DNA from: Candidatus Multivoradales bacterium
GTDB taxonomy: Bacteria; Acidobacteriota; Thermoanaerobaculia; Multivoradales; JAHEKO01
Length of the DNA: 64,000 bases
Direction of reading: 5' to 3'
Assembly (NCBI GenBank): GCA_965223155.1
Contig: CBDCVR010000014.1
Location: forward strand, 512,001-576,000
Shown here: in pieces, positions 1-64,000 of the stretch
Numbering within the stretch: position 1 is the first letter of the stretch
How the letters are laid out: each line of letters begins with the position of its first letter
Notes under the pieces: generated by a model
What the model saw: the letters and a program-made list of their open reading frames with translations, nothing else
Database searches by the model: none
What the model was told of the DNA's origin: nothing
Translations under genes and position numbers: made by a program

Positions 1-2220
1 CCAGATGTCGCGCTGAGTCGCCGCCGTGCGCAACGCGTAGTAGAGCAAGGTGCGGCCGTCGGGAGAGATCGAGGTTGGCACTTCGATAACCGGACTGGTG
101 GTGAGCCGCTCTGGATCCCGGTCGCTCCGAATGTCCTTGCGATACAGATCGTACATTCCGTCCCGGTTCGAGGCGTACACGATCTGACGCCCGCTGGGAG
201 CCCACACCGGATAGCCGTTCAGATTCCGAAAGGTCATCCGCATCGTCGCCCGCCGCCGCAGGTCGTGAACCCAGATATCCGAAGAAGCCGCGATGCCGTA
301 GCCCACGGCGACCCTGGACTCGTCGGGCGAGAGGCGCGGCGAGTAGAAGGGGGCCTCGGCGGAATCGGCCGGGGTGGTCTCGCCCTCCCGATCCACGAAG
401 ACCAGTGTGTTCGAAGCGAAATCCGAAGAGCTGGCATCGAACACCAGCACCCCGTTGTCGGCAAAGGCCAGAATCGCGGCGCCTTCGAGCACTCTGGGCT
501 TGACGCCCAGGTCCATCTCCGGTCCCCGGCGCTCGCCGCTGGCGGGATCGATCGGCAAGGCCCAGAGGACCCCGCCGCGAACGAACACGGCATGCCCCGT
601 GGCAGCGACGTATCTCGCGCCACTGCCTTGGGCCAACACCTTGCGCGAGCCGTCTTCGAGCGAAACCCAGAAGACATGCGGTCCGGGCTCGCCGCCCACG
701 GTTCCCGAGAACGTCACGAGCATCGCCTTGCCGTCCGGAAGGACCCAGGGCCAGGTGAAGTTCCCGGCCTTGTCCGAGATATCGGCGACCTCGACCTCGA
801 CGGGCTGCCCGCCTTCCGCATCAACTCGAACGGGGATCCTGTACACGCCGGTGGACATGACGATGAACCCCTGGTCGCTCCAGGATCCCCCAAAAGGAAT
901 CGAAGGCGAGCGGCAGACGGTGCGCTGGCCGCTGCCATCCAGCCGGATCCGGCGCAGCTCGCCGCCGGCAAAGTAGGCGACCTCGCGGCCATCCGGCGAG
1001 AAAAACGGCGACCGGGCTCCGGTGGTGCCCGGTATCGGTGCCTCCGATCCGGTGGCCAGCTCGCGCACGAAGAGCTCGGACTGGCTGCCGGACTGAGCGA
1101 CATAGACCAACCGCGATCCGTCCGGCGACAAGACCAGCCGCTCGCCCGAGATGGCGACGACTTCGAGTGCTCGATCCAGATCGAGGCCGAAGCGAGCGGT
1201 CGATTCGGCCCGCTCCGGCGTGCCGCGGGAGCTCACGAACAGAGCCACCGCCAAAGCGCCCAGGCCGGCCGCCAGAACCCACGGCAGAGCGCGCCACCAG
1301 AACGGCCGAGCGGAACCCTCCGGCACCACCGCCTCGGCCTCGTCGCCCTGTTCGGTCCTGGCCAGCGCGATTCGCGCCTCGCCGATGTCGCGCAGCCGGG
1401 TCATCGGGTCCTTGTCCAAGCACCTCGCCAGCAACGAAGCCAGGTTCGCCGGCACGCTCTTGGGCAGTTTGCCAAGATCTAGATCGTCACGCAGCACCGC
1501 GGCCAGCGTGTCGGAGACGGTCTTTCCCGCGAAGCCTCGGGCGCCGGCGAGCATCTCGTAGAGCACGACTCCGAACGCCCAGATGTCCGCCCGCTTGTCG
1601 GCGTCCTGCCCCCGAACCTGCTCCGGCGCCATGTAGGCCGCAGTGCCCAGAAGCGTGCCGGCGGCGGTCATGTTCTGCGTGATCGTGGGTGACTCGCGCA
1701 GAACGGTCTCGGTCTCGGAGGAGCTTTCCCGCACCAGGGCCTTGGCCAGGCCGAAGTCCAGGACCTTGACCAGCCCCTTGGGAGTGATGCGCACGTTGGC
1801 CGGCTTCAGATCCCGGTGAACGATGCCTTCCTCGTGGGCGGCTTCCATGCCCTCGGCGATCCGGCGCGCGATGCGGACCGCCTCGTCAACCGGAATCGCC
1901 CCGCGTTCGAGACGCTCGTCGAGCCCTTCGCCCTCGACCAGCTCCATGGTCAAGAACTGCAGCGTCCCAGTCTCGCCTTCGGGCACGCCTTCCTCGAAGG
2001 AATACAGGGCGGCGATGTGCGGGTGGTTGAGCGACGCCAGAACCTTGGCCTCCCGCTCGAAACGGGCCAGACGCTCGGGACTCTGGGCCATCGCCTCCGG
2101 CAGGACCTTGAGCGCGACCTCGCGGCCCAGCCGCGTGTCCTCGGCCCGGTACACCGCTCCCATGCCGCCCTCGCCCAGGAGGGACACAATCCGGTAGTGA
2201 TTAAGTTGCGTTCCGATCAT
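1..2220 (-). CDS. Ser/Thr protein kinase with C-terminal TolB/PD40-like repeats; 3' end runs off the window
   Basis: Read by hand because it is absent from the ORF track (no stop in window). MIGTQLNHYRIVSLLGEGGMGAVY, VALK, HRDLKPAN, DFG, YMAPE, followed by SPDG-type repeats. Confidence 0.9.
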   Translation of the reverse strand, partial: MIGTQLNHYRIVSLLGEGGMGAVYRAEDTRLGREVALKVLPEAMAQSPERLARFEREAKVLASLNHPHIAALYSFEEGVPEGETGTLQFLTMELVEGEGLDERLERGAIPVDEAVRIARRIAEGMEAAHEEGIVHRDLKPANVRITPKGLVKVLDFGLAKALVRESSSETETVLRESPTITQNMTAAGTLLGTAAYMAPEQVRGQDADKRADIWAFGVVLYEMLAGARGFAGKTVSDTLAAVLRDDLDLGKLPKSVPANLASLLARCLDKDPMTRLRDIGEARIALARTEQGDEAEAVVPEGSARPFWWRALPWVLAAGLGALAVALFVSSRGTPERAESTARFGLDLDRALEVVAISGERLVLSPDGSRLVYVAQSGSQSELFVRELATGSEAPIPGTTGARSPFFSPDGREVAYFAGGELRRIRLDGSGQRTVCRSPSIPFGGSWSDQGFIVMSTGVYRIPVRVDAEGGQPVEVEVADISDKAGNFTWPWVLPDGKAMLVTFSGTVGGEPGPHVFWVSLEDGSRKVLAQGSGARYVAATGHAVFVRGGVLWALPIDPASGERRGPEMDLGVKPRVLEGAAILAFADNGVLVFDASSSDFASNTLVFVDREGETTPADSAEAPFYSPRLSPDESRVAVGYGIAASSDIWVHDLRRRATMRMTFRNLNGYPVWAPSGRQIVYASNRDGMYDLYRKDIRSDRDPERLTTSPVIEVPTSISPDGRTLLYYALRTAATQRDIW

Positions 2221-2537
2221 CGTTTGGGACGCGCCGAGGCGCGGGAACCGGGACTGGGAAATGGCGCTGGCGACCGGGACTACCGGCTCGACTTCGGCGC
2301 GAGCAGGCGCGTTGCCCGGCACCAAGAACAGCACCACGGACACCCGCTTCCGGCGCGCGGCAACCGCGCTTTCCAGATGCGAGCGCTCGCGCCACTCACG
2401 CACCGCCCGCCTGCGCACTCCATTACGAGCAGTATATCGCTCTCCTAGCGGCCCCTTCCGCCATCACCCTACCGATCCGGCAGACCATGGGACCGGACAC
2501 TCTTCGAACGTTGCGCGAAGGACGCTCGAGCCGGCTG

Positions 2538-5531
2538 CTAGTCGACCGGCCCCAGTACGCGATCCGCCCAGGTCAGCACCTCTCGGATCACCGCGTTCCG
2601 GGGCCGCGGCGGCGCATGCCCAACGTCGAACAGAACCAGCTTCTTGTCGGCCTCAGCGGTGCCGAGCCAGCGGAGGAGTCCCTTCTGCGACGTTTCGAGG
2701 GGCAGCAGCCGATCGTAGCGTCCGTTCACGATCAGGGTCGGGACGCGGACTCGGGAGGCGAAGTTGATCGAGTCCACCTCTCCCGGCTGCCTCCAGGTCG
2801 GCAGTCCGGCCAGACGCAAGTAGGCGGCTTGGAAGCGCGGCTCCAGAGCCAGCATCACCGGGGCCAGGACACCGCCCAAGCTGCTGCCGACGAAAAAGAG
2901 CCGATCGTCGCGTAGGTCCTCCCGACTCACCAGGTAGTCGACCGTTCGCCGTATCTCCTTGGTCCACGCCAGAACGTGGTCGCGGAGCGCGATCGTGTCC
3001 TCGGTGCTCAGGAGCTCGAATCCATCCTGGCGCTCGTAAGTGCCGAGAAGAACGGGAATGGCCACCGCCCGGCCGCTCCGCAGCAGAAAATCGACGGCAT
3101 CGAAGCTCACCAGCCCCTCCGGCTCCGCGCTCGAGGAACGCCGGAGGGCATTGGCGCCGGCCATGAGAACGCCCACGGAATACGGCGGCGGCGACCCGGT
3201 CGGCAGGAGAAGCACGATCGGAAGCCGCTCGCCGCCGTGGCCGGCGTCGATCTCGACCCGGATCTCCCGCCAGTGCTCACCGGCGCGCTCCGCCACCACC
3301 GCCGGCTCGAGCGGTCCCTGCGAGAAGTCATGGAAGGCTCGGTAGATCTCGAACGTCCGGTCGTCGACCGGGGCTTCCGCCAAGAGGTCGCGCTCGGGCC
3401 GCGCTTCGACCTCCTCCGGCGTCGCGGGCTTGGATCCTGCGACCTCCCGCATCATGCGGAACCCGAACTCGACCCGGCGCTCCCAGGGCGAGCGCGCGTC
3501 GTAGGCGCTGAAGTAGTTGTACGACGGCTCATTCCACGCTCCACCCAGGAGCAGGCGTCCCCTGCCGGCAACGCCGGTGCGCGACCATTCGACAGCGTTG
3601 CCGGCCAGGTCCCGCGTGCCCCAAACGCCCAAGCCGCGGTCGGGATCCGCCGGCAAGAGCCGGTCTCCGAAGTTGCTCGCCGGAACGACGCGCGGGCTGG
3701 CCCCGAGCCGCGCCGTCTGCAACCAGTGCCACAGGCTCGGCAACTCGTTTCCCGCCCACGCGGCGTAGGCCGCCGCCTCGAACCAGGACACACCGGTCAC
3801 CGGCATCGCGCCGGCGTCCTCGGGGTAGGCGCCAAGCTCCCAGCCCGCCGGTCCGGGGCGACCGGTGGCGTCCACGAACCGTGTGATTCCCGCGCTCCAG
3901 GCCACGGCCCGGCCTTTCTCCAGAAACGGCGGCCAGAGCTGCTGGCGACGGTAGCCGCCATCCGCTACGAACCGGGCATAGTCGGCATTGGTGACCTCGA
4001 ATCGATCGATGAAAAAGCCGGGGAGCTCGATCGCGTCGGCCGGCAGCTCCTGGCTGAGGCTAGCCGCTCGAACCGTTCCCGGCGGGATCCAGGTCATGCC
4101 GTCGGGAGATGGCGTCGAGGGGAGGCGCCAGTGATTCTCGGCCTCGAGCTCGCCCGCGAGCTCGTAGACGCCTTCCGGCTCACCGCCGACGGGCTCGATC
4201 TTGACCGCCAGAAAGCCGCGGGGCACGGTGACGTCAGCCAGGGGCGTGCGTCCCAGAGCCAGCCAGTCGCTGGCCTCGCCGTAAGGCCGGATCGAAACCT
4301 CGGCTCCGGCGGGAGTGCTTGTCATCGCCACCAACTGCGTCGCGGCGGCAAGCGCCTCGGTCGCCTCGGGCAGCCGGGCTTCGGCGCCGGGCAAGCGGCG
4401 GTGGAGGAAGAACGCTTCGGCGTATCGCTCGGCATCGACCAGCTCGAGCAATTCTTCGAGTGCCGCGGCCGGCCGCACCTCCTCGGCCCGCGGCTCCCGG
4501 TTCCGGGTAGCAAGCCAGGCCAGAAGCGCCAGTACCAGCACCGCCGGGACTCCAAGGCGAAGCCAATTGGGCGCAGCCGCGTCCGCCCTGACGCGCTCCT
4601 CCGGGTCGCCGGCGCTGGTCTCGCCCTCGGACCGCAAGGACTCGAGCTCGTTGCGCACCTCGAGAGCCGACTGGTAGCGCTTGGCCGGATCCTTCTCCAG
4701 GCAGCGGCGTACGATGCGTCCCAGGTGATTTGGCAAGCCGTCCTTGATTTCCGTCACCAGCGGCGGCTCGTCCCGCAGAAGCGACGACAGCACCTCGACC
4801 GAGCTCGTCCCGTCGAACGGACGCCGGCCGGTCGCCAGCTCGTAGAGCAGCACGCCCAGTGAGAAGACGTCCGATCGAGGATCCGCCGGCTCTCCTCTTG
4901 CCTGCTCCGGCGACATGTAGTGCACCGTCCCGATCACCAGGCCCTCCTGGGTCAGGAGCTCGGTGGCATCGCCATCGCGCCGTGAGGAAGGGTCGCCGTC
5001 GCGGACAGGCTTGGCCAGGCCGAAGTCCAGGACCTTGACTCGCCCACGCTCGTCCACCATCACGTTGGCCGGCTTCAGGTCGCGGTGGGTGATCCCTCGG
5101 GCATGGGCCTCGGCCACGGCGTCGGCCAGGGGAACCGCCAGGGCAAAGAACTTCTCTAGCGCCAGACCGCCCGGAGGCACGTGCTTGTCCAGGGTCTCGC
5201 CGTCCACCAGCTCCATCGTCAGGAACTGCACGGCCTCGGACGAAGTCTGCGGGGCGACATCGACCGGCCCGGGTTCGACCGATCCGGTCTCGACTGACCC
5301 GGTTTCGACTGAATAGATCGTCACGATCCCGGGGTGATTGAGCGCCGCAACCGTCCTTGCCTCCCGCTCGAACCGAGCCAGCCGCTCGACGTCCCCTGCC
5401 AGCTCGGCGGGCAGGATCTTGAGCGCGACCTGCCGATCCAGCTTCGTGTCCTCGGCCAGGTACACCTCACCCATTCCCCCTGCCCCCAGCTTGGAGACGA
5501 TTCGGTAGTGCGCCAGCCGCGAGCCGATCAT
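2538..5531 (-). CDS. Ser/Thr kinase - TM - FGE/SUMF1-like domain - alpha/beta hydrolase fusion
   Basis: GAGGMG, HRDLKPAN, DFG; FEVTN...Y, PVTGVSW, DLAGNAVEW, GFR (FGE-sulfatase signature); GSSLGG nucleophile with downstream D and H. Confidence 0.9.
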   Translation of the reverse strand: MIGSRLAHYRIVSKLGAGGMGEVYLAEDTKLDRQVALKILPAELAGDVERLARFEREARTVAALNHPGIVTIYSVETGSVETGSVEPGPVDVAPQTSSEAVQFLTMELVDGETLDKHVPPGGLALEKFFALAVPLADAVAEAHARGITHRDLKPANVMVDERGRVKVLDFGLAKPVRDGDPSSRRDGDATELLTQEGLVIGTVHYMSPEQARGEPADPRSDVFSLGVLLYELATGRRPFDGTSSVEVLSSLLRDEPPLVTEIKDGLPNHLGRIVRRCLEKDPAKRYQSALEVRNELESLRSEGETSAGDPEERVRADAAAPNWLRLGVPAVLVLALLAWLATRNREPRAEEVRPAAALEELLELVDAERYAEAFFLHRRLPGAEARLPEATEALAAATQLVAMTSTPAGAEVSIRPYGEASDWLALGRTPLADVTVPRGFLAVKIEPVGGEPEGVYELAGELEAENHWRLPSTPSPDGMTWIPPGTVRAASLSQELPADAIELPGFFIDRFEVTNADYARFVADGGYRRQQLWPPFLEKGRAVAWSAGITRFVDATGRPGPAGWELGAYPEDAGAMPVTGVSWFEAAAYAAWAGNELPSLWHWLQTARLGASPRVVPASNFGDRLLPADPDRGLGVWGTRDLAGNAVEWSRTGVAGRGRLLLGGAWNEPSYNYFSAYDARSPWERRVEFGFRMMREVAGSKPATPEEVEARPERDLLAEAPVDDRTFEIYRAFHDFSQGPLEPAVVAERAGEHWREIRVEIDAGHGGERLPIVLLLPTGSPPPYSVGVLMAGANALRRSSSAEPEGLVSFDAVDFLLRSGRAVAIPVLLGTYERQDGFELLSTEDTIALRDHVLAWTKEIRRTVDYLVSREDLRDDRLFFVGSSLGGVLAPVMLALEPRFQAAYLRLAGLPTWRQPGEVDSINFASRVRVPTLIVNGRYDRLLPLETSQKGLLRWLGTAEADKKLVLFDVGHAPPRPRNAVIREVLTWADRVLGPVD

Positions 5532-5584
5532 GATTGTCTCGTTACGGACCCCGAACCCGTAAGCATGCCGATAGCCTACCGCGC

Positions 5585-5785
5585 GTGGACAGATCCAGGC
5601 GCCATCGAGACTCGTGGTTTCCCGCTACGTGGGAAGGCTCCGAAGTCTCGCGCCTGCTCGAAGGCGCCGCCATGACCCTGCCGGAGAAGCTCGCCTGGAC
5701 CGAAGAGGCTCATCGCCTGGCGCGCCGGCTGGACCCGGCCCACGACGCGCGCCCGGAAACCGATACGAAGGACTCGGGCGCCTAG
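5585..5785 (+). CDS. small hypothetical protein
   Basis: GTG start chosen within ORF 5534..5785; segment ATWEGS...MTLPEKLAWTEEAHRLARRL looks like real protein. Confidence 0.45.
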   Translation: MDRSRRHRDSWFPATWEGSEVSRLLEGAAMTLPEKLAWTEEAHRLARRLDPAHDARPETDTKDSGA

Positions 5786-5867
5786 CGTTCGGCCAAGAAC
5801 GTCGCGTCCTCGACGAGGATCGACGCCTGGTCCTTGAGCTGGAGCTTCCTGAAGACCGGATCCGGCT

Positions 5868-6230
5868 TCAATGGACGGCCCGCTCGTGCGCCGGCAACTG
5901 GTCTTCCTCGTCGAACGCATGGGTCAGAACGAAAAAGTGGGACGCCAGCCGCTCGGTCTCGGTCTCGACCACGAGCTCGAAGCCATGCTCTCCCTCCGGT
6001 TCTTCGCCCAGGTACTGCGCGTAGGCCACGCTCTCCGAGTCGACCCCCAGCTCACCGACCAGCCGCTTACCGCGAATCACCTGCACATACTGGACATTGC
6101 CGTCGGCGGCGAAGTGCCAGTGGTAGTCGTTGTCGTCGTACAGCACCGTATCCGGAGTCCCCGCGCGCAGAATGCAGTTGGGGTGCCGCATCAACCACTG
6201 CCAGAAGGCGTCGAAGGAAAGCGTCGTCAT
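5868..6230 (-). CDS. hypothetical protein (120 aa)
   Basis: MTTLSFDAFWQWLMRHPNCILRAG...; globular composition; ATG 6230 preceded by GGGAAGGG. Confidence 0.75.
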   Translation of the reverse strand: MTTLSFDAFWQWLMRHPNCILRAGTPDTVLYDDNDYHWHFAADGNVQYVQVIRGKRLVGELGVDSESVAYAQYLGEEPEGEHGFELVVETETERLASHFFVLTHAFDEEDQLPAHERAVH

Positions 6231-6312
6231 TGCGAGACCCTTCCCAGTCTCACGCATTTGGCCGGACCAGGCAAGCAAGCGGCGGCCGCGGCCGGTCACT
6301 ATAATCCTGGGG

Positions 6313-9030
6313 TTGTCCGAGAACGACCTGACCGGCAAGACGTTCGGCGTGTACCGCATCGAACGGCGCCTGGGCGCCGGCGGCATGGGCGAGGTGTACC
6401 AGGCCCTGGACACCCGTCTCGAGCGTCAGGTCGCCATCAAGTTCCTCCCTGCCGAGGTCGCCGGCGATCCCGACCGGCTGGCCCGATTCGAACGAGAAGC
6501 GCGCGCGATCGCGGCGCTCAATCACCCGAATATCGTCAGCCTGCATTCGATCGAGGAGGCCGGAGGCCTGCGCTTCCTGGTGTTGGAGCTGGTCGAAGGG
6601 GCGACCCTGGACCGGATCCTGGCGGCCGGCCGGCCGTCTCTCGATCGGTTCTTCGAGCTGGCGGTGCCGCTGGCGGACGCAGTCGCCGCGGCCCATGGCA
6701 AGGGTCTCGTGCATCGCGATCTCAAGCCCACCAACATCATGATTACCGAGGCGGGCGAACCCAAGATCCTGGACTTCGGACTCGCCAAGCTCGAGCCGGC
6801 GGCGAAGCCGGACGCGCGCACGGAGACCGCTCGTGACGGCATCACCAGCACCGGCCAGGTACTGGGCACCCTTCCGTACATGGCTCCCGAGCAGTTGCGC
6901 GGCGAGGACGCGGACGCGCGATCGGACATCTTCTCGCTGGGCGCGGTCCTGTACGAGATGGCCACCGGCAGGCGCCCGTTCCGTGGCGCCTCGCGGGCCG
7001 AGCTGGCGAGCGAGATCCTACGGGACGATCCGGCGGGGGCGGACGAGCTTCGTCCGGAGCTGCCCCGCCATCTCGCCCGCCTGCTCCGGCTATGCCTCAA
7101 GAAGCAGCCCGAAGACCGGCTCCAGGCGGCCCTCGACCTGCGCAACGAACTGCGTGAGCTCGCCGACGAAGCCGTCCCCGTTACCGCCGCGGCGACTCCG
7201 CCTCCGGAGGCCGGCACGACCCGGCCCGCCGGCCCGCCGTTGCTTTGGATCGGGTTCGCGGCACTGGCGTTGATCGCGGCGCTCGCGGCCTACTGGAGCT
7301 CGAGGCCGCCCGAGCCCAGCTCACAGGCGACCCAGGCACAGACGGCGGTCGCCCCGCGGTCGGCTCCGGTTCTGTCCCCGCTGACCTTCGGCGCCGAGCT
7401 GGAAGAGTGGCCGGCTTGGTCTCCGGACGGCCGATCGATTGTCTACTCGGCCGAGATCGACGGCTTCAAGAACTTGTTCCTGCGCGACCTGGATCGCCAG
7501 GAGACCCGGCGCCTCACCGAGGGAAGCCGAGACGACCTCCAGGCGGCCTGGTCTCCCGACGGCACAGAGCTCCTGTTCGTCCGCTCGAAGCAAGAGGGGC
7601 AGCACCTGATTCCGAGCGACGTCTACGGCTACTACTCCGACGGCGACGTCTGGCGTCTGGAGCTCGAGAGCGGCCGGGAGGTTCGCGTCCTGGAGGATGC
7701 GGTCCACCCCTCGTACTCCGCCGACGGCGCCGCCCTGCTCTTTGACGCCGACTGGGCCGGCCCCCGCCGGATCTGGACCGCTGATCCCAGCGGCCGCAAT
7801 CCGCGCCAGCTCACCACCGATCGCAGCGAAGAGGTCCTGCACACCGCTCCGCGCTTTTCACCCGACGGCAGCCAGGTGGCGTTTCGGATCCTGGCCACGA
7901 CCGGGTCGGACCTGGCGCTGGCCGAAACCCGAACCGGTGAGTACCGGCGGTTGACCGCGGACGACTACATCGACCTTCAGCCGGCCTGGGACCCCTCCGG
8001 AAAGTCCCTGTACTTCCCCTCGTACCGGGGCGGCGGCATGAACATCTGGCGCCTGGGTTTGGACACCGAGGGCGGCCAGCCGGCGCCGCCGGAGCAGATC
8101 ACCACTGGCGCCGGCCAGGACGTCCAGGTAGCGGTCGGACCCGACGGCCGGCGCCTGGCCTTCGCGGTACAGCAGCTCAACACCGACCTGTGGCTCTTGC
8201 CGATGGATCCGGCTAGCGCGCAGCCCCGCGGTGAAGCCCGGCCACTAGTCGCCACCTCGCGTGAGGAAAGTCGCGCCGCCTGGTTCCCCGATTCCGCATC
8301 GATCGTCTTCAACTCGGATCGCGACGGAGACATGAATCTCTACTCCCAAACGCTGCACGGAGAACCCGCGGTGCGGCGCTCGCGCGGCCAGGGGGGCGAC
8401 TACCAGGCCCAGGTCGACCCGACCGGAGAGCGCCTGGTCTTCTTTTCGTCCCGCTCGGGCAACGTGGACATCTGGACGACGAACCTGGACGGCGAACCGA
8501 CTCGCCTTACGCAGGACCCGGCCCTCGACCTCAACCCGTTCTTCTCCCCGAACGGTGAGCGGATCGCCTTTATGAGCGACCGCTCCGGACGGCTCGAGGT
8601 CTGGGTCATGAACGCGGACGGAACCCAGCCCGTTCAGCTCACCTCGATCGGCGCCAAGTCGCACTTTCTGCGTTGGTCTCGGGACGGCGAATCGGTCCTT
8701 TTCACCAACGACTACTCCACCGATCCCTTCAAGAGCGGCAACAACGTCTTCCGGATACCCACGAGCGGAGGCCAGCCGGTGGCTACCGAGCAGGTCGGCT
8801 CCGGCGCGCACATGTCGCTCGACCCCGTCGAGCGGTCCATCCTGGACGTCCTCGGGCATCGCGCTCTGTGGATCTACCCCCTGGAAGGCTCGGCACCCTA
8901 CGAGATCTATCGCGATCCCGACCCCGACATTCGGATCGACTATCCGTCCTGGTCACCTGATGGCCGCTGGGTCGTCTTTGACCGGGTGGCAGCGGGCGGC
9001 GGCGACCTCTGGTTGCTGACCTTCGACTGA
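6313..9030 (+). CDS. Ser/Thr kinase - TM - TolB/PD40 beta-propeller
   Basis: GAGGMGEVY, HRDLKPTN, DFG, YMAPE; many P.WSPDG repeats; TTG start 7 nt after TATAAT. Confidence 0.92.
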   Translation: MSENDLTGKTFGVYRIERRLGAGGMGEVYQALDTRLERQVAIKFLPAEVAGDPDRLARFEREARAIAALNHPNIVSLHSIEEAGGLRFLVLELVEGATLDRILAAGRPSLDRFFELAVPLADAVAAAHGKGLVHRDLKPTNIMITEAGEPKILDFGLAKLEPAAKPDARTETARDGITSTGQVLGTLPYMAPEQLRGEDADARSDIFSLGAVLYEMATGRRPFRGASRAELASEILRDDPAGADELRPELPRHLARLLRLCLKKQPEDRLQAALDLRNELRELADEAVPVTAAATPPPEAGTTRPAGPPLLWIGFAALALIAALAAYWSSRPPEPSSQATQAQTAVAPRSAPVLSPLTFGAELEEWPAWSPDGRSIVYSAEIDGFKNLFLRDLDRQETRRLTEGSRDDLQAAWSPDGTELLFVRSKQEGQHLIPSDVYGYYSDGDVWRLELESGREVRVLEDAVHPSYSADGAALLFDADWAGPRRIWTADPSGRNPRQLTTDRSEEVLHTAPRFSPDGSQVAFRILATTGSDLALAETRTGEYRRLTADDYIDLQPAWDPSGKSLYFPSYRGGGMNIWRLGLDTEGGQPAPPEQITTGAGQDVQVAVGPDGRRLAFAVQQLNTDLWLLPMDPASAQPRGEARPLVATSREESRAAWFPDSASIVFNSDRDGDMNLYSQTLHGEPAVRRSRGQGGDYQAQVDPTGERLVFFSSRSGNVDIWTTNLDGEPTRLTQDPALDLNPFFSPNGERIAFMSDRSGRLEVWVMNADGTQPVQLTSIGAKSHFLRWSRDGESVLFTNDYSTDPFKSGNNVFRIPTSGGQPVATEQVGSGAHMSLDPVERSILDVLGHRALWIYPLEGSAPYEIYRDPDPDIRIDYPSWSPDGRWVVFDRVAAGGGDLWLLTFD

Positions 9031-9122
9031 GGCCAATCTCGACCGGGCCTGCGATATCCTCCACGGTCCACGCTGGTGGCCAAGATCGCCGGCAAGCCCA
9101 AACGAAACGTAAGGAGTAGAAG

Positions 9123-9569
9123 ATGCCCGTACGAAGTGCCGAGGCGCGCTGGGAAGGCAGCCTCAAGGACGGTAGCGGAACGATGAAGATGGAAAGCGGA
9201 GCCTACGAGGGCAAGTACTCGTTCGGCTCACGCTTCGAACAAGAGCCGGGGACGAATCCCGAGGAGCTGATCGCGGCGGCCCATGCCGGTTGCTTTTCGA
9301 TGGCGTTGACCGCGGGCCTGGGCCGCGACGGCTACGATCCTCAGAGTGTCGAGACCTCGGCCCGAGTACACCTCGACAAGGGCGAGGCCGGCTTTGCGAT
9401 CACCCGGATCGAGCTGACTACCCACGCCGTGGTGCCGGGGATCGACGAGGACACCTTCCAGGCTCAGGCCCACGGCGCCAAGGCGAATTGCCCGGTGTCG
9501 AAAGCCCTGGCAGGCGCCGAGATCACCCTCGACGCGGCCCTGGTCGAGGCTTCGGGCGAAGAAGAGTAG
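9123..9569 (+). CDS. osmC: OsmC family peroxiredoxin
   Basis: GTNPEELIAAAHAGCFSMAL and CPVSKAL motifs; SD AAGGAG. Confidence 0.95.
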   Translation: MPVRSAEARWEGSLKDGSGTMKMESGAYEGKYSFGSRFEQEPGTNPEELIAAAHAGCFSMALTAGLGRDGYDPQSVETSARVHLDKGEAGFAITRIELTTHAVVPGIDEDTFQAQAHGAKANCPVSKALAGAEITLDAALVEASGEEE

Positions 9570-9611
9570 CCCGCAAGGCATCTTGCGGCGGCCCGAACGG
9601 GCCCATATCGA

Positions 9612-9645
9612 GGAAGGCCGGCCCTGAGAGCCGGCCTTCCGTTTG
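9612..9645. terminator. hairpin terminator between convergent genes
   Basis: GGAAGGCCGGC-cctgaga-GCCGGCCTTCC-gtttgt. Confidence 0.7.
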
Positions 9646-9690
9646 TCTCGAGCCCGGGAACGCCGGAGCTAGCCTGGGCTTCTCAGCGAG

Positions 9691-10626
9691 TTACCGCCCG
9701 CCGTCCTTCTTGCGCAGCTTCCGCAGGCGCTTCAGCATGCCGCCCTTTTCGTCCTCCTCTTCCTCCTCGTCGGCGGCCGCTTCCTCGTCACCGTCCCGCA
9801 TGGCGCCCAACTCACCCAGGTCCGGCATCAGATCCACCCTGGTGTAGGTCGGGTCGATCGAGAACATGGCTCTCGAGATCGGCTGCTCCTCGAGCAGCGT
9901 CACCTCGGTGGTCGAGACCATGTCCATGGTCCGGCGCTTCTTGTTGGTCCCCTGAGTCCGGGTCCGCTGGACGCTCTTCAGGGGAAAGCCGGTCATTTTC
10001 GAAAACTCGCCTTCCATGAGCTGATCCACGGGCTCGAATCCGGTCTTCTTGGGTAGCTTCTGCAGCCACACGTCGAAGCCGCTGCTGTCGAGATCCTGGG
10101 TCGTCCACATCTCGCTCTCGATCACGTAGTCATCGGAACGCTTCATGCCCAGGACACCGATCGACATGGTGTACGACGTCCGGTAGGTGTAGTGCGTCGT
10201 GGAATAGCCGTGCAGGCGGCCGCCGTCCTGTTCGGAGATCTTCTCGACCTGGTGGTCGCTGACCTCCATGTTCATGACGCCGGTGTCGGCAAGCTCTCCG
10301 AGCGCACCTACGATCTGGGACAGATCGAACTCCGAGTAGGTCTTCGCCGTGGTATCCACGAGATAGACCACCGCAGACTCCGGATCGGTCACCACCAGGT
10401 ACTTGCCTTCCCCGAAAAACGGGCTAGCGTCCTCCGCGGACGCGTCGGTAAAGACGACCTTGGTCATTCCGCCGTCAACCCAGCCTTCGACTTCCATGGT
10501 CGATTCGCTTGCCTGACCCATGCCAGTGCCGGTGGTCGTGGTGACGGCTTTGTAGTGGTAACCCGCCCAGGCCGGCACGGCCAGCAGGGTCAAGGCGGCG
10601 AGCAGCAGAAAACGTCGTGCAAACAT
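9691..10626 (-). CDS. exported protein, DUF4412-like
   Basis: Signal peptide MFARRFLLLAALTLLAVPAWA; EMW..., GFPLKS, TEVT, F.I...Y pattern; SD AAGGAGG. Confidence 0.7.
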   Translation of the reverse strand: MFARRFLLLAALTLLAVPAWAGYHYKAVTTTTGTGMGQASESTMEVEGWVDGGMTKVVFTDASAEDASPFFGEGKYLVVTDPESAVVYLVDTTAKTYSEFDLSQIVGALGELADTGVMNMEVSDHQVEKISEQDGGRLHGYSTTHYTYRTSYTMSIGVLGMKRSDDYVIESEMWTTQDLDSSGFDVWLQKLPKKTGFEPVDQLMEGEFSKMTGFPLKSVQRTRTQGTNKKRRTMDMVSTTEVTLLEEQPISRAMFSIDPTYTRVDLMPDLGELGAMRDGDEEAAADEEEEEDEKGGMLKRLRKLRKKDGGR

Positions 10627-10825
10627 CGGAGGCCCTCCTTCGGTGGACCGCAAGCTTACCGGAGCGACCGGCGAACCCGGAAACTTCTCCCGCTCACCAC
10701 CCGATAGCCGGCGATCGGCCAGCAACCGCCGCGGTCGGACGGTTCGGCGACTGGCCTACTTCGCCCGCGGTTCTCCTACGGGCCCGTTGGAGGCTATTGG
10801 AACCCACTGGAGCCTACCGGAGAGC

Positions 10826-13066
10826 CTACTGGAGCCAGGCGTAGCCGAGCTTCAAGAACAGCGTCCTGTTGGCCTGGGTCAGGTCGATCAGCCGCGAACC
10901 CAGACGGTTGTCCGAATAGCCGACGAAGAGCAGGGTTTGCGGATTGACCTTATAGGACACCAGGAACTGGGTGAACAAGCGCTCGCTCTCGGGACTGACC
11001 GGGCTCGTAAACAGAGCCGGATTGCGCTCGATGTCGGTGAACTGGAAGATCGCCCTGGCGAACATCCGAACGTTGAAGTTGTAGACGAAGCGAAGCTGGC
11101 TCAGATCGGCCTCGAAGAGCTCGCCGCCCTCGACGTCCAGAGCCTGGCGCGTGTGGTCCAGCTTGATGTTGATGTGGCGGCCGATCTTGGCCTCGACGGC
11201 CGGCACCAGGACTGTCTGATCCGCTTGCTGGTTGTTGCTGAAATCGACGGCGTCACCCAGGTTGGCGAAGAGCGAGAACTCGACCGCCCCGGTGGGCTGA
11301 AACTCACCGTAGAACTGCATCTGATCCAGGTCTTCGTAGAGGACGCCGCCGAAAAATTCCTTGTTGCGCTCGAGCGAGATCTCGGCGAACGACTGCAGCG
11401 GCCCGGACACGTTGGCGAAGATATCGACTCCCTGCTCGGTCAGCCGCCCCGAGTGATCCTCGGACCGCTCGGTGAAGACACCAACGTCGACCCGGTTCCA
11501 CCAGTCTCCCTCGCCGCCACGGAAGCGGCGGATCAAGGTTCCGGTAGCGCGCTCGACGTCGACCTGGGTGATGAAGCCGCTGTCGGCCCGGAAGTCGGGG
11601 TCGAGACTCCTGTAGCTGGTGAACCACAGCCACTTGCGGGCGGCATGGTCGTAGTTGATCCGAAAGGCGTCGCCTTCGAAGCCGTCGGGACTTTGGCCGA
11701 AGGTCGCCGCCACTCCGCCCGGATACCGTGTGTCGGAGCGCAGGTACTGAAACTCGATCGTGTCGGTGTCGCCGAGACGGAAGAAGCCGTCCACACCGCC
11801 CACCCGGTTGTGGTATCCGTCGCCCTCGCGGCCGGTAAAGAGCACTCCCAGAGTCGAGTTCTTGCCGATGTCCCGCCGGTAGCGCAGCACCGAGGCCGTC
11901 ACCTCATCATCCACGAAAGCCAGATTGGAGCCCTGATTCGACGGCAGCAGCAGGCTGTTGACCTCGTCTTCGGCCACGAAGACGCCGTAGCCGTTCTTGC
12001 CCGACTTGCTGGTGAGCTTGAGCCCCCACTTGGGGTCCACCACCGAGCGGGTGAAGACCGCCCGGAACGGCGTGGCGAAGAAATCCACCCCTTCCAGAAA
12101 GAACGGACGCTTCTCCGGGAAAAAGAGCGCGAAGCGCTCGTTGACGTCGAGTTGAGCGACGTCGGCCTCCACCTGGGAGAAGTCCGGATTGATGGTGGCG
12201 TTCAAGGATACGTTGGGAGTAATGCCCCAGCGCATGCTGACGCCCGGCTCGAAGTCTTCGCCGCCATCGACAAAGTCCCCGTCCGGAAACTCCTCGCGCA
12301 CGTCGGTTCGGCTGACCGTCAGGGTCGGGTCGAACTCCAGATTCCGTCCCGACTCGAGGCCTTCGAACCCGGTCACTTTGTCGACCTGGCACAGAAGGCA
12401 CGAGCGGTCCCGGTCCCGGAGGTTGGCGGCGATCCGGTGCCGGTTGCTGCGGGGATACGAGCGCCCCAGCTCGACGCCCCACGTCTGCACGCCATCGGTC
12501 CTCGGGAAGCGGAGCTGTTTGAACGGCAGGGCGATCTCGACCGCGTAGCCCCAGGAGGTGATCTGGCCGGCCGAGTCCCAGATGATGTCCCAGGAAAAGT
12601 CCTCGATGCCGTCGACCTCGCTGAAGATGGCGTCCGCTTGGACGCCCAACGGATTGATCCGGAACTGCACCGCCCGGCGCTCGTCGTTGAAGGTGTCGAT
12701 CATGACCGTGACGTGATCGTCCTGGACGAAGGTCGCGATCTGGTCGCGGTCCATGAGATGCGCGCGAATCTGGCCGGGCTCCGGGTCCTCGGCCCGAAAC
12801 GCGATGTAGAGGTGCTCCGTGTCGTAGGTGAGAAGCGCGGTGGTGGCCACCGGCGGCTCGGCGTTGTCTCCGGGCGACCATTCGTAGCGCAGCGGAATCG
12901 CCAATGCCGAGTCCCATGCGGCTTCGTCGAGGGCGCCATCCACCCGGATCTCGGAAGCGGCTCGGCCGATCTCGAACGGTTCTCCGGTCTCGGCGCCGTG
13001 GGCGGCACTCGCCCAAGAGGCCACCAGCACGCACAAGGATGCCTGCACAAAGTTCACTCGACCCAC
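10826..13066 (-). CDS. CBM9-like plus DUF5916 outer-membrane/exported protein
   Basis: VDGALDEAAW, NPLGVQAD, NPDFSQVEAD, FFPEKRPFFLEG; C-terminal LKLGYAW. Confidence 0.85.
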   Translation of the reverse strand: MGRVNFVQASLCVLVASWASAAHGAETGEPFEIGRAASEIRVDGALDEAAWDSALAIPLRYEWSPGDNAEPPVATTALLTYDTEHLYIAFRAEDPEPGQIRAHLMDRDQIATFVQDDHVTVMIDTFNDERRAVQFRINPLGVQADAIFSEVDGIEDFSWDIIWDSAGQITSWGYAVEIALPFKQLRFPRTDGVQTWGVELGRSYPRSNRHRIAANLRDRDRSCLLCQVDKVTGFEGLESGRNLEFDPTLTVSRTDVREEFPDGDFVDGGEDFEPGVSMRWGITPNVSLNATINPDFSQVEADVAQLDVNERFALFFPEKRPFFLEGVDFFATPFRAVFTRSVVDPKWGLKLTSKSGKNGYGVFVAEDEVNSLLLPSNQGSNLAFVDDEVTASVLRYRRDIGKNSTLGVLFTGREGDGYHNRVGGVDGFFRLGDTDTIEFQYLRSDTRYPGGVAATFGQSPDGFEGDAFRINYDHAARKWLWFTSYRSLDPDFRADSGFITQVDVERATGTLIRRFRGGEGDWWNRVDVGVFTERSEDHSGRLTEQGVDIFANVSGPLQSFAEISLERNKEFFGGVLYEDLDQMQFYGEFQPTGAVEFSLFANLGDAVDFSNNQQADQTVLVPAVEAKIGRHINIKLDHTRQALDVEGGELFEADLSQLRFVYNFNVRMFARAIFQFTDIERNPALFTSPVSPESERLFTQFLVSYKVNPQTLLFVGYSDNRLGSRLIDLTQANRTLFLKLGYAWLQ

Positions 13067-13168
13067 GAAGAACCTCCTTTCGCTTCCGGCTGCCGACTAC
13101 TACGGTAGCGGAATCGCAGGGTTTCCATCGAACGGCCGTCCCGCGGCGGAGCTAGAATACGACTCTCC

Positions 13169-14173
13169 ATGCTCGTTGGACGCCGATTGGAGCTCCTCAC
13201 GGCTCTCGCCCTCCTAGCCGTACCCGCGGCCGCCGAGGACTCCTACGAGCTCTGGTACTCGGTGACCTCCCGGGTCCGGAGCGTTCGCGTCAACGCCGAT
13301 CTCATCGCCGGCGGCAGGCTGCTGATGTCCGCCTCGTCGATGGCCGAGGGCGGCCACCGCCTGGCATTGGAGCGCCCCCTCGAAGAACCCTGGAAGTTCT
13401 TCTGGGTCGATCCTCTGGGTCCGCTCGCATCTCAGGCCAAGCTAGGCGCCGTCGCCACCTTGCCCGAGGGATCCTGGGACGCGCTCAACGCCGCCCGTGA
13501 GCGCATCGCCGCCGTCGGCCGTCGCGAGCACGCCAAGTGGCAGACCACCGCCTACAAGCCCAGGCGGCTGGACGGGACGTTCGCCTTCGTGGTGATCGGC
13601 TCCCCGGACGGCCGCTTCTCGGTCGATATCGGCCCGGAAGGGACGGTGACGGCCCACGAGAACCACCTCACCGACCACTGGTTGCCGGGGCCCTTTTCTC
13701 AGTTTCTGGGTCCCTGGGGCGAGGCCCGCGGCTACTGGTTCTGGAACGCCGGAGAGCGCAAGCCGCCGCCCTGGGAGCCCCACTCCTACCATGGACTCGA
13801 GGCCGCCCTGGAGTTGCTGAAGCTGCCCCTTCCGACCGGCGAGCTGGAGCGCTCGACCGCCGACTGGAGCAAGCTGCGCCGCGGCATCTTGAAGACCCTG
13901 ACCACCCTGGCGCCCAGAACGCGGAAGACCCTGGACCAAAGATCTCTGACCCGCACGGTCCATCTCGACGTGACCGTGACCCGCAACCAGCGGGGCGGCG
14001 TCATCGTCCGGCAGGCCGAGGCCGTGGTGCGCTCGGACGACCTGCGCGTAGTGCGGGAAGAGCGCCACGCTACCGACGGCACACCGCTGTCCGACGTCCT
14101 GAGCGCCCGCTGGGCCCAGCCCCGCTCCTTCATCGAGCTCGAGGTCGGCTACCGCAAGCGGGACCGCCGCTAG
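13169..14173 (+). CDS. exported hypothetical protein
   Basis: Signal peptide ending AVPAAA; 334 aa; 28 nt upstream of the dynamin-like gene. Confidence 0.7.
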   Translation: MLVGRRLELLTALALLAVPAAAEDSYELWYSVTSRVRSVRVNADLIAGGRLLMSASSMAEGGHRLALERPLEEPWKFFWVDPLGPLASQAKLGAVATLPEGSWDALNAARERIAAVGRREHAKWQTTAYKPRRLDGTFAFVVIGSPDGRFSVDIGPEGTVTAHENHLTDHWLPGPFSQFLGPWGEARGYWFWNAGERKPPPWEPHSYHGLEAALELLKLPLPTGELERSTADWSKLRRGILKTLTTLAPRTRKTLDQRSLTRTVHLDVTVTRNQRGGVIVRQAEAVVRSDDLRVVREERHATDGTPLSDVLSARWAQPRSFIELEVGYRKRDRR

Positions 14174-14201
14174 CCCACCGGCCTTACCGGGTCGAAGCAG
14201 C

Positions 14202-15971
14202 ATGCTGGAAACCGTCCTCAACGAGCCACAGCGCCGGATCCTGAGCGCCGAGCGCGGCGTCCTGGCAAAGCTCCAGACGCTCATCGCCGGCACCGACGCT
14301 CCGGCCGCGGCCAGGGAAACCCTGGCCGAAGCCCTGGCCTCTCTGGACGAGTTCTTCCTGCTCGTCGTCGTGGGTGAGTTCAACTCCGGCAAGAGCACTT
14401 TCATCAACGCCCTCCTCGGCGAGCGGCTCCTGGAGGAGGGCGTCACCCCGACCACGAGCCGCATCCACCGCCTGCGCTACGGCGAGGAAGCCTCACGGCG
14501 GACCGACCCTCAAGGCATCGAGGAGGTGACCGCGCCCTTCGAGCTCCTGCGCCGAATCCACGTGGTCGATACGCCCGGCACCAACGCTCTCGACCGCGAG
14601 CATCAGGCGTTGACCGAACGCTTCATCCCCAAGGCCGACCTGGTGCTCTTCGTGACCTCGGCGGACCGGCCGTTCTCCGAGAGCGAGCGCGCCTTCCTCG
14701 CCGACATCCGCGAATGGGGCAAGAAGCTGGTCGTGGTGATCAACAAGATCGATTTCCTCGCCTCGGACGACGACCGGAACAAGGTCGAAGCCTTCGTCCG
14801 CGACAACGCCAGGCGTCTTCTTGGAGCCGAAGGAAACGAAGGCGCCACGCCGACGCTCTTTGCGGTGTCGGCCAAAGCGGCCCTGGAGGCCAAGCTCGGC
14901 GACGACGAAGGCGGACTCGCCGCCAGCGGCTTCCGCGAGCTCGAAACCTTTGTCTCGACGACCTTGGACGAGACCGAACGCATCCGGTTGAAACTCGCCA
15001 ATCCGGTCGGCATCGCCCGACGAATCTGCGACGAGCTCGGCGAGACAGTGAGCAAGCGCCTCGAGCTTCTGGCCGACGACGTCAAGACGCTGGAGTCGAT
15101 CGAGACCCAGCTCGAGCTCTACCAGGAGGATCTGCGCTCCTCGTTTCGGTTTCGCCTCGCCGACGTGGACAACGAGCTCCTGGCCTTCGAGAAGCGCGGC
15201 GTCGAGTTCTTTGACGACACCCTGCGGATCTCCCGTGCCCTGGATCTCATGAACAAGGAGCGCATCCGCGGCGAGTTCGAGCGCAAGGTCATCCAGGAGA
15301 CTCCCAACCGGCTCGAGGAGAAGGTCCAGGAAGTGATCGACTGGATGATCTCGGCCGAGCTGGAACAGTGGCAGGAGGTCTCGGCCCGCATCGAACGCCG
15401 CCGCCGGAGCCACGAGGGCGCCGACCAGGCCATCGGCGAGCTGGGCCGCTTCGAGTACAACCGGGCCGAGCTTTTGAAGACGGTAGGCCGGGCGGCCCGC
15501 AGCTCGATCGAGAGCTTCGATCAGCGCGGTGAGGCCAAGCGCCTGGCCGACTCGGTCCACACCGCCATCGCCGGCACCGCCATCGTCGAGGCCAGCGCGG
15601 TCGGCCTGGGCACCATCTTTACCGTGCTGGCGACCACCCAGGTCGCCGACATCACCGGCATCCTGGCGGCTTCGGCGATCGCGGTCGTGGGCTTCTTCAT
15701 CCTGCCGGCGCGCCGGAAGAAGGCCAAGGTCGAGCTCAAGAACAAGATCGTCACGCTGCGCAACAAGCTGATGGATGGCCTGGCCGAACAGTTCGACCGC
15801 GAGGTCGAGCGCAGTAGCCAGCGCGTCCTGGAAGCCATCGCGCCCTACTCCCGGTTCGTCCGGGGCGAAGGCACGACCCTCCGGACCCTTGAGATCGGCC
15901 TCCGGGAAGTGGCCGGCGAGCTGGACGAGCTCGACGCCGAGATCCAAACACTCGGAACCGAGGCTTTGTAA
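14202..15971 (+). CDS. bacterial dynamin-like GTPase (FZL/mitofusin-like) with TM hairpin
   Basis: GEFNSGKS (G1), TPTT (G2), DTPG (G3), NKID (G4); long helical stalk; hydrophobic hairpin near the C-terminus. Confidence 0.9.
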   Translation: MLETVLNEPQRRILSAERGVLAKLQTLIAGTDAPAAARETLAEALASLDEFFLLVVVGEFNSGKSTFINALLGERLLEEGVTPTTSRIHRLRYGEEASRRTDPQGIEEVTAPFELLRRIHVVDTPGTNALDREHQALTERFIPKADLVLFVTSADRPFSESERAFLADIREWGKKLVVVINKIDFLASDDDRNKVEAFVRDNARRLLGAEGNEGATPTLFAVSAKAALEAKLGDDEGGLAASGFRELETFVSTTLDETERIRLKLANPVGIARRICDELGETVSKRLELLADDVKTLESIETQLELYQEDLRSSFRFRLADVDNELLAFEKRGVEFFDDTLRISRALDLMNKERIRGEFERKVIQETPNRLEEKVQEVIDWMISAELEQWQEVSARIERRRRSHEGADQAIGELGRFEYNRAELLKTVGRAARSSIESFDQRGEAKRLADSVHTAIAGTAIVEASAVGLGTIFTVLATTQVADITGILAASAIAVVGFFILPARRKKAKVELKNKIVTLRNKLMDGLAEQFDREVERSSQRVLEAIAPYSRFVRGEGTTLRTLEIGLREVAGELDELDAEIQTLGTEAL

Positions 15972-16001
15972 GCCGAGGCGGGGCGCGAAGATTTCTATCC
16001 G

Positions 16002-16033
16002 AAAAAAAAGCCGCCCTCCGCCGAGGGCGGCCG
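16002..16033 (-). terminator. rho-independent terminator for the metalloprotease gene
   Basis: Minus strand GCCGCCCTC-GGCG-GAGGGCGGC followed by T8. Confidence 0.85.
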
Positions 16034-16077
16034 GTGCTTCGATGTCTCGAACGATTCAGGGCCCGGGCATCGAGCGC

Positions 16078-16914
16078 CTAGTGGTCCTTAAACAGCTCCG
16101 CAAACTCGAGCGTCCAGGTAACGTGGGTGATTACCCTGCGACCCTGGCCAAAGTCCTGGACGAAGATGGCCTGACCGCCGTCCCGCGAAACCGCCATCAA
16201 GCGGCCCCACTGCGCTACGTTCGGCAACTCCATGTCGTTGAAGGCCGGAGGCGCCGGAGTCGCGGCGTTGCACTTCGGGCTACGGGGATTGCAACCCTTG
16301 CCGCCATCCGTGTCGAGATGTCCGTACAGCGTCTCGAGCTGCTCGTAGTCGTGGGCGTTGGGCGCGCGGTTCGAGGGCGGGCCTTCCGGGTCACTCGTGT
16401 AGTCCATACACGTGCCGAGGTTTCCGTTGTTGAAATTCTCATCCTGATGGCCGAGTCCAAAGACATGGCCGACCTCCTGGCACATGACCATGTCCCGCCA
16501 ACCGTCGGTGTTATACGGCGGGCTGTTGTGGTAGGTGTCGTTCATCTTCGCGACGGCGCGCGTGATGTGGTCGCCATCTGCCCAGATCTGAGCGACACCC
16601 AGCCAACCGGTGTTGCCGTAGGTGTCGTTACAGACCTCGATCCGGCCGTTCCGGGCGCCACAATTGCCCCGGGCTTTCCCGGAGACAATCGAGAGGTCCA
16701 ACACCGAAGACGCGTTCCAGTCGGCGTTGGCTTCGACCAGCCAACCGTCCCAGGTGGCGTCCACGTTGTCGCCCAGACCTAGTGACACTGGGTTCGACGA
16801 GCGCTCCCAATGGTAGTTGCCCCAGGAATGACCCGCCTGGGCCGGGATCGCCGCCAGTCCGACGACAAGGGCCATGGCGACCACCGGTAGACAGAGTTTC
16901 AACAGACTTCGCGT
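16078..16914 (-). CDS. secreted zinc metalloprotease-like (metzincin) protein; start codon uncertain
   Basis: CQEVGHVFGLGH (metzincin-like, Q in place of the first His), CMDY Met-turn, signal peptide ...IPAQA. Confidence 0.75.
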   Translation of the reverse strand, partial: TRSLLKLCLPVVAMALVVGLAAIPAQAGHSWGNYHWERSSNPVSLGLGDNVDATWDGWLVEANADWNASSVLDLSIVSGKARGNCGARNGRIEVCNDTYGNTGWLGVAQIWADGDHITRAVAKMNDTYHNSPPYNTDGWRDMVMCQEVGHVFGLGHQDENFNNGNLGTCMDYTSDPEGPPSNRAPNAHDYEQLETLYGHLDTDGGKGCNPRSPKCNAATPAPPAFNDMELPNVAQWGRLMAVSRDGGQAIFVQDFGQGRRVITHVTWTLEFAELFKDH

Positions 16915-17033
16915 TGCAGTTCCCTCCTGTGAGAATGAATTCTTCCCGCCGGTGGCGGGGGCTCGGTGCGGTCTCGCCTCCACAAACTGACTTGATTCAA
17001 AAAACTGTATCGCGTGGTGGCATCACGGGTCAA

Positions 17034-17063
17034 CTGTGATTTCCGCGTCTGTGATTTCCGCGT
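17034..17063. repeat. 15-bp direct repeat (x2) in a divergent promoter region
   Basis: CTGTGATTTCCGCGT twice in tandem. Confidence 0.7.
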
Positions 17064-17081
17064 CACGCGACGAGAAACCGC

Positions 17082-17110
17082 TTGCCCGACTCAGCAATCC
17101 GAGACATAGT
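17082..17110 (+). promoter_or_regulatory. sigma70-type promoter for the tRNA
   Basis: TTGCCC-N17-CATAGT, 13 nt upstream of the tRNA. Confidence 0.5.
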
Positions 17111-17123
17111 CGCCTGCTTGCAC

Positions 17124-17199
17124 GCGCCGCTAGCTCAATGGATAGAGCACCAGACTTCGGATCTGGCGGTTCGGGGTTCGAGTCCCTGGCGGCGCGCCA
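17124..17199 (+). tRNA. tRNA-Arg (anticodon UCG)
   Basis: Acceptor GCGCCGC/GCGGCGC, D arm GCTC/GAGC with A20, anticodon stem CCAGA/TCTGG with loop CT-TCG-GA, TTCGAGT T-loop, encoded CCA. Confidence 0.95.
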
Positions 17200-17322
17200 G
17201 ACCCTCTAGTCCCAGCCCCCGGCGCGGTCGAGCCGCCGGTTTGGAGCCACCGAAGCTGCCGGAGCCGCGCCCACGGCCCATCCGATGCGCCGGCTCCTTC
17301 CTGCCCGGCTACGGTCTACCCC

Positions 17323-18681
17323 CTACGGCCAGATGCCCCGCTCGAGAGTCACTCGAGCCACCCGGTCGATGGCCAGGATGAAGGCCGCGGTCCGGAGGTC
17401 TACGCGGTCGAGCTTCTTGTCACCGAAGCGCCGAGCCTTGTTGACCCGCGCCTGGGTATCGATGACGTCGTCGGCGGCCCGCACCATGCGCTTCTTGAGG
17501 CGCCGGTTGACCTCGTCTTCGTCCCACTGCTCGTTCTCGACGTTCTGGACCCACTCGTAGAAGCTCACGGTGACGCCGCCGGCGTTGGCCAAAATGTCCG
17601 GTATGACCGGAATGCCCCGTTCGAAGAGAATCCGGTCGGCCGCGGGCGTCGTCGGCCCGTTGGCGGCCTCGACCACCAGTCGAGCCTGTACCGAGCCGGC
17701 ATTGTCGGACCGGATCTGGTTCTCTAGGGCTGCCGGGATCAGGATGTCGCAGCGCAGCTCGAGGAGTTCCTCGTTGGTGATCGTCTTCGACTTGCCGTAG
17801 CCGACGACCGAACCGGTCTCCTGCTTGTGGGCGATCACCTTCTTGGCGCTGATGCCGCGGCTGTTGTAGATGGCGCCTCGTGAATCGCTGACGCCCACGA
17901 TCTTGGCGTCCGCCTCCGAGAAGAGCTCGGCGGCGATCGAGCCGGCGTTGCCGAAGCCCTGGATGACCACCTTCTGCCCGGCCACCGCCTCCATCCCGTC
18001 GACGAGGCCGCGCTCGAGCGCCTGCTGGGTAACGAAGAGCGACCCGCGGGCGGTGGCCTCGCGGCGGCCCAGGGAGCCGCCGATCTCGACCGGCTTGCCG
18101 GTAACCACCGGCAGGTTGTTCTTGCCCGGATGCATCATTTGGTAGGTGTCGTAGATCCAAGCCATGGTCTCGGCGTTGGTGTTGACGTCGGGCGCCGGCA
18201 CGTCGGTGTAGGGCCCAATCAACTCTCCCAACTCGGAGACGAAGCGCCGGGTGATGCGCCGCACGTCCTTGCGGGACAGGCGCTTGGGATCGCACACCAC
18301 GCCGCCCTTGGCGCCGCCGAACGGAATGCCCACGACCGCGCACTTCCAGGTCATCCAGGACGCCAGCGCCCGGACCTCATCAGCGGTCACGTCCGGATGG
18401 AACCGGATCCCGCCCTTGCCCGGACCCCGCACCTTGTTGTGCAGCACCCGGTAGCCGACGAAGTTCTTGACCCGGCCCCGCTCGGTAGCGATCGGGAACT
18501 CGACGGTGACGGTCCGGTCGGGCCGTTTCAGGAACTCGATCATGCCCGGCCCTAGCTCGGGCAAGTACTGGACCGCCTTGTCGAACTGCTGCTGCGCGAT
18601 GACGAAAGGGTTGAGTTCCTCGGCGCCCCCCTCCCCGTCCGCGTGCGAGCGCCTGGATACCACCGTCGTTCTTGCTGCCAT
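17323..18681 (-). CDS. gdhA: Glu/Leu/Phe/Val dehydrogenase (glutamate dehydrogenase)
   Basis: GPGKGGIRFHP, MTWKCA, GGAKGG, DVPAPD, QGFGNAG, EAANGP, NAGGVTVS. Confidence 0.93.
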   Translation of the reverse strand: MAARTTVVSRRSHADGEGGAEELNPFVIAQQQFDKAVQYLPELGPGMIEFLKRPDRTVTVEFPIATERGRVKNFVGYRVLHNKVRGPGKGGIRFHPDVTADEVRALASWMTWKCAVVGIPFGGAKGGVVCDPKRLSRKDVRRITRRFVSELGELIGPYTDVPAPDVNTNAETMAWIYDTYQMMHPGKNNLPVVTGKPVEIGGSLGRREATARGSLFVTQQALERGLVDGMEAVAGQKVVIQGFGNAGSIAAELFSEADAKIVGVSDSRGAIYNSRGISAKKVIAHKQETGSVVGYGKSKTITNEELLELRCDILIPAALENQIRSDNAGSVQARLVVEAANGPTTPAADRILFERGIPVIPDILANAGGVTVSFYEWVQNVENEQWDEDEVNRRLKKRMVRAADDVIDTQARVNKARRFGDKKLDRVDLRTAAFILAIDRVARVTLERGIWP

Positions 18682-18878
18682 TCTCGAGAGCCTCCGTTCG
18701 CGGGTTTGCTTGCGTGAAGCCGAACTCCATCAGACACCGGCCTGGGGCGTCAACCGGCCCAAGCGGTCCATCCGGACCCCAGGCCCGAGCCTCGCCCCAC
18801 CCGTTGGACTCCGCCTCTCCGGCAAGGCAAACTAGGACGGAACTGGCGCCCCCTCGCGCCGCCGGAGGTACCCACCCG

Positions 18879-19772
18879 ATGATGTCCTCGCGTATCCGAT
18901 TCGCAAGAGCCGCCCTTCTGCCGCTTCCCGCCGCGGTCCTTCTCGGTGGCCTTCTGGGCTGGTCCTGCGCCAAGACCGAACAGCCCGGTTCGGTTGACGG
19001 CCCGTCCGAGGCCCCCACCAGCGGCGACCGGGACTTCGCGGAAGTCGAGGGCCGCGAGATCGATTACGAGATCGACGGCGTTCGACTCACCGGCTATCTC
19101 GCCTACGACGCCAACCGCGTCGAGCCCCGGCCCGGAGTCTTGGTCGTTCACGAGTGGTGGGGGCACAACGACTACGTACGCCGGCGAGCCGATCAACTGG
19201 CGGCGATGGGTTACGCGGCCTTCGCACTCGACATGTACGGTTCGGGCAAGCTGGCCGAGCACCCGGAGGACGCCCAGCGATTCATGACCGAGATCTTCGA
19301 GAATCTGGAGGGCGCGGTCGAGCGTTTCCTAGGCGCGCAAGATCTCCTGGCTCGCCAGCCGGTCACCGACCCGGAGCGAATCGCGGCGATCGGCTACTGC
19401 TTCGGTGGCGCGGTGGTTCTTCACATGGCCAGGATCGGCGCCGAGCTCGACGCCGTGGCCAGCTTCCACGGCAGCCTGGCGACCCAGACTCCGGCGCAAC
19501 CGGGACGAACGCGGGCTCGGGTCCTGGTCGCCCACGGCGCCGCCGATCCCTTCGTCTCCGCCGACGAGATCGACGCGTTCGAGCAAGAGATGAGCGCTGC
19601 CGGAGTGGACATGCGGTTCATTTCCTACCCCGGTGCCAAGCACTCGTTCACCAATCCGGCCGCCACCGAGACGGGCCTCGCATTCGACATGCCCCTCGAG
19701 TACGACCCCGAGGCCGACGCCGCGAGCTGGCAGGAGCTCGAACGGTTCCTGGCGAGCTCCTTTTCAGGCTAA
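18879..19772 (+). CDS. dienelactone hydrolase family protein (probable lipoprotein)
   Basis: HEWWG, GYCFGG, SFHG, HSFTNP; N-terminal hydrophobic stretch ending GWSC. Confidence 0.9.
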   Translation: MMSSRIRFARAALLPLPAAVLLGGLLGWSCAKTEQPGSVDGPSEAPTSGDRDFAEVEGREIDYEIDGVRLTGYLAYDANRVEPRPGVLVVHEWWGHNDYVRRRADQLAAMGYAAFALDMYGSGKLAEHPEDAQRFMTEIFENLEGAVERFLGAQDLLARQPVTDPERIAAIGYCFGGAVVLHMARIGAELDAVASFHGSLATQTPAQPGRTRARVLVAHGAADPFVSADEIDAFEQEMSAAGVDMRFISYPGAKHSFTNPAATETGLAFDMPLEYDPEADAASWQELERFLASSFSG

Positions 19773-19873
19773 GCCCGGCGGGCGCCAGCCTGGCTGTCGC
19801 GCCTTCCACAGACAAACTCGCGGGGCCGGGCTACGCTTCTTTGGAGTCACCCACCCACCGGAGATTCCTGCCC

Positions 19874-20755
19874 ATGAGCCAGCCCGACCGAGCCAACCGT
19901 CTCGACCTACTGAACCGCATCGAGCTCTTCGATTCCTTGAGCGAAGACTGGAAGTACTACCTGTGCGAGCGCTTCCGCGAGGTGCGACTCGAGGACGACG
20001 ACTTCGTCTACCGCGCGGGCGAGGCATCCACCGATCTCTACGTCCTGGTCGACGGCGGGGTGGCTCTGTTTACCGATACGCCCGGCGAGCCGGTTGTGCT
20101 GCGCACCCGGATCGAGCCGGGAACGCTCTTCGGAGAGGTCGGCGTGCTCGACGGCTCGCCGCGCTCGCTGTCGGCACGGGCCGAGGGTGCGACCACGGTC
20201 CTCCGCCTCGACGGCAACGACCTGGTCGCCACCGCACGGGCTCACGAGGACATGGCCCAGACTCTCTGCCAGATCGCGATCGGCAAGGCGCTCGAGAACC
20301 GGGCCGCCCAGGCGGAGCTGGCGCGCCGTCGAGAGGTTCGCATCAGGATCGGCTACCCGGTCGAGGTTCGCACCGAATTCGATCGGTTCTCCTCGGTGCT
20401 CGAAAACCTGTCGCTCGGAGGCCTGTGCCTGCACGGCGTGCCTCAGGGGTGGCAGATGGGCGACTCGGGAAAAATGGCAATCCATCTGGATCCCGCCGCC
20501 CCGCTCCTGCGCTTCGAAGGCACGATCGCCTGGCGCAAGAAGGACCGGGCAGGCGTCGTCTTCACTCGGACCGTCGAGGACCACGAGTTCCGGGTCGCGC
20601 GGACCATTCACCGACTCGTGACCGCGAGGTTGGGAGATTCGAGCACGGGCAAAGACGCTGCCGGGGCGCCGCCGGTTGCGGCTTCGGATCCGGATTCGGA
20701 GGCCACCTCGCGCTCGAACGGCCTCGGGACCCGACCGATCCTACCGGCGTCGTAG
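19874..20755 (+). CDS. cyclic nucleotide-binding domain plus PilZ domain protein
   Basis: FGEVGVLDGSPRSLSARA (cNMP cassette); RREVR and ENLSLGG (PilZ RxxxR and NxSxxG). Confidence 0.85.
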   Translation: MSQPDRANRLDLLNRIELFDSLSEDWKYYLCERFREVRLEDDDFVYRAGEASTDLYVLVDGGVALFTDTPGEPVVLRTRIEPGTLFGEVGVLDGSPRSLSARAEGATTVLRLDGNDLVATARAHEDMAQTLCQIAIGKALENRAAQAELARRREVRIRIGYPVEVRTEFDRFSSVLENLSLGGLCLHGVPQGWQMGDSGKMAIHLDPAAPLLRFEGTIAWRKKDRAGVVFTRTVEDHEFRVARTIHRLVTARLGDSSTGKDAAGAPPVAASDPDSEATSRSNGLGTRPILPAS

Positions 20756-20925
20756 CCCGCGCAGACGCGGCCGCGCCCCGCCCACCGGCGGGGGTATACA
20801 CTCTGAGGGTTCCATCATCTGGGCCGAGCCTCTGGCGTTGTGCCGCGACGGCTCCGGCCAGCGCCCCAACCGCGCCGGAGCCACATGGCCACGGTGCCGG
20901 TAGACACCCCTCGGAAGGAGGTCTC

Positions 20926-21717
20926 ATGTCCCGAAATTTCCGACGAATCTTCATGCTCGCCACGCTTTCGATCGCTCTGTGCGCGACCGTAGCGGTCGCC
21001 CAGATCGAGTTTGCACCCTACGTCACTGTCCACTATGACGTCGTTGACCCCGGAGACTCCCAACAGTACGAACAGAACGCCAAGGACTGGGTCAAGGCGT
21101 TCGCCGACGCCGAGGCCGGCGCCGACTGGACCTGGGTCGGGTACCAGAACGGTTTCACCTATGGCTGGGTCTCACCGATGCCGAACTTCGCCTACCTCGA
21201 CGCAGCCGAGGATCGCGAGAAGGCGATGGTCGCCATGCTCGGGGAGGAGTCGGCAACCAAACTGATGAGCGGCATGGGTCTCGTCCAGCGACACCACACC
21301 GAGCTGCTGAAGTACGAGCCCGATCTCAGCTACCTGCCCGAAGGCTTCACCCTGGACGGGATGCATGCGGTCAACGTGACGGTTCATACCGTAGCCCCGG
21401 GCAAGGCCAAAGACTACCGGGCGATGGTCGCCGATGTCGTCGCCGCCCTCGGTAGCGTCGATGCGCCCGTCAACTTTCTGGGCCACAGCGTGACCTTCGG
21501 ACAGGGCAGCTTCGCCTACGTGACCTGGGCCGAGAGCCGAGCCGCTCTCCACGGCGGCCCGGAAATGGGCGAGTTGCTAGCCGAGGCGGTCGGCCCCGAA
21601 AAGGCTCAGGAGCTGTACGGCCGGTTTCTCGACACTGTCGATGAGATCTCCGAGCAGGATTGGCGGATTCGCGGCGACCTGAGCTTCCAGGGAAGCCCGG
21701 CCGGCGAATCCGAGTAA
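20926..21717 (+). CDS. exported protein with two NIPSNAP-like alpha/beta repeats
   Basis: Signal peptide; two halves ending in ..PDLSY and ..GDLSF; SD AAGGAGG. Confidence 0.7.
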   Translation: MSRNFRRIFMLATLSIALCATVAVAQIEFAPYVTVHYDVVDPGDSQQYEQNAKDWVKAFADAEAGADWTWVGYQNGFTYGWVSPMPNFAYLDAAEDREKAMVAMLGEESATKLMSGMGLVQRHHTELLKYEPDLSYLPEGFTLDGMHAVNVTVHTVAPGKAKDYRAMVADVVAALGSVDAPVNFLGHSVTFGQGSFAYVTWAESRAALHGGPEMGELLAEAVGPEKAQELYGRFLDTVDEISEQDWRIRGDLSFQGSPAGESE

Positions 21718-21922
21718 GACCGAGCCTGGTATCTGAGGCCGGTCGCCAAGAGGCCGAGAGGCCGGGAGGCCGGACGCCAGCTCGTCCGGGCCCCTGGTCC
21801 CCCGGTCCTCACGATCGCGCCGTGTCGCACCGCCATGGGCCCTTGCGGCACGATACTTTGTGTAACTAGGTTTTTTGTGCTACTATGCGTTTGTCGAGAC
21901 CAACTAACTCTCGAAAGAAGCC

Positions 21923-22270
21923 ATGCCTAGCCTAGACAGAGAGCTCCGACGCGGCACCCTCGAGATGCTGCTATTGACGCTCCTCGGGGAGCGCACAACC
22001 TATGGCTATGACCTGGTCAGCCGTCTCAGCGAGCTCACCGAAGGCGCCTTCGAGATCAAGGAAGGCACGCTCTATCCGGTTCTCTACCGGCTCGAGCAAG
22101 CGGGAGCCGTCGAGCCCGAATGGCGCCAGCCCGAGCGCGGCGTTCCCCGCAAGTACTACCGCATTACCGAGGCCGGCCGGATCCGGTCGGAAGAGCTCCG
22201 CGATGCCTGGCGAAGCTTCGTTGCCTCGGTGGACCGCATCGTGTCGTCAACTTTCGAGGAGACATCATGA
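21923..22270 (+). CDS. PadR family transcriptional regulator
   Basis: YGY, EGTLYPVLYRLE, RKYYRITEAG. Confidence 0.93.
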   Translation: MPSLDRELRRGTLEMLLLTLLGERTTYGYDLVSRLSELTEGAFEIKEGTLYPVLYRLEQAGAVEPEWRQPERGVPRKYYRITEAGRIRSEELRDAWRSFVASVDRIVSSTFEETS

Positions 22271-22989
22271 GCATTCGCGATCGCTACATCCAAACCGTCC
22301 GCGATCAGGTTCTGGCCAGCTCGAGTGAATGGGCCGAGCTCGAAGCGGAGCTTCGGTCGCACTTCGCCGCCGGGAAAGAGGCCGGACGCGCAGACGCCCA
22401 AACCGTCGATCGCCTCGGCTCTGCCGAAGAATTCGCCACCTCGTTCATGGCCGAGCGCCAGTTGCGCTACGGCGGCTTCTGGATCCGGGCGCTCGCCTTC
22501 GGCGCCGATGTCGGAGTGCTGCTGGCGGCCACCCTGCCATTCCTAGCGATCCTGGTTCCCCTAGGTGAGCGACTGGAGCGCGGCGGCTGGTCGGCGACCC
22601 TGCCGCTCATTCCGTTCGTCCTGGGGCTCCTGGGTATCGTCGGCCTTTGGATCATCTATTTCCCCCTCTGCGAGGCCCGATTCGGCAAGACCCTAGGCAA
22701 GCACCTCCTGGGACTTCGCGCGGTGCAAGAATCCGGGATCAGCCTGACCGCCGGCAAGGCGCTTCTGCGCCGTCTTCCCCTCTATCTCGACATCTTTGCC
22801 ATTGACGCGCTGGTGGCTCCTTTTACCAAGAAGAAGCAACGCGCCTTCGACCTGGTCGCCAAGACCGTCGTCGTGCACGAACCCGGGGCCTCATCCGGCG
22901 CCATCGGGTATCTCCTGGCCATCCTCTGCATTCTGATTCCGGTCGGGGCCTTCGTCGCCGTGGCTTGCGGCACCTCCCTTCTGAGCTAG
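22267..22989 (+). CDS. RDD family membrane protein with N-terminal HAAS-like domain
   Basis: ELRSH...LGSAEEFA; YGGFWIRALAFGAD, GKTLGK, QRAFDLVAKTVVV; ATGA overlap with PadR. Confidence 0.85.
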   Translation: MSIRDRYIQTVRDQVLASSSEWAELEAELRSHFAAGKEAGRADAQTVDRLGSAEEFATSFMAERQLRYGGFWIRALAFGADVGVLLAATLPFLAILVPLGERLERGGWSATLPLIPFVLGLLGIVGLWIIYFPLCEARFGKTLGKHLLGLRAVQESGISLTAGKALLRRLPLYLDIFAIDALVAPFTKKKQRAFDLVAKTVVVHEPGASSGAIGYLLAILCILIPVGAFVAVACGTSLLS

Positions 22990-23017
22990 CGGCAAGGGGT
23001 CGCGGTGTGAGAGTTCT

Positions 23018-23536
23018 TCAGCAAGCTCCTAGCAGGAACCGGGCGAGCTCCTTGCCGTCCGATCCCGGACAGCGGCCGGCAGGGCGCATGCCGATCTTCT
23101 CGAGGATTCGAAGCGAGGCAGCGTTCTCTGGGTCGGCGACCGCCAGGATCCTCTCGAGACCGAGCGTCTCGCGGCCCCAATCCAGGACGGCGGCGGCGGC
23201 TTCCGTGCCATAGCCTCGGCCGCTACTCGACTCCAAGAGCGCGAATCCGATCTCCACGTCCTTCTGGCCTGCCCGGGTCAGAAACCCGCAAATCCCGATC
23301 GGCACCGGGTCCCTGCCGATGTCCTTGACCAGAACACACAGCAACCCAAAACCGTTCCGCTCGTAACTGGCTAGCGGACCTTCGGTCAGGTAGCGGCGCG
23401 CGCCGCTCAGATCGCGTACCCCCTTGTCACCCACGAACTCGAGAAAGCCGGGCTCGTTGAGCAAGGCCAGGATCATCGCCGCATCGTCAAGGGTCAGCTC
23501 GCGCAGCACGAGGCGGTCTGTTTCGAGAACCGGCAT
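23018..23536 (-). CDS. GNAT N-acetyltransferase (RimJ/RimL-like)
   Basis: LETDRLVLR, EIGF, GRGYGTEA, NAASLRILEKIGM. Confidence 0.9.
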   Translation of the reverse strand: MPVLETDRLVLRELTLDDAAMILALLNEPGFLEFVGDKGVRDLSGARRYLTEGPLASYERNGFGLLCVLVKDIGRDPVPIGICGFLTRAGQKDVEIGFALLESSSGRGYGTEAAAAVLDWGRETLGLERILAVADPENAASLRILEKIGMRPAGRCPGSDGKELARFLLGAC

Positions 23537-23584
23537 GGCGGCTATTGTCGCGCACTCGCCCATGGCGCGAACTAAGATTGACCC

Positions 23585-24088
23585 ATGACGGACTCGGGTT
23601 CAGACGGCCCAGATATCACTGCCGACGCCGACGCCGCCCGCGTCCGGCTGCCGCCGCCCGCCGTCTTCATCACCGCCCTCGCGACAGCGGTTCTGCTTCA
23701 GCGCTTCGTCCTCCAGCTGCCACTCGGCCTGCCTCGGACCTGGCGCCTCGCGGTGGCGCTGGCGGCGGCACTCTTCGGGCTTGGTCTCATGGCGCTCGCG
23801 GCCCTGGCCTTCCGGAGAACCGGTCAGGATCCGCGTCCGTGGAAGCCAACGCCCGAGTTGCTGCGCCGGGGCGTCTATAGTCGCACCCGGAATCCGATGT
23901 ATGCGGGCATGGCTTTGCTCCTGGCCGGAGCCGGTCTCAAGCTTGACAACGGCTGGGCGCTGCTCTTCTTGCCACTGATCCTCTATACCCTGTACCGTAC
24001 CGCCATCCGGCCCGAAGAAGAGTACTTGGAACGCAAGTTCGGCGACGCCTACCGGAGCTACAAGCAGGCCACGCGGCGCTGGATCTGA
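23585..24088 (+). CDS. isoprenylcysteine carboxylmethyltransferase/PEMT family membrane protein
   Basis: GVYSRTRNPMY, EEEYLERKFG.Y..Y....RRWI. Confidence 0.9.
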   Translation: MTDSGSDGPDITADADAARVRLPPPAVFITALATAVLLQRFVLQLPLGLPRTWRLAVALAAALFGLGLMALAALAFRRTGQDPRPWKPTPELLRRGVYSRTRNPMYAGMALLLAGAGLKLDNGWALLFLPLILYTLYRTAIRPEEEYLERKFGDAYRSYKQATRRWI

Positions 24089-24168
24089 GCCCAGCTCCAC
24101 CCGCTCCACGGGAGCCAGGCGAACCGGCGCGAAGTGTTTGGAGCTTGGCGGCGGCTCAGCGGTCAGAG

Positions 24169-24768
24169 CTAGTAGATGGAGCCGTGCGCCAGGCGCAGGA
24201 AGTTCCGGCATGCCTGGCAGAAACCGAGACCGCGAGCGTCGATCACCGAGCGCCGGTAGCTGCGCTCTCCATGACGGTTGTAATCGCCCTTCGACATCGG
24301 GCAATACCCCGAGGCGCTCTCGGCCCGCTCGAACGAGTAGTGATGAAGCAAGCCGAAGTTGTGCCCCAGCTCGTGCAACGCCACCTTGAGAACCCGCGTC
24401 AGGAAGTGTCTCGGGTCCTCACTCCCGATTCTCCGGGTCGAGACCAGGGCGACGTCGTTGCGGTTGTCTTTGCACCCGAACATGAAGCGGAAGAAGTCGC
24501 TTGCCGACTCGTCCAAGAGATCGATGTCGGTAATCCCCAGGATGTGGCCGCCGACTTCGGCATCCAGCGCCTGGGTCAGGAGATCCGCCTCGATCGAACC
24601 CACGGGCGGCGGGTCGTGATCGACGAGCTCGACGGCCTCGAGCGTTCCCTCGAGGGCCTCTCCGATACGTGTCGCCATCGCCTCGAGCTCGACCTTTCGC
24701 ACCGGGCGCCCCAACCGCACGAGCTTGAGGCTCGCCAGGCGATTCGGACGCTTGGGACGCTCGGGCAT
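24169..24768 (-). CDS. archaemetzincin-like (peptidase M54) zinc protease
   Basis: LGITDIDL, FMFG, KVALHELGHNFGLLH, CPM, FCQAC. Confidence 0.85.
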   Translation of the reverse strand: MPERPKRPNRLASLKLVRLGRPVRKVELEAMATRIGEALEGTLEAVELVDHDPPPVGSIEADLLTQALDAEVGGHILGITDIDLLDESASDFFRFMFGCKDNRNDVALVSTRRIGSEDPRHFLTRVLKVALHELGHNFGLLHHYSFERAESASGYCPMSKGDYNRHGERSYRRSVIDARGLGFCQACRNFLRLAHGSIY

Positions 24769-24843
24769 CGTGTTGCCGGCACGCTAGCGCACGCTCGGCG
24801 CCCGGCCAAGTCAGCAGCAGACGCGGCGTGCGAGTGCCATCAG

Positions 24844-25422
24844 CTACTCGGCCCACGAGCGCTCCTGCCACTCCCGGGCAAGCAGCCCGAGGAACACGGA
24901 GTCGGCGGCGCCGTCCGGTTCCTGCCATCGTTCCCGCAGGTATCCCTCCCGCTGAAATCCCAAGCGCTCGAGAAGAGCCAGCGAGGCGACGTTTCGGGGA
25001 TCCACATCGGCCTCCAGACGGTGGAGGTCCAGCCCGACGAAGGCGAACTCGAGGAGCGCGGTCAGCGCGTCGCGCATCAGACCCTGTCCCCAATGGTCCC
25101 GATGAAGCGCGAATCCGATCTCGCTTCGGCGATTCCCGGCGTCGAGCTGCCACAGCGTACAGGTGCCGATCACTCGCTCTTCCCGGGGCAGCGTCACCCC
25201 CCATTGCAGAAAGGTCCCGGTCTCCAAGCCTCGCTGGATCTTGGCGATCTGGCGTCGAGCGGCGGCGCGGTCCGTCAACCCAGGGCCGCCCCAGTACCGG
25301 GTGACGTCCGGGTTCGAGAAGATCGCGACCAGGGCGTCGGCGTCGCTGTCAGCGAGCTCGCGCAACACGACGCGCCGGCCTCGAATTCGCGGCAGCACAC
25401 TGTCAGGGAACCAGTCCGGCAT
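24844..25422 (-). CDS. GNAT N-acetyltransferase (RimJ/RimL-like)
   Basis: EIGFAL...WGQGLM, LHRLEADVDPRNVASLALLERLGF.REG.LRE. Confidence 0.9.
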   Translation of the reverse strand: MPDWFPDSVLPRIRGRRVVLRELADSDADALVAIFSNPDVTRYWGGPGLTDRAAARRQIAKIQRGLETGTFLQWGVTLPREERVIGTCTLWQLDAGNRRSEIGFALHRDHWGQGLMRDALTALLEFAFVGLDLHRLEADVDPRNVASLALLERLGFQREGYLRERWQEPDGAADSVFLGLLAREWQERSWAE

Positions 25423-25432
25423 CACCAGGACC

Positions 25433-26014
25433 TCAGCCTTCGAACGGCGCGGACGCGACCAGGCGGACGAGGGCTTCGAGGGTCGGCCCCAGAGCCGACG
25501 AGACCTCCGGGTCGGCAAGGCCGAACCAGCGCGCCTCGAGCTCGGGCTCCTCAACCTTCCGGTCCCCCGTACCCACCCGAAACACGAGCCTCAGATCCAG
25601 ATGGAGGTGCTCCGGCTCCGGGCCCCAGGCGGGAATCCGGTGTACGTCGAGACCCAGCGGGACGGCGGTCTCCGGGTCCAGGCGCATCCCGGTCTCCTCG
25701 GCGACCTCCCTTGCCGCCGCCGCGGCCACCGTGCGGTCGGACGTCTCGAAATGCCCGCCGGGTTGGAGCCAGGCCTCCAGCTTCCGGTGCCGGATCAAGA
25801 GCGTCCGTTCGAGGCTCCAGTCCAGCACCACCCCGCTGGCGGTGAAATGGCCCGGCTGGAACCACGACCGCTCCCAGCAGCGAGGGAGCCCGGCCAGCCG
25901 CCGCAGCTCGTCGGCATCGGTGAGGGCACCGAAGCAGTGACCGTCTGCTACCAGCTCGGCGACCAGCCGGCGTATGGCCTCGACCGGACCCGGAGATCCC
26001 CCTCGCGTCGCCAT
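25433..26014 (-). CDS. NUDIX hydrolase
   Basis: GHFTAS, WLQPGGHFE..D......AAREVAEETG, HLHLDLR. Confidence 0.9.
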   Translation of the reverse strand: MATRGGSPGPVEAIRRLVAELVADGHCFGALTDADELRRLAGLPRCWERSWFQPGHFTASGVVLDWSLERTLLIRHRKLEAWLQPGGHFETSDRTVAAAAAREVAEETGMRLDPETAVPLGLDVHRIPAWGPEPEHLHLDLRLVFRVGTGDRKVEEPELEARWFGLADPEVSSALGPTLEALVRLVASAPFEG

Positions 26015-26030
26015 CCGATGCGCTCTGTCC

Positions 26031-26080
26031 TAATCGGGCCTAGTTGGACCTAGTCGGGCCTGGTCGGGCCTAGTCAGGCT
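26031..26080. repeat. degenerate 10-bp tandem repeat (x5) at the peroxiredoxin stop
   Basis: taatcgggcc tagttggacc tagtcgggcc tggtcgggcc tagtcaggct. Confidence 0.75.
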
Positions 26081-26729
26081 GCGGCACGACCCGGATGTAC
26101 GGCAACGGCTGCTGCCAGCCTTCCGGATACCGCTCTTTGGCTTCCTCGTCGGACACCGAAGGCAGGATGATGACGTCATCGCCGTCTTCCCAATTGGCCG
26201 GAGTCGCCACTTGCCTTGCGGCAGTGAGCTGGCAGCTGTCCAGAAGCCGGAGGATCTCGGCGAAGTTGCGGCCGGTGCTCATGGGGTACGTCAGCGTGGC
26301 CTTGATCTTCTTGTCCGGACCGATCACGAAGACCGAGCGCGCCGTGGCGTTGTCCATCGCCGTGCGCCCGGCGCAGCTATCCCCAGCGTCCGCCGGAAGC
26401 ATGTCGTAGAGCCGAACCACCTCGAGCTCGGGGTCGCCGATGAGCGGGTAGTTGAGCGCGTGACCCTGCGACGCCTCGATGTCCTTGGACCAGGCCTGGT
26501 GATCCGCGACCCCGTCCACACTGATTCCCAGTACCTTGCAATTGCGCTTCTCGAACTCGGGCTTGAGGCTGGCGACGGCGCCGAGCTCGGTCGTGCAGAC
26601 CGGAGTGAAGTCCTTCGGATGGGAGAAGAGGATCGCCCAGCCGGCTCCTATCCAGTCATGAAACCTCACGGTCCCCTCGGTGGTCTCGGCGGTGAAGTCG
26701 GGTGCCGTGTCATTGATCCGCAGGGTCAC
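26070..26729 (-). CDS. 1-Cys peroxiredoxin (Prx6)
   Basis: FSHPKDFTPVCTTELG, YPMSTGRNFAEILR, ATPANW. Confidence 0.95.
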   Translation of the reverse strand: MTLRINDTAPDFTAETTEGTVRFHDWIGAGWAILFSHPKDFTPVCTTELGAVASLKPEFEKRNCKVLGISVDGVADHQAWSKDIEASQGHALNYPLIGDPELEVVRLYDMLPADAGDSCAGRTAMDNATARSVFVIGPDKKIKATLTYPMSTGRNFAEILRLLDSCQLTAARQVATPANWEDGDDVIILPSVSDEEAKERYPEGWQQPLPYIRVVPQPD

Positions 26730-26779
26730 TGGCTCATCTTTTCTGAAGTTCCTTCGTAAGCTCAGTCTACCGAGGCGAA

Positions 26780-27988
26780 CTACAAGACGCTACCGGGCTC
26801 GGCGTCCACCGCATCCGCGAGACGCTCGAAATCCTCCATCTCGTTGTAGACCTGGGCACTCAGACGGCACCAGAGTCCGGCTCCCCAAAGAAACACTGGT
26901 ACCTCGATCCGATAGTGGAACAAGAGCCTGTCCCGAAGCCGCAGCGCCTCGGCCTCGGTGGCCGCGAATCGCTCCGGGAGCTCGACCGAAGCCATGGCGG
27001 CGGTCATCGACTCGGGCGCTCCGATCCGGGTCTGCCACCTCGAGGACAGCAGCCTCGCGCCCTCGAGGACCAGCTCATGGTTGTACCGCTGCACGGCCTC
27101 GAGGTCCCGATCGAGCAGGTACTCGATGCCGAACGGCGCCGCTAAGGGGGCGGAAAGATCGCGGGTCCCAGTCCAGTCGAACTCGCGGGCCAAACCCTCG
27201 TCCAGGTTCCAGGACACAACCGGGGGATGAAGCCCGTCCTGGACTTCCGGTCGTGCCCACAAAAAACCGCAGCTTCGGGGCGCACACGCCCACTTGTGGA
27301 GGTTCGCCGTGTAGTAGTCGGCGCTATAGGAAGCGACCGAGAGGGCGACCTGGCCCGGCGCGTGGGCCCCATCGATCAGGACCGCCACTCCACGCTCGCG
27401 CAGTCTTTGTACCAGCGCCTCGATCGGCAGCACCGTCCCGGTCTCCGAGACGATGTGATCCACCACCGCCAGCCGGGTCCGGCCCGTCGTCGCCGCCAGG
27501 ATCGCATCCACCACCTGGGTTCGGCTTCCGACCGGACAGGGCAAGGCGGCGACTTCGACCTCGGCGCCTGCCTCGCGGCAAGCGTGGCGGACCGCCTGGC
27601 GCACGCCGCCATAGGTCTTCTCGGTGGTCAGCACCCCGTCACCGGGCTGCAAGCCAAGGGAGCCGAGAACCGCGTTGACCCCTTCGGTGGCGTTGCCTAC
27701 GAAGACCAGATCGGATGGCTCGGCGCCGACAAACTCCGCCACGCGGGCGGCAGCCCGCCTCAGGCGGCTGGGCTGCTTCGAGACACCGAGCATGCCTGTC
27801 CCCTCGCGCAGCACGAAGCGGGACGGATTCGACTCGATCTGCCTCCGGATCCGATCCTGCTCGTCCAGGACCGCGATCGGGGCCACGCCGACGGTGCCGT
27901 GGTTGAGGTAGGCGAGCCCGGGGTCGAGCGGCCATTCGTCCCGAACGGCGCGGCCGAAGCTCGCCGCGCTTGCTCCTGCATCACCCAC
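26780..27988 (-). CDS. PLP-dependent class V aminotransferase fold (isopenicillin N epimerase / cysteine lyase-like)
   Basis: YLNHGTVG, NATEG, DGAHAPG, NLHKW, WTGTRD, RLSAQVYN; GTG 27988 lies 6 nt after TACGCT. Confidence 0.88.
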   Translation of the reverse strand: MGDAGASAASFGRAVRDEWPLDPGLAYLNHGTVGVAPIAVLDEQDRIRRQIESNPSRFVLREGTGMLGVSKQPSRLRRAAARVAEFVGAEPSDLVFVGNATEGVNAVLGSLGLQPGDGVLTTEKTYGGVRQAVRHACREAGAEVEVAALPCPVGSRTQVVDAILAATTGRTRLAVVDHIVSETGTVLPIEALVQRLRERGVAVLIDGAHAPGQVALSVASYSADYYTANLHKWACAPRSCGFLWARPEVQDGLHPPVVSWNLDEGLAREFDWTGTRDLSAPLAAPFGIEYLLDRDLEAVQRYNHELVLEGARLLSSRWQTRIGAPESMTAAMASVELPERFAATEAEALRLRDRLLFHYRIEVPVFLWGAGLWCRLSAQVYNEMEDFERLADAVDAEPGSVL

Positions 27989-28192
27989 GGCTCGAGCGTA
28001 TCGCGGGCCGAGGCTGGCCTCTTGGGTCGCGAACCTTCGGCAGAGCGCCCCGTTGGTTTTCATGTCGCTGTGCCCGTGGGGACCTCGACGCGGCGCCGGG
28101 TCACCCGGGGTGGCAGGCCCTGGCGCTGCAGACGCCCTGGGAGCTCTCGGAGCCCGCGGCCTCCCGACTCGAGCCTCGATCCGTAGTCCTGG

Positions 28193-28702
28193 CTACGGCA
28201 AATCGATCACGAAGCCCGAAAACGTGAACCGACCCACCACCTCGTCGGTCAGCTCGGCGTCCGGACACATGCGAACCTCCGCCGGCATGCCGGCTTCGCT
28301 GTACAGGCGCACCATGCTGCTCCAGCGCTGTGTGCCGAAGAAGCTTCCCGCCTTCACCACCGAATTGTCCAGGCGAGTCAGAGTGTGGAAGATGTACTCC
28401 GCTCCGTCCCAGGTCCGGATCTCGGCGTCCACCGGATCCTCGATGCCGGCGAAGATCATGCTCGAGGCCGACATCCATTCGATCACCAGGCGTTGCCCCT
28501 CCGCTACCGAATAGAGTGGTGTCCACTCGCTGCAGAATGCGGTGCCCACGATCTCCACCGTGGTCCCACCTTGGACGGCGAACTCGGCGGTTCCGCCGGC
28601 CCCCTTCTTGGCCGGTGGCTCCGCTGCTGCGGGATACGCGAGAGCGATGCCGACCAGCACCGCCATGCCAAGCACGACGCGTCGTCTCATGGATTCCTTC
28701 AT
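28193..28702 (-). CDS. exported hypothetical protein
   Basis: Signal peptide; beta-rich; SD GAGGAGG. Confidence 0.7.
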   Translation of the reverse strand: MKESMRRRVVLGMAVLVGIALAYPAAAEPPAKKGAGGTAEFAVQGGTTVEIVGTAFCSEWTPLYSVAEGQRLVIEWMSASSMIFAGIEDPVDAEIRTWDGAEYIFHTLTRLDNSVVKAGSFFGTQRWSSMVRLYSEAGMPAEVRMCPDAELTDEVVGRFTFSGFVIDLP

Positions 28703-28758
28703 CGTGTACCTCCTCGTTGGGGCTCCGGCGAGTTTCCGATCGATCCCGCCGGTCTAGT

Positions 28759-29178
28759 TCAAGAGTCCACCGCAAGCCGCCAGCGAGCGCCGCACGCCTC
28801 AGCAGCGCGCAGGATTCGATCAAGAGACTCGAGATCGATCATCACCTCCGCGCTTTCCGGCACGGCTCCCGGGTTGGCCTCGAGCAAAGCCAGAAGCGTC
28901 TCGACGGTCCTGAGGCCGGCTTTCGGCTCGAACCACGCCGTGGCTTCGATGTTGGGCAGCTCTAGCGTCTCGGTGTCCGAAGAGATCTCGGCCTCGCCCG
29001 AAAGAAATGCCGCCACGTCGTCCACGGCTTCGGAGTGGAAGCTCCACAAATCACGGACCGCGAACGAAGCGGCCAGCTCGCCCAGCCGGTCGGCGTGGCG
29101 CGCCAAGGCCTTGCCGTCCATCGACACGTCAACGTCGGTGGTCTCGGGATCGAGGACGACGAAAAGCGCTGCGCCCAT
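28759..29178 (-). CDS. hypothetical protein
   Basis: MGAALFVVLDP...DGKALAR...WFEPKAGLRTV...WRLAVD; GGGAG upstream. Confidence 0.7.
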   Translation of the reverse strand: MGAALFVVLDPETTDVDVSMDGKALARHADRLGELAASFAVRDLWSFHSEAVDDVAAFLSGEAEISSDTETLELPNIEATAWFEPKAGLRTVETLLALLEANPGAVPESAEVMIDLESLDRILRAAEACGARWRLAVDS

Positions 29179-29366
29179 GAAGGCTCCCAAAGAATCGCCG
29201 CGGGCGAAGCCGGGTCGCCGCACGGCAGACAATCGGAGTGAATCAGCTTCCATCGTACGTGGTGCCGCGGTCCGGAGCAACCGGACCGGCACCCAAGAAC
29301 TTCGTAATGTAAACTCCTACGCCCTGCTCTACGAAACCACGAGACTGTAAGGAGGTATTCGAAACC

Positions 29367-30143
29367 ATGAGCGAAGACAAGAAGAGCCTTTGGGAAAAGA
29401 CCAAGGATCTAGCCGGCGACGCGGCCGATCTGGCGGGCGACGTCGCCGAGGCGGCGGCGGACAAGGCTGGCGACGCCGTTGACGCGGTCGTCGACACCGC
29501 CGGAGACGTCAAGGACGCCGCCGTCGATATGGCTTCCACGGCCGTCGACAAGGCGGGTGACGCCGTCGGCGCGGTTGCTGACAAGGCCGGAGACATCAAA
29601 GACGCAGCCGTCGGCATGGTGGCGTCGGCGGTGGACACGGCCGACGACGCTGTGGACGCCGTCGCCGACACCGCGGGCGATGCGGTCGATGCCGCCGTGG
29701 ACACGGCCGGAGACGCCGTGGACGCCGTCGCCGAAACGGCGGGCGACGTCAAGGACGCCACCGTGGACGTGGCCTCCGCCGCTGCCGACAAGGCCGGTGA
29801 CGCGGTGGACGCGGTCGCCGACACCGCAGGCGAGGTCAAGGACGCGGCCGTCGATGTTGCCTCGGCGGCTGTCGACAAGGCCGGTGATGCGGTCGAGGCC
29901 GTCGCCGACACCGCCGTAGCGGCCAAGGACGCGGTCGTCGATGTTGCCTCAGCGGCTGTCGACAAGGCCGGTGATGCGGTCGAAGCCGTCGCCGACACCA
30001 CGGTAGCGGCCAAGGACGCGGTGGTCGAAACCGCCGCCGACGCCGTCGACGCGGCGGGTGACATGGCGGAAGCCGCCGGTGACAAGGTCGCCGAGCTGGC
30101 CGATGACGCCGCGGACGCGATCAGCGGCGACTCGGACGCCTAG
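29367..30143 (+). CDS. Ala/Asp/Val-rich repeat protein (LEA/apolipoprotein-like amphipathic helix)
   Basis: SD AAGGAGG; ~29-aa repeats AVDKAGDAVDAVADTAGDVKDAAVDVASA; own terminator. Confidence 0.85.
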   Translation: MSEDKKSLWEKTKDLAGDAADLAGDVAEAAADKAGDAVDAVVDTAGDVKDAAVDMASTAVDKAGDAVGAVADKAGDIKDAAVGMVASAVDTADDAVDAVADTAGDAVDAAVDTAGDAVDAVAETAGDVKDATVDVASAAADKAGDAVDAVADTAGEVKDAAVDVASAAVDKAGDAVEAVADTAVAAKDAVVDVASAAVDKAGDAVEAVADTTVAAKDAVVETAADAVDAAGDMAEAAGDKVAELADDAADAISGDSDA

Positions 30144-30164
30144 GCGGAAAATTCCGGTTTCTCT

Positions 30165-30198
30165 GAGAGCGGCCCTCCCACGGGGGCCGCTCTCTTCT
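30165..30198. terminator. hairpin terminator between convergent genes
   Basis: GAGAGCGGCCCTC-ccac-GGGGGCCGCTCTC-ttct. Confidence 0.75.
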
Positions 30199-30214
30199 CA
30201 GCCTCGCTTCCCAC

Positions 30215-30724
30215 CTACGGACAGGCTCCCCGGATCTGCTGGTCGGACAGCCCGGCCCGGGCCATGGCGGCGATCTGCTCTAGCGTGCACGAGCCACACA
30301 TGGATTCCGCGGGCGCCGCGCCGTCTATAGACGGCGGTTCCGGCGGTTGGTACCCGATCTTCGCCAGCTTCACTCGGGCCTGCTCGATGTACTGGCTGCT
30401 GGCGTTGCGCTCGCAATCGACGCGGCCGCTGCCCGACGTTTGGAAGAACTGCGCGCGAACGCTGGCATTCGCCGTATCGTCCTGCTGCCCGGACTCGGAT
30501 TCCTGATCCAGAATCTCGAAGTGGGAGTAGCCCGCGGCAACGCACAGCGACGCCGTCTTCTCATAGACGACCTTCATCGCCTTGCCGCGCAGACCGAGGA
30601 CTTTGACGCGATGGCTGACGACAAAGAGGTCGTCGCCTAGCTGGGTGAACGTGATGACCGCTCCCGCCGGAATGGCAAGCAGCAGCATCCCGGCGGCGAC
30701 GGCCGCGATTCGAAGGTGGCGCAT
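30215..30724 (-). CDS. exported Cys-containing hypothetical protein
   Basis: Signal peptide MRHLRIAAVAAGMLLLAIPAGA; C-terminal CTLEQIAAM.RAGLSDQQIRGAC; SD GAGGAG. Confidence 0.75.
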   Translation of the reverse strand: MRHLRIAAVAAGMLLLAIPAGAVITFTQLGDDLFVVSHRVKVLGLRGKAMKVVYEKTASLCVAAGYSHFEILDQESESGQQDDTANASVRAQFFQTSGSGRVDCERNASSQYIEQARVKLAKIGYQPPEPPSIDGAAPAESMCGSCTLEQIAAMARAGLSDQQIRGACP

Positions 30725-30831
30725 GACGTTCTCCTCGTGTTTGAAAGCCCGATCGTAGCTCACCGGGCACGCAAAGGTGGACCTTGACGCGACGGACTCG
30801 AGCTGGCGGCTCGGTCCCCTGGGACCCCCTC

Positions 30832-32862
30832 CTACCAGCCGCCCCCGCCGCCTCCGCCCGAGCTGCCGCCGCCCCCTCCACCCGAGCTGCCGCCGCCGCT
30901 ACTCCCCGAGCTGGGACGCGCGACCCCGGCCGCCATGCCGGCGGCCGCCGCGGTCCACGCCGCAGTCGCGCCGGCACCACCGAACGCACCACCACCGCCG
31001 GTCCAGCCGCGACCGGAAGAACCCGAGCCCGAGGTCCCAGTCCAGGAGCTCCGGCTGGTTTCCGGCCCGTAGCTTCGCGACCACTGGTCCACCTCGCCAC
31101 CCAGTCCAAAGGCGAGCAGGTACGGAAGCCAATCGTCCTCCAAGCGCGGATCCGGCCGGTCCAGCTCGCGCGCAAACAGGCGCCGCGCGAAGTCCAGCTC
31201 CTTGCGGCGAATGACCCGCGCCCGGCTATCCCGCGTCCGGGCCCAGTTCAGGGTCGAACGCGCGACCAGGAAGAAAAGCAGAGCCGCCGCCAGATGCCCG
31301 AACCAACCGAGTCGCAGGCCGGCGAGAAGATCGAACCTTCCGGGCGCCAGGACCACAGCAACGAGCCAGGCTCCCAAGAGGGCAACGGGCGCCAGGAACC
31401 AGATCGTCGAGATCGGCCGCACGGCCGGCCGGCGCCGGTACCGGAAGGCCAGAGACGACGCCATCAACATCGGGAGGATGCCGCCGACAACAAGCGCCAA
31501 GCCCAGAATCAGCGCCGCATCGCCGTTGCGCCAGAACGCGAGAACCATGAGAGCCAGCAGGATCATCATCAACAGGCAGCCGGGTGTCTTGTCCGGACCG
31601 GCGATCTTTCGGCCCATCCCCGGCAGCGCTCGGATCCGGCGCTCGATGCCGGCCGCGATGGTCGCCGAGGGCGAGAATCCCTTACCCCGATAGTGTTTGC
31701 GGACGGCTTCGGTATCGGTCTGGTCTCCAGAAAAAAACAGCTTGTCGAGTAGACGGCGCTGGTAGCCGGAGAACTCGTTGCGGCGGGCACGAAGCTTGAG
31801 CTCCAGGACCGACCGTGACCAAAACCGCTCGCGCTCTCGCACCGAGCTTCCGACCTTGCCCTCGACAACCCAGCGCGCGATGAGCGCCGACACCTCCGGC
31901 CGGCTGACGATTCCGTCCCAAAGGGCGCCAACCACCTCCGGTCGTAAGGAAAAGACCCGCTCTTCGAGCCAGCCGCGGTCCAGCTCGGCGGGTCCGTCCA
32001 CCGAATCGTAGCGCCCCTGTTTCTTCTCGTGCCGATGGAACTCGAGCCATGCCGAGACGACGAGAAGCAGGGCCAGGGCGAAGGGCAGCAACCGCTCTAG
32101 GTCGCTCGCGTAGCGCAGCACTCCCGACGGCACGCCCTCGCCGCCAAACGACAAATCGCTGGTGAGAAAGACGCTGGCACCCGGCGGCAGCGGGCCTCGC
32201 GCCAACGTCCGCCGGGAGCCTAGAGAACTCTCCCAGACCGGGGCAATCTCGAGATCCAACTGAAAGTGTTCGATCGGACCCACGCGGTCGGGAAACGCGA
32301 AGTCGTGATCCAGCCGATACAAACCGTCGTCGGCTTGCAAAACACCCGTTAGCGAGTAGTCCAAGACATAGACGATCGGCGTGCTGTCGAACACCGGATC
32401 CGAGGGCAAGCGGCTACGCCAGCGAATCGTCTCGGAGTCATGAAAGTCCCAGTGATCGACCCGGTCGAGGCTGCCCTGGGTGAGCGGGATCTCGGCTGAT
32501 CTGTTTCCGGCAAGCCGGCTCATGCCGCGGAAGTCCAGTCTCTGCCCCGAGCGAATGTTGAAACGCCGCTCGCCGCCGTTCCAGTTGCCGGAAAAGACCA
32601 TGGCGTGCCGCTCGCGCACGTGCAGGATCCCATCGCGATCCAGCCGCGCCTCGACCGCAAGGGAATCCCAGAAGAGCGTGCGCGCTACAGCCGCCTCCGC
32701 ACCTAAGGCGCCAGCGAGCACGCCGAAAACGAGAACGCCGGCTCCGGCGTTCCGCCGGAACCACTGAAGACGGCCGGACCAGGCAAAGGCACGCACACGC
32801 GACCGCGCCGCGAAAGACTTGTGAGAAGGTTGGGTTAGCATCGCTTCGAGCGCCCATCTCAT
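30832..32862 (-). CDS. DUF2207-type membrane protein (start uncertain)
   Basis: Periplasmic beta domain, TM block, WLPYLLAFGL, Gly/Ser tail ending GGGGGGW. Confidence 0.85.
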   Translation of the reverse strand: MRWALEAMLTQPSHKSFAARSRVRAFAWSGRLQWFRRNAGAGVLVFGVLAGALGAEAAVARTLFWDSLAVEARLDRDGILHVRERHAMVFSGNWNGGERRFNIRSGQRLDFRGMSRLAGNRSAEIPLTQGSLDRVDHWDFHDSETIRWRSRLPSDPVFDSTPIVYVLDYSLTGVLQADDGLYRLDHDFAFPDRVGPIEHFQLDLEIAPVWESSLGSRRTLARGPLPPGASVFLTSDLSFGGEGVPSGVLRYASDLERLLPFALALLLVVSAWLEFHRHEKKQGRYDSVDGPAELDRGWLEERVFSLRPEVVGALWDGIVSRPEVSALIARWVVEGKVGSSVRERERFWSRSVLELKLRARRNEFSGYQRRLLDKLFFSGDQTDTEAVRKHYRGKGFSPSATIAAGIERRIRALPGMGRKIAGPDKTPGCLLMMILLALMVLAFWRNGDAALILGLALVVGGILPMLMASSLAFRYRRRPAVRPISTIWFLAPVALLGAWLVAVVLAPGRFDLLAGLRLGWFGHLAAALLFFLVARSTLNWARTRDSRARVIRRKELDFARRLFARELDRPDPRLEDDWLPYLLAFGLGGEVDQWSRSYGPETSRSSWTGTSGSGSSGRGWTGGGGAFGGAGATAAWTAAAAGMAAGVARPSSGSSGGGSSGGGGGGSSGGGGGGGW

Positions 32863-32943
32863 CTGACCGGCACGCTGGCCGGCACGGAGCGCACTCCTTG
32901 GGAATCGGATCGACGCTAGCGGACCCGACCCGGACGGTCAAAC

Positions 32944-33411
32944 TTGGCATCCTCCTCGAACCATGACTCGACGGAAAGCTCCGTCGCCTTCGGCGCCCTT
33001 CTCGACCGGCTCCGCGAGCTCGGCTTGCCGGCCGGCGACTACGCCATCTTCGGCAGCGGGCCGCTCGCTGTCCGGGGCATCGTCGAAGCTCCCGGCGATC
33101 TGGACGTCCTCTGCCGCGGTCGGGCCTGGGACCAGGTGTGCGACCTGGCTCCGCTCCGGACGGTCGAGCCCTGGGGCGTCGAGCTCGTGGAGCTCGACGC
33201 CGGCCGCCTCAGCTTCGGAAAACGCTGGGCGATCGGGAGTTTCGACGAGGATGAGCTCATCGAAACGGCTGAGATCCTCGCGGGCTTGCCCTTCGTTCGA
33301 CTGTGGCACGTCATCGAGTACAAGACGCTCTCCGGGCGAGCCAAGGACCAGCGGCACCTCGAAGCCCTTCGCAACCATCACGAGTATCATCGGTCCGATG
33401 CCCACGATTGA
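32944..33411 (+). CDS. nucleotidyltransferase-fold protein
   Basis: YAIFGSGPLAVRGI....DLDV (GS..DxD) and C-terminal K...GR.KD. Confidence 0.65.
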   Translation: MASSSNHDSTESSVAFGALLDRLRELGLPAGDYAIFGSGPLAVRGIVEAPGDLDVLCRGRAWDQVCDLAPLRTVEPWGVELVELDAGRLSFGKRWAIGSFDEDELIETAEILAGLPFVRLWHVIEYKTLSGRAKDQRHLEALRNHHEYHRSDAHD

Positions 33412-34183
33412 TCGACCGGGCTCTCGGGTCGCGTATTCGGTTTCCGGAGCCGGGCCGGCGCTGATCCTCGGCCACAGCCTCTTCTGCACTCGCTCGATGT
33501 GGCGCGGCGTCTTGCCGGCCCTGGAGGCACAGCACACGGTCGTCAACGTCGAGCTCCGCGGCCACGGCGAATCGACTGCCGAGGCCGAGTTCACACCCTG
33601 GGACCTCGCCGACGACTGGTTCGCCATCCTGGACCGGGAGGGAATCGAGTCGGCCGCAGCCATCGGGCTTTCGACCGGCGGGTTCACGGCGCTTCGCCTG
33701 GCCCTGCGCTCACCCGAGCGAGTACGGGCTCTCGCGCTCTTGGATACCAGCGCGCGGGCCGAGTCCGCTTGGCGCCGCCTGAAGAATTCGCTCCTCGCCC
33801 AGATGTGGCTGAGGCTCGACCTCCTGCCGAAACAGGCTCTTCTTGCGGCAATGTTCGGCCGGGACAGCCTCCGCCGGCGCCCCGCCTTCGTCCAGGCCTT
33901 TCTCGACGACGTCGCCACCTTCGACAAGCCCCAGGTCCTGCGTGCGATGCGGGCCGTGTTCTCCAGAGACGCGATCGATCCTTCGAAGATCGCCCTTCCG
34001 ACTCTGGTTCTCGTCGGCGAGGAGGACAGCGCCACCCCACCCGAAGAGGCCCGGTACCTGGCCGAGCGGATCCCAGGCGCGCGGCTCGAGATCGTAGCCG
34101 GAGCCGGTCATCTGACCGCGGTCGAGCGGCCGGGCGAGGTCGGCGCCCTTCTGCGAGACTTCCTGGACTCCTGCGGCGCCTGA
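33398..34183 (+). CDS. alpha/beta hydrolase (PcaD-like)
   Basis: LRGHG, GLSTGG, GEED, GAGHL. Confidence 0.9.
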   Translation: MPTIDRPGSRVAYSVSGAGPALILGHSLFCTRSMWRGVLPALEAQHTVVNVELRGHGESTAEAEFTPWDLADDWFAILDREGIESAAAIGLSTGGFTALRLALRSPERVRALALLDTSARAESAWRRLKNSLLAQMWLRLDLLPKQALLAAMFGRDSLRRRPAFVQAFLDDVATFDKPQVLRAMRAVFSRDAIDPSKIALPTLVLVGEEDSATPPEEARYLAERIPGARLEIVAGAGHLTAVERPGEVGALLRDFLDSCGA

Positions 34184-34238
34184 CCTGAACCCGCGCGCAC
34201 CCAGCTCGCGAGTCCCGCGCGGCCGCCATCCAGAAATC

Positions 34239-34265
34239 TGCAACTGTTCGCCGATCCGGCCGGTC
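34239..34265 (+). promoter_or_regulatory. probable ECF promoter for the DUF6249-sigma-antisigma operon
   Basis: TGCAAC-N16-CGGTC, 63 nt upstream of the first ATG. Confidence 0.5.
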
Positions 34266-34328
34266 CAAAGGTCGAACGATAGGCGACTGGAAGCCCCAGT
34301 CCGCAACTGAATCCCAAGGAGGATCACG

Positions 34329-34715
34329 ATGGAAGGTCAGTTTTATTCCGCGCTAGGCGTCATCTGGGTCTTCGGCTTCGTCGCCGTCATGCTCATCGTC
34401 TGGAACATGCGCAACAAGCGGCGCATGGAGAAGCTGCAAATGATCCATCAAGAGAGGATGGCCGCAATGGAAAAGGGCGTTCCGCTTCCAGAGTTTCCCG
34501 AGATCGAGGACGTTCCGGTCCAGATGAAGTCGACCTTGAACCCGCGCTGGCCGTTGGGCCTGGGCGCCGTCTTCATCATGGCCGGGATCGGAACCTCGAT
34601 TGCCATGCGCCTGGGGCAGGGATTCGAGGAGATCTGGTCCTTCGGCTTCATTGGGGTTTTTCTCGGCTTCGGCCTGATCCTGTATTACTTCCTGACCCGA
34701 GCGCCCGAGGCTTGA
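34329..34715 (+). CDS. DUF6249-like membrane protein
   Basis: TM, then HQERMAAMEKGVPLP, then two more TMs. Confidence 0.8.
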   Translation: MEGQFYSALGVIWVFGFVAVMLIVWNMRNKRRMEKLQMIHQERMAAMEKGVPLPEFPEIEDVPVQMKSTLNPRWPLGLGAVFIMAGIGTSIAMRLGQGFEEIWSFGFIGVFLGFGLILYYFLTRAPEA

Positions 34716-34746
34716 ACCCACCGGACCGGGCTGAGAGCCTCACGTC

Positions 34747-35349
34747 ATGCCCCACGGCACACCCGACGACGCTTCCGGCGGGCCAGTAGATGCAGAACTC
34801 GTTCGAGCCTTTCGAGACACGGGAGATCCCGAGAGCTTCTCCAAGCTCGTCGGCCGCTACAAGAGCCGAGTCTTCCGGCTGGCGGTCTCGATCCTGGGGC
34901 CCGGGCGCGAGGCAGATGCCGAGGATGTCGCGCAAGACGTCTTCATCAAGGTCTACCAGAAGCTGCACCAGTTCCGGGGCGACAGCAAGTTCGGATCCTG
35001 GATCTATCGCATCGCGTATCGGCAGACGCTGGACCATCTGACCCGGCCCCACCGGCGCATGCCACACGTCACCGATAGCGTGCTCGAAACCCAACCCTCC
35101 AATGCTCCCGAGGCCAACCCGCTAGACCGCGCCATGGATGCCCGAACCAGGCACGCGGTCCAGTCCTCGATGGGCGAGCTGCCGCACCTGTACCGAAGCG
35201 TCCTCCATCTCCACTACTGGCTGGGACTGACCGTCGCCGAGATCAGCGACACCTTGGGCACACCCGAGGGCACGGTCAAGTCCTACATGCACCGAGGCCG
35301 GGCCAAGCTCGACCGCCTCCTTCGCCGACGAGGTATCGCCAATGTCTGA
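34747..35349 (+). CDS. ECF RNA polymerase sigma factor
   Basis: DAEDVAQDVFIK, FRGDSKFGSWIYRIA, EI...LGTPEGTVKS.MHRGR. Confidence 0.93.
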   Translation: MPHGTPDDASGGPVDAELVRAFRDTGDPESFSKLVGRYKSRVFRLAVSILGPGREADAEDVAQDVFIKVYQKLHQFRGDSKFGSWIYRIAYRQTLDHLTRPHRRMPHVTDSVLETQPSNAPEANPLDRAMDARTRHAVQSSMGELPHLYRSVLHLHYWLGLTVAEISDTLGTPEGTVKSYMHRGRAKLDRLLRRRGIANV

Positions 35350-35899
35350 TCCGACGCGACCTGATCCGACCCGGCCTGACCCGGCCCGGCCCTGCTCCGA
35401 ACTCGCACAGCGGCTCGCCGAGTCGAATCAGCGGAGCCAGCCGAGCCAGCCGAGCCAGCCGAGCGACCGGACCGAGCTGTCCGAGGACCTCAGGAAGCAC
35501 CTGGACGCCTGCCCCGAGTGCCAAGCTCAATGGACGATCGACGGTCTCCTCCGCGAGGCGTTTGCCGAGAGCACGGTCCCGACCCTGAGCCAGGACTTCG
35601 AGCGCCGTCTCGAGGCGCGGATCGCCAAGCGCGCCGCCACGTCCCGACTCCGGCACCTGCCGTTGCGCGGCTGGCGCCTGGCAGCCCTTGGCGCCTACGC
35701 CGCGCTCGCCGCCGCGGCGCTCGCCTGGCTCTTCCGCGACGTGTCCTGGCCGCGTCTCGATCCGAGCTCGCCGGCGCTCGCGGTCGCGACCCTGGCCGCC
35801 GTGCCTCTCAGCCTGATCCTGGCGGTCGCGGCGTCCCGCTGGTTGCCCGCCGGCCGAGTCTCGCGGCGCGGCGCGGAGATGCCCCTCCTCACTCTCTGA
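35342..35899 (+). CDS. ZAS (zf-HC2) anti-sigma factor with 2 TMs
   Basis: HLDACPEC; overlaps the sigma stop; N-terminal PTRPD and QPS short repeats. Confidence 0.85.
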   Translation: MSDPTRPDPTRPDPARPCSELAQRLAESNQRSQPSQPSQPSDRTELSEDLRKHLDACPECQAQWTIDGLLREAFAESTVPTLSQDFERRLEARIAKRAATSRLRHLPLRGWRLAALGAYAALAAAALAWLFRDVSWPRLDPSSPALAVATLAAVPLSLILAVAASRWLPAGRVSRRGAEMPLLTL

Positions 35900-35958
35900 G
35901 GCACGGGTCAGACAGCGGCGGCGATTCGAAGACCTCTACTTGAGATCGAGCGGACAGA

Positions 35959-36840
35959 TCAGACTCGCCTTCCGGCCGGGCCGCCGCACTCGAGTCCGCC
36001 GGCAGCCTGGTCCACGGCTGCCGGTCGAGGTTGGCTCGGGCGGGCGCCCGGGAAGAGAATGGCAAGCGCGCCCCGCACCGCTTCGGCTTGAGCGGCTTCG
36101 GAATCGGTCAAGGCTACCCCGGCGGCTCGCTTCCGCCGCCATGCGATCCGGCCGGCAAAGCGCAGGAGCTCACGGCCATCGGGAAGACGAAGACAACCCG
36201 CAACTTGCTCGGGGAGCTCGGCCGCCGGCAGGCCCCGCAAACAAAAGCCACCGGCGGAGAGATTCTCGAGCATGACCTGACGCTCGTCACCATCTTCCAG
36301 ACTCAAAATCACCGGACGGTCAACGCGGACACGCGGATCGTCTCGAAGGCTGGGATCCAAGAACCGGGAAGCGTTCGCCGAGGACCGCCGCAAAGCGACC
36401 AGCGAAAGGCGAACCATCAACCGCGGCTCGGGTGCGACGAGCTCGGCAAAGTCAGCCGCGCTCAGGCACAAGACCGTGGTCGGCTCCGCGGCCCGCGCCG
36501 AGGTCGTCCTGGGAGCGCTCTCGAGGAGCCCCATCTCGCCAAACATTTCCTCGGGGCCGACGTGGGCAACGAACCGAGTGGCCCTCCCCACCTCCGATAC
36601 GAAAAGCCCGACCTTGCCCGAGCAAACGAAGTACAAGGCATCCGCGGCATCACCGGCCCGAAACAGAAGCTCATCTTCGGCGAGATGCCGCTCGGTCGAA
36701 CGCGAGCCGATGGCCGCTAGGAGCTCGGACGGCAATCCGGACAAGAGCGCGAGGCCGTCGAGAAACGCCGTCTTCCCGCAGGACTCGGACAGTAGACCCT
36801 CTAAGGCAGACGACTCCGCGACCGACGGCAGCTCACTCAT
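35959..36840 (-). CDS. cyclic nucleotide-binding domain plus PilZ domain protein (paralog of 19874..20755)
   Basis: FGEMGLLESAPRTTSARA; RDDPR and ENLSAGG; SD GAGGAG. Confidence 0.85.
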   Translation of the reverse strand: MSELPSVAESSALEGLLSESCGKTAFLDGLALLSGLPSELLAAIGSRSTERHLAEDELLFRAGDAADALYFVCSGKVGLFVSEVGRATRFVAHVGPEEMFGEMGLLESAPRTTSARAAEPTTVLCLSAADFAELVAPEPRLMVRLSLVALRRSSANASRFLDPSLRDDPRVRVDRPVILSLEDGDERQVMLENLSAGGFCLRGLPAAELPEQVAGCLRLPDGRELLRFAGRIAWRRKRAAGVALTDSEAAQAEAVRGALAILFPGARPSQPRPAAVDQAAGGLECGGPAGRRV

Positions 36841-37107
36841 GATGTTCTCTCCTCGTGACAACCGGCGACCGGACGGCCGCCAAAGGCTCACTTGCTCATC
36901 AAGGCAAGGGTGATGCCAGTAGCGACTTGGCGCCGTGGGCCTTGGCAAAGATCCCGTAATCACTACGCCGGGAGCGGTGCCCGCTCGGTTCGAAGCCCGC
37001 GGCGGACCTGGGAATCCCGGGAAATCTTCCCGGTCGTGGACACCGCCGCTGGGGAGGAATGCCCGGGGGCCGAAACGTCGCCGACGCCCACATCCGGAGA
37101 CTCACCG

Positions 37108-39075
37108 CTACCAACTGACGCTCAAGGAAAACTTGTAGACCGTGTGATTGCGAGGAGCGCTCAGGTTCTCGAACTCATATTGGCCCACCACATCGCTCAC
37201 CTCCATGCCTTCGGGAACGAGGTTCAGGCCGACTAGCGCCTGCTCGGCCGAGATCGAAGGTGGCCGCCTATTGTGGTACTCAGTCGCTTTGAGCTCGAGG
37301 GAGACTTTCTCCGCACCAGTGTGATCCTTGGCCAGAACCATCTTGCCACCGATCTCGAACTCGGTTCGAACATCAGCGCTGTCTTCAAACAACCCGCCGC
37401 CGGTCTCGTCGAGACCCTCGAGGGCCTGCTTCCAGTAGTAGTGAGTGTGGAGCTCGATCCGGTCGTTCGGCCGGAACGTGATCGTCGGCCGAACCGTCAG
37501 CCGAAAGTCGAATGATGAGGGGGGCGTGAACTTGCCGGTAATGGCTTCGGAGTCCTCCGCAGCCACGCCTTCCTGCACCGAGAGCTCGGGGCCGGCAGCG
37601 ATGACCGATTCATCCTCCTTGAGTCGAACAGTGATCTCTCGGGTGGCAGGCTTCTCGAAGTCTCCGAAGAGACTGGCGGCAATGCCGAACTGCAGCCGGG
37701 AGCGCTTCTTCAGGATCGCCGGAAGCGTATGGCAGTACTCCTCCTTGTGCTTGGTGATCTGGGGACCCGTGAAGAGCTCATCGCGCATCACCTCTCGATA
37801 GTGGTCGAGATATTTCTGCGTTTGCCGGTCAACCAAGATTTCCCGTCGGCGAGCGTCGTTCTCGTCGCAGAAGGTCTGCCAGCGTCTGGGGCTCGTCTTT
37901 CTCCTCGCTGGATCGTCATAGACCAGGTAGGACAGTCCCCCCTCGAACCAGGGACTCCGTTTACGCTTAAGGTCCCACTCGAGGTTCATTCCCACTCCGC
38001 CTTCATAGCGCTCTGAGATCCCAAGAAAGCTATTGGTGAATCGTTCGAGAAATCCATAGACCTCGAGCCAGTCCTCGAAGTAGTAGTCGTAATTGACGAG
38101 GATCTTGGTGACGTCTTCGGACACCTCATCGTCTCTTAACCGCACCTCGGCACCCGCCGATACCCGGAGTTGTCCCGGGTAGATCCCGCGGCTGAGAGCA
38201 ATGTCGGTGCTTAGCTTGTGATCCTCCTTACCCACGGATTCATTTCCAGCGAAGCTCAGGGAAACCGACCCGGTGAAATTCTGCTGTTGCTGCTTGAGCC
38301 AGGCGTTGAACCCCTTCGCGATCGCACCGGGTTCCAATCGGAGAATTCTCGGTTCGAAACGAGCGACATTCTTCGCTTTGACATCGTCCGCAACTTCCAC
38401 CAAGCTCCGCACCGGGTCGCTCGCCGGAACCAACCGATACAAGAAGCCGAAGCCACTCAAGGAGGGATCCGCCGTTCGAAACTCATAGTTCCCGAGGGCA
38501 CTCAGCCCGGGGCCTTTGACGTGATCGAACTGCACGATCAAGTCGTCGGTCAGGATCACCCGCTCGCCAGTCTCGAGGTCGATCAGGAGGCCGCCGGCAA
38601 CGGCGTCCTTCAGCTTGTCGACGACAGTACGTGCCGCCAGCATGAGCTGGGCCTCGCTACACGGAGAGTCCTTGGAAGCTCCCGACGCGGTCGAACCGGC
38701 TGAGTTGGCTGAACCCTTCTGTTTCTTGTTCGTCGAAGCCTTGCCGTCCGACTTCTGCACCTTCGAGCAGGTCGCATTGAAGCGAGCGATTGACTTCGCC
38801 GTGTCGAGGGTCCCCTTGTACTCCAGACTCGCGCAAGTTCCCTTCAAGTCGACCTTCGCAACTTTGGCCACCGAAGCGGGATTCGAGAACTTGACGGCTA
38901 TGGCGTTTGGAACCACACGATACTCGACCGACTCCGGATATCCGTACTCGGAGACTCTCGATGTCGCCGTAGGGGCTGCATCGGCCGGCGCGACAAAGAC
39001 TAGCGGCAGGATGCAGGAGAGGGTCAGTCCGAAAGCAATTCGGACCCGAACACTTCGAAGAATCGACAAAATCAC
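37108..39075 (-). CDS. exported / outer-membrane protein with C-terminal DUF481-like beta-barrel
   Basis: Signal peptide ...APADA; NYDYY, YGFLERFTNSFLGISERYEGGVG; terminal YKFSLSVSW; SD AAGGAGG. Confidence 0.65.
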   Translation of the reverse strand: MILSILRSVRVRIAFGLTLSCILPLVFVAPADAAPTATSRVSEYGYPESVEYRVVPNAIAVKFSNPASVAKVAKVDLKGTCASLEYKGTLDTAKSIARFNATCSKVQKSDGKASTNKKQKGSANSAGSTASGASKDSPCSEAQLMLAARTVVDKLKDAVAGGLLIDLETGERVILTDDLIVQFDHVKGPGLSALGNYEFRTADPSLSGFGFLYRLVPASDPVRSLVEVADDVKAKNVARFEPRILRLEPGAIAKGFNAWLKQQQQNFTGSVSLSFAGNESVGKEDHKLSTDIALSRGIYPGQLRVSAGAEVRLRDDEVSEDVTKILVNYDYYFEDWLEVYGFLERFTNSFLGISERYEGGVGMNLEWDLKRKRSPWFEGGLSYLVYDDPARRKTSPRRWQTFCDENDARRREILVDRQTQKYLDHYREVMRDELFTGPQITKHKEEYCHTLPAILKKRSRLQFGIAASLFGDFEKPATREITVRLKEDESVIAAGPELSVQEGVAAEDSEAITGKFTPPSSFDFRLTVRPTITFRPNDRIELHTHYYWKQALEGLDETGGGLFEDSADVRTEFEIGGKMVLAKDHTGAEKVSLELKATEYHNRRPPSISAEQALVGLNLVPEGMEVSDVVGQYEFENLSAPRNHTVYKFSLSVSW

Positions 39076-39113
39076 GGCGTCCTCCTTTGAAGAGTCTGGC
39101 GGTTCCCCAAGAG

Positions 39114-39137
39114 AGACGGACCGGTCGCACTCTTTTC
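39114..39137 (-). promoter_or_regulatory. putative cognate-sigma promoter, copy B
   Basis: GAA-N13-GTCCGTCT upstream of 37108..39075. Confidence 0.6.
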
Positions 39138-39282
39138 ACAACGGCGCCGACTCAGAGCACCCAGCCGTCCACGGCACCCCACAGTCAACCGTCCCGGGGA
39201 CCGCAGCCTGCAGCAGCACTCGCGCCCTGCGTCTGGGAGAGACCTGCGACTACGCTCCGCCCGGCGCCGCTGGACTCTCGCC

Positions 39283-40242
39283 CTACCGACTGCCGGCGCC
39301 GGCGACGAGCGCGGAAAAGGCCGCTTCGAGCTCGGGGAGGTCGGCGGCTTCCGGTCGGTCCGCCAGGCGCTCGCCAAGCTCGCTCAGCGCCCCGGAAGCG
39401 GATGGAGGAATTTCCAGTCCCACCCACTGCTCGGGCGCCCGCCGAATCGCTCGGCCCTGGAGGAACTTCAGGTCCCCGGATCCGGCCGCCAAGCGACCGG
39501 CCTCCGCCCACTTGCCCAGGCCTAGATAGCTCGCGTCGGCGGCGTCCTCGAGAAAGCCCGCTGTCTGGCCGCTCAGATCGAGCAAGCTCTCCGGCGCTTC
39601 TCCCGCCTCGAGGCGGTCACGCAGATGACCGTACGAGTAAACGATGTGCTCGGTGAGCTCGAACGAGCCGGCGAGATCGGTGAGCTCGGGCAGTACTTCC
39701 AGGGCCTGGCCGGCGTCGCCGCGCTGGAGCGCGACCTCGAAATCAACCAGGCGCACGCCGAGCCGGAAGGAGCGCTCACGCTCGTCGAGACCGACCGAGA
39801 AGCCGCCCGAGCTTCGGGCGTAGGACCAGCCGGCCGCGTCGTAGACGGTGGAATCCGACGCACTTAGTTGGCGGCCGAGATCCGCGACGTCAAGACCCGC
39901 GCCGGCACCCCTGCGATCCCAGATCCCGTCCAGTAGCGGCGTCCAGAGCAGCATCGCCACGATGGCCGCAGCAGCAGCTCCAGCAACAAGCCAGCCACCA
40001 CGAAAGCCACGGGGCCGGCGAGTGCGGGCCGCGTCAAGATCGGCCGGCTCGGCCCAGGCGGCCGAGCGCCGCGCCTCCTCTTCTTGAAAGCGAAGTGTCT
40101 CGGCGTAGACCTCGTAGCAGCGCTCGCATTCGGACACATGGGTCACCATGGCCTCGCGCTCGCCTGCCTCGAGGCGGCCGTCCACGAAGGCGGCAAGATC
40201 CTCCAGAGTCGGGCATGCCGGGCTGGTTGGCTGGTCGCTCAT
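39283..40242 (-). CDS. zf-HC2 (ZAS) anti-sigma factor with single TM and extracytoplasmic helical domain
   Basis: CPTLEDLAAFVDGRL...HVSECERC; TM WLVAGAAAAAIVAMLLW; directly downstream of the sigma gene. Confidence 0.88.
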   Translation of the reverse strand: MSDQPTSPACPTLEDLAAFVDGRLEAGEREAMVTHVSECERCYEVYAETLRFQEEEARRSAAWAEPADLDAARTRRPRGFRGGWLVAGAAAAAIVAMLLWTPLLDGIWDRRGAGAGLDVADLGRQLSASDSTVYDAAGWSYARSSGGFSVGLDERERSFRLGVRLVDFEVALQRGDAGQALEVLPELTDLAGSFELTEHIVYSYGHLRDRLEAGEAPESLLDLSGQTAGFLEDAADASYLGLGKWAEAGRLAAGSGDLKFLQGRAIRRAPEQWVGLEIPPSASGALSELGERLADRPEAADLPELEAAFSALVAGAGSR

Positions 40243-40289
40243 TTCCTTCCTCTCGCGATCCTCGGCTCGATCACACCACGCCCGTGACG

Positions 40290-41126
40290 TTAGACGGACG
40301 CCTCCGGCGGATTCCCGTCCGGCCCATCGGGAACGTCGTACTCGACGTTCAAGTCCAGCCGGTCCCAATCCAGGATCCGGCGCACGTCGCCCGTCGACAC
40401 ACCCTCCTTCTCCATTCGGGCTCGCAGCGATCGAAGGCTCTTCTCGTAGCGTGTATAGAGCGGTCGCTGCGGCAAGTTGAGCCGGGCCGCGATCTGCGCC
40501 ACCGTGAATCCCTCCCCGAACCGCAGCTTCAGCAACAGACGATCCTCCGCTTCGAGGTCGGCTAGAGCCCGGTCGAGAGCCGCTTCCGCCTGCCGCGCCG
40601 CCTCGCCCATCTCACCGTCCACCACTCTCCGCTCGACGCCGTCCGAGGCCCCTAGAGTCTCGAGAACGTCCGAGCCCTCGAACCGCCTCTTGGTCCGATG
40701 TGGAAGCTGCTCGGCGATCCGGTAGAGCTCGTCCCGATCTTCCTCGAGTCCGAAGTTCGTCTTCAGAATCTCGATCGCCTCGGCCGTGACAAGCCCGTCA
40801 CGGCTGACCAGCGTTTCGAGCTGAACCGCGACCGCGCCCATTCGCTTCGCCGCAGCCGACGGCCGCCACTTGCCCCACTTGGCGATCCGGTAGTCCCGGA
40901 AGAGATTCATGATCACCGTCGTCAAGAACGTGGACAGACTGCTCCTGCCCGCGAACTTCCGCAGCACCGCGTAGTCGTTCTCGATCAGCTTGAGCTTTAC
41001 CGTCGCGTCGAAGTCCTCGGCCTCATCGCCGAAGCAACAGTTCCGCCGGCAGACCGAGGCGATCACGCGCTCGATCAGGGGCAGCTCCCGCTCGAAAACC
41101 TCGCTCGGCTCCATCGGCTCGCTCAC
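40290..41126 (-). CDS. atypical sigma-70 family (ECF-like) sigma factor with extended region 2-4 linker
   Basis: EAEDF...KLIENDYAVLRKFAGRSSLSTFLTTV (region 2); EDRLLLKLRFGEGFTVAQIAARL (region 4 HTH). Confidence 0.88.
   Translation of the reverse strand: MSEPMEPSEVFERELPLIERVIASVCRRNCCFGDEAEDFDATVKLKLIENDYAVLRKFAGRSSLSTFLTTVIMNLFRDYRIAKWGKWRPSAAAKRMGAVAVQLETLVSRDGLVTAEAIEILKTNFGLEEDRDELYRIAEQLPHRTKRRFEGSDVLETLGASDGVERRVVDGEMGEAARQAEAALDRALADLEAEDRLLLKLRFGEGFTVAQIAARLNLPQRPLYTRYEKSLRSLRARMEKEGVSTGDVRRILDWDRLDLNVEYDVPDGPDGNPPEASV
40292..40314 (-). promoter_or_regulatory. putative cognate-sigma promoter, copy A, in the last codons of the sigma gene and facing the anti-sigma
   Basis: GAA-N12-GTCCGTCT. 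Confidence 0.6.
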
Positions 41127-41164
41127 TGGAGCGGATTGTAGCGGGAGGAAGCGTACGAACTAGA

Positions 41165-41187
41165 GAAAGCAAACAACTTGTCCGTCT
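41165..41187 (+). promoter_or_regulatory. putative cognate-sigma promoter, copy C, upstream of the CHAT operon
   Basis: GAA-N12-GTCCGTCT. Confidence 0.6.
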
Positions 41188-41335
41188 CTAACACCCGCAG
41201 AGTTCGAAGCAGAGAAGCACAATGCCGCACCCGCTATCCACCTGTACACTCTCATCATCGACATCGTCTCGAATACACGGAAAGCCTTCGAGTTTCTCTC
41301 GTGATTCATCCCCGTCGTCTCATCAAGAGCGTGCC

Positions 41336-44300
41336 GTGAAGACTCATCCAGGAACGGTAGTCACAATGGCCCTGTGCACAGTGGCGTTATTCGCGAGTTG
41401 CACTCGAGGCACTGGGACCCTGGGTCGCACGATCCCTCTAGACACTGAGTACCGTCCGATATTGCCTCTGCTCACGGTGCCAGCTCAGCACCGCCCCTGC
41501 TCCAACGCATCTGAAGCGCTTGATCCCTTCCAGGCCCGATGTCCCCAGAGAAGTACTCCTGATCTACGCGGAGCAGAATCGGCTGCAGCCAGGCTGCGGG
41601 CACGCTACGGCGCCTCCAAAGATCCCGACGCCCTGTGGGCTCTCGGCCTTTGGAGGCTCCACTGGCTAGCGGATCGAGATGATTTCGACGCAGCGGTTCG
41701 CTTTCTCCAACAGGCTGCGCAGCTTGATCCGGCGAATGCTCAATTGCAGTCGGATCTGGCGGCTGCGCTCTACGCACGAGGCGAATCCTACGACTCGTTT
41801 GACGATGTCCTCGCGGCACTGGCGAGCTGCGAACGGGCGCTCGAACTCGCCCCTGAGCTTGTAGAGGCAAACCTCAACAAGGCGCTGATCCTCGCTCGCT
41901 TGGGTCTTCATGACCAAGCGACCCAGCTCTTGAGCGAAGTCAGTTCAGGGCGCGCTGACCAACGCTCACACGAGTTCGGTGCGCTAGTGACGGCTATGCG
42001 GGGAGGGGCCGCTTCCCAAGGCCGCGACGCTCAGGACAACAGTGCCCAACCTAGTGATTCCCTCTACGACCGCTGGGAAGACTCGCTACGACGAATGAGT
42101 CGAACACGTCCGAAACAGGGCCGACGGACACACCAGGCCCACTTGCTTGGACGCCGGATTGCCGAGTCTCTTCGAGACGACCTCCCGAGCAAGATTACCG
42201 ACGCCGTCATCCAACACGATGCCAGGAAGAGTGTCCTGGCGTTCTTTGAGGCTCGCGACCGCTACCAGGCTCGGCAAGTCCAGGAGGCCTGCGAGTCGTT
42301 TCACTTTGCTCGAACTGGCCTCGCAGGACAGGGAAATCCTCTAACCCACTGGGTGGACTACTACCTGGCCGTATGCAGTTATTGGCAGGGGGACTACCGA
42401 GACGCGAGCCGACAGCTTCGAGAACTTCGACGTCTTGCAACTGAGCACGGGTTCCTTCGCCTGGGCGCTTACGCCGAGTGGATGATCGGCTTGATCGGAG
42501 CCGCAACGGGCGACCTCGATGGAGCTTTCGCTTCTTACGAGCTTGGGCTTTCAGCATTCGACACCTTGGGCCTAGACGAGGAGGCCGCTTTTCTGGGCGT
42601 TCTGACCGCCGACCTTCTGGGTCAACTCGGCGAACGGACCGAGGCCGGCAACCGACTTCTCAACGCACTCGCGCGAAGCCACGCAGTCAAGAACCCACGC
42701 CGGAAACACGCGCTGTTCGACGAAGCCGCCGAACTTGCACGCCGCATGGCCCAACCGCTAGGCGCGACCTATCTGCAGCGGGAGGCTGTGGCACATGCCC
42801 GAGCCACGGAGGATCCAGTGGCAGTGGCTGAAGCAATGCACAGAAGCGCGACAACACTCGCCGCAATTGGCCAGGTCAGCGCAGCGAGCGAACAGCTTCG
42901 AGCTGCAAGTCGGTGGACAGAGCAAATCACCGACCAACACGCCAGAGGCCTGGTCGAGGCAGGCGTCCTGCTGGCCGAGAGCCGAGTCTTGGAAGGGCCG
43001 GATCCTGAGCGCGTCGATCGCCTGGACCAGGCGATTGACGCGTTCTCCAGCCTCTCGAGCAGGTTCCTGCCCGAGCTGCATTTGGAGCGCGGAAGGCTTC
43101 ATGCCGAACTCGGAAATCCGGAAGCGGCTGAGCAGGATCTTCTAGCTGCCGTCCGACTCTACGAGGTCGCCTTGTCCTCAGTGCCGCTGGGAAGGTTCGT
43201 CGACCCTCTTGCGCGAAATCTTGATATCGCCTTACACGAGCTTGCCGCCTTTCAGCTAACAGAGCTTCGTGATCCTGTTCAGGCCCTGCTGACGAGCGAG
43301 CGCGGGGCCCAGGTGGGTCGCCAGGGGCAGGAAGTCTCCTGCGGTTCGGATAGCTGGATGTCGCCCAAAGGGACCGCGATCATCCGATACTCCGTTATCG
43401 GCGACCAAGTACTCGCTCTCGTCGTTCGCGGCAACAGCCAGAAGATCGTACGCCTACAGGCAACGCCGCAAGACATCTCGAACCTGGCTCGCGAACTGGC
43501 ACCGCAGGCAATTGCTAGCGACAGTGCCCGAGAGGGAGCATTGCGCCGCGCTTGGGCCTTGATGTGGCAACCGCTCGAGGCATTTCTTGCTCCTGCCTCA
43601 ACGGTGCTTGTCAGCGCAACACCTCCGATCGACTCCCTACCCTTTCCGGCATTTCAAGACGAGCAAGGCCGGCCTCTGGCGCATAGATACGCGACCGCAG
43701 CTACGCCCGACATTGGAAGTTGGCTTTGTGGCGGCACTTCCCTAGCGACGAGCATCAACGCGGACGACGGGATCGTGGCCGTTGCGGATCCGGAGATCCA
43801 CAAGGCCCTCTCTTGGCTTCCGCGCCTGCCTTCATCGCTACTGGAGGTCGAGCGCCTATCGGAGCTCTATCCCGAAATCGTCGCGCTCATCGGTTCGGAG
43901 GCAACTCCTGGGCGCCTACAAGCGGAGCTTCCGGGAGCCAACATCCTGCACCTGGCGAGTCACACGGCCCTGCCGTCCGCTGTCGGTGGCGCCTTCGTCC
44001 TCGCACCTGAAGAGCCCGGCTATCCAACGGGCCTGCTACGAGCTGCCGATCTGCACCCGGGCCGCCTGTCGAGACTCCAACTTGTCGTCTTGGCTGCTTG
44101 CAACTCAGGGAAGCGCATCGACTTGGAGGACTATCGCGCAGTTCCTCTCGCGACGCCGTTCGTGAGGGCGGCGGTGCCTTTCGTGCTGGTTAGCATCGGC
44201 AGTCTCCAAGATGCAGAGGCGGCCGAATTCATGTACCAGTTCTACAGGGAGCTTCGATCGGATGTCTCCCCAATCGAGGCTCTTCGGCGTGTTCAATTGC

Positions 44301-44386
44301 GAGCCTTCACGGAGAGTCCACGGCCCTCCAACGAATGGCATCTCCAGCTAGTGGTCTCACCATCCAAGGAAAGGAGCTCAATGTGA
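41336..44386 (+). CDS. TPR-CHAT (caspase-HetF) protease, probable lipoprotein (start 41222, 41336 or 41366)
   Basis: TPR segments (SDLAAALY, EANLNKAL); CHAT motifs LP.S..EV, G.EAT, ILHLASH, VVLAACNSG, FY..L; lipobox-like LFASC. Confidence 0.88.
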   Translation: MKTHPGTVVTMALCTVALFASCTRGTGTLGRTIPLDTEYRPILPLLTVPAQHRPCSNASEALDPFQARCPQRSTPDLRGAESAAARLRARYGASKDPDALWALGLWRLHWLADRDDFDAAVRFLQQAAQLDPANAQLQSDLAAALYARGESYDSFDDVLAALASCERALELAPELVEANLNKALILARLGLHDQATQLLSEVSSGRADQRSHEFGALVTAMRGGAASQGRDAQDNSAQPSDSLYDRWEDSLRRMSRTRPKQGRRTHQAHLLGRRIAESLRDDLPSKITDAVIQHDARKSVLAFFEARDRYQARQVQEACESFHFARTGLAGQGNPLTHWVDYYLAVCSYWQGDYRDASRQLRELRRLATEHGFLRLGAYAEWMIGLIGAATGDLDGAFASYELGLSAFDTLGLDEEAAFLGVLTADLLGQLGERTEAGNRLLNALARSHAVKNPRRKHALFDEAAELARRMAQPLGATYLQREAVAHARATEDPVAVAEAMHRSATTLAAIGQVSAASEQLRAASRWTEQITDQHARGLVEAGVLLAESRVLEGPDPERVDRLDQAIDAFSSLSSRFLPELHLERGRLHAELGNPEAAEQDLLAAVRLYEVALSSVPLGRFVDPLARNLDIALHELAAFQLTELRDPVQALLTSERGAQVGRQGQEVSCGSDSWMSPKGTAIIRYSVIGDQVLALVVRGNSQKIVRLQATPQDISNLARELAPQAIASDSAREGALRRAWALMWQPLEAFLAPASTVLVSATPPIDSLPFPAFQDEQGRPLAHRYATAATPDIGSWLCGGTSLATSINADDGIVAVADPEIHKALSWLPRLPSSLLEVERLSELYPEIVALIGSEATPGRLQAELPGANILHLASHTALPSAVGGAFVLAPEEPGYPTGLLRAADLHPGRLSRLQLVVLAACNSGKRIDLEDYRAVPLATPFVRAAVPFVLVSIGSLQDAEAAEFMYQFYRELRSDVSPIEALRRVQLRAFTESPRPSNEWHLQLVVSPSKERSSM

Positions 44387-45231
44387 TCAAGAAAGCGAAC
44401 AAGGGATCGAAGCTTACGATTGACTTCGTCGGACTCTTCGCGTTCGTACAAGTCGAGGACGCGATAGTGGTGCTAGGAATGGCACCTCATCGATTCCTTA
44501 GTCTCGGGCTGTGCAAGCACGACCCAGTGGTGATTTTTCAATATCCAGCGCTCCGGACGGCAGACGAAGCGCGATCTCACTGGAGCTTCTCCACCTTCTT
44601 CCAGGACACGAAGAACCCCAATGGGAAACATCAGGCGCTCGGCGTTTGGCCTCTGGAAGGCAAAGAGCTCAGCATCCAAGATGCTCCCAACACCTGCCCA
44701 AACATCGATTCCACCGAGATTTTCGAGTTGGACATCAAGGGCCCTGTCGATCTGGCCAAGTGGCTCTCATCTACTCTTCCCCAAGGACTTGGCTGCAGAT
44801 GGATCCTGCAAGGCGGACGACTCTCCGTTCCTACTTTGACCGACGAAGATTGGTACTTGTATCCGAAGGATGACGCTAGTGGCCCCAAGGTGAGTCCTTT
44901 CGCGCAAGTGGTCCGCTGGGAACTCGTCCGTGAAGAAGAAAATACGACCGCAATCATCACGGCCCGGACGAACTCGTCCGGACGAAGCGAAAGACTCGCC
45001 ATCAAGCCCGACGGACAGATCGCCGCCAGCAATCTCTGTCCCTTCGACTCCGCTGCGGCAAACAAGTCCTTCGATCCCGACATCAGCGCCTACTACGAGC
45101 TCACCAGGAGACCCCTCCCGGCGAAGCAGAGATCAGTTTTGCATAAACGGCCCACCGGGGGTGGAATGCCGACCCGACCCAACCTGAGCGCCTGTCCACC
45201 GGTGCTCTTCCGCATCGCTTCGAAGAACTAG
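44383..45231 (+). CDS. hypothetical beta-rich protein translationally coupled to CHAT
   Basis: GTGA overlap with the CHAT stop; SD AAGGAG; LTIDFVGLFAFV...HDP...SNLCP...CPP. Confidence 0.8.
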   Translation: MIKKANKGSKLTIDFVGLFAFVQVEDAIVVLGMAPHRFLSLGLCKHDPVVIFQYPALRTADEARSHWSFSTFFQDTKNPNGKHQALGVWPLEGKELSIQDAPNTCPNIDSTEIFELDIKGPVDLAKWLSSTLPQGLGCRWILQGGRLSVPTLTDEDWYLYPKDDASGPKVSPFAQVVRWELVREEENTTAIITARTNSSGRSERLAIKPDGQIAASNLCPFDSAAANKSFDPDISAYYELTRRPLPAKQRSVLHKRPTGGGMPTRPNLSACPPVLFRIASKN

Positions 45232-45236
45232 AACAG

Positions 45237-46076
45237 ATGACGCGAAGACTTCGAATCGCCACAATCGTAGCTGTTCCGCTGACCATTGGCCTACTCGCTC
45301 TTGGGCGCGGAGGCGAGCCGCAGGAGGTCCCCATGAGCGAATCCGACACGCTGTCCTTCGCCCCGATTGAAGATCTACGCGAAGACTTCCGCGTAGTGGA
45401 CCCCGATGGCGTTCTTGACTCGAGTGCTTGGCCGCCAGAAGCGCTCATCAATCTCAACCCTTTGGCTTCTATGGTCGCCGTCGGGCCCAAGGTCGCGCTG
45501 AGCGCAGCCCATGTATTCTGGAAGCCGGACAAGATACTTCTTCCGAAGATTGGGGGAGTCACAGGCAGTTGCGATTTGCACCCCGACTACATGGAGCTAC
45601 GAAAGGAGTGCTCCGCCTGTACGGGGAGCTGCTCCCACTGCGATCCCGATGCGCAGGCTGCCGTCGATGTTGCCATCTGCTCCTCTAGCGAGTGGGATCT
45701 TGAGCCTGTAGCCGTTTCTCTTGATGCCTACATCGACAAGGGCGACACCCTCGTCTTGAGCGGTTTCGGCTGCACAGAGTGCAAGGGCGTCGTTGCGCTG
45801 GATCTCGAGTTCTCGTACGGAAAGGCAACAGTCTACTCCACGAATGGCGTCGGCAAGACGAAGGGAGGTTCCGCTCTCTGCGCTTCGGACAGCGGCGGAG
45901 GCGTCTACCAACTCTCCAAGGACACCAAGGGCAAGGTTGTTGGTATCGGCTCTGGATTGATTGATTGCAAGAACAGAACCTCGCGAGTTGCGCTTTTGGG
46001 CCATGCCCTGAACCGAAAGTGGATCGAGGCCTGGGCAGACGAGCACGAGGAGATTCTTGGAGTCAACCTCGACTGA
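45237..46076 (+). CDS. trypsin-like (S1) serine protease with N-terminal signal/anchor
   Basis: LSAAH (His), HPDY, VDVAI (Asp), GFG, LCASDSGGG (Ser). Confidence 0.8.
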   Translation: MTRRLRIATIVAVPLTIGLLALGRGGEPQEVPMSESDTLSFAPIEDLREDFRVVDPDGVLDSSAWPPEALINLNPLASMVAVGPKVALSAAHVFWKPDKILLPKIGGVTGSCDLHPDYMELRKECSACTGSCSHCDPDAQAAVDVAICSSSEWDLEPVAVSLDAYIDKGDTLVLSGFGCTECKGVVALDLEFSYGKATVYSTNGVGKTKGGSALCASDSGGGVYQLSKDTKGKVVGIGSGLIDCKNRTSRVALLGHALNRKWIEAWADEHEEILGVNLD

Positions 46077-46191
46077 TCGGCTGACCCTCGTTCATTCCCG
46101 TCGACTGATGGCTGCCAAGCCATCCACCCTTCGGCGGACCCCGGGGCCCGGCCCACGCTTCACCACCTCGCGGATCAGAACCACTCCCCCG

Positions 46192-46214
46192 GAATTCCGC
46201 CAACGCGTCCGTCC
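46192..46214 (+). promoter_or_regulatory. putative cognate-sigma promoter, copy D, upstream of the SGNH gene
   Basis: GAA-N12-GTCCGTCC. Confidence 0.55.
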
Positions 46215-46286
46215 AGTCCTCTAGCTACCCGACGCCGGGCCGGCCGAAGGCGCCGGCGCGGAACGCCGACTAGAGAGGAGGGCCAC

Positions 46287-47078
46287 GTGCCAAACTTGAC
46301 CTGGAAGCAGAAGCGTCAGCTTCTCAAGTTCTTCGCCCCGTCCATCAAGCAGCATCCGGACTGGCCGGTGGTGATCAGCGAAGGAGATTCGTGGTTCTCC
46401 TTCCCGGCCCACCACAACGTGATCGATCATCTCGACACGATGGCCGGACGCAGTATCTCGCTGCTGCGCCTCGAACGAAGTGGTGACGAGCTACTTTCGA
46501 TCTTGCACGGGAAACAGACAACCAAGCTGGCCAAGCGCTTGCGCGACTTCCCTGTCCAGGCGCTTCTCTTGAGCGGAGGCGGCAACGACATCCTCGGGGC
46601 CGGCTTCGGCGAACTCCTCAAAGATGTGCCGACCGGAAGCGGCGAGCAGTTCCTCGACAAGCCCCTGGCTCGCTGCCGCATCCAGCAATTGAAGTACGCC
46701 TATCTGGAGCTCGCCAGGATTCGAGACCGCAACCGCCCCGGCTGCGTCATCTACGCTCATGGCTACGACTACGCCATCCCCTCCGGCAAGCCTGCCAAGA
46801 TGTGGGGACTCAAGTTTGGGCCCTGGCTCAAACCGCACTTCGATAAGCACGGCGCTTCAGCCGAGGACGGCCGGCTGATCATCCGCTGGCTGATCGACGA
46901 GTTCAACAAGATGCTCGAATCGGTCGCGGACCGCGCGACGGACTTCGTCCACGTGGATCACCGAGGCACGCTCTCCGCGACGGATTGGAACGACGAGATC
47001 CACCCGAAACGAGCAGCGTTCCGCAAGATCGCCGAGAACTTCGCCAAGCCGCTTCGCGGCCAGTTCGGTTCCTGGTAG
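46287..47078 (+). CDS. SGNH/GDSL hydrolase
   Basis: EGDSW, SGGGND, HGYDY, NDEIHP; SD GAGGAGG. Confidence 0.88.
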   Translation: MPNLTWKQKRQLLKFFAPSIKQHPDWPVVISEGDSWFSFPAHHNVIDHLDTMAGRSISLLRLERSGDELLSILHGKQTTKLAKRLRDFPVQALLLSGGGNDILGAGFGELLKDVPTGSGEQFLDKPLARCRIQQLKYAYLELARIRDRNRPGCVIYAHGYDYAIPSGKPAKMWGLKFGPWLKPHFDKHGASAEDGRLIIRWLIDEFNKMLESVADRATDFVHVDHRGTLSATDWNDEIHPKRAAFRKIAENFAKPLRGQFGSW

Positions 47079-47206
47079 AGGGCACGGTCGCTCCCGGCGC
47101 ACCCTTCGAGAGGTCTGGGCCGCAAGGCTAGCCTCGCCCACGAGCCGCCCACTCGAAATGGTAAGGTTCTGACAAAGTTCATCGGATCCATTTGGAGGAA
47201 CGGGTC

Positions 47207-49531
47207 ATGGAAGTGAGCTCGCACCTGCGAGAGCCAGCGGCTGCCGTAGGCTCCACAATTCAACGTCACCTCCTGACGCTTATTACCGGCGTGCTGGGGT
47301 TCTGCACACTGTTCTGGATCCCACAGGTTCACAACCTCCTGTTCGAGCTTCCTTCTGCGATCAAGGACGGAGAGTTCGAAGTTCGGCTGGCTTGGTTCGG
47401 TTTTCTTACGGTCGCCATCTTCTTCGACGTCAACCTTCTGAAGCTGATCGACCCGGTGCGGGACAGTTTCAAGGGGCCCATCCGTACGCTTTCTCGATCG
47501 CCGGTCCTGGCCGGATGGATCGTGTCGGGAGGATTCGTTCTGATCGCCTTCACACTTTTCTTCCTGACCGCAGATCCGAGCCACGGCAGCCATCGGCACG
47601 GCCTCGTGAATGCCGCTCGCCTCTACTTGCCCATCCTTCTCCTAGTCGCCGCGGCGATTTGTGCGCCGATCCGGCATCACTTGTCGAAGGTTCCCTTTCC
47701 CGGCGGCGCTCGAAAGCGAGAGACCTTGCTGCGCCTCTTTGTGGCCGTCGCCGGACTCTACTTCGCCGGATGGGCTGTCTGGGGTCTGGCCGATAACGTC
47801 TCGTGGATCACCTACCGCACCTACTCGATCTGGGCCTTACTCCAGCTTGTCTTCATGTTGGTTGCCGTCGGCCGCGCCCTAGATGTTCTCTCCTCATCGG
47901 GCTTTGCGTTGGCTCGCCCCCTAGCCTTGGGCGTAGCCCTTCTCCTGCCGTTTTCCTGGAAACCGACCGCCATCGGGACGCCGGCGGCTTCGGCAACCCC
48001 GCAAACCGCAGTCGGAGCTACTCCGAGCCACGAAACCGAAGATTCCCGGCCGGCCGCCTCACTCGCCACACGATGGTTCGACGCAATCGACAGGAAGCTC
48101 GACTCGCTGCCGCCGAACGGCCCGGCCGTCGTTGTGGCCGCCAGCGGCGGCGGATCTCGTGCCGCCCTATTCAGCGCTCTGGTCTTCGAGTCGCTGCGCC
48201 GAACCGAAATCGAAGGCGCTTCGCTCGCGGACCGGATACTACTGATCAGCAGCGTCTCCGGAGGGAGTCTCGCGAGCAGCTACTTCGCGACTCAAACCGA
48301 CCTGCGGAAACGAACCGGCAGCGGAGGGCCCTATTCCTGGCAGCACAGTCGCGCAGAGGACCAGCACAAAAGGGTGCGCCAGGAGGCGCCGGCCCTTGTT
48401 GCCAGGGCCGCGGACGCAAGCCTGAGCAACGCGTTCCAAGAGCTCGCCGACTCTCCAGCGCCCTTGCCAGATTGGGTCCTCCAGAGCCGGTTCGTGGACG
48501 AGATGAATACGGACTTCATTGCCCCGATCCTGGTTGGAATTCTGGACCCGAGACAACGGCGTGGCCAGAGCCTCAGCAGGTTCTGGGAGCGAGAATTCGA
48601 GTGGTCGGAGTTCTCCACCAGCAGCGACATCCGACTCGGTCCGGACCTACCTCCGCCACCCCTCCTGATACTGAATGCAACGGCGGTCGAGTTCGGGACC
48701 AGGTTGGCGATCGGATTTCCACCACTACCGCCAGGCCTCCTTGCGAGCCGAAACGCTCACCTCGACAAATCGGAGCGTCCCACCTCCCTGAGCGACCACG
48801 GCGCCTACGAGATTTCCCTTGCCGACGCCGTCCGACTGTCGGCGAGTTTCCCTTGGAGCGTGCCAGTCGGGCGTCTCACACTCGAGAGTGCCCGTCACAT
48901 TCTCGACGGTGGCGTTCTCGACGTTACCGGCCTAGACACGCTGACAGGTGTGCTTGCCGGGCTCGACGCTTGGAGCAAGGAGGACGGTGGTGATCCTCTT
49001 GACTTGGAGCTTCAGCGGCGAGCCTCGTCGATCACCGAAAAACTCCAGGCAAGAGGAATAGTGGTTGTCGTGATCGACTCCGGCGCTCAGCCATCCTCCA
49101 AAGGCGAGCCCGCCGGCAGGCTGGGCGAAGTGATCAATCCCGTCCATGCCCTTCGCAGGAGCGCCTTCCTCCGAGCGGCGGAAGACAAGCAGGCCCATCT
49201 CGACGACCTCGAGAAGCTGGACTTCGTTTCGTGGCTCGAGTCGTTCCGTTGCGGTGACGACCGCATCATCACCTCTTGGGCTCTCGGTCCCCAAGACAAG
49301 GCTCGCGTCTTCGTGCGCTTCCTCGGCCAGGAGCCGAAGAAGCGTGACGGCTTCCTGGAGAAGATCGAAGCTCATCGGCAAGCCCAAAGACGCGACGAGC
49401 TCCAGGAGTTGATCCAGAAGACAGCGCAGTTGGATCAGGCGTTTCGGAGAGCGTTTGTCCAGATCGATCCGAAGGTTCTTGACCTGGAGCAACCTCTGAT
49501 ACCCATCCAGCCCCTCCCAGAGATTCCGTGA
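47207..49531 (+). CDS. multi-TM patatin/cPLA2-like phospholipase
   Basis: About 7 N-terminal TMs; ASGGGSRAA, SVSGGS, LSASFP, LDGG. Confidence 0.85.
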   Translation: MEVSSHLREPAAAVGSTIQRHLLTLITGVLGFCTLFWIPQVHNLLFELPSAIKDGEFEVRLAWFGFLTVAIFFDVNLLKLIDPVRDSFKGPIRTLSRSPVLAGWIVSGGFVLIAFTLFFLTADPSHGSHRHGLVNAARLYLPILLLVAAAICAPIRHHLSKVPFPGGARKRETLLRLFVAVAGLYFAGWAVWGLADNVSWITYRTYSIWALLQLVFMLVAVGRALDVLSSSGFALARPLALGVALLLPFSWKPTAIGTPAASATPQTAVGATPSHETEDSRPAASLATRWFDAIDRKLDSLPPNGPAVVVAASGGGSRAALFSALVFESLRRTEIEGASLADRILLISSVSGGSLASSYFATQTDLRKRTGSGGPYSWQHSRAEDQHKRVRQEAPALVARAADASLSNAFQELADSPAPLPDWVLQSRFVDEMNTDFIAPILVGILDPRQRRGQSLSRFWEREFEWSEFSTSSDIRLGPDLPPPPLLILNATAVEFGTRLAIGFPPLPPGLLASRNAHLDKSERPTSLSDHGAYEISLADAVRLSASFPWSVPVGRLTLESARHILDGGVLDVTGLDTLTGVLAGLDAWSKEDGGDPLDLELQRRASSITEKLQARGIVVVVIDSGAQPSSKGEPAGRLGEVINPVHALRRSAFLRAAEDKQAHLDDLEKLDFVSWLESFRCGDDRIITSWALGPQDKARVFVRFLGQEPKKRDGFLEKIEAHRQAQRRDELQELIQKTAQLDQAFRRAFVQIDPKVLDLEQPLIPIQPLPEIP

Positions 49532-49673
49532 GTCGGCCCCATCGCACCTCACGGATTGCTACCGCTGCAGTCCATCTGAGTTCATAAGGTTCCCTCGAAA
49601 TACCCCGACAGGCTCCGTGCCTCGAAAACCACAGTCGAGCGACTGGAATCTAGAAAGCCCCTCGCCCGCCGGC

Positions 49674-49746
49674 GAAATAGGGTGACAGGATACCTATCTC
49701 CTGCAGCCGGCCAACCGGAGAAATAGGTATCCTGTCACCCTATTTC
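49674..49746. repeat. REP/REPIN-like inverted doublet
   Basis: GAAATAGGGTGACAGGATACCTATCTC (49674-49700) and an inverted copy at 49720-49746 (26/27 identical); each unit is itself a stem-loop. Confidence 0.9.
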
Positions 49747-50946
49747 TGGGCACTCCGCGACGAAGGGCTCGGTCACGAGGACTTCGACCGGAACGCCATC
49801 GATCGCGGCTGGAACCTGAAGCAGGGCCTCCGGAGCCCGGGTGGAAACGAAGACTTTGAACGCTGTCTCCGCGTCGCGATCACCGGCGCCGATGCCCATG
49901 CCGAGCACTCCTGGGATCGCGAGGATCCCGTCTTCGGTGCGCTTCTGGATCGCTTCGAGCTTCCTCATCGCCCGGTGGCGCAACCGTGCTTCGCGGTCAA
50001 CGGCAAGGGTCGCCGACTCCGGCTCGGGCTCGGCGCTACAGCCCACCAGCGAAACCTTGCCCCGCGGCTTCACACCCCGAAGCGCCTTGAGCACGCCGTT
50101 CATGGGCGACACCAGAGTGACCTTGGTGCCGAGCAGCGTGCGCGCGCCGGCGAACAAGAGGCCAACCGCCGCCGGGCAGCGCTTCCGATCCACGTAGACG
50201 ACGGCGCCCGAGTCACCCGGCTCACTGAAGGGCTTGTCTCTACGGCCAAAGATGACCATCTGGTTCGTGAACCGGGCGTCCTTGGTTTCCTCGGATCCAC
50301 ACTCAACCGACATTCCGACCGTGACGCTGACATTCAAGGCCTCCACCGTGCCGCGCGTCAAGCCGCTGGTGCGGCCGCTCTTCTTGACCGCCAATCCGAC
50401 CTTGGGCGGCACAACGCCTGTACCCGGAACGCCAATACCGACGATGTGGCCGTTCGACTTCACCATGCCGTCCCGCACCTGAGCCAGAGCCGCGTCCGCC
50501 TTGTTGCGTCCACCGCCGAACTTTATCTTCTTGAACTGATAGAGGTCGGCTACAAGATCGTTTTCCGCCACCCGGCAGCCCGAGTCGATCATGCCGGGCT
50601 GGCTGATCGCCTCGCCGGCGCGCGCCTGGTTCCTGCGGGCAATCACGTGGTTGTTCGAGAGAATGTGCAGCAAGCCGTTCTTCTCGACAAGCGCCCCAAG
50701 GGTGCCCGAACAGCACGCCACGAAGGAGATGTTCTCGACATTGCCTCCCGAGGTGCCCAGGCTGACCGGAGGCTTCTGGTTCTTCTGATGCCTCTTGGGC
50801 CCCGCCGCGGCCTGTGGCGCTGTCGCGGTCAGAGCAACGACAGCAGCCAGGGCGATAGCAACGCCTCGGGCCGAGGCCACCGCCCAAGGCCTCGCCTGCC
50901 GGCCTTGCGACTCTCGAAGCTGCGTTGGAAGCTCAGCACAACGCAT
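49735..50946 (-). CDS. secreted chymotrypsin-like (Nal1-type S1) serine protease
   Basis: GTLG, LSNNHV, ADAAL, KSGRTSGLTRG, PGDSGA; its stop codon lies inside the REP-like repeat. Confidence 0.88.
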   Translation of the reverse strand: MRCAELPTQLRESQGRQARPWAVASARGVAIALAAVVALTATAPQAAAGPKRHQKNQKPPVSLGTSGGNVENISFVACCSGTLGALVEKNGLLHILSNNHVIARRNQARAGEAISQPGMIDSGCRVAENDLVADLYQFKKIKFGGGRNKADAALAQVRDGMVKSNGHIVGIGVPGTGVVPPKVGLAVKKSGRTSGLTRGTVEALNVSVTVGMSVECGSEETKDARFTNQMVIFGRRDKPFSEPGDSGAVVYVDRKRCPAAVGLLFAGARTLLGTKVTLVSPMNGVLKALRGVKPRGKVSLVGCSAEPEPESATLAVDREARLRHRAMRKLEAIQKRTEDGILAIPGVLGMGIGAGDRDAETAFKVFVSTRAPEALLQVPAAIDGVPVEVLVTEPFVAECPEIG

Positions 50947-50974
50947 GGTCTGATTGTACAGAATCCTGGAGAAC

Positions 50975-52345
50975 CTAGTAGAACAACTTGGTTGTCACAT
51001 ACACAACGCTCAAGAAGATCGTCGCCAGAACAGGCAAGGCCATCAGGAGCAGTCCCGCCCGCGCCCACTCACGACCGTGAATGCTGTGGCGGAGCCTCGC
51101 GGTGGTCAGATGGACCGCGGCGCCTGACACCAGCGCCACCAGCGTTAGGCCCGCTCCGAAACCGAAGAACCAGAGTCCCTCGAGCTCTTTCGCGTGGAAG
51201 TACAGCCAGGGAAGAACCAGGACGAGAGACGCGACGATCGAAAGCTCCACCGCTCTCGTGGCCAGCTCTGCCTTCCACGCGCGCCAAAGGAGAACGCCCA
51301 GGACGACGGTCCCGATAGCAAGCCAATGGAAGAAGTAGCCCTTCACCTCGATCACTTCGGTGACTACGAGACCGGCAACCACGAAGAAGATCGCCAGAAC
51401 CACGGCCTTGCCTGATTCACTCCAGGATCCGGCGAGGGTGACAGCGACTGCCGCCGCCGCGAAGGCGACCAGCGGAATCGTTGCGATCCCCCCGAGATGC
51501 ATGTGGCGAGCGAGCACGAAGTTCGGCATGACTCCAAGTGACAAGAGCGCGGTTCCCAGACCGCCGAGCAACAACCAGGCACCGACGCCTCGGGGCCAAC
51601 CTGGCAGAACCAGGCGCCCGATCCGAGAGGTCAAGGAAAGAGTGTCATCCCACCGCTCCCCCCGCGAAAACACTATCCACAGCGCAAGCCCCGCCAGACT
51701 CATCACAGAGCCGCCCAGCAAGAGTCCGACTCCCGCTGCGTTCGGGCGACGTCGGACGGCTGCCCGTTCCTCCGCCGAGCACAACTCCTTCAGAACCAGC
51801 TTCCGGTTCAAGCTGTTCCGGCCGTCACTGAGGACCCGCCGCACTTCGAGCAACTCCGCGGTTCGCATGTTGAACATGAATTGGTGTGCGTGAACCTCGC
51901 CGGTATCCAATACCCGCTCGTAGGGTAGATCCACGACCAGATACGGAGGCAAGGTCGAGAGATCGTGGTACCAGGATCCCCTGAGAGTCGGCTCCATGTC
52001 AGGCGGTTGCACAAAGAGTTCCGCCAGACAGGGCGGCAGCGCGAGCGTCGAACCTCCAGTAGATAGCGTCACTCGGGGCTCCAGCTCCTCGCCACCATCC
52101 TCGATCGACAAGCTCGCGGGACGATACGAATCCGGATACTCCAAGATCGTCCCGTCTGAAGCTAGAGAGAAGTGGCTGTCCTCATGTGCCCAAGCCGGTG
52201 CTCCGACGACGAAAGCGGCGAGGAGCCAACCGCAGCACCGCACCCGATTCGGGACCGACGCACGATCCTTGGCCGTCTCGGCGTCGAGTGGGGTCGACAC
52301 CATCGTCGCGCCATCGACCGACTGCCGAACATCCTCGACTCCCAC
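50975..52345 (-). CDS. hypothetical membrane protein (soluble N-domain plus ~8 TMs); start uncertain
   Basis: Signal-like ...GAPAWA; SWYHD...LPPYL domain; hydrophobic C-terminal half. Confidence 0.65.
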   Translation of the reverse strand: MGVEDVRQSVDGATMVSTPLDAETAKDRASVPNRVRCCGWLLAAFVVGAPAWAHEDSHFSLASDGTILEYPDSYRPASLSIEDGGEELEPRVTLSTGGSTLALPPCLAELFVQPPDMEPTLRGSWYHDLSTLPPYLVVDLPYERVLDTGEVHAHQFMFNMRTAELLEVRRVLSDGRNSLNRKLVLKELCSAEERAAVRRRPNAAGVGLLLGGSVMSLAGLALWIVFSRGERWDDTLSLTSRIGRLVLPGWPRGVGAWLLLGGLGTALLSLGVMPNFVLARHMHLGGIATIPLVAFAAAAVAVTLAGSWSESGKAVVLAIFFVVAGLVVTEVIEVKGYFFHWLAIGTVVLGVLLWRAWKAELATRAVELSIVASLVLVLPWLYFHAKELEGLWFFGFGAGLTLVALVSGAAVHLTTARLRHSIHGREWARAGLLLMALPVLATIFLSVVYVTTKLFY

Positions 52346-52446
52346 AGACTTGTTCTCAGACCTCGTCGAAACCGAACCCCTGGGAGCGAAACGCCTTGTT
52401 CCTAGTTCTTTCGATCGGATTCGATCGATGGCTCAACGATTAGCAA

Positions 52447-52899
52447 TCAGCGATCAGACTCACCGCCAAGTACTGCCACTTCGAGATCCGGAAAGCGGGC
52501 GAAGCCACGATCAAAAGTCGCCAGCGTCAAACCCTCGGCCTGAGCAAACGCCGCCAGATACGCGTCCGTCCAGAACTTCGGCGAGGAACCATCCCGGCCA
52601 CATAGGACCGCGAGCCTTGGTTCCAGTCCCTCGGGCTCCTGCGCGAAAGCCACGGCTCGCTGTGAGGCTGCCTGCTCGTAGACCGTCCAAGCTTCGCGGA
52701 TCGTCCGCCTGGCAGGTCCCAACACCCGCTCGTTGGTCAGCAGCCGGAGCAAGCCCAGCTGCGTCAAGCGACAGAATACGACTCGCCCGCCCGCCGGGAG
52801 AACCTGGCCCCGCCACCAAGCCAGGGCTTCTTCGTGATGCGGATGCTCGGCGACGACGGAAGCCAGCCAGACGTTAACGTCGGCTAGGAAGTTCCGCAT
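52447..52899 (-). CDS. vapC: VapC (PIN) toxin
   Basis: LADVNVWLA, WTDAYLAAFA, LATFDRGF. Confidence 0.9.
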   Translation of the reverse strand: MRNFLADVNVWLASVVAEHPHHEEALAWWRGQVLPAGGRVVFCRLTQLGLLRLLTNERVLGPARRTIREAWTVYEQAASQRAVAFAQEPEGLEPRLAVLCGRDGSSPKFWTDAYLAAFAQAEGLTLATFDRGFARFPDLEVAVLGGESDR

Positions 52900-53188
52900 C
52901 CGCCTCGTCGCCTTCGGTAAGGATCTCGTCGATTCTGTGTCCGTCGATCGCGCGAAGCTCGGCTGTGGTTTCACCCAGTATCAACGGCAGAACGCAGTCC
53001 TCGGCAAGGGCGGAAACATCCGGTGCAAAAGCCACTTCGGACTCACGCACTTCGCCTGGACGTGCCCATCCGTACAGCGCCTCCCGGAGTGCAGCCTCGA
53101 CAAACTCCCTGAGCTTCATCCCCTGAAGTGCGGCGCGGGCTTTGACCTGCCGGTAGAGCTCGTCGGGAAGATCGACCGTTGTCCGCAT
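52874..53188 (-). CDS. vapB: VapB-type RHH antitoxin
   Basis: MRTTVDLPDELYRQVKARAALQG; overlaps the vapC start. Confidence 0.85.
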   Translation of the reverse strand: MRTTVDLPDELYRQVKARAALQGMKLREFVEAALREALYGWARPGEVRESEVAFAPDVSALAEDCVLPLILGETTAELRAIDGHRIDEILTEGDEADAELPSRR

Positions 53189-53469
53189 AACCACATATTA
53201 GCATATTTCCGTGTACCGTAGGCGACCCTGACCGATGTTCCCCGCTCGAGGCCGATTCCGCCTGGGAGGCACTGCGCAACACGCCCGAGTGGGACGAGCT
53301 TCTGGCCTCGTTGCCTGACGGTTGACTCCGCTGAAGACTCGGACAGATCGCGCGGCAAATCTGGGAGACAGGGTGACAGATGAGATGAGTCGGTCGGTCT
53401 CCAGCTGGGACACTGTGCCAGTTGGAGATAACCAAGAATCGGCATCAGAGCCGAGAAAGGAGACCGACC

Positions 53470-54483
53470 ATGGAGTATCTTGGCATCGATGTTCACTCGA
53501 AGTACAGCGAGGTGTGTGGCGTATCAGAAGACGGTGAGGTGACGGTTCGCCGGCGGGTTCCGACGACCGAGACGGGCCTGCGAAGGTTCTTCGCCAATCG
53601 GGAACGCTCGCAGGTGACGCTCGAGAGCGGTCCGGTCACACCCTGGGTCTATCGACTGCTGTCTGAGCTCGGCCATGAGGTGATGGTGGTCAATCCACGC
53701 CGGGTACGTCTGATCGCGGAATCGACCCTGAAGACGGACGGAATCGACGCCGAGATCCTGGCTCGTTTGAGCCGGTTGGATCTGGGTTTGCTTCGACCAG
53801 TCTACCAGCGCACAGGTGAGGCCCAAGAGCTTCGGACGCGTCTTCGGGTCCGAACGAGTCTGGTGAAGACCAGGACCTCGCTGATCAACTCCGTACGCGG
53901 AACGCTGCGGGCACAGGGCTACCGAGTGCCCTCATGTCCGGCGAAGAGCTTCGTGGCTCGGTACGCGTCGATGTCGGTCGAAGCCGGCCTGTTGGGAGCG
54001 CTCGAACCTCTGGTAACGACAATCGGCGAGCTGACCGATCGGATCCACCATCTCGAAGACGACCTCATCTCCGAGTCGAGATCAAACGAGCTGGTCCGTC
54101 GGCTGCAGACGGTTCCTGGTGTGGGGCCTCTGGTGAGCCTTGCGTTCGTCGGCTGGATGGATCGTCCGGATCGGTTCGAGAAAAGCCGCGACGTCGGAGC
54201 GTGTCTGGGCTTGAGACCGTCGCTTCGCAGCTCAGGAGGGCATGAGGTCAGGGGCCGGATCACTCGCGAGGGCGACTCGGAGATGCGCAGACTCTTGGTG
54301 CAGGCAGCTCATGCGGCGTTGAACTGTCGCAAAGAGTCGTCACTCAAGAGATGGGCTGAGGGCCTGGTCGAGAGGCTGGGTAAGGGCAAGGCCGTGGTCG
54401 CGCTAGCTAGGAAGATCGCGGTGTTGCTCCACAGGCTGTGGGTGACAGGTGAGAGCTTCCGAGCCTTTCCCAAGGCAGCGTAG
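53470..54483 (+). CDS. IS110-family DEDD transposase/recombinase
   Basis: LGIDVH, LESG, KTDGIDA, VPGVG, GLRP...SSGG, ALARK; SD AAGGAG. Confidence 0.95.
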   Translation: MEYLGIDVHSKYSEVCGVSEDGEVTVRRRVPTTETGLRRFFANRERSQVTLESGPVTPWVYRLLSELGHEVMVVNPRRVRLIAESTLKTDGIDAEILARLSRLDLGLLRPVYQRTGEAQELRTRLRVRTSLVKTRTSLINSVRGTLRAQGYRVPSCPAKSFVARYASMSVEAGLLGALEPLVTTIGELTDRIHHLEDDLISESRSNELVRRLQTVPGVGPLVSLAFVGWMDRPDRFEKSRDVGACLGLRPSLRSSGGHEVRGRITREGDSEMRRLLVQAAHAALNCRKESSLKRWAEGLVERLGKGKAVVALARKIAVLLHRLWVTGESFRAFPKAA

Positions 54484-54519
54484 AAGAGATAACTAGACGA
54501 CCAACAAGCAAGGACGGAT

Positions 54520-54670
54520 TGAGAGGTTCGATGACTCCGAAAGTATCCTTGGTGGCCCCGACACCGTGTGACAGATGGGAGCATCGATTCCTAAACGGAC
54601 GCAAAACTCACCATGCACCGGTTCAAAGAAGAACCCTACAGAGTGCGAATAGAAGCTCGTCCCAAGCCTC
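54520..54670 (+). ncRNA. putative bridge/seekRNA of the IS1111-type element (boundaries approximate)
   Basis: Two stem / internal-loop / stem modules; loops contain GTATCCT and GTGACAG (target) and ATAGAAG and CTCA (donor). Confidence 0.75.
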
Positions 54671-54827
54671 GATCCAAACCTAAGGAAAACTACAAAAAGA
54701 AGAAACGAAACTCTTGACGCCAACCGACCGACTCATAGAAGGATGCCTGTCTTCTTGAGGCTACCGACAGGCCGGCTGGTCCGCCCCGAGTTGCCGCCAA
54801 GGGCCGGCTCGCCCGTCCATCCAAAGG

Positions 54828-54845
54828 ATAGGGATCCTGTCACCC
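54828..54845 (-). repeat. REP-like repeat copy; inverted partner of the IS-interrupted copy
   Basis: Reverse complement GGGTGACAGGATCCCTAT. Confidence 0.8.
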
Positions 54846-54881
54846 AAGTTTTCCTTATCTCCGGCGGATCGCCAGCCGCCA

Positions 54882-55712
54882 TCAAGGTCGGCGGAACGCG
54901 AGACTGTAGATCTCGTACTCCTCCAGAGCAGTCGCAAGCAGACTTCGGCCTACAAAGGCGATGCCGCTAACGCGGACTCCAGGCAGCCGGAACCGTTCCT
55001 CGATCCGACCGTCGCCATCCAAGGCGTAGAGGTTGTACTCGTCGGCCGACCAGAGCCGGCTTCCGTCCCAGGTCACGGCGGCAAGGCGCCCGGCGCCCAG
55101 GTGCTGAAATCCGTTCACTGCCACAAGTCGAGACTTGTCTTCGATCCGCAGCCGATGGACGGTGTTGGTGCCGGCGTCCGCGACAACTAGATGCGTCCCG
55201 TCGAAGGTCAGGCCGGCAACGTCCCAGACCTCCGGCGGCAGTGGAGCGCGCGTCCATCCAAGAAATACGAACTTCTCTCGATTTTCGACCGAAACCGAAC
55301 CGATGCCAGGAACGTGCGTGAACCCTTGAAGCTGGTGCGGCGCCGTGTGCGCCCAAAAGGCGGTCTTTCCGAACTCGGGCACGCCACGGTCCAAGGGAAA
55401 CTCAAAGATGGCGAGATCTCCCGACGCAAGGATCCACTTGCGCTCGCTCTCATACTCGAGATCGTTCAAGAGAAGACGACCGCGCTGGCTCGATCCAGGA
55501 ACCGAATAGGTTCTGACCAGCTCGAGGCTGGCGGGCTCGACTCTCGGAGGCGGTATGCGAGCCGCGGGTGGCGTCGCCGCCGATTCCGCCGCCGACCCCG
55601 GAAGCCCATCGCCGCACCCGACGAGTGCGATGGCGATGCTGACCACGGCACATGCCGAGGCTGCAGTCTGGAGCCCAGCCAAGCGACTCCTGGGCCCGAG
55701 GTCGACACGCAT
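54882..55712 (-). CDS. hypothetical lipoprotein with beta-propeller-like repeats
   Basis: Lipobox LVGC; GLTFDGTHLVVAD, AVTWDGSRLWSAD, GIAFVGRSLL repeats. Confidence 0.7.
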   Translation of the reverse strand: MRVDLGPRSRLAGLQTAASACAVVSIAIALVGCGDGLPGSAAESAATPPAARIPPPRVEPASLELVRTYSVPGSSQRGRLLLNDLEYESERKWILASGDLAIFEFPLDRGVPEFGKTAFWAHTAPHQLQGFTHVPGIGSVSVENREKFVFLGWTRAPLPPEVWDVAGLTFDGTHLVVADAGTNTVHRLRIEDKSRLVAVNGFQHLGAGRLAAVTWDGSRLWSADEYNLYALDGDGRIEERFRLPGVRVSGIAFVGRSLLATALEEYEIYSLAFRRP

Positions 55713-55882
55713 ACGGAACACAACGAGGAGACTATCCAAACGTAGGATTGCGCGCGGTCGGAACGCACTGGTTTCGGGGTGCGGGGCTCTCCCCTTGTCA
55801 GAACACCTGGAAGTCGGAAGTACCGGCTGATCGGTGGGGTATAGACTGGGTCGCAAGTTCGAACAAGCATTGGGAGGTGGCA

Positions 55883-56224
55883 ATGAGAAGCTACTCTGGC
55901 GCCAGCAGAGACATCAGCGCTGAGCTGAGGCGGGCGGGCTGGAGCATCGCGAGAGATGCGATGGAACCACTCCGGCGCATCGACTTCGCCAGGCTCGTCG
56001 ACATTCACGATCACGAACAGCATTTCTTGGAGCGTACGTTCGTCAGCTCTCTCGTGGGCATCCGCGAGGCCCGCGTCGCGACGCCGGCCGAGGAAGGGAA
56101 GATCGTCAAGAAGGACGTCGAGACCGCTCTGCGAATGCTCGGCACGGCGGTGGCTCGGCAGTCGGAGGAGACGATCTCCGCAAACTCGAAAAGGATCATC
56201 ATTGACTCCTGCGGCTTCTGCTAG
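55883..56224 (+). CDS. small helical hypothetical protein with C-terminal CxxC
   Basis: SD GGAGG; 113 aa; ends SCGFC. Confidence 0.75.
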   Translation: MRSYSGASRDISAELRRAGWSIARDAMEPLRRIDFARLVDIHDHEQHFLERTFVSSLVGIREARVATPAEEGKIVKKDVETALRMLGTAVARQSEETISANSKRIIIDSCGFC

Positions 56225-56243
56225 AGACGCGGAGGAACACCGA

Positions 56244-56609
56244 ATGGACTTCAAGGCCATCATCGATTTGGTGAAGTACACCTTGGCATTAGGAGCCGCG
56301 TGCTTCGTCTACACGCTCGAGAAGCTCGTTCCGGTTCCGGCGGAAGGCCGCTGGCTGGTTCTCACACTGCTTGGATTGTTCGTTGTTTCCGCGGTCGCGG
56401 GCATTCTGATCTTCTCCGCGGCCACCGCGGCCCAGCACGGTGACCCAGCCCGAGCCGTGCGCCAGAAGAATCGAATTCGGGTCGCGGCCTACGTTCACAT
56501 CGGATGTCTCGCACTGGGGATTCTTCTTCTCGGCGGCAAGCTGGTTCATCAAGTCTTCACCGAGGTGCCCGAGCCGCCGCAGGTGACGTCCTCTCCGAGT
56601 TCTTCATGA
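56244..56609 (+). CDS. 3-TM membrane protein
   Basis: SD GGAGG; three hydrophobic segments; 19 nt after the previous gene. Confidence 0.75.
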   Translation: MDFKAIIDLVKYTLALGAACFVYTLEKLVPVPAEGRWLVLTLLGLFVVSAVAGILIFSAATAAQHGDPARAVRQKNRIRVAAYVHIGCLALGILLLGGKLVHQVFTEVPEPPQVTSSPSSS

Positions 56610-56660
56610 ACTCGTCCTGAGCACGGTGCCTGTCGCTAAGTCGTCTTTTCGGTCCACCGG

Positions 56661-57260
56661 ATGAAGCTCCTCCTCTTTAGCGATCTCCACCGCGACCTCG
56701 CCGCGGCTGCACACTTGGTCGAGCTGTCGGCCGGCGCCGACGTCGCGGTCGGCGCGGGCGACTTCGCCACGATGCATCGTGGCCTCGAGGAGATCGTCGG
56801 CGTCCTGCGCGGGATGGCTTGCCCGACGGTTGTCGTACCGGGAAACGGCGAGACTCTCGGCGAGCTCCGCGACGCCTGTTCGACCTGGCCCGCCGCTCAT
56901 GTGCTGCACGGTACCGGCGTCGAGCTCGGCGGGCGCGCCTTCTTCGGCCTGGGAGGCGGCGTACCGGTAACGCCCTTCGGATCCTGGAGCTACGACTTCA
57001 CCGAAGAGGAGGCCACGGCCCTCCTGGCCGGGTGCCCCGAAGGGGCGATCCTTGTCTCCCACTCCCCGCCCCAAGGCGCCGTCGATCGCGACGGGCAGGG
57101 CTCGAGCCTCGGCAGCACGGCGGTGCGCGACTTGATCCTCTCGAAGTCACCCGCGCTCGCCGTCTGCGGCCACATCCACGCCTGCGCGGGCCAGCACGAA
57201 ACGCTCGGCTCGACCCCCATTGTCAATGCCGGCCCCGCCGGGGTTTCGTGGGAACTCTAG
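56661..57260 (+). CDS. metallophosphoesterase (Icc-related)
   Basis: SDLH, GAGDF, PGNGE, SHSPP, CGHIH, VNAG. Confidence 0.9.
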   Translation: MKLLLFSDLHRDLAAAAHLVELSAGADVAVGAGDFATMHRGLEEIVGVLRGMACPTVVVPGNGETLGELRDACSTWPAAHVLHGTGVELGGRAFFGLGGGVPVTPFGSWSYDFTEEEATALLAGCPEGAILVSHSPPQGAVDRDGQGSSLGSTAVRDLILSKSPALAVCGHIHACAGQHETLGSTPIVNAGPAGVSWEL

Positions 57261-57378
57261 GAGAACGATGACAGCTTCCCGATCGTTTCGACAGCGGCGC
57301 GCGGCCAGTTCGTCGGCTGGAACCTGCGGGATGCGTATTCAGTCACCGAATCTTCCACTGCATCTCTGGAGAACCATC

Positions 57379-58773
57379 ATGTCGGAGATCATCTCGCCGA
57401 AGTCGAGTCTTGCTCGCCATGTAGGCGGCACCACGCTACGACGCCTTGCTCTTTGTGCAGGCCTGGGTTCGCTCGTGGCTCTGTCTCCAGCAGCCCGAGC
57501 TCAATTCATCCCAACGCTGGATGACGGTGCGCAAGTCTTCATCGAAGACATCTATGGCGGGAAGAATCGGGGGCGCCTGATGTCGGCCAGCCCACCCGCA
57601 GAGGCCTCCGATTGCCGACTCCATGGGAAGTTGGGCACAAATTGCCGAGATTTGATTCTGGAGCCAGCAGCCGTCGAAGGAGGTTCTCGGAGTCGATGGA
57701 CACTGACCCAAGCCGAGGACGGTACCTACTTCGTCCAGGAGGTCCACAGCGAGATCTCATCCGAGCCGAATCGACGCCTCTACTGGACTCGAAAGGGCGA
57801 CGATTGTCAGAACGCCAAGAAGTATCGCGACTGCGCCAATCTCGCTCTCATCGCCAATCTCGACGACCGCTACGCGCAATCGAAGTGGCGGCTCTCTCGC
57901 ACAGGGGATGGCGAGACCTTCTTCATTGACGATGCCTGGAACGGCGGAGGGAAACCGCACGGCGGAAGAATGTACTGGACACGAGCTCTGAACGACTGTC
58001 AACGATTCAACCCGACCGACTCGTTCGCCAGCGAGTGCGCCAATCCCTTTCTTCTCGCCAAGGATGACCCTCGGGGCACCGGCGATCCGGTCCGATGGAA
58101 ACTGGTGATCGCGAGTGAGGCTTGGGAGCAGAGCCGTGAGACCTGGCGACCTGTGTCGCTGGATACCAGTCGCGGCGGGCGGCTTCAGGATGGCGAGAAA
58201 TGCACTCTGGGGCTGAGCGAGCCGGGTTGCATGAACTACTGGAAGTGGAACGACCTCTTCAAGAACAAGCTCAACATGAGCGACCGTGAGATCACGTGGG
58301 TATCGAGGCTCTCTGCAAACTTCGGCGCCCTGCCAAGTGCAGAAGGCCGATACGTCTACGTCTTCAAGAAGAGCTCTGCCGGAGACTTCGATGAGATCGT
58401 CCTGCGGCACTCCGACGAAGACCCCGACAATGCCGGCTTTCGGTACGAGGCCAACTGCGTAGCGAAAAAGGTCGGCAAGCAGAGCGACTGCAAGCGCACC
58501 TCCCGCAAGGAGGGGAGCTACGTCCCTGTCAAGCACACCCAGCTCAATGGTGGATGGGGCGACGTTTGGTGCGCGGGTGAACTGCGTATCGAGAACGGAG
58601 CCGTCTGTTTGGTCAACAACAGCTCAGGGCATTTCAAGCCGCCGCCATCCTGCGCGGGAAAAGTGGTGGTCTCTCTCGCGTTGTGGAAGATGCCCGTCTC
58701 GGATTCGGTAGTGCGAGGAGCCCATGAGATCTACAAGGCCAATCGGCCCTGCCCCTCCGAAGGCAACGGCTGA
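57379..58773 (+). CDS. secreted protein: beta-trefoil-like repeats plus C-terminal H..L.GG/AGE/NxSGHxxP domain
   Basis: Signal peptide ...PAARA; repeats RWTLTQAEDGTYF, KWRLSRTGDGETFF, RWKL; KHTQLNGG..VWCAGEL...G...VNNSSGHFKP. Confidence 0.75.
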   Translation: MSEIISPKSSLARHVGGTTLRRLALCAGLGSLVALSPAARAQFIPTLDDGAQVFIEDIYGGKNRGRLMSASPPAEASDCRLHGKLGTNCRDLILEPAAVEGGSRSRWTLTQAEDGTYFVQEVHSEISSEPNRRLYWTRKGDDCQNAKKYRDCANLALIANLDDRYAQSKWRLSRTGDGETFFIDDAWNGGGKPHGGRMYWTRALNDCQRFNPTDSFASECANPFLLAKDDPRGTGDPVRWKLVIASEAWEQSRETWRPVSLDTSRGGRLQDGEKCTLGLSEPGCMNYWKWNDLFKNKLNMSDREITWVSRLSANFGALPSAEGRYVYVFKKSSAGDFDEIVLRHSDEDPDNAGFRYEANCVAKKVGKQSDCKRTSRKEGSYVPVKHTQLNGGWGDVWCAGELRIENGAVCLVNNSSGHFKPPPSCAGKVVVSLALWKMPVSDSVVRGAHEIYKANRPCPSEGNG

Positions 58774-58819
58774 TCTGGCCCCCCGACGCCAGATTCCAGG
58801 AGATGCGGGGACGGGCTCC

Positions 58820-59095
58820 CTATCTCTTCAACAGCGGCGTGACGACGCGGCTGGCACTTTGTTCCCGCTCTCCCCAGCTCAGCATCTCGTCGATGTCGCC
58901 CGTAGGAAAGGCGTTCTCCATTGCCATCCGAAGAACATCGAGCTTGGCGCGCGTGTCGGCAGCACCCTCCTCAGCGCACGCTCGTCGTAGGCTCTGCAGA
59001 ACCCACTCCCCAACTGTCAGGCGCTGCCGCCTGGCGGCCACCGTGATCTCGTCGAATTCCGCTTCATCCAGGACGACTTGAAGGCGCTTACTCAT
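58820..59095 (-). CDS. orphan RHH/VapB-like antitoxin
   Basis: MSKRLQVVLDEAEF..I...ARRQ.LTVGEWV...FPTGDIDEML; no toxin gene follows. Confidence 0.7.
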   Translation of the reverse strand: MSKRLQVVLDEAEFDEITVAARRQRLTVGEWVLQSLRRACAEEGAADTRAKLDVLRMAMENAFPTGDIDEMLSWGEREQSASRVVTPLLKR

Positions 59096-59245
59096 AGCGT
59101 GAGTATCCTATCGATGTTCGCTGACGAGCAAACTGGCCTCTTCCGGCCAACGAGAGCCTCCTATACCAGACGAATTGTAACGATGTGCTTCTCGCCCTTC
59201 TTCACGCCGCAAGGCCGCAAGGCTTAGGAAGATGCGAGGCTCACT

Positions 59246-59548
59246 CTAGGATCTTCGCTGTCGAAAGCGAAACCGTCCGTAGCTCCAAACCGTGCCAACG
59301 AGAGCAGAAAGCCAGCTCATCGCGCAGATCACACCGACTTCGCGTGGGGCTGCGTCGGGAACCCCACGCAACGCGGGCATGAGGACGCTGTAGACGGCGA
59401 AGACCGAGAAGAAGACTGGGGTCACGAGAAACAGGCTCCGGATCCAGCCGTGTAGACGTCCGACCTCCCGCCAGTATCCCTTCTGAAGGACCAAGAAGAG
59501 ACTGACTTGACCGATGATCGCTAGAGTGATTCCAATGAAGGTCCACAT
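59246..59548 (-). CDS. small 3-TM membrane protein (candidate immunity protein)
   Basis: 100 aa, hydrophobic, basic tail; starts 18 nt after the reconstructed stop of the IS-split gene. Confidence 0.65.
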   Translation of the reverse strand: MWTFIGITLAIIGQVSLFLVLQKGYWREVGRLHGWIRSLFLVTPVFFSVFAVYSVLMPALRGVPDAAPREVGVICAMSWLSALVGTVWSYGRFRFRQRRS

Positions 59549-59680
59549 GTGCCTATTGCCAGGGACTTACTCCGCGCCTCCTCGTCCCGAACAGCCCCCA
59601 CCGTCTGCTGGATCTTCCTCCGATGGCGGGGCGGGCATGCAATTGTCCACGAAGTTTAGGCAGCTTCCGAATCCCGCGAG

Positions 59681-61051
59681 GAGCTATGGTCGAAAGTTGT
59701 GTATGAGTTGAGATGAAGGCGGCGTATCCTGAGTCCGGTTTTCCAAATCGGATTCAAACCCTCAAAGAAGGAGGATACGCCTTGAGCAAGAGTAACGTAG
59801 TTTCGATTGACCGATCAGAGAGTTCGAGAGATGCCTTGACCGAAGTGCTTCGCCGCGGCTCACGCGAGTTGCTTCGCGAAGCGATCGAAGCCGAGGTCGA
59901 GAGCTTCCTGGCCGAGTACCGAGGCGAGCAAACGGAAGATGGCCGGCGCCGCATGGTTCGCAACGGCTACCTGCGCGAGCGTGAGATCCAGACGGGAATC
60001 GGAGGTGTGCCGGTGAAGGTGCCTCGGGTTCGGGATCGTGAAGGTGAGTTGGTCTTTCGCTCGAAGATCGCGCCTCCGTATCTCAGACGGGCCAAGAGCG
60101 TCGAGGAGCTGCTGCCGTGGCTCTATCTGCGCGGCATCTCCACCGGAGATTTCTCCGATGCCCTGGAAGCTCTGGTAGGCCCCGACGCCCCGGGGTTGTC
60201 AGCCGCGACGATCAGCCGTCTGAAGAAAGTCTGGGCCAAGGAGTACACCGACTGGCGCACCCGGGACTTGTCCTCCAAGCGCTACGTCTACGTGTGGGCG
60301 GATGGGATCCATACCAAGGCTCGTCTGGACGACGCGAAGCTGTGCCTGCTGGTACTGATTGGCGCCACCGAGGACGGCACCAAGGAGCTCATCGCCGTCG
60401 AAGACGGCTACCGCGAGAGCGAGGCTTCCTGGCTCGAGCTCTTGCGTGGACTCGAAGCGCGAGGGCTTGCCATCGAGCCGAAGCTGGCGACCGGTGACGG
60501 CGCTCTGGGCTTCTGGAAGGCCCTGGCTCAGGTCTGGAGCAACACCAAGACCCAGCGTTGCTGGGTCCACAAGACCGGCAACGTCTTGAACAAGATGCCC
60601 AAGGCCGTCCAGCCAAAGGCCAAGCAGGCGCTGCACCAGGTCTGGATGGCCGAAACGCGCGAGGCTGCCGAGCGAGCCTTCGATGCCTTCCTGTCGACCT
60701 ACGGGGCCAAGTACCCGAAGGCGACGCGTTGCCTGGCCAAGGATCGCAAGGTCCTGCTGACCTTCTACGATTTCCCGGCCGAGCATTGGGTCCATCTCAG
60801 GACCACGAACCCGATCGAGTCGACCTTTGCCACCGTACGCCTTCGAACGGCCAAGACCCGTGGTTGTCTCTCCCGCGAGACCATGCTCTCGATGGTCTTC
60901 AAGCTGAGCCAGAGTGCCGAGAAACGATGGCGGCGGCTACAGGGCTACAAGCGAATCGCCGACGTTGTCCGAGGTGTCAAATTCGTTGATGGAGAACCCA
61001 AGAACCGGATCGCCGCCTGAGTCACCCGTACACAACATTTGACGATAACTC
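59681..61051 (+). mobile_element. IS256-family insertion sequence with 9-bp target duplication
   Basis: IRs GAGCTATGGTCGAAAGTTGTGTA and TACACAACATTTGACGATAACTC (19/23 match); TSD TCCCGCGAG at 59672-59680 and 61052-61060. Confidence 0.95.
59782..61020 (+). CDS. IS256-family transposase
   Basis: RNGY, PRVRDR, YVWADG, GDGALGFW, QRCWVHK, RTTNPIES; TTG start after AAGGAGG. Confidence 0.95.
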   Translation: MSKSNVVSIDRSESSRDALTEVLRRGSRELLREAIEAEVESFLAEYRGEQTEDGRRRMVRNGYLREREIQTGIGGVPVKVPRVRDREGELVFRSKIAPPYLRRAKSVEELLPWLYLRGISTGDFSDALEALVGPDAPGLSAATISRLKKVWAKEYTDWRTRDLSSKRYVYVWADGIHTKARLDDAKLCLLVLIGATEDGTKELIAVEDGYRESEASWLELLRGLEARGLAIEPKLATGDGALGFWKALAQVWSNTKTQRCWVHKTGNVLNKMPKAVQPKAKQALHQVWMAETREAAERAFDAFLSTYGAKYPKATRCLAKDRKVLLTFYDFPAEHWVHLRTTNPIESTFATVRLRTAKTRGCLSRETMLSMVFKLSQSAEKRWRRLQGYKRIADVVRGVKFVDGEPKNRIAA

Positions 61052-62039
61052 TCCCGCGAGCCAAGACCCACCATAGGCCAGGACTGCAGTCATACAAGGC
61101 CAAGTAAGAACAACCGCACCTCCGACTATACATACATTGAGGGCTGTACCAACGGCCGCAGCTAGAAGCAAGACAGCTCCGGCGCAAATCGCCCCATCTC
61201 CGACGCATCCAACTCGTGCGATCTCTTCGTTGAACAGCGCAAGCCCAGACCAAAATTCCTGTGACTTGCGCTCCGAAAGATCTGCCAGCAACAACTCTGC
61301 GAATCGATAGTCCGCTTCGGTGAACGCCGGGTTGCCTCCAAAGGCCAGCTGACTCGGCCTGTTACCGATCGGGATCCATTCTTCGCCAGCCGCACCGCGG
61401 AGGCCCACGCTCGTTGGAGGCCCAAGCGGTCCCTGCTCGACGAACATCATCACGCCGTCACCGAACTGGAGTGCCATCCCATTGTGGATCGCCCAGTACC
61501 TCAACTCCAGAGACTCGCCCCAGGGACTGTTGATAACCATCGCTCCACCTCGGTGATGATGCTCGCGATGCTGGTACACCCCGTTCGCGGCTCGCATCTC
61601 AAATCCATTGGCTGCGCTCATTCGATGTGTCGGCCCGACGATGTTTCGTAAGCCTTGGGATTCCCAGATTGCCATCCTATGGTCTGCGGCAGGAGTCTCG
61701 TCCGACCTGCCCGCGGCCGATGCGCTTTCCATCCAAAGCGGCAAGAAAACAACGTACGCGGCTAGGGCTCGCGCCAAGATTCGCTTGATTTGTAGAGACA
61801 TACCACTCCTCCTCCTTGGACCAGGTCAACAGACCTGGCTGGTTCTACTTATCTAATTTCCGGAGCGGCAGACTTTCTGACAAGGAATTTGCATACGGTT
61901 CTTCTTTCGCGGTTGTAGATCGCCTTGCTCGGGCCAACGAGGGCTGTCGGTCCTTCCCTCTCAAGTGGCCCGTGGGAGAGGGGAGAGAGTTCAGCTGATG
62001 CTGGTGGGGCGTTCGCCCCGGCAGCCGTAGAATCGGGCC

Positions 62040-62366
62040 ATGAGACTCAAGCGCTCGCGGCTCACCGCAGCCACATCGCAAGCAGCCCTTGGAGTCGCAC
62101 TGCTCTACCTCGCCCTCTTGGTACTGGTCTTCGTATACCTGATTCCTTCCGACTCGTTGACTTGGGGCCAAGAGGCGCCAACTGCGCTCCAGCAACGCGC
62201 AGCACTCGATGTCTTGAGAGATCGTTCGGCTGTCACCACGGCACTGTTGATTGCATACCTCTGGCTCTCGGGACACGCAACTCGTCAACGAAGAGTTCTA
62301 ACGATGCTCTTGGTTTCCCTCAGCCTCGCTACTGGGCATCTTCTCCTGATGTCCGAGCTGGGCTAG
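62040..62366 (+). CDS. small 3-TM membrane protein
   Basis: Three hydrophobic segments; TAGAAT 6 nt before the ATG. Confidence 0.65.
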   Translation: MRLKRSRLTAATSQAALGVALLYLALLVLVFVYLIPSDSLTWGQEAPTALQQRAALDVLRDRSAVTTALLIAYLWLSGHATRQRRVLTMLLVSLSLATGHLLLMSELG

Positions 62367-62418
62367 CAGCTAGCCCAGCTCGGCACCTTGTGCCTGGGGG
62401 TTAGGTCTTGCAGGATGA

Positions 62419-62431
62419 GTATCCTGTCACC
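62419..62431 (-). repeat. REP-like repeat core copy
   Basis: Reverse complement GGTGACAGGATAC with self-complementary flanks. Confidence 0.7.
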
Positions 62432-62506
62432 GCTTCTGCCCACCTTGCTGTACTGGCTCAGTGCCTGTTCTGAAGCTCCGAGTATAGGTTCCTCTCAGGG
62501 GGGCGT

Positions 62507-62846
62507 TCAGCCTGAGATCGCACGCCCCACCTCTTCCGTAGAGCCGCCGAGGGCCAGGACTGATCGAGCCAGCTGATCGAGCGTGGCCTGGCCATTCTCC
62601 AGCTTCGACACTCGTCCCTGGCTGGTCTTCAGGATCTTGGCGACCCGCGCGGAGTTGGGAGAGCTTCTTCTTCAGGCGGTGGGAGAGCTTCTTCTTCAGG
62701 CGGTGAGCCTTGAGCTCCTCGCCCAAACGGATCTTCATGTCGATGACGGCGATTTCCTCGGGCGTGAGGTCGAGCCACTCCTCGACCGTCGTCACCCTCC
62801 CGCCCATCGCCTTGATTCGAGCCTTCTTCTTAGCACTTAGGGGCAT
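62507..62846 (-). pseudogene. HigA/XRE antitoxin, frameshifted
   Basis: 24-bp tandem duplication (HRLKKKLS x2), then a frameshift; the HTH VAKILKTSQGRVSKLENG...ISG* continues in another frame. Confidence 0.8.
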
Positions 62847-62858
62847 CGCTCACCTCTA

Positions 62859-63182
62859 TCAGTCCGTGTCGTACTCGCGGAGCAGTCTTCGAGCTTGGTC
62901 GATCACGCGCCTTGGCGTCCTGCTTGTCTTCTTGCTGAACACTCCGACCACGAGGATTGCATCTGCGTCCGTTCGGTAGATCACCCGCCAGGTCTGGCCC
63001 GCGTCGTTCACCCGCAACTCGTGGCAACGTCTTCCGATTGACGGCATAGGGCGCGAATGGGGCATCCCGACCCTCAAACCCTGCTGGAGCTGCCGAATCA
63101 AGAAGCCGATCTCGCGGCGTGCGTCGTTGGAGATTGGAGGCGTCTGGATTTCACCGTTCAGAACAACAAGAGGCTTGTCCAC
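62859..63182 (-). CDS. RelE/ParE (Gp49/HigB-like) toxin
   Basis: MPHSRPMPSIGRRCHELRV, WRVIYR, FSKKT..TP. Confidence 0.9.
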   Translation of the reverse strand: MDKPLVVLNGEIQTPPISNDARREIGFLIRQLQQGLRVGMPHSRPMPSIGRRCHELRVNDAGQTWRVIYRTDADAILVVGVFSKKTSRTPRRVIDQARRLLREYDTD

Positions 63183-63308
63183 GTGCTCCCTCCCATTGCT
63201 AAGTCATCATGCCCGATTCGGCATTGCGGCGTCAAGCCCAATCGGGCATATATCGTGGCGCCTTCGTCCGTCTAGACACCGTGATTTCAACCTACCGCGG
63301 TCGACCCC

Positions 63309-64000
<692 letters not shown>

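What the first reader, a model, noticed from the sequence alone, without database searches (positions are those of the whole stretch)
37108..49531. Sigma / ZAS anti-sigma / TPR-CHAT island tied together by a shared promoter motif
SEEN: GAA-N12/13-GTCCGTC(T/C) occurs four times, each in sense orientation just upstream of a transcription unit of this island. Copies are at 40314-40292 (-, in the last codons of the sigma gene, facing the anti-sigma), 39137-39114 (-, 655-aa barrel protein), 41165-41187 (+, CHAT-hypothetical-trypsin) and 46192-46214 (+, SGNH, with patatin following). The sigma gene itself has a housekeeping-type TACAAT 8 nt before its GTG. KNOWN: CGTC is a typical ECF -10 element. 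In type III-E CRISPR systems a TPR-CHAT protease (Csx29) releases a sigma factor by cutting its inhibitor Csx30. INFERENCE: a CRISPR-independent circuit in which the sigma drives its own anti-sigma (negative feedback), a caspase-like protease and membrane-active hydrolases. This could be an undescribed envelope-sensing or conflict regulon.
Basis: partly seen in the sequence, partly recalled or inferred. Interest (0 to 1): 0.88.

Follow-up and report, generated by a model that had tools for sequence, protein, structure and literature searches.

The report
Split sigma/anti-sigma/CHAT protease switch
An acidobacterial gene island holds a sigma factor, its membrane inhibitor and an exported caspase-like protease wired together by one shared promoter, a split version of the DdvS/DdvA switch that controls phage defence in Myxococcus.

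Summary
All four motif copies lie at the stated coordinates. Each is in sense orientation, 34-72 nt before a start codon. A better description is GGAAW-N13-CCGTCT(AA).

A weight matrix built only from relatives' anti-sigma promoters ranks the window's anti-sigma site first in the whole 4.0-Mb genome. In the 64-kb window it finds only these four sites above 16 bits.

In 80 related loci from Acidobacteriota and Gemmatimonadota:
- The motif precedes the anti-sigma gene in 38 of 74 loci, against about 1 expected.
- It precedes the sigma gene in 1 of 80.
- It precedes most separately transcribed TPR-CHAT genes.

DdvA is a zinc anti-sigma fused to a periplasmic TPR-CHAT.
- Here the TPR-CHAT is a separate gene and is exported.
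- In 5 of the 80 related loci it is fused to the anti-sigma.
- DdvA is its nearest solved homologue (E 1.6e-33).

A fourth conserved gene (the 298-aa family) follows CHAT. Cleavage of the anti-sigma by CHAT, and any defence role, remain inferences. I rate this a new variant of a known kind.

The parts
37108..39075 (-).
   Evidence: ORF. N-terminal signal-like hydrophobic stretch and a C-terminal W. No Pfam or NCBIfam family. Only a sub-threshold DUF481 match, E 0.14. No PDB sequence match.
39112..39139 (-). Promoter-like site GTGAAAAG-N-GGTCCGTCTCT before the 655-aa gene
   Evidence: 18.2 bits with the relatives-only matrix. Lies 38 nt before the GTG, which follows AAGGAGG.
39283..40242 (-). 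Anti-sigma factor, 319 aa: zinc anti-sigma domain, one membrane helix, all-helical periplasmic domain
   Evidence: zf-HC2 E 1.3e-5. AF2 model with pLDDT 80.8: helices 13-62, a membrane helix from 84 (hydrophobic windows from residue 80), helical domain 154-316. The N-domain resembles RsiW, RslA, MucA and RseA at Z 5.4-6.5. Family of 660 representatives at E<=1e-30.
40290..40316 (-). Promoter-like site GGGAAT-N13-CCGTCTAA inside the last codons of the sigma gene, facing the anti-sigma
   Evidence: 25.2 bits, the best hit in the 4.0-Mb genome. The same placement recurs in relatives.
40290..41126 (-). Sigma factor, 278 aa: sigma2 and sigma4 with a conserved insert of about 100 aa between them
   Evidence: TIGR02937 E 6e-17 over residues 9-237. 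Sigma70_r4 E 4e-8, r2 below the cut-off. No region 3 in 15 members at E<=1. 629 homologues at E<=1e-10.
41136..41141 (-). -10-like hexamer TACAAT 9 nt before the sigma GTG (possible leaderless transcript)
   Evidence: Read from the sequence. Similar hexamers in 4 of 25 relatives' sigma genes. No full sigma-70 promoter by the scan.
41163..41189 (+). Promoter-like site GAGAAA-N13-CCGTCTCT before the TPR-CHAT operon
   Evidence: 17.3 bits. Equivalent sites stand before CHAT genes in relatives.
41222..44386 (+). Exported TPR-CHAT caspase-like protease, 1054 aa
   Evidence: CHAT E 1.4e-35 plus TPR families. Hydrophobic segment at residues 44-60, then a conserved juxtamembrane motif. H914 and C960 are invariant in 31 sequences. 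The family profile hits DdvA chain 8rot_B at E 1.6e-33.
44335..45231 (+). 298-aa protein of an unnamed family that follows TPR-CHAT genes
   Evidence: No Pfam family. An HMM built without it hits it at E 5.8e-9 (Z = 8) and hits 21 ORFs in the 80 loci. For the eight whose coordinates I compared with the CHAT ORF, the ORF lies directly after CHAT.
45237..46076 (+). 279-aa secreted protein, possibly a trypsin-fold protease
   Evidence: Signal-like N-terminus, AAHV and DSGGG motifs. Trypsin match only E 0.054, below the cut-off.
46190..46216 (+). Promoter-like site CGGAAT-N13-CCGTCCAG before the SGNH gene
   Evidence: 16.4 bits. Lies 72 nt before the GTG at 46287.
46287..47078 (+). SGNH/GDSL-like hydrolase, 263 aa
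   Evidence: Lipase_GDSL_2 E 2.5e-4, below the cut-off. GDS motif. A homologue lies in L029.
47192..49531 (+). Membrane-anchored patatin-like phospholipase, 779 aa
   Evidence: Patatin E 2.6e-7, 31.5 bits against a cut-off of 27.7. Several hydrophobic segments in the first 260 residues. No motif and no predicted terminator between it and the SGNH gene.

Best explanation
This is a split relative of the Myxococcus DdvS/DdvA switch.

Components (shown by sequence and comparison):
- A sigma-70-family factor with only sigma2 and sigma4, plus a family-specific insert of about 100 residues.
- A single-pass zinc anti-sigma factor encoded just downstream, which presumably holds the sigma inactive.
- A membrane-anchored, extracytoplasmic TPR-CHAT protease with an intact His-Cys dyad, encoded divergently, with a conserved partner gene (the 298-aa family).

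Promoters. When free, the sigma would read promoters of the form GGAAW-N13-CCGTCT. In the window these stand before four units:
- the anti-sigma gene, but not the sigma gene;
- the CHAT, 298-aa and trypsin-like operon;
- a 655-aa exported protein;
- the SGNH and patatin pair.

Inferred mechanism (not shown). An extracytoplasmic signal activates the TPR-CHAT protease. It clips the periplasmic side of the anti-sigma in trans, acting as a site-1 protease. An RseP-type protease then removes the membrane part and the sigma is released. The sigma then raises CHAT (positive loop), the anti-sigma (reset) and a lineage-variable cargo of exported hydrolases.
For: Motif and regulon:
- Four sites at the stated places.
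- The relatives-only matrix puts the anti-sigma site first genome-wide and finds only these four sites above 16 bits in the window.
- In 80 loci found with the sigma alignment, distinct hits above 15 bits number 135, against 14 in the reversed loci.
- The motif lies before the anti-sigma in 38 of 74 loci, with about 0.9 expected. Leaving out 7 loci that share contigs with the training set gives 32 of 67.
- It lies before the sigma gene in 1 of 80 loci.
- Before separately transcribed CHAT genes the scores are 19.8, 21.3, 20.2, 21.6, 18.5, 18.5, 17.9, 17.1 and 16.4. Four more score 13.0-14.6.
- Two Longimicrobium loci (L084, L092) carry the same -10 variant CCATC before both the anti-sigma and the CHAT gene.

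Link between CHAT and the pair:
- 30 of 46 loci with at least 4 kb on both sides have a full-length CHAT ORF, 28 of them within 4 kb.
- 23 of the 80 loci have one adjacent: 9 divergent, 8 directly after the anti-sigma, 5 fused, 1 unclear.
- The fused ORFs are 1061-1163 aa. Four of the five carry zf-HC2, TPR and CHAT by Pfam.
- 28 of 31 sigma-linked CHAT proteins have a hydrophobic segment before a shared juxtamembrane motif.
- The catalytic H914 and C960 are invariant.
- DdvA (8rot_B) is the only natural CHAT protein among the 60 listed PDB matches of the family profile, at E 1.6e-33.
- An RseP-type M50 protease is encoded in G000.

Published model (passages read through 'find'): DdvA as a possible self-cleaving site-1 protease followed by RseP (PMC11506125), and four DdvS promoters mapped by 5' RACE (PMC6061681).
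Against: - No transcription start, expression or binding data exist. No RNA run holds the locus.
- At 16-18 bits the matrix is barely above background genome-wide, with 38 hits against 28 above 16 bits.
- About half of the anti-sigma genes (36 of 74) and several divergent CHAT genes (L051 and L087, both under 7 bits) show no site with this matrix.
- The top 150 relatives of the anti-sigma are all 223-533 aa, with no CHAT fusion.
- In the fused forms the anti-sigma profile covers only positions 2 to about 170 of 310. The helical periplasmic domain of the stand-alone form is therefore not the part shared with them.
- 16 of 46 well-flanked loci have no CHAT gene, so the pair can work without one nearby.
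- The sigma is not detectably related to DdvS, and the promoter differs from GTAA-N16-CGT (PMC6061681).
- Even for DdvA, CHAT cleavage is a hypothesis in the paper.
Confidence: 0.62

Rival explanations
1. The motif and regulon are real, but TPR-CHAT is only a target or cargo of the sigma and not its activator. The anti-sigma would be inactivated by another route: its own helical periplasmic sensor domain with a DegS- or Prc-type protease, or oxidation of the zinc site. CHAT would then act on other extracytoplasmic substrates, together with the trypsin-like, SGNH and patatin enzymes.
For: - The stand-alone anti-sigma has its own conserved periplasmic domain of about 165 residues, with a four-helix-bundle, sensor-like shape at Z 6-7.
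- 16 of 46 well-flanked loci lack a CHAT gene.
- No fusion appears among the top 150 anti-sigma relatives.
- Cargo under the motif elsewhere is rich in other proteases, kinases and phosphatases.
Against: Fusion of the anti-sigma domain to TPR-CHAT next to the same sigma family in 5 loci, and the frequent operon or divergent adjacency, argue for a role in the same signalling step. The fused relative DdvA is an anti-sigma by experiment (PMC6061681, PMC11506125).
Confidence: 0.25
2. The shared sequence is read by another regulator, for example the canonical ECF sigma encoded at 34747-35349 or a DNA-binding protein. Its presence in the sigma gene's last codons would then reflect a conserved protein tail (…ASV-stop) and not a promoter.
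For: - Close homologues end in (P)EASV or GVSV, which the -10 element encodes.
- An ordinary ECF sigma lies 5 kb away.
- CGTC-type -10 elements are common to many ECF groups (general knowledge).
Against: - The motif keeps its place before the anti-sigma when the tail differs or when it lies after the stop, as in L024, L029, L036 and L039.
- It occurs in non-coding DNA before CHAT and cargo genes.
- It follows this sigma family across two phyla, with 135 hits against 14 in the control.
- Its -10 variant changes in step within loci.
Confidence: 0.08
3. The four copies are a chance cluster in G+C-rich DNA and there is no common regulation.
For: The heptamer is not enriched. 2 of 100 shuffles reach three N12 matches in the window. 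The genome-wide matrix background is high.
Against: Placement, orientation, clustering in 7.1 kb, the independent matrix result and conservation across 80 loci.
Confidence: 0.03

Closest known systems
DdvS/DdvA of Myxococcus xanthus (PMC6061681, PMC11506125; passages read through 'find')
   Same: [quoted passage not shown]
- A periplasmic TPR-CHAT with a His-Cys dyad.
- Several sigma-dependent promoters clustered in one island.
- A gene of unknown function and a peptidase gene after the TPR-CHAT gene.
- DdvA is the nearest solved homologue of this CHAT family, E 1.6e-33.
- Fused DdvA-type proteins stand next to homologues of this sigma in 5 of 80 loci.
   Different: - Here TPR-CHAT is a separate gene, and the anti-sigma carries its own helical periplasmic domain.
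- The sigma is about 278 aa with a conserved insert and shows no detectable relation to DdvS.
- The promoter is GGAAW-N13-CCGTCT, not GTAA-N16-CGT.
- It stands before the anti-sigma, not before the sigma. DdvS drives its own gene.
- The cargo is exported hydrolases. No CBASS or CRISPR gene was found among the eight island proteins by PADLOC.
- The phyla are Acidobacteriota and Gemmatimonadota. The paper reports DdvA-like proteins in Myxococcota and one Comamonas; its table S7 could not be seen.
Regulated intramembrane proteolysis of anti-sigma factors (RseA with DegS and RseP; RsiW; the MucA type)
   Same: A class I anti-sigma domain fold (Z 5.4-6.5 to RsiW, RslA, MucA and RseA), a single membrane helix, and an M50 site-2 protease in the genome.
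   Different: The proposed site-1 protease would be a caspase-like TPR-CHAT encoded in the regulon itself, not a DegS- or Prc-type serine protease. This was not tested here.
Type III-E CRISPR craspase: Cas7-11 with Csx29 (TPR-CHAT), Csx30 and an ECF-type sigma (PMC10028731, abstract in the listing)
   Same: A TPR-CHAT protease genetically tied to a sigma factor and its inhibitor.
   Different: Craspase is cytoplasmic and RNA-guided. This CHAT protein is membrane-anchored and extracytoplasmic. No craspase or separase chain is among the 60 listed PDB matches of the profile, whereas DdvA is.

Membership tests
ECF (group 4) sigma factors | Only sigma2 and sigma4 domains, no region 3 | tested here: met
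   TIGR02937 E 6e-17. Region 4 is above the cut-off and region 2 below it in the window protein, but region 2 is found in 13 of 15 members. No Sigma70_r3 in 15 members at E<=1.
ECF (group 4) sigma factors | Compact size (about 170-220 aa) with a short variable linker | tested here: not met
   278 aa. About 100 residues lie between the domains, with an invariant WGKWRPSA block.
ECF (group 4) sigma factors | Co-encoded cognate anti-sigma factor | tested here: met
   zf-HC2 protein directly downstream. Homologue present in 74 of 80 loci.
ECF (group 4) sigma factors | Own-type promoter upstream of the sigma gene (autoregulation; usual, not universal) | tested here: not met
   No site above 12.4 bits upstream of the sigma in the window. 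A site above 15 bits in 1 of 80 loci.
ECF (group 4) sigma factors | Transcription from the -35 (AA-rich) / -10 (CGT) bipartite promoter | not testable with these tools
   The sequence form fits. No transcript data.
DdvS/DdvA-type sigma/anti-sigma | [quoted passage not shown] | tested here: met
   Weak match to the DdvA N-domain 8rlz, E 0.22.
DdvS/DdvA-type sigma/anti-sigma | Periplasmic TPR-CHAT fused to the anti-sigma | tested here: not met
   Separate genes in the window. Fused in 5 of 80 related loci.
DdvS/DdvA-type sigma/anti-sigma | TPR-CHAT homologous to that of DdvA, with the His-Cys dyad | tested here: met
   Profile against 8rot_B, E 1.6e-33. H914 and C960 invariant.
DdvS/DdvA-type sigma/anti-sigma | Sigma orthologous to DdvS | tested here: inconclusive
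   No chain named DdvS at E<=0.01 with the protein or the profile. I did not confirm under which name DdvS is filed in the bank.
DdvS/DdvA-type sigma/anti-sigma | Regulon of anti-phage systems (CBASS, type III-B CRISPR) | tested here: not met
   None of the 8 island proteins matches PADLOC. The rest of the window was not scanned for cas genes.
Type III-E craspase module (Csx29/Csx30/sigma) | Cytoplasmic TPR-CHAT bound to Cas7-11 | tested here: not met
   The CHAT protein has an N-terminal hydrophobic anchor, like 28 of 31 relatives. No cas family among the island proteins.
Type III-E craspase module (Csx29/Csx30/sigma) | Csx30-type soluble inhibitor of the sigma | not tested
   No Csx30 sequence or profile was at hand. 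The inhibitor here is a membrane zf-HC2 protein.

The most novel reading that the evidence does not exclude
A family of exported, membrane-tethered caspase-like TPR-CHAT proteases acts in trans as the dedicated site-1 protease of a large anti-sigma family. That family has 660 sequence clusters at E<=1e-30 and 438 loci in species genomes. The sigma induces both its activator (CHAT) and its inhibitor (the anti-sigma), so this would be a self-amplifying, self-resetting proteolytic switch. It would release an arsenal of envelope-directed proteases and lipases, as a CRISPR-independent programmed response to phage or competitor attack in Acidobacteriota and Gemmatimonadota. The natural split would prove the trans-cleavage step that is still only proposed for DdvA.
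Probability: 0.3. Interest if true: 0.8.

Novelty: new variant of a known kind. Interest (0 to 1): 0.62.

Why it matters
- **The open DdvA question.** It is not known whether the periplasmic CHAT domain is the site-1 protease, or what signal it senses. In the split form, protease and substrate are two proteins. They can be expressed, mutated and mixed separately, so the trans-cleavage idea becomes directly testable.
- **Distribution.** The comparative data widen the module from a few Myxococcota to hundreds of loci in Acidobacteriota and Gemmatimonadota, two abundant soil phyla that are poorly studied.
- **New parts.** The work defines a sigma family with a conserved insert, its likely promoter, and a fourth conserved gene of unknown function.
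- **Wiring.** The sigma appears to drive its inhibitor but not itself, which is unusual for ECF-type systems. With CHAT in the regulon, this predicts pulse-like behaviour.

Tried and rejected
Led nowhere:
- **Fold of the anti-sigma model.** Foldseek against the PDB gave no match at E<=0.001. VIA-align gave only generic helical-bundle matches for the periplasmic domain at Z 6-7. No fold assignment is made, and DdvA's scaffold did not appear.
- **PADLOC** on the eight island proteins found nothing.
- **PDB sequence searches.** The 655-aa protein gave nothing. The 279-aa protein gave only an esterase at E 0.064.
- **RNA evidence.** No RNA holder is listed for 38900-46400. There are four DNA holders from one study.
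- **Fusions.** I looked among the top 150 anti-sigma relatives and found none. Lower ranks are not visible.
- **Literature.** Searches for an ECF group tied to CHAT found only the DdvS/DdvA papers and the craspase paper. The main text of the ECF re-classification paper (PMC7826278) has no occurrence of 'CHAT'. Its supplementary tables, and table S7 of PMC11506125, were closed, so this sigma family or the Acidobacteriota fusions may be listed there.
- **Extra genome sites.** C14:296141 (21.5 bits), C13:1000269 (20.4), C14:67389 (19.8) and C15:715690 (17.8) precede a 219-aa membrane protein, a secreted LamG/FIMAH protein and a 68-aa membrane protein; the gene after C14:67389 was not family-scanned. 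I leave them as candidates only.

Considered and rejected:
- The Csx29/Csx30 reading, because the CHAT protein is exported.
- A group-3 (FliA-like) sigma, which is JGI's name for some homologues, because no region 3 is found.

Caveats on counts:
- The 80 loci are the best 80 of 438.
- 7 of them share contigs with the 20 loci, from which the matrix was trained.
- ORF starts are the most upstream start codon, so distances to starts are approximate.
- The tally of 28 of 41 genomes includes weak sigma4-only matches. 22 of the 40 relatives have E<=1e-39.
- That tally counts G005, an unpublished genome. No locus was taken from it and no other claim rests on it.

Full report
**Observation**

The window is G000:C14:512001-576000, from a 4.0-Mb genome with 66% G+C. 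By the names of its closest sigma homologues, the organism is a Thermoanaerobaculia-class member of Acidobacteriota.

- A 655-aa exported protein (37108-39075, -).
- A 319-aa zf-HC2 anti-sigma with one membrane helix (39283-40242, -).
- A 278-aa sigma (40290-41126, -).
- On the other strand, a 1054-aa TPR-CHAT protein (41222-44386).
- A 298-aa protein with no family (44335-45231).
- A 279-aa secreted protein with a sub-threshold trypsin match (45237-46076).
- An SGNH-like protein (46287-47078).
- A membrane-anchored patatin-like protein (47192-49531).

Shuffles predict about 0.6. The bare heptamer is not enriched. Genome-wide there are 25 matches, four of them inside 7.1 kb. Each copy is in sense orientation, 34-72 nt before a start codon. 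The copy at 40290-40316 overlaps the last codons and the stop of the sigma gene.

**Is it more than chance?**

I looked for the sigma in 40 related genomes. 22 have a strong homologue, often two to five. In 20 fetched loci an anti-sigma homologue follows the sigma in 18, and a CHAT gene is nearby in 8.

The sigma/anti-sigma junction carries a conserved bipartite element in 14 of the 18 loci. The AA-rich -35 part is G(G/C)GAAW. After about 13 nt comes (G/T)CCGTC(T/C)AA.

I built a two-block weight matrix from these 14 sites, with no G000 sequence. Results on G000:
- The window's anti-sigma site is the best hit in the whole genome, at 25.2 bits.
- The other three sites score 18.2, 17.3 and 16.4 bits.
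- No other distinct site in the 64-kb window exceeds 16 bits.

Genome-wide the matrix is not specific at that level. There are 38 hits above 16 bits against 28 in the reversed genome. The three weaker sites therefore stand on clustering, placement and conservation, not on score.

**Conservation across two phyla**

A scan of one genome per species with the sigma alignment found 438 loci. The best 80 come from Thermoanaerobaculia, Vicinamibacterales, Holophagae, Solibacteraceae, Gemmatimonadaceae and Longimicrobium.

In these 1.2 Mb the matrix finds 135 distinct sites above 15 bits, against 14 in the reversed sequences. The sites fall as follows:
- Before the anti-sigma gene: 38 of 74 loci, with about 0.9 expected. 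After dropping seven loci that overlap the training set, 32 of 67.
- Before the sigma gene: 1 of 80 loci.
- Before separately transcribed CHAT genes: nine sites of 16.4-21.6 bits and four of 13.0-14.6 bits. Some have no site at all, for example L051 and L087.

Two Longimicrobium loci (L084, L092) carry the variant -10 CCATC before both the anti-sigma gene and the CHAT gene. That is what one expects if one co-evolving sigma reads both.

The conserved ASV-stop tail of close sigma homologues is encoded by the -10 element. The element keeps its place where the tail differs or the stop comes earlier. I therefore read the tail as a by-product of the promoter.

**What the proteins are**

*Sigma.* It has sigma4 above threshold and sigma2 below it. 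TIGR02937 matches across residues 9-237, with an insert of about 100 residues. That insert holds an invariant WGKWRPSA block. No region 3 is found in 15 members. Against solved structures only sigma4 aligns, with FliA best at 7.5e-7, and no DdvS chain appears. It is an ECF-like sigma of a family of its own, with 629 homologues at E<=1e-10. Because its region 2 fails Pfam's cut-off, it may have escaped the ECF re-classification, which required both Pfam domains (PMC7826278, passages read through 'find'). The supplements were closed.

*Anti-sigma.* In an AF2 model with pLDDT 80.8 it has three parts:
- a class I anti-sigma domain (Z 5.4-6.5 to RsiW, RslA, MucA and RseA);
- a membrane helix;
- a confident all-helical periplasmic domain at 154-316, which has only generic bundle matches.

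Its family is large, with 660 representatives at E<=1e-30, and the top 150 are all 223-533 aa.

*TPR-CHAT protein.* It has a hydrophobic segment at residues 44-60 that ends in a lipobox-like FASC. A juxtamembrane motif (RP.L.LLT....PC) follows. 28 of 31 sigma-linked CHAT proteins share the hydrophobic segment, including the fused ones. It is therefore extracytoplasmic. H914 and C960 are invariant. The family profile hits the 991-aa CHAT-domain chain 8rot_B at E 1.6e-33. I take that chain to be DdvA by its length and the positions of its dyad. It is the only natural CHAT protein among the 60 listed matches.

**The link between CHAT and the sigma/anti-sigma pair**

Of 46 loci with at least 4 kb on both sides, 30 hold a full-length CHAT ORF, and 28 hold one within 4 kb. 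Among all 80 loci, 23 have it adjacent:
- 9 divergent from the sigma, as in the window;
- 8 directly after the anti-sigma on the same strand;
- 5 fused to the anti-sigma as one 1061-1163-aa ORF;
- 1 unclear.

Four of the five fused ORFs carry zf-HC2, TPR and CHAT by Pfam. That fused form is the architecture of DdvA.

According to the passages I read, DdvA of M. xanthus is a zinc anti-sigma with a periplasmic TPR-CHAT. It holds the ECF sigma DdvS. The authors propose it to be clipped by its own CHAT domain in trans before RseP acts, but this is not shown. It was reported as confined to Myxococcota and one Comamonas (PMC11506125). DdvS reads four promoters, GTAA-N16-CGT, mapped by 5' RACE, including its own (PMC6061681). 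The window's locus is thus a split relative.

One further parallel: after ddvA come a gene of unknown function and a peptidase gene (PMC11506125, figure legend). After the window's CHAT gene come the 298-aa gene and a possible trypsin-like gene.

The 298-aa protein belongs to a family that recurs next to CHAT. An HMM built without the window protein hits it at E 5.8e-9, alone among the eight island proteins. It also hits 21 ORFs in the 80 loci. For the eight whose coordinates I compared with the CHAT ORF, the ORF lies directly after CHAT. I could not compare it with the Myxococcus gene.

**Cargo**

Apart from the anti-sigma, CHAT and the 298-aa family, the genes under the motif vary. In the window they are the 655-aa protein, the SGNH-like protein and the patatin-like protein. 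Elsewhere they include:
- a cluster of seven ORFs, of which the one scanned is a Ser/Thr kinase;
- a SpoIIE phosphatase;
- two caspase-domain proteins;
- a papain-like protease;
- TPR proteins and small lipoproteins.

None of the window's eight proteins matches PADLOC. A defence or conflict role is an analogy with DdvS/DdvA, not a result.

**Mechanism, and what is shown**

Shown by sequence and comparison:
- the parts and their topology;
- the conserved promoter-like element and where it sits;
- the genomic coupling of TPR-CHAT with the pair, including the fusions;
- an intact catalytic dyad;
- an RseP-type protease in the genome.

Inferred:
- that this sigma reads the element;
- that CHAT cleaves the anti-sigma;
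- that RseP follows.

If so, the wiring gives a positive loop through CHAT and a reset through the anti-sigma, which would give pulse-like behaviour.

The sigma gene itself has only a -10-like TACAAT 9 nt before its GTG. That would give a leaderless transcript. Similar hexamers occur in 4 of 25 relatives' sigma genes, and the scan finds no full sigma-70 promoter.

The main rival is that CHAT is cargo and not an activator. The stand-alone anti-sigma has its own conserved periplasmic domain, and a third of well-flanked loci lack a CHAT gene.

**Limits**

- No transcript data exist.
- Gene calls in the loci are crude ORFs.
- The loci are related to each other, so the counts overstate independence.

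**Verdict**

The right comparator is DdvS/DdvA.
- This is a new, split and widespread variant of a known kind, with a distinct sigma family, a likely promoter and a fourth conserved gene.

Noticed in passing
window 34747-35899 (+): An ordinary ECF sigma (200 aa; Sigma70_r2 E 1.4e-16, r4_2 E 1.5e-15). An overlapping 185-aa ORF with no family follows it and may be its anti-sigma. It lies 5 kb from the island and no island-type motif is near it.
   Followed up: partly
window 35959-36963 (-): A 334-aa protein with a cyclic-nucleotide-binding domain and a PilZ domain, at the edge where G+C falls from about 0.67 to about 0.63.
   Followed up: no
window 36000-64000: The whole right-hand part of the window has lower G+C (0.58-0.63 against 0.66-0.69 to the left). 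It holds an IS110-family transposase at 53422-54483. The island may be part of a larger acquired region.
   Followed up: no
window 49735-52345 (-): A second trypsin-like protein (403 aa; Nal1_C and Trypsin matches near the cut-off). Upstream of it on the minus strand lies a 456-aa ORF with no family (50975-52345), convergent with the patatin gene. No island-type motif lies before them.
   Followed up: partly
G000 C14:296114-296141 (-), C13:1000242-1000269 (-), C14:67389-67417 (+), C15:715663-715690 (-): Four further strong matrix hits (21.5, 20.4, 19.8 and 17.8 bits) in intergenic-looking places. They precede a 219-aa membrane protein, a secreted LamG/FIMAH protein, a membrane protein and a 68-aa membrane protein. 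They may be distant regulon members.
   Followed up: partly
L021 4718-4745 and L022 3533-3560 (inside the sigma genes): A 17.5-bit matrix hit inside the sigma coding region. It coincides with the codons of the invariant KWGKWRPS block, so it is a coding look-alike and not a promoter. This is a warning for matrix scans in this family.
   Followed up: yes
L025, L027, L030, L037, L053, L060, L061, L065, L073: Many genomes carry two sigma paralogues of this family in tandem before one anti-sigma gene. In L025, L027 and L030 the anti-sigma has lost the zinc-binding Cys/His residues.
   Followed up: no
L088 (1296-nt contig): A sigma/anti-sigma junction with the motif lies on a contig labelled Patescibacteria. 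On so short a contig this is more likely a binning error than a true occurrence.
   Followed up: no

What the first reader, a model, noticed from the sequence alone, without database searches (positions are those of the whole stretch)
53365..54754. IS1111-type element with a readable bridge/seekRNA programmed against a host REP-like repeat
SEEN: removing the element restores GAGACAGGGTGAC-AG-GATGCCTGTCTTC, a copy of the repeat GGGTGACAGGATACC found at 49680, 49726, 54831 and 62419. The 3' non-coding end has two modules. Module 1: stem TCGATG-a-CTCC (54528-38) / GGAG-CATCGA (54578-87) encloses GTATCCT (54543-49, reverse complement of target AGGATAC), an inner hairpin GGTG/CACC, and GTGACAG (54568-74, left target plus core). 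Module 2: GGACG/CGTCC with inner GCAC/GTGC carries ATAGAAG (54649-55, right end plus core) and CTCA (partial match to the left end ATGAG). The guide matches the consensus GATAC, while the occupied site is GATGC, which a G:U wobble would allow. KNOWN: IS110/IS1111 recombinases use such bispecific RNAs. INFERENCE: a new programmable recombinase/RNA pair with an AG core and a right-guide-then-left-guide order.
Basis: partly seen in the sequence, partly recalled or inferred. Interest (0 to 1): 0.82.

Follow-up and report, generated by a model that had tools for sequence, protein, structure and literature searches.

The report
IS1111-type insertion sequence with guide RNA
This is an active, multi-copy insertion sequence of the known IS1111 type whose own small RNA reads the 12-base loop of a host hairpin repeat to choose its landing site: a clean new example of a published mechanism, not a new one.

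Summary
A 1362-bp element (window 53378-54739) carries a 337-aa IS110/IS1111 DEDD transposase, 14-bp subterminal inverted repeats with 7-nt and 3-nt extensions, and a 256-bp 3' non-coding region.

The genome has 15 copies. All 15 are flanked on the left by GGTGAC-AG, and 14 of 15 on the right by GATAC; the window copy has GATGC. There are 17 empty copies of the 12-mer, against about 0.08 expected by chance. Two insertions have matching empty alleles in the same assembly.

[quoted passage not shown] Across 68 distinct guide pairs, the loop sequences track each element's own flanks and ends. A sibling IS in the same genome (81% nucleotide identity) differs in the target loops and sits in a different repeat.

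The novelty claim is not. The downstream RNA, the order of top-strand guide before bottom-strand guide, REP targeting and recombination at an AG dinucleotide are all published for this family (Siddiquee 2024, Durrant 2024, Pares-Guillen 2025).

RNA expression was not testable. Verdict: new member of a known kind.

The parts
53372..53377 (+). Left half of the occupied target (GGTGAC), part of a REP-like hairpin repeat
   Evidence: 15 of 15 copies have GGTGAC before the core
53378..54739 (+). The insertion sequence, 1362 bp. Boundaries follow the IS1111 convention, with core AG counted at the left end; 53380-54741 is equivalent
   Evidence: 14 full-length copies plus 1 split copy at about 100% identity; searches give flanks and empty alleles
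53378..53384 (+). 7-nt left terminal extension AGATGAG (core AG plus ATGAG)
   Evidence: The 7-nt left and 3-nt right extensions are the IS1111 hallmark (PMC11187229 section 4); one search shows the same layout in relatives
53385..53398 (+). Left subterminal inverted repeat ATGAGTCGGTCGGT (14 bp)
   Evidence: perfect reverse complement of 54723-54736
53470..54483 (+). Transposase gene, 337 aa, preceded by AAGGAG
   Evidence: PF01548 8.5e-25 and PF02371 4.5e-21. NF033542 'IS110 family RNA-guided transposase', 241 bits (cut-off 140). GLRPSLRSSG motif at residues 247-256
54508..54668 (+). Structured non-coding RNA region (both modules), the length class of the published 'long seekRNA' or bridge RNA
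   Evidence: covariance model R1 matches 98 of 100 relatives' loci downstream of tnp; 92.9% of cells paired against 76.5% in shuffles
54528..54587 (+). Module 1, the target-binding module: outer stem 54528-38 / 54578-87, inner hairpin 54550-54 / 54562-66
   Evidence: helices 3 and 5. Compensatory change 54553 T>A with 54563 A>T in the sibling IS
54543..54549 (+). 5' target guide GTATCCT, the reverse complement of core plus right target AGGATAC
   Evidence: It changes to AAAAGGGT in sibling IS-B, whose right flank is ACCCTTTT
54568..54574 (+). 3' target guide GTGACAG, identical to left target plus core, so it would pair with the bottom strand
   Evidence: It changes to GTGCCAG in IS-B, whose left flank is GGTGCCAG
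54607..54610 (+). Short 5' donor guide CTCA, complementary to TGAG of the left end (53381-53384)
   Evidence: 5 of 6 CTCA-bearing relatives have left end AGATGAG, and all 6 TCCA-bearing ones have a left end ending in TGGA. The covariation is partial
54615..54646 (+). Inner stems of module 2 (GCAC/GTGC and CCGGTTC/GAACC)
   Evidence: helices 6-8: 98-99.7% paired with two-sided changes. 54623 T>C with 54632 A>G in IS-B and L020
54649..54655 (+). 3' donor guide ATAGAAG, identical to right end plus core (54735-54741)
   Evidence: the loop 7-mer equals the element's own right end plus core at 7 of 7 positions in 72 of 79 relatives, and covaries (ATGGAAG, ATAGAAG, ATGGCAG, ATAAGAG)
54714..54719 (+). 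TTGACG, a candidate -35 of a circle-junction promoter (inference)
   Evidence: TTGACG-N16-TAGAAG and N18-GAAGAT across the joined ends, both weak. TTGAC is conserved at this place in 6 of 6 aligned relatives
54723..54736 (+). Right subterminal inverted repeat ACCGACCGACTCAT
54740..54746 (+). Target core AG plus right half GATGC, a variant of the consensus GATAC
   Evidence: 14 of 15 copies have GATAC; only this copy has GATGC
54832..54843 (-). Inverted, 1-mismatch copy of the target 12-mer about 90 nt downstream, forming a doublet with the occupied repeat

Best explanation
This is a recently active IS1111-family insertion sequence. Its DEDD transposase is guided by an RNA made from the element's own 3' non-coding region.

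Module 1 of that RNA presents two short guides in an internal loop. [quoted passage not shown] Together they read the conserved 12-nt loop of a host hairpin repeat.

Module 2 presents AUAGAAG (right end plus core) and CUCA (left end). These hold the joined ends of the excised circle. Recombination at the shared AG dinucleotide then inserts the element in one orientation with no target duplication.

Shown here:
- the family membership of the protein and of the element's ends;
- the site and orientation specificity;
- the conserved, covarying RNA structure;
- the co-variation of the guides with each element's flanks and ends.

Inferred from published work on relatives: that the RNA is made, that it binds the transposase, and the chemistry of the reaction.
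For: Protein and ends. Both Pfam domains are present, and the NCBIfam model 'IS110 family RNA-guided transposase' scores 241 bits. The protein is 337 aa, carries the GL-P----SG motif, and the element has 14-bp subterminal repeats with 7-nt and 3-nt extensions.

Copies and sites. The genome holds 14 full copies and 1 split copy. Of the 14 full copies, 12 give identical scores. All 15 have the same left flank and orientation, and 14 of 15 the same right flank. There are 17 empty sites against 0.08 expected. Contig C11 is the occupied version of the empty site at window 62419, and C7 is the occupied version of C14:366086.

RNA structure. Model R1 matches 98 of 100 relatives' loci, and in the genome itself exactly the 17 copies (15 of this IS, 2 of IS-B). 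28 of 32 pairs show two-sided changes, 0 of 500 shuffles reach the observed values, and slid controls pair only 27-45% of cells.

Guides. Over 68 distinct guide pairs, the mean longest match of guide to own flank is 6.46 on the right and 5.25 on the left. Permuted pairings give 3.42 and 3.40 (sd about 0.11), and 0 of 500 permutations reach the observed means. The donor loop equals the right end in 72 of 79 relatives.

Natural re-targeting. Sibling IS-B differs at 27 of 161 RNA positions. Six of these changes lie in the 5' target loop (five within the 7-nt guide itself) and two at the 3' guide; none lies in the donor loops. IS-B sits in GGTGCC/GGTTCC-A(G/C)-CCTTT sites. L052 (66% aa identity) has guide TTTTTGGT beside flank ACCAAAAA.
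Against: - No RNA data: no RNA run holds the stretch, so transcription, RNA ends and protein binding are untested here.
- The single-sequence fold is no better than shuffles (z -0.74 and -1.31).
- Alignment A4 was fitted to the model's structure, which inflates the pairing counts (caveat).
- No sigma-70-like promoter was found in the integrated element, and the junction promoter is weak.
- The left donor guide is only 4 nt, and its covariation is partial: 5 of 12 relatives with left end AGATGAG carry CTCA and 7 carry CCCA.
- In L020 the 5' guide GTAACCT mismatches its single observed flank AGGCTAC at one position.
Confidence: 0.9

Rival explanations
1. The transposase protein itself recognises the hairpin repeat by shape or sequence. 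On this reading the 3' RNA is only regulatory, or only a stabilising cofactor.
For: The target lies in the loop of an imperfect palindrome with variable stems. The proteins of the two sibling IS also differ, at 86% identity, so protein changes could in principle retarget the element.
Against: Loop-to-flank complementarity holds across 68 distinct guide pairs with unrelated targets. The changes between the siblings' RNAs concentrate in the two loops and match the new flanks base for base. Published reprogramming of IS1111 seekRNAs retargets insertion (PMC11187229, abstract).
Confidence: 0.05
2. The target-like 7-mers in the 3' region are a captured or left-over piece of the host repeat, not guides.
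For: Both 7-mers derive from the 12-mer that the element interrupts.
Against: The two halves are in swapped order and on opposite strands. They are separated by a hairpin and sit inside a stem conserved in relatives that use other targets. No orphan copy of the RNA module exists outside the IS copies.
Confidence: 0.02
3. The copies are inert relics, and the uniform flanks reflect duplication of already-occupied repeats rather than repeated insertion.
For: Two pairs of copies share one flank: C14:359748 with C7:4100 for at least 290 nt, and C15:971332 with C2:2113 for 60 nt.
Against: The other copies have unrelated flanks beyond the repeat. All reading frames are intact and 12 of 14 full copies score identically. 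Two loci exist in both empty and occupied forms in one assembly.
Confidence: 0.03

Closest known systems
ISPa11 (IS1111 family, Pseudomonas aeruginosa), as described in Siddiquee et al. 2024, PMC11187229
   Same: IS1111-type element that inserts at one position in a REP. Its RNA comes from the region downstream of tnp and co-purifies with the transposase. The top-strand complement lies 5' of the bottom-strand match.
   Different: Different host phylum and different target sequence. Sequence relatedness to ISPa11 was not measured here, because no ISPa11 sequence was available to the tools. RNA expression and binding are shown for ISPa11 and not for this element.
ISEc11 / ISXne4 pair (natural re-direction by replacement of the seekRNA target region; PMC11187229 section 10, passage read)
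   Same: Two related IS1111 elements keep the stems and swap the target-matching stretches. Here that is this IS and its sibling IS-B (86% aa identity, 81% nt identity).
   Different: Here both siblings live in one genome, and each targets a different host hairpin-repeat family.
IS621 bridge RNA (IS110 group; Durrant et al. 2024 PMC11208160; structure 8wt6)
   Same: Two-loop RNA. Each loop has one guide for the top strand and one for the bottom strand, and both include the core dinucleotide. It has a target loop and a donor loop, and its target is a REP.
   Different: In IS621 the RNA lies upstream of the gene in the left end, the left guide precedes the right guide, the core is CT, and the subterminal repeats are only 2-3 bp. 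Protein similarity to this element is remote (E 6e-10).
ISPpu9 / ISPpu10 (Pseudomonas putida; Pares-Guillen et al. 2025, PMC12288879)
   Same: REP-targeted elements that recombine at an AG dinucleotide present at both ends. They often insert in paired inverted REPs.
   Different: ISPpu9 is of the IS110 group, without inverted repeats. It has its own modular A/B boxes and an extra small-RNA gene.

Membership tests
IS1111 family of insertion sequences | DEDD (RuvC-like) N-terminal domain plus PF02371 C-terminal domain; transposase of 330-350 aa | tested here: met
   PF01548 8.5e-25; PF02371 4.5e-21; NF033542, 241 bits, cut-off 140; 337 aa
IS1111 family of insertion sequences | C-terminal GL-P----S(t)G motif (PMC11187229 section 6) | tested here: met
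   GLRPSLRSSG at residues 247-256. G247, L248, P250 and G256 are invariant in the 6-sequence alignment
IS1111 family of insertion sequences | Subterminal inverted repeats of about 11-13 bp, with terminal extensions of 7 bp (left) and 3 bp (right) | tested here: met
   14-bp perfect repeats at 53385-98 and 54723-36; extensions AGATGAG and AGA; the same layout in relatives
IS1111 family of insertion sequences | Longer non-coding region downstream of tnp | tested here: met
   256 bp downstream (54484-54739) against 92 bp upstream (53378-53469)
IS1111 family of insertion sequences | Site- and orientation-specific insertion without added bases | tested here: met
   15 of 15 copies are in the same site and orientation. 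Empty and occupied allele pairs differ only by the element
seekRNA / IS1111-type bridge RNA | Top-strand complement 5' of the bottom-strand match, overlapping at the insertion point, within a folded RNA from the 3' non-coding region | tested here: met
   54543-49 and 54568-74 overlap at AG; covarying fold; the family-wide guide-to-flank match exceeds 500 of 500 permutations
seekRNA / IS1111-type bridge RNA | Second loop complementary to the element's own ends (donor) | tested here: met
   ATAGAAG equals the right end plus core; 72 of 79 relatives match at 7 of 7 positions, with covariation. The left-end guide is short and only partly covaries
seekRNA / IS1111-type bridge RNA | The RNA is transcribed, processed and bound by the transposase, and is needed for transposition | not testable with these tools
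   No RNA run is listed for this sequence; no Rfam family matches
REP / REPIN (RAYT-associated repetitive extragenic palindromes) | Imperfect palindrome, repeated, often in inverted pairs | tested here: met
   variable stems around a conserved 12-nt loop, with inverted pairs 45-80 nt apart. About 32 exact sites (17 empty and 15 occupied) is few for a REP family
REP / REPIN (RAYT-associated repetitive extragenic palindromes) | A cognate Y1 (RAYT) transposase gene flanked by the repeat | tested here: not met
   One PF01797 gene is present (C14:32014-32367). No copy of the repeat with up to 2 mismatches lies within about 1.5 kb of it. 'REP-like' is therefore only descriptive
REP / REPIN (RAYT-associated repetitive extragenic palindromes) | Extragenic location | not tested
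   Gene context of the 32 sites was not examined

The most novel reading that the evidence does not exclude
The sibling IS-B is a natural experiment on the core dinucleotide. Its 5' target guide reads AC+CCTTTT, while its 3' target guide and both donor guides keep AG.

Three empty sites read GGTTCC-AC-CC(C/T)TTTCG. The copy on C15 carries AG at its left junction and AC at its right junction. If this generalises, IS1111-type recombinases can join a donor and a target whose cores differ, and the junctions record which strand's core is inherited. That would bear on where the strands are cut.

A second open point is that the 3' strand CGTCC has two alternative 5' partners (GGACG at 54512 and at 54597). 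These could be two conformations of the RNA.
Probability: 0.25. Interest if true: 0.4.

Novelty: new member of a known kind. Interest (0 to 1): 0.3.

Why it matters
It adds a well-documented IS1111-type recombinase and guide-RNA pair from a high-GC genome whose nearest relative is in an Acidobacteria MAG. The pair comes with 15 natural insertions, two loci seen both empty and occupied, and a sibling that was naturally re-targeted within the same genome.

This is useful as a catalogue entry and as a starting point for tool development. The family-wide tables of guide against flank and of donor loop against end independently support the published model for the second (donor) module. Siddiquee et al. 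2024 left the role of the 'long seekRNA' open.

It does not open a new mechanism.

Tried and rejected
- Rfam: nothing relevant matched the region at E up to 1 (one chance snoRNA-like hit at 0.76). Over the whole window only a tRNA reached its gathering score.
- RNA evidence: no RNA holder was listed. The laid DNA contigs showed no joints and no empty-site form at this locus. They showed only that the element's word depth is about 71 against 3-5 in the flanks for runs X1 and X2.
- Promoter and terminator scan of the integrated element: 0 promoter-like sites, and one terminator-like site at chance level.
- A single-protein scan of genome contigs gave only 2 relatives. I therefore used the genome search over the phylum (27 of 401 genomes matched at E <= 1e-40, G000 included) and a metagenome scan (80 loci kept of 580 confirmed).
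- Module 2 closing stem. A crude longest-stem test gave 4.89 for leader with tail, against 4.62 +/- 0.09 in permutations (maximum 4.875). It gave 4.34 for linker with tail, against 4.19 +/- 0.08 (maximum 4.39).
- RAYT link for the repeat: not found.
- Supplementary files of papers were closed, and figures are not held. I could not see Durrant's Extended Data Fig. 10c and Supplementary Table 5, nor Siddiquee's Supplementary Figs 2 and 6-8. They may already show this clade's fold, its cores or close relatives.
- Rows dropped. Of 99 model matches, 22 were left out and 17 out, because no inverted-repeat pair or too little flank was found. Identical guide pairs were collapsed from 78 to 68. Several kept rows have visibly misplaced ends (for example L044, L046, L047, L121), which lowers the observed means.
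- L028 comes from the unpublished genome G152.
Full report
WHAT IS THERE

The window is part of contig C14 of a 4.0-Mb genome with 66-67% G+C. Between 53378 and 54739 lies a 1362-bp element. Its parts, in order, are:
- a 7-nt left extension, AGATGAG;
- a 14-bp subterminal inverted repeat (53385-53398);
- a 337-aa open reading frame (53470-54483) behind an AAGGAG ribosome-binding site;
- a 256-bp non-coding region;
- the second inverted repeat (54723-54736);
- a 3-nt right extension, AGA.

The protein carries both Pfam domains of the IS110/IS1111 transposases (PF01548 8.5e-25, PF02371 4.5e-21). It passes the NCBIfam equivalog 'IS110 family RNA-guided transposase' (241 bits, cut-off 140). It has the GL-P----SG motif at residues 247-256. 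Its nearest solved relatives are remote: ISCro4 at 3e-10 and IS621 at 6e-10.

Siddiquee et al. 2024 (PMC11187229, sections 4 and 6 read) use these features to separate IS1111 from IS110: inverted repeats with 7-nt and 3-nt extensions, the long non-coding region on the 3' side, and a protein of 330-350 aa. All are met.

COPIES AND TARGET

A search of the whole genome with the element found 19 places:
- 14 full-length copies, of which 12 have identical scores;
- one copy in two pieces on C7;
- two copies of a sibling at 81% identity, here called IS-B;
- a 40-nt fragment.

In the element's own orientation, all 15 copies are preceded by GGTGAC-AG. Fourteen of the 15 are followed by GATAC.

The uninterrupted 13-mer GGTGACAGGATAC occurs 17 times, against 0.08 expected. 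In the window the 12-mer occurs 4 times with at most one mismatch, against 0.11 expected. The 12 conserved bases form the loop of an imperfect palindrome whose stems differ from site to site, and sites often come in inverted pairs.

Beyond the repeat, the flanks of the copies are unrelated, except in two pairs that share one side.

Two small contigs are variant versions of chromosomal stretches. C11 matches C14:570779-577038 and carries the element exactly at the site that is empty at window 62419. C7 matches C14:355657-366092 and carries it at the empty site C14:366086. These pairs, empty and occupied, show precise insertion at GGTGAC^AG^GATAC with no other change. Together with the identical copies they point to recent activity.

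The single Y1-transposase gene of the genome is not flanked by the repeat. I therefore call the repeat REP-like only as a description.

THE RNA

Folding the single sequence recovers the module-1 stem (54528-38 with 54578-87), its inner hairpin, and the GCAC/GTGC stem of module 2. The energies, however, are not better than those of shuffles. Homologs were therefore needed.

I collected the following loci:
- an 85%-identical element from an Acidobacteria MAG (L020);
- 28 loci from other genomes of the same phylum, at 34-56% protein identity;
- 80 metagenome loci at 40-66% identity.

A covariance model was built from this IS, IS-B, L020 and L052. It matched 98 of the 100 loci searched, with 99 matches in all. 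Of the two misses, L104 holds only 86 bases past the end of its protein match. Visibly, the matches lie downstream of the transposase gene.

On that alignment 92.9% of cells pair, against 76.5% in shuffles and 27-45% when partners are slid. Twenty-eight of 32 pairs show changes on both sides, and 0 of 500 shuffles reach any observed measure. The alignment was fitted to the model, which favours the structure. The compensatory changes among the four closest sequences are independent of that: 54553/54563 and 54623/54632.

In the genome itself the model finds exactly 17 places, the 15 copies of this IS plus the 2 of IS-B, and no orphans. The 161-nt span fits the published 'long seekRNA' of 145-170 nt. 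Module 1 fits the 70-100 nt short form (PMC11187229, section 14).

DO THE LOOPS READ THE DNA?

In this element, GTATCCT is the reverse complement of AG+GATAC, and GTGACAG equals GTGAC+AG. Together they cover exactly the conserved 12-mer.

IS-B, in the same genome, differs from this IS at 27 of 161 RNA positions. Six of these changes lie in the 5' target loop (five within the 7-nt guide itself), two lie at the 3' guide, and none lies in the donor loops. Its guides read AAAAGGGT and GTGCCAG. Its two copies sit in GGTGCC-AG...AG-CCTTTCC and GGTTCC-AG...AC-CCTTTTCG. Empty sites of that second repeat exist: GGTTCCACCC(C/T)TTTCG three times and GGTGCCAGCCTTTTCC once.

L052 has guide TTTTTGGT beside flank ACCAAAAA.

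Across the family I placed the ends by their inverted repeats and compared each element's loops with its own flanks. Over 68 distinct guide pairs the mean longest match is 6.46 on the right and 5.25 on the left. Permuted pairings give 3.42 +/- 0.12 and 3.40 +/- 0.11, and 0 of 500 permutations reach the observed means.

For module 2, the 7-mer after GTGCG equals the element's own right end plus core at all 7 positions in 72 of 79 cases. It changes together with the end: ATGGAAG, ATAGAAG, ATGGCAG, ATAAGAG.

The 4-nt motif before GCAC tracks the left end only in part. CTCA is found with left end AGATGAG in 5 of 6 cases, and TCCA with a left end ending in TGGA in 6 of 6. But 7 of the 12 AGATGAG elements carry CCCA.

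MECHANISM

The best reading is the published one. The transposase, loaded with the RNA from its own 3' region, holds the joined ends of the excised circle through module 2 and the host repeat through module 1. It recombines at the shared AG.

Transcription may start at a promoter formed across the joined ends. TTGACG at 54714-19 is conserved in six of six close relatives. It stands 16-18 nt before weak -10-like hexamers at the junction. None is seen in the integrated copy. This step, RNA processing and protein binding are inferences from ISEc11, ISPa11 and IS621 and are not shown here.

COMPARISON AND NOVELTY

- the downstream RNA, and the order of top-strand guide before bottom-strand guide (Siddiquee 2024, abstract and section 9);
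- bridge RNAs in the right end of 93% of IS1111 elements (Durrant 2024, section 12 passage);
- REP targets (ISPa11, ISPpu10, IS621);
- recombination at AG (ISPpu9, PMC12288879 passages).

In my own data nearly all placed relatives begin AG-ATG and end GGA or AGA before AG. No Rfam family exists for the RNA, but the authors' own models do.

The element is therefore a new member of a known kind. Its merits are the quality of the natural evidence and the pair of siblings aimed at two different host repeats.

OPEN POINTS

1. Family data lean towards the outer partner but do not exclude the inner one.

2. IS-B's right guide reads an AC core while its left and donor guides read AG. Its C15 copy has AG at the left junction and AC at the right junction. 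This is a single natural case of a core mismatch.

3. L020's guide mismatches its only observed site at one base.

LIMITS

There are no RNA data.

Noticed in passing
G000:C13:297859-299225 and G000:C15:372322-373687 (L016, L017); fragment at C13:299287-299326(-): Sibling element IS-B (81% nt, 86% aa identity) has the same ends and donor loops but different target loops. It is inserted in a second hairpin-repeat family, GGTTCCACCC(C/T)TTTCG. The C15 copy has AG at its left junction and AC at its right junction, while the matching empty sites read AC.
   Followed up: partly
window 59680-61051 (+): A 1372-bp IS256-family element: 435-aa transposase, NF033543 at 326 bits, and an 8-bp direct repeat TCCCGCGA on both sides. 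At least 4 copies exist in the genome. One interrupts a copy of the IS1111-type element on contig C7 (11414-12782).
   Followed up: partly
contigs C7, C11, C2, C5, C8, C9, C1 of G000: Small contigs are variant versions (90-99.8% identity) of chromosomal stretches. Some carry extra insertions of the element: C11 against window 62419, and C7 against C14:366086. The assembly seems to hold more than one haplotype or strain.
   Followed up: partly
G000:C13:297800-307800: A 10-kb stretch dense in mobile DNA: IS-B, an IS-B end fragment, the IS256-type element, two copies of the IS1111-type element in opposite orientation, and at least 7 empty copies of the target repeat.
   Followed up: no
window 54512-54516 and 54597-54601: GGACG occurs twice, and both copies can pair with CGTCC at 54658-62. 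In some relatives the equivalent 5' partner is also duplicated (for example CGCC twice in L027). This could reflect two alternative conformations of the RNA.
   Followed up: partly
L020:2541-2701 and its flanks: In the 85%-identical element from an Acidobacteria MAG, the 5' guide is GTAACCT but the observed right flank is AGGCTAC, one A-C mismatch. An inverted copy of GGTGACAGGCTAC lies just downstream, so that genome's repeat seems to differ by one base from the guide.
   Followed up: no
G000:C14:32014-32367 (-) (L132): The only Y1-transposase (PF01797) gene of the genome. It is flanked by short GC-rich palindromes of another kind (CCCCTCAAGGGG-like), not by the target repeat.
   Followed up: partly
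window 53380-53389: The left end starts with a direct duplication, ATGAG-ATGAG. The second unit is the start of the inverted repeat. Relatives have ATGGG-ATGAG at the same place.
   Followed up: no
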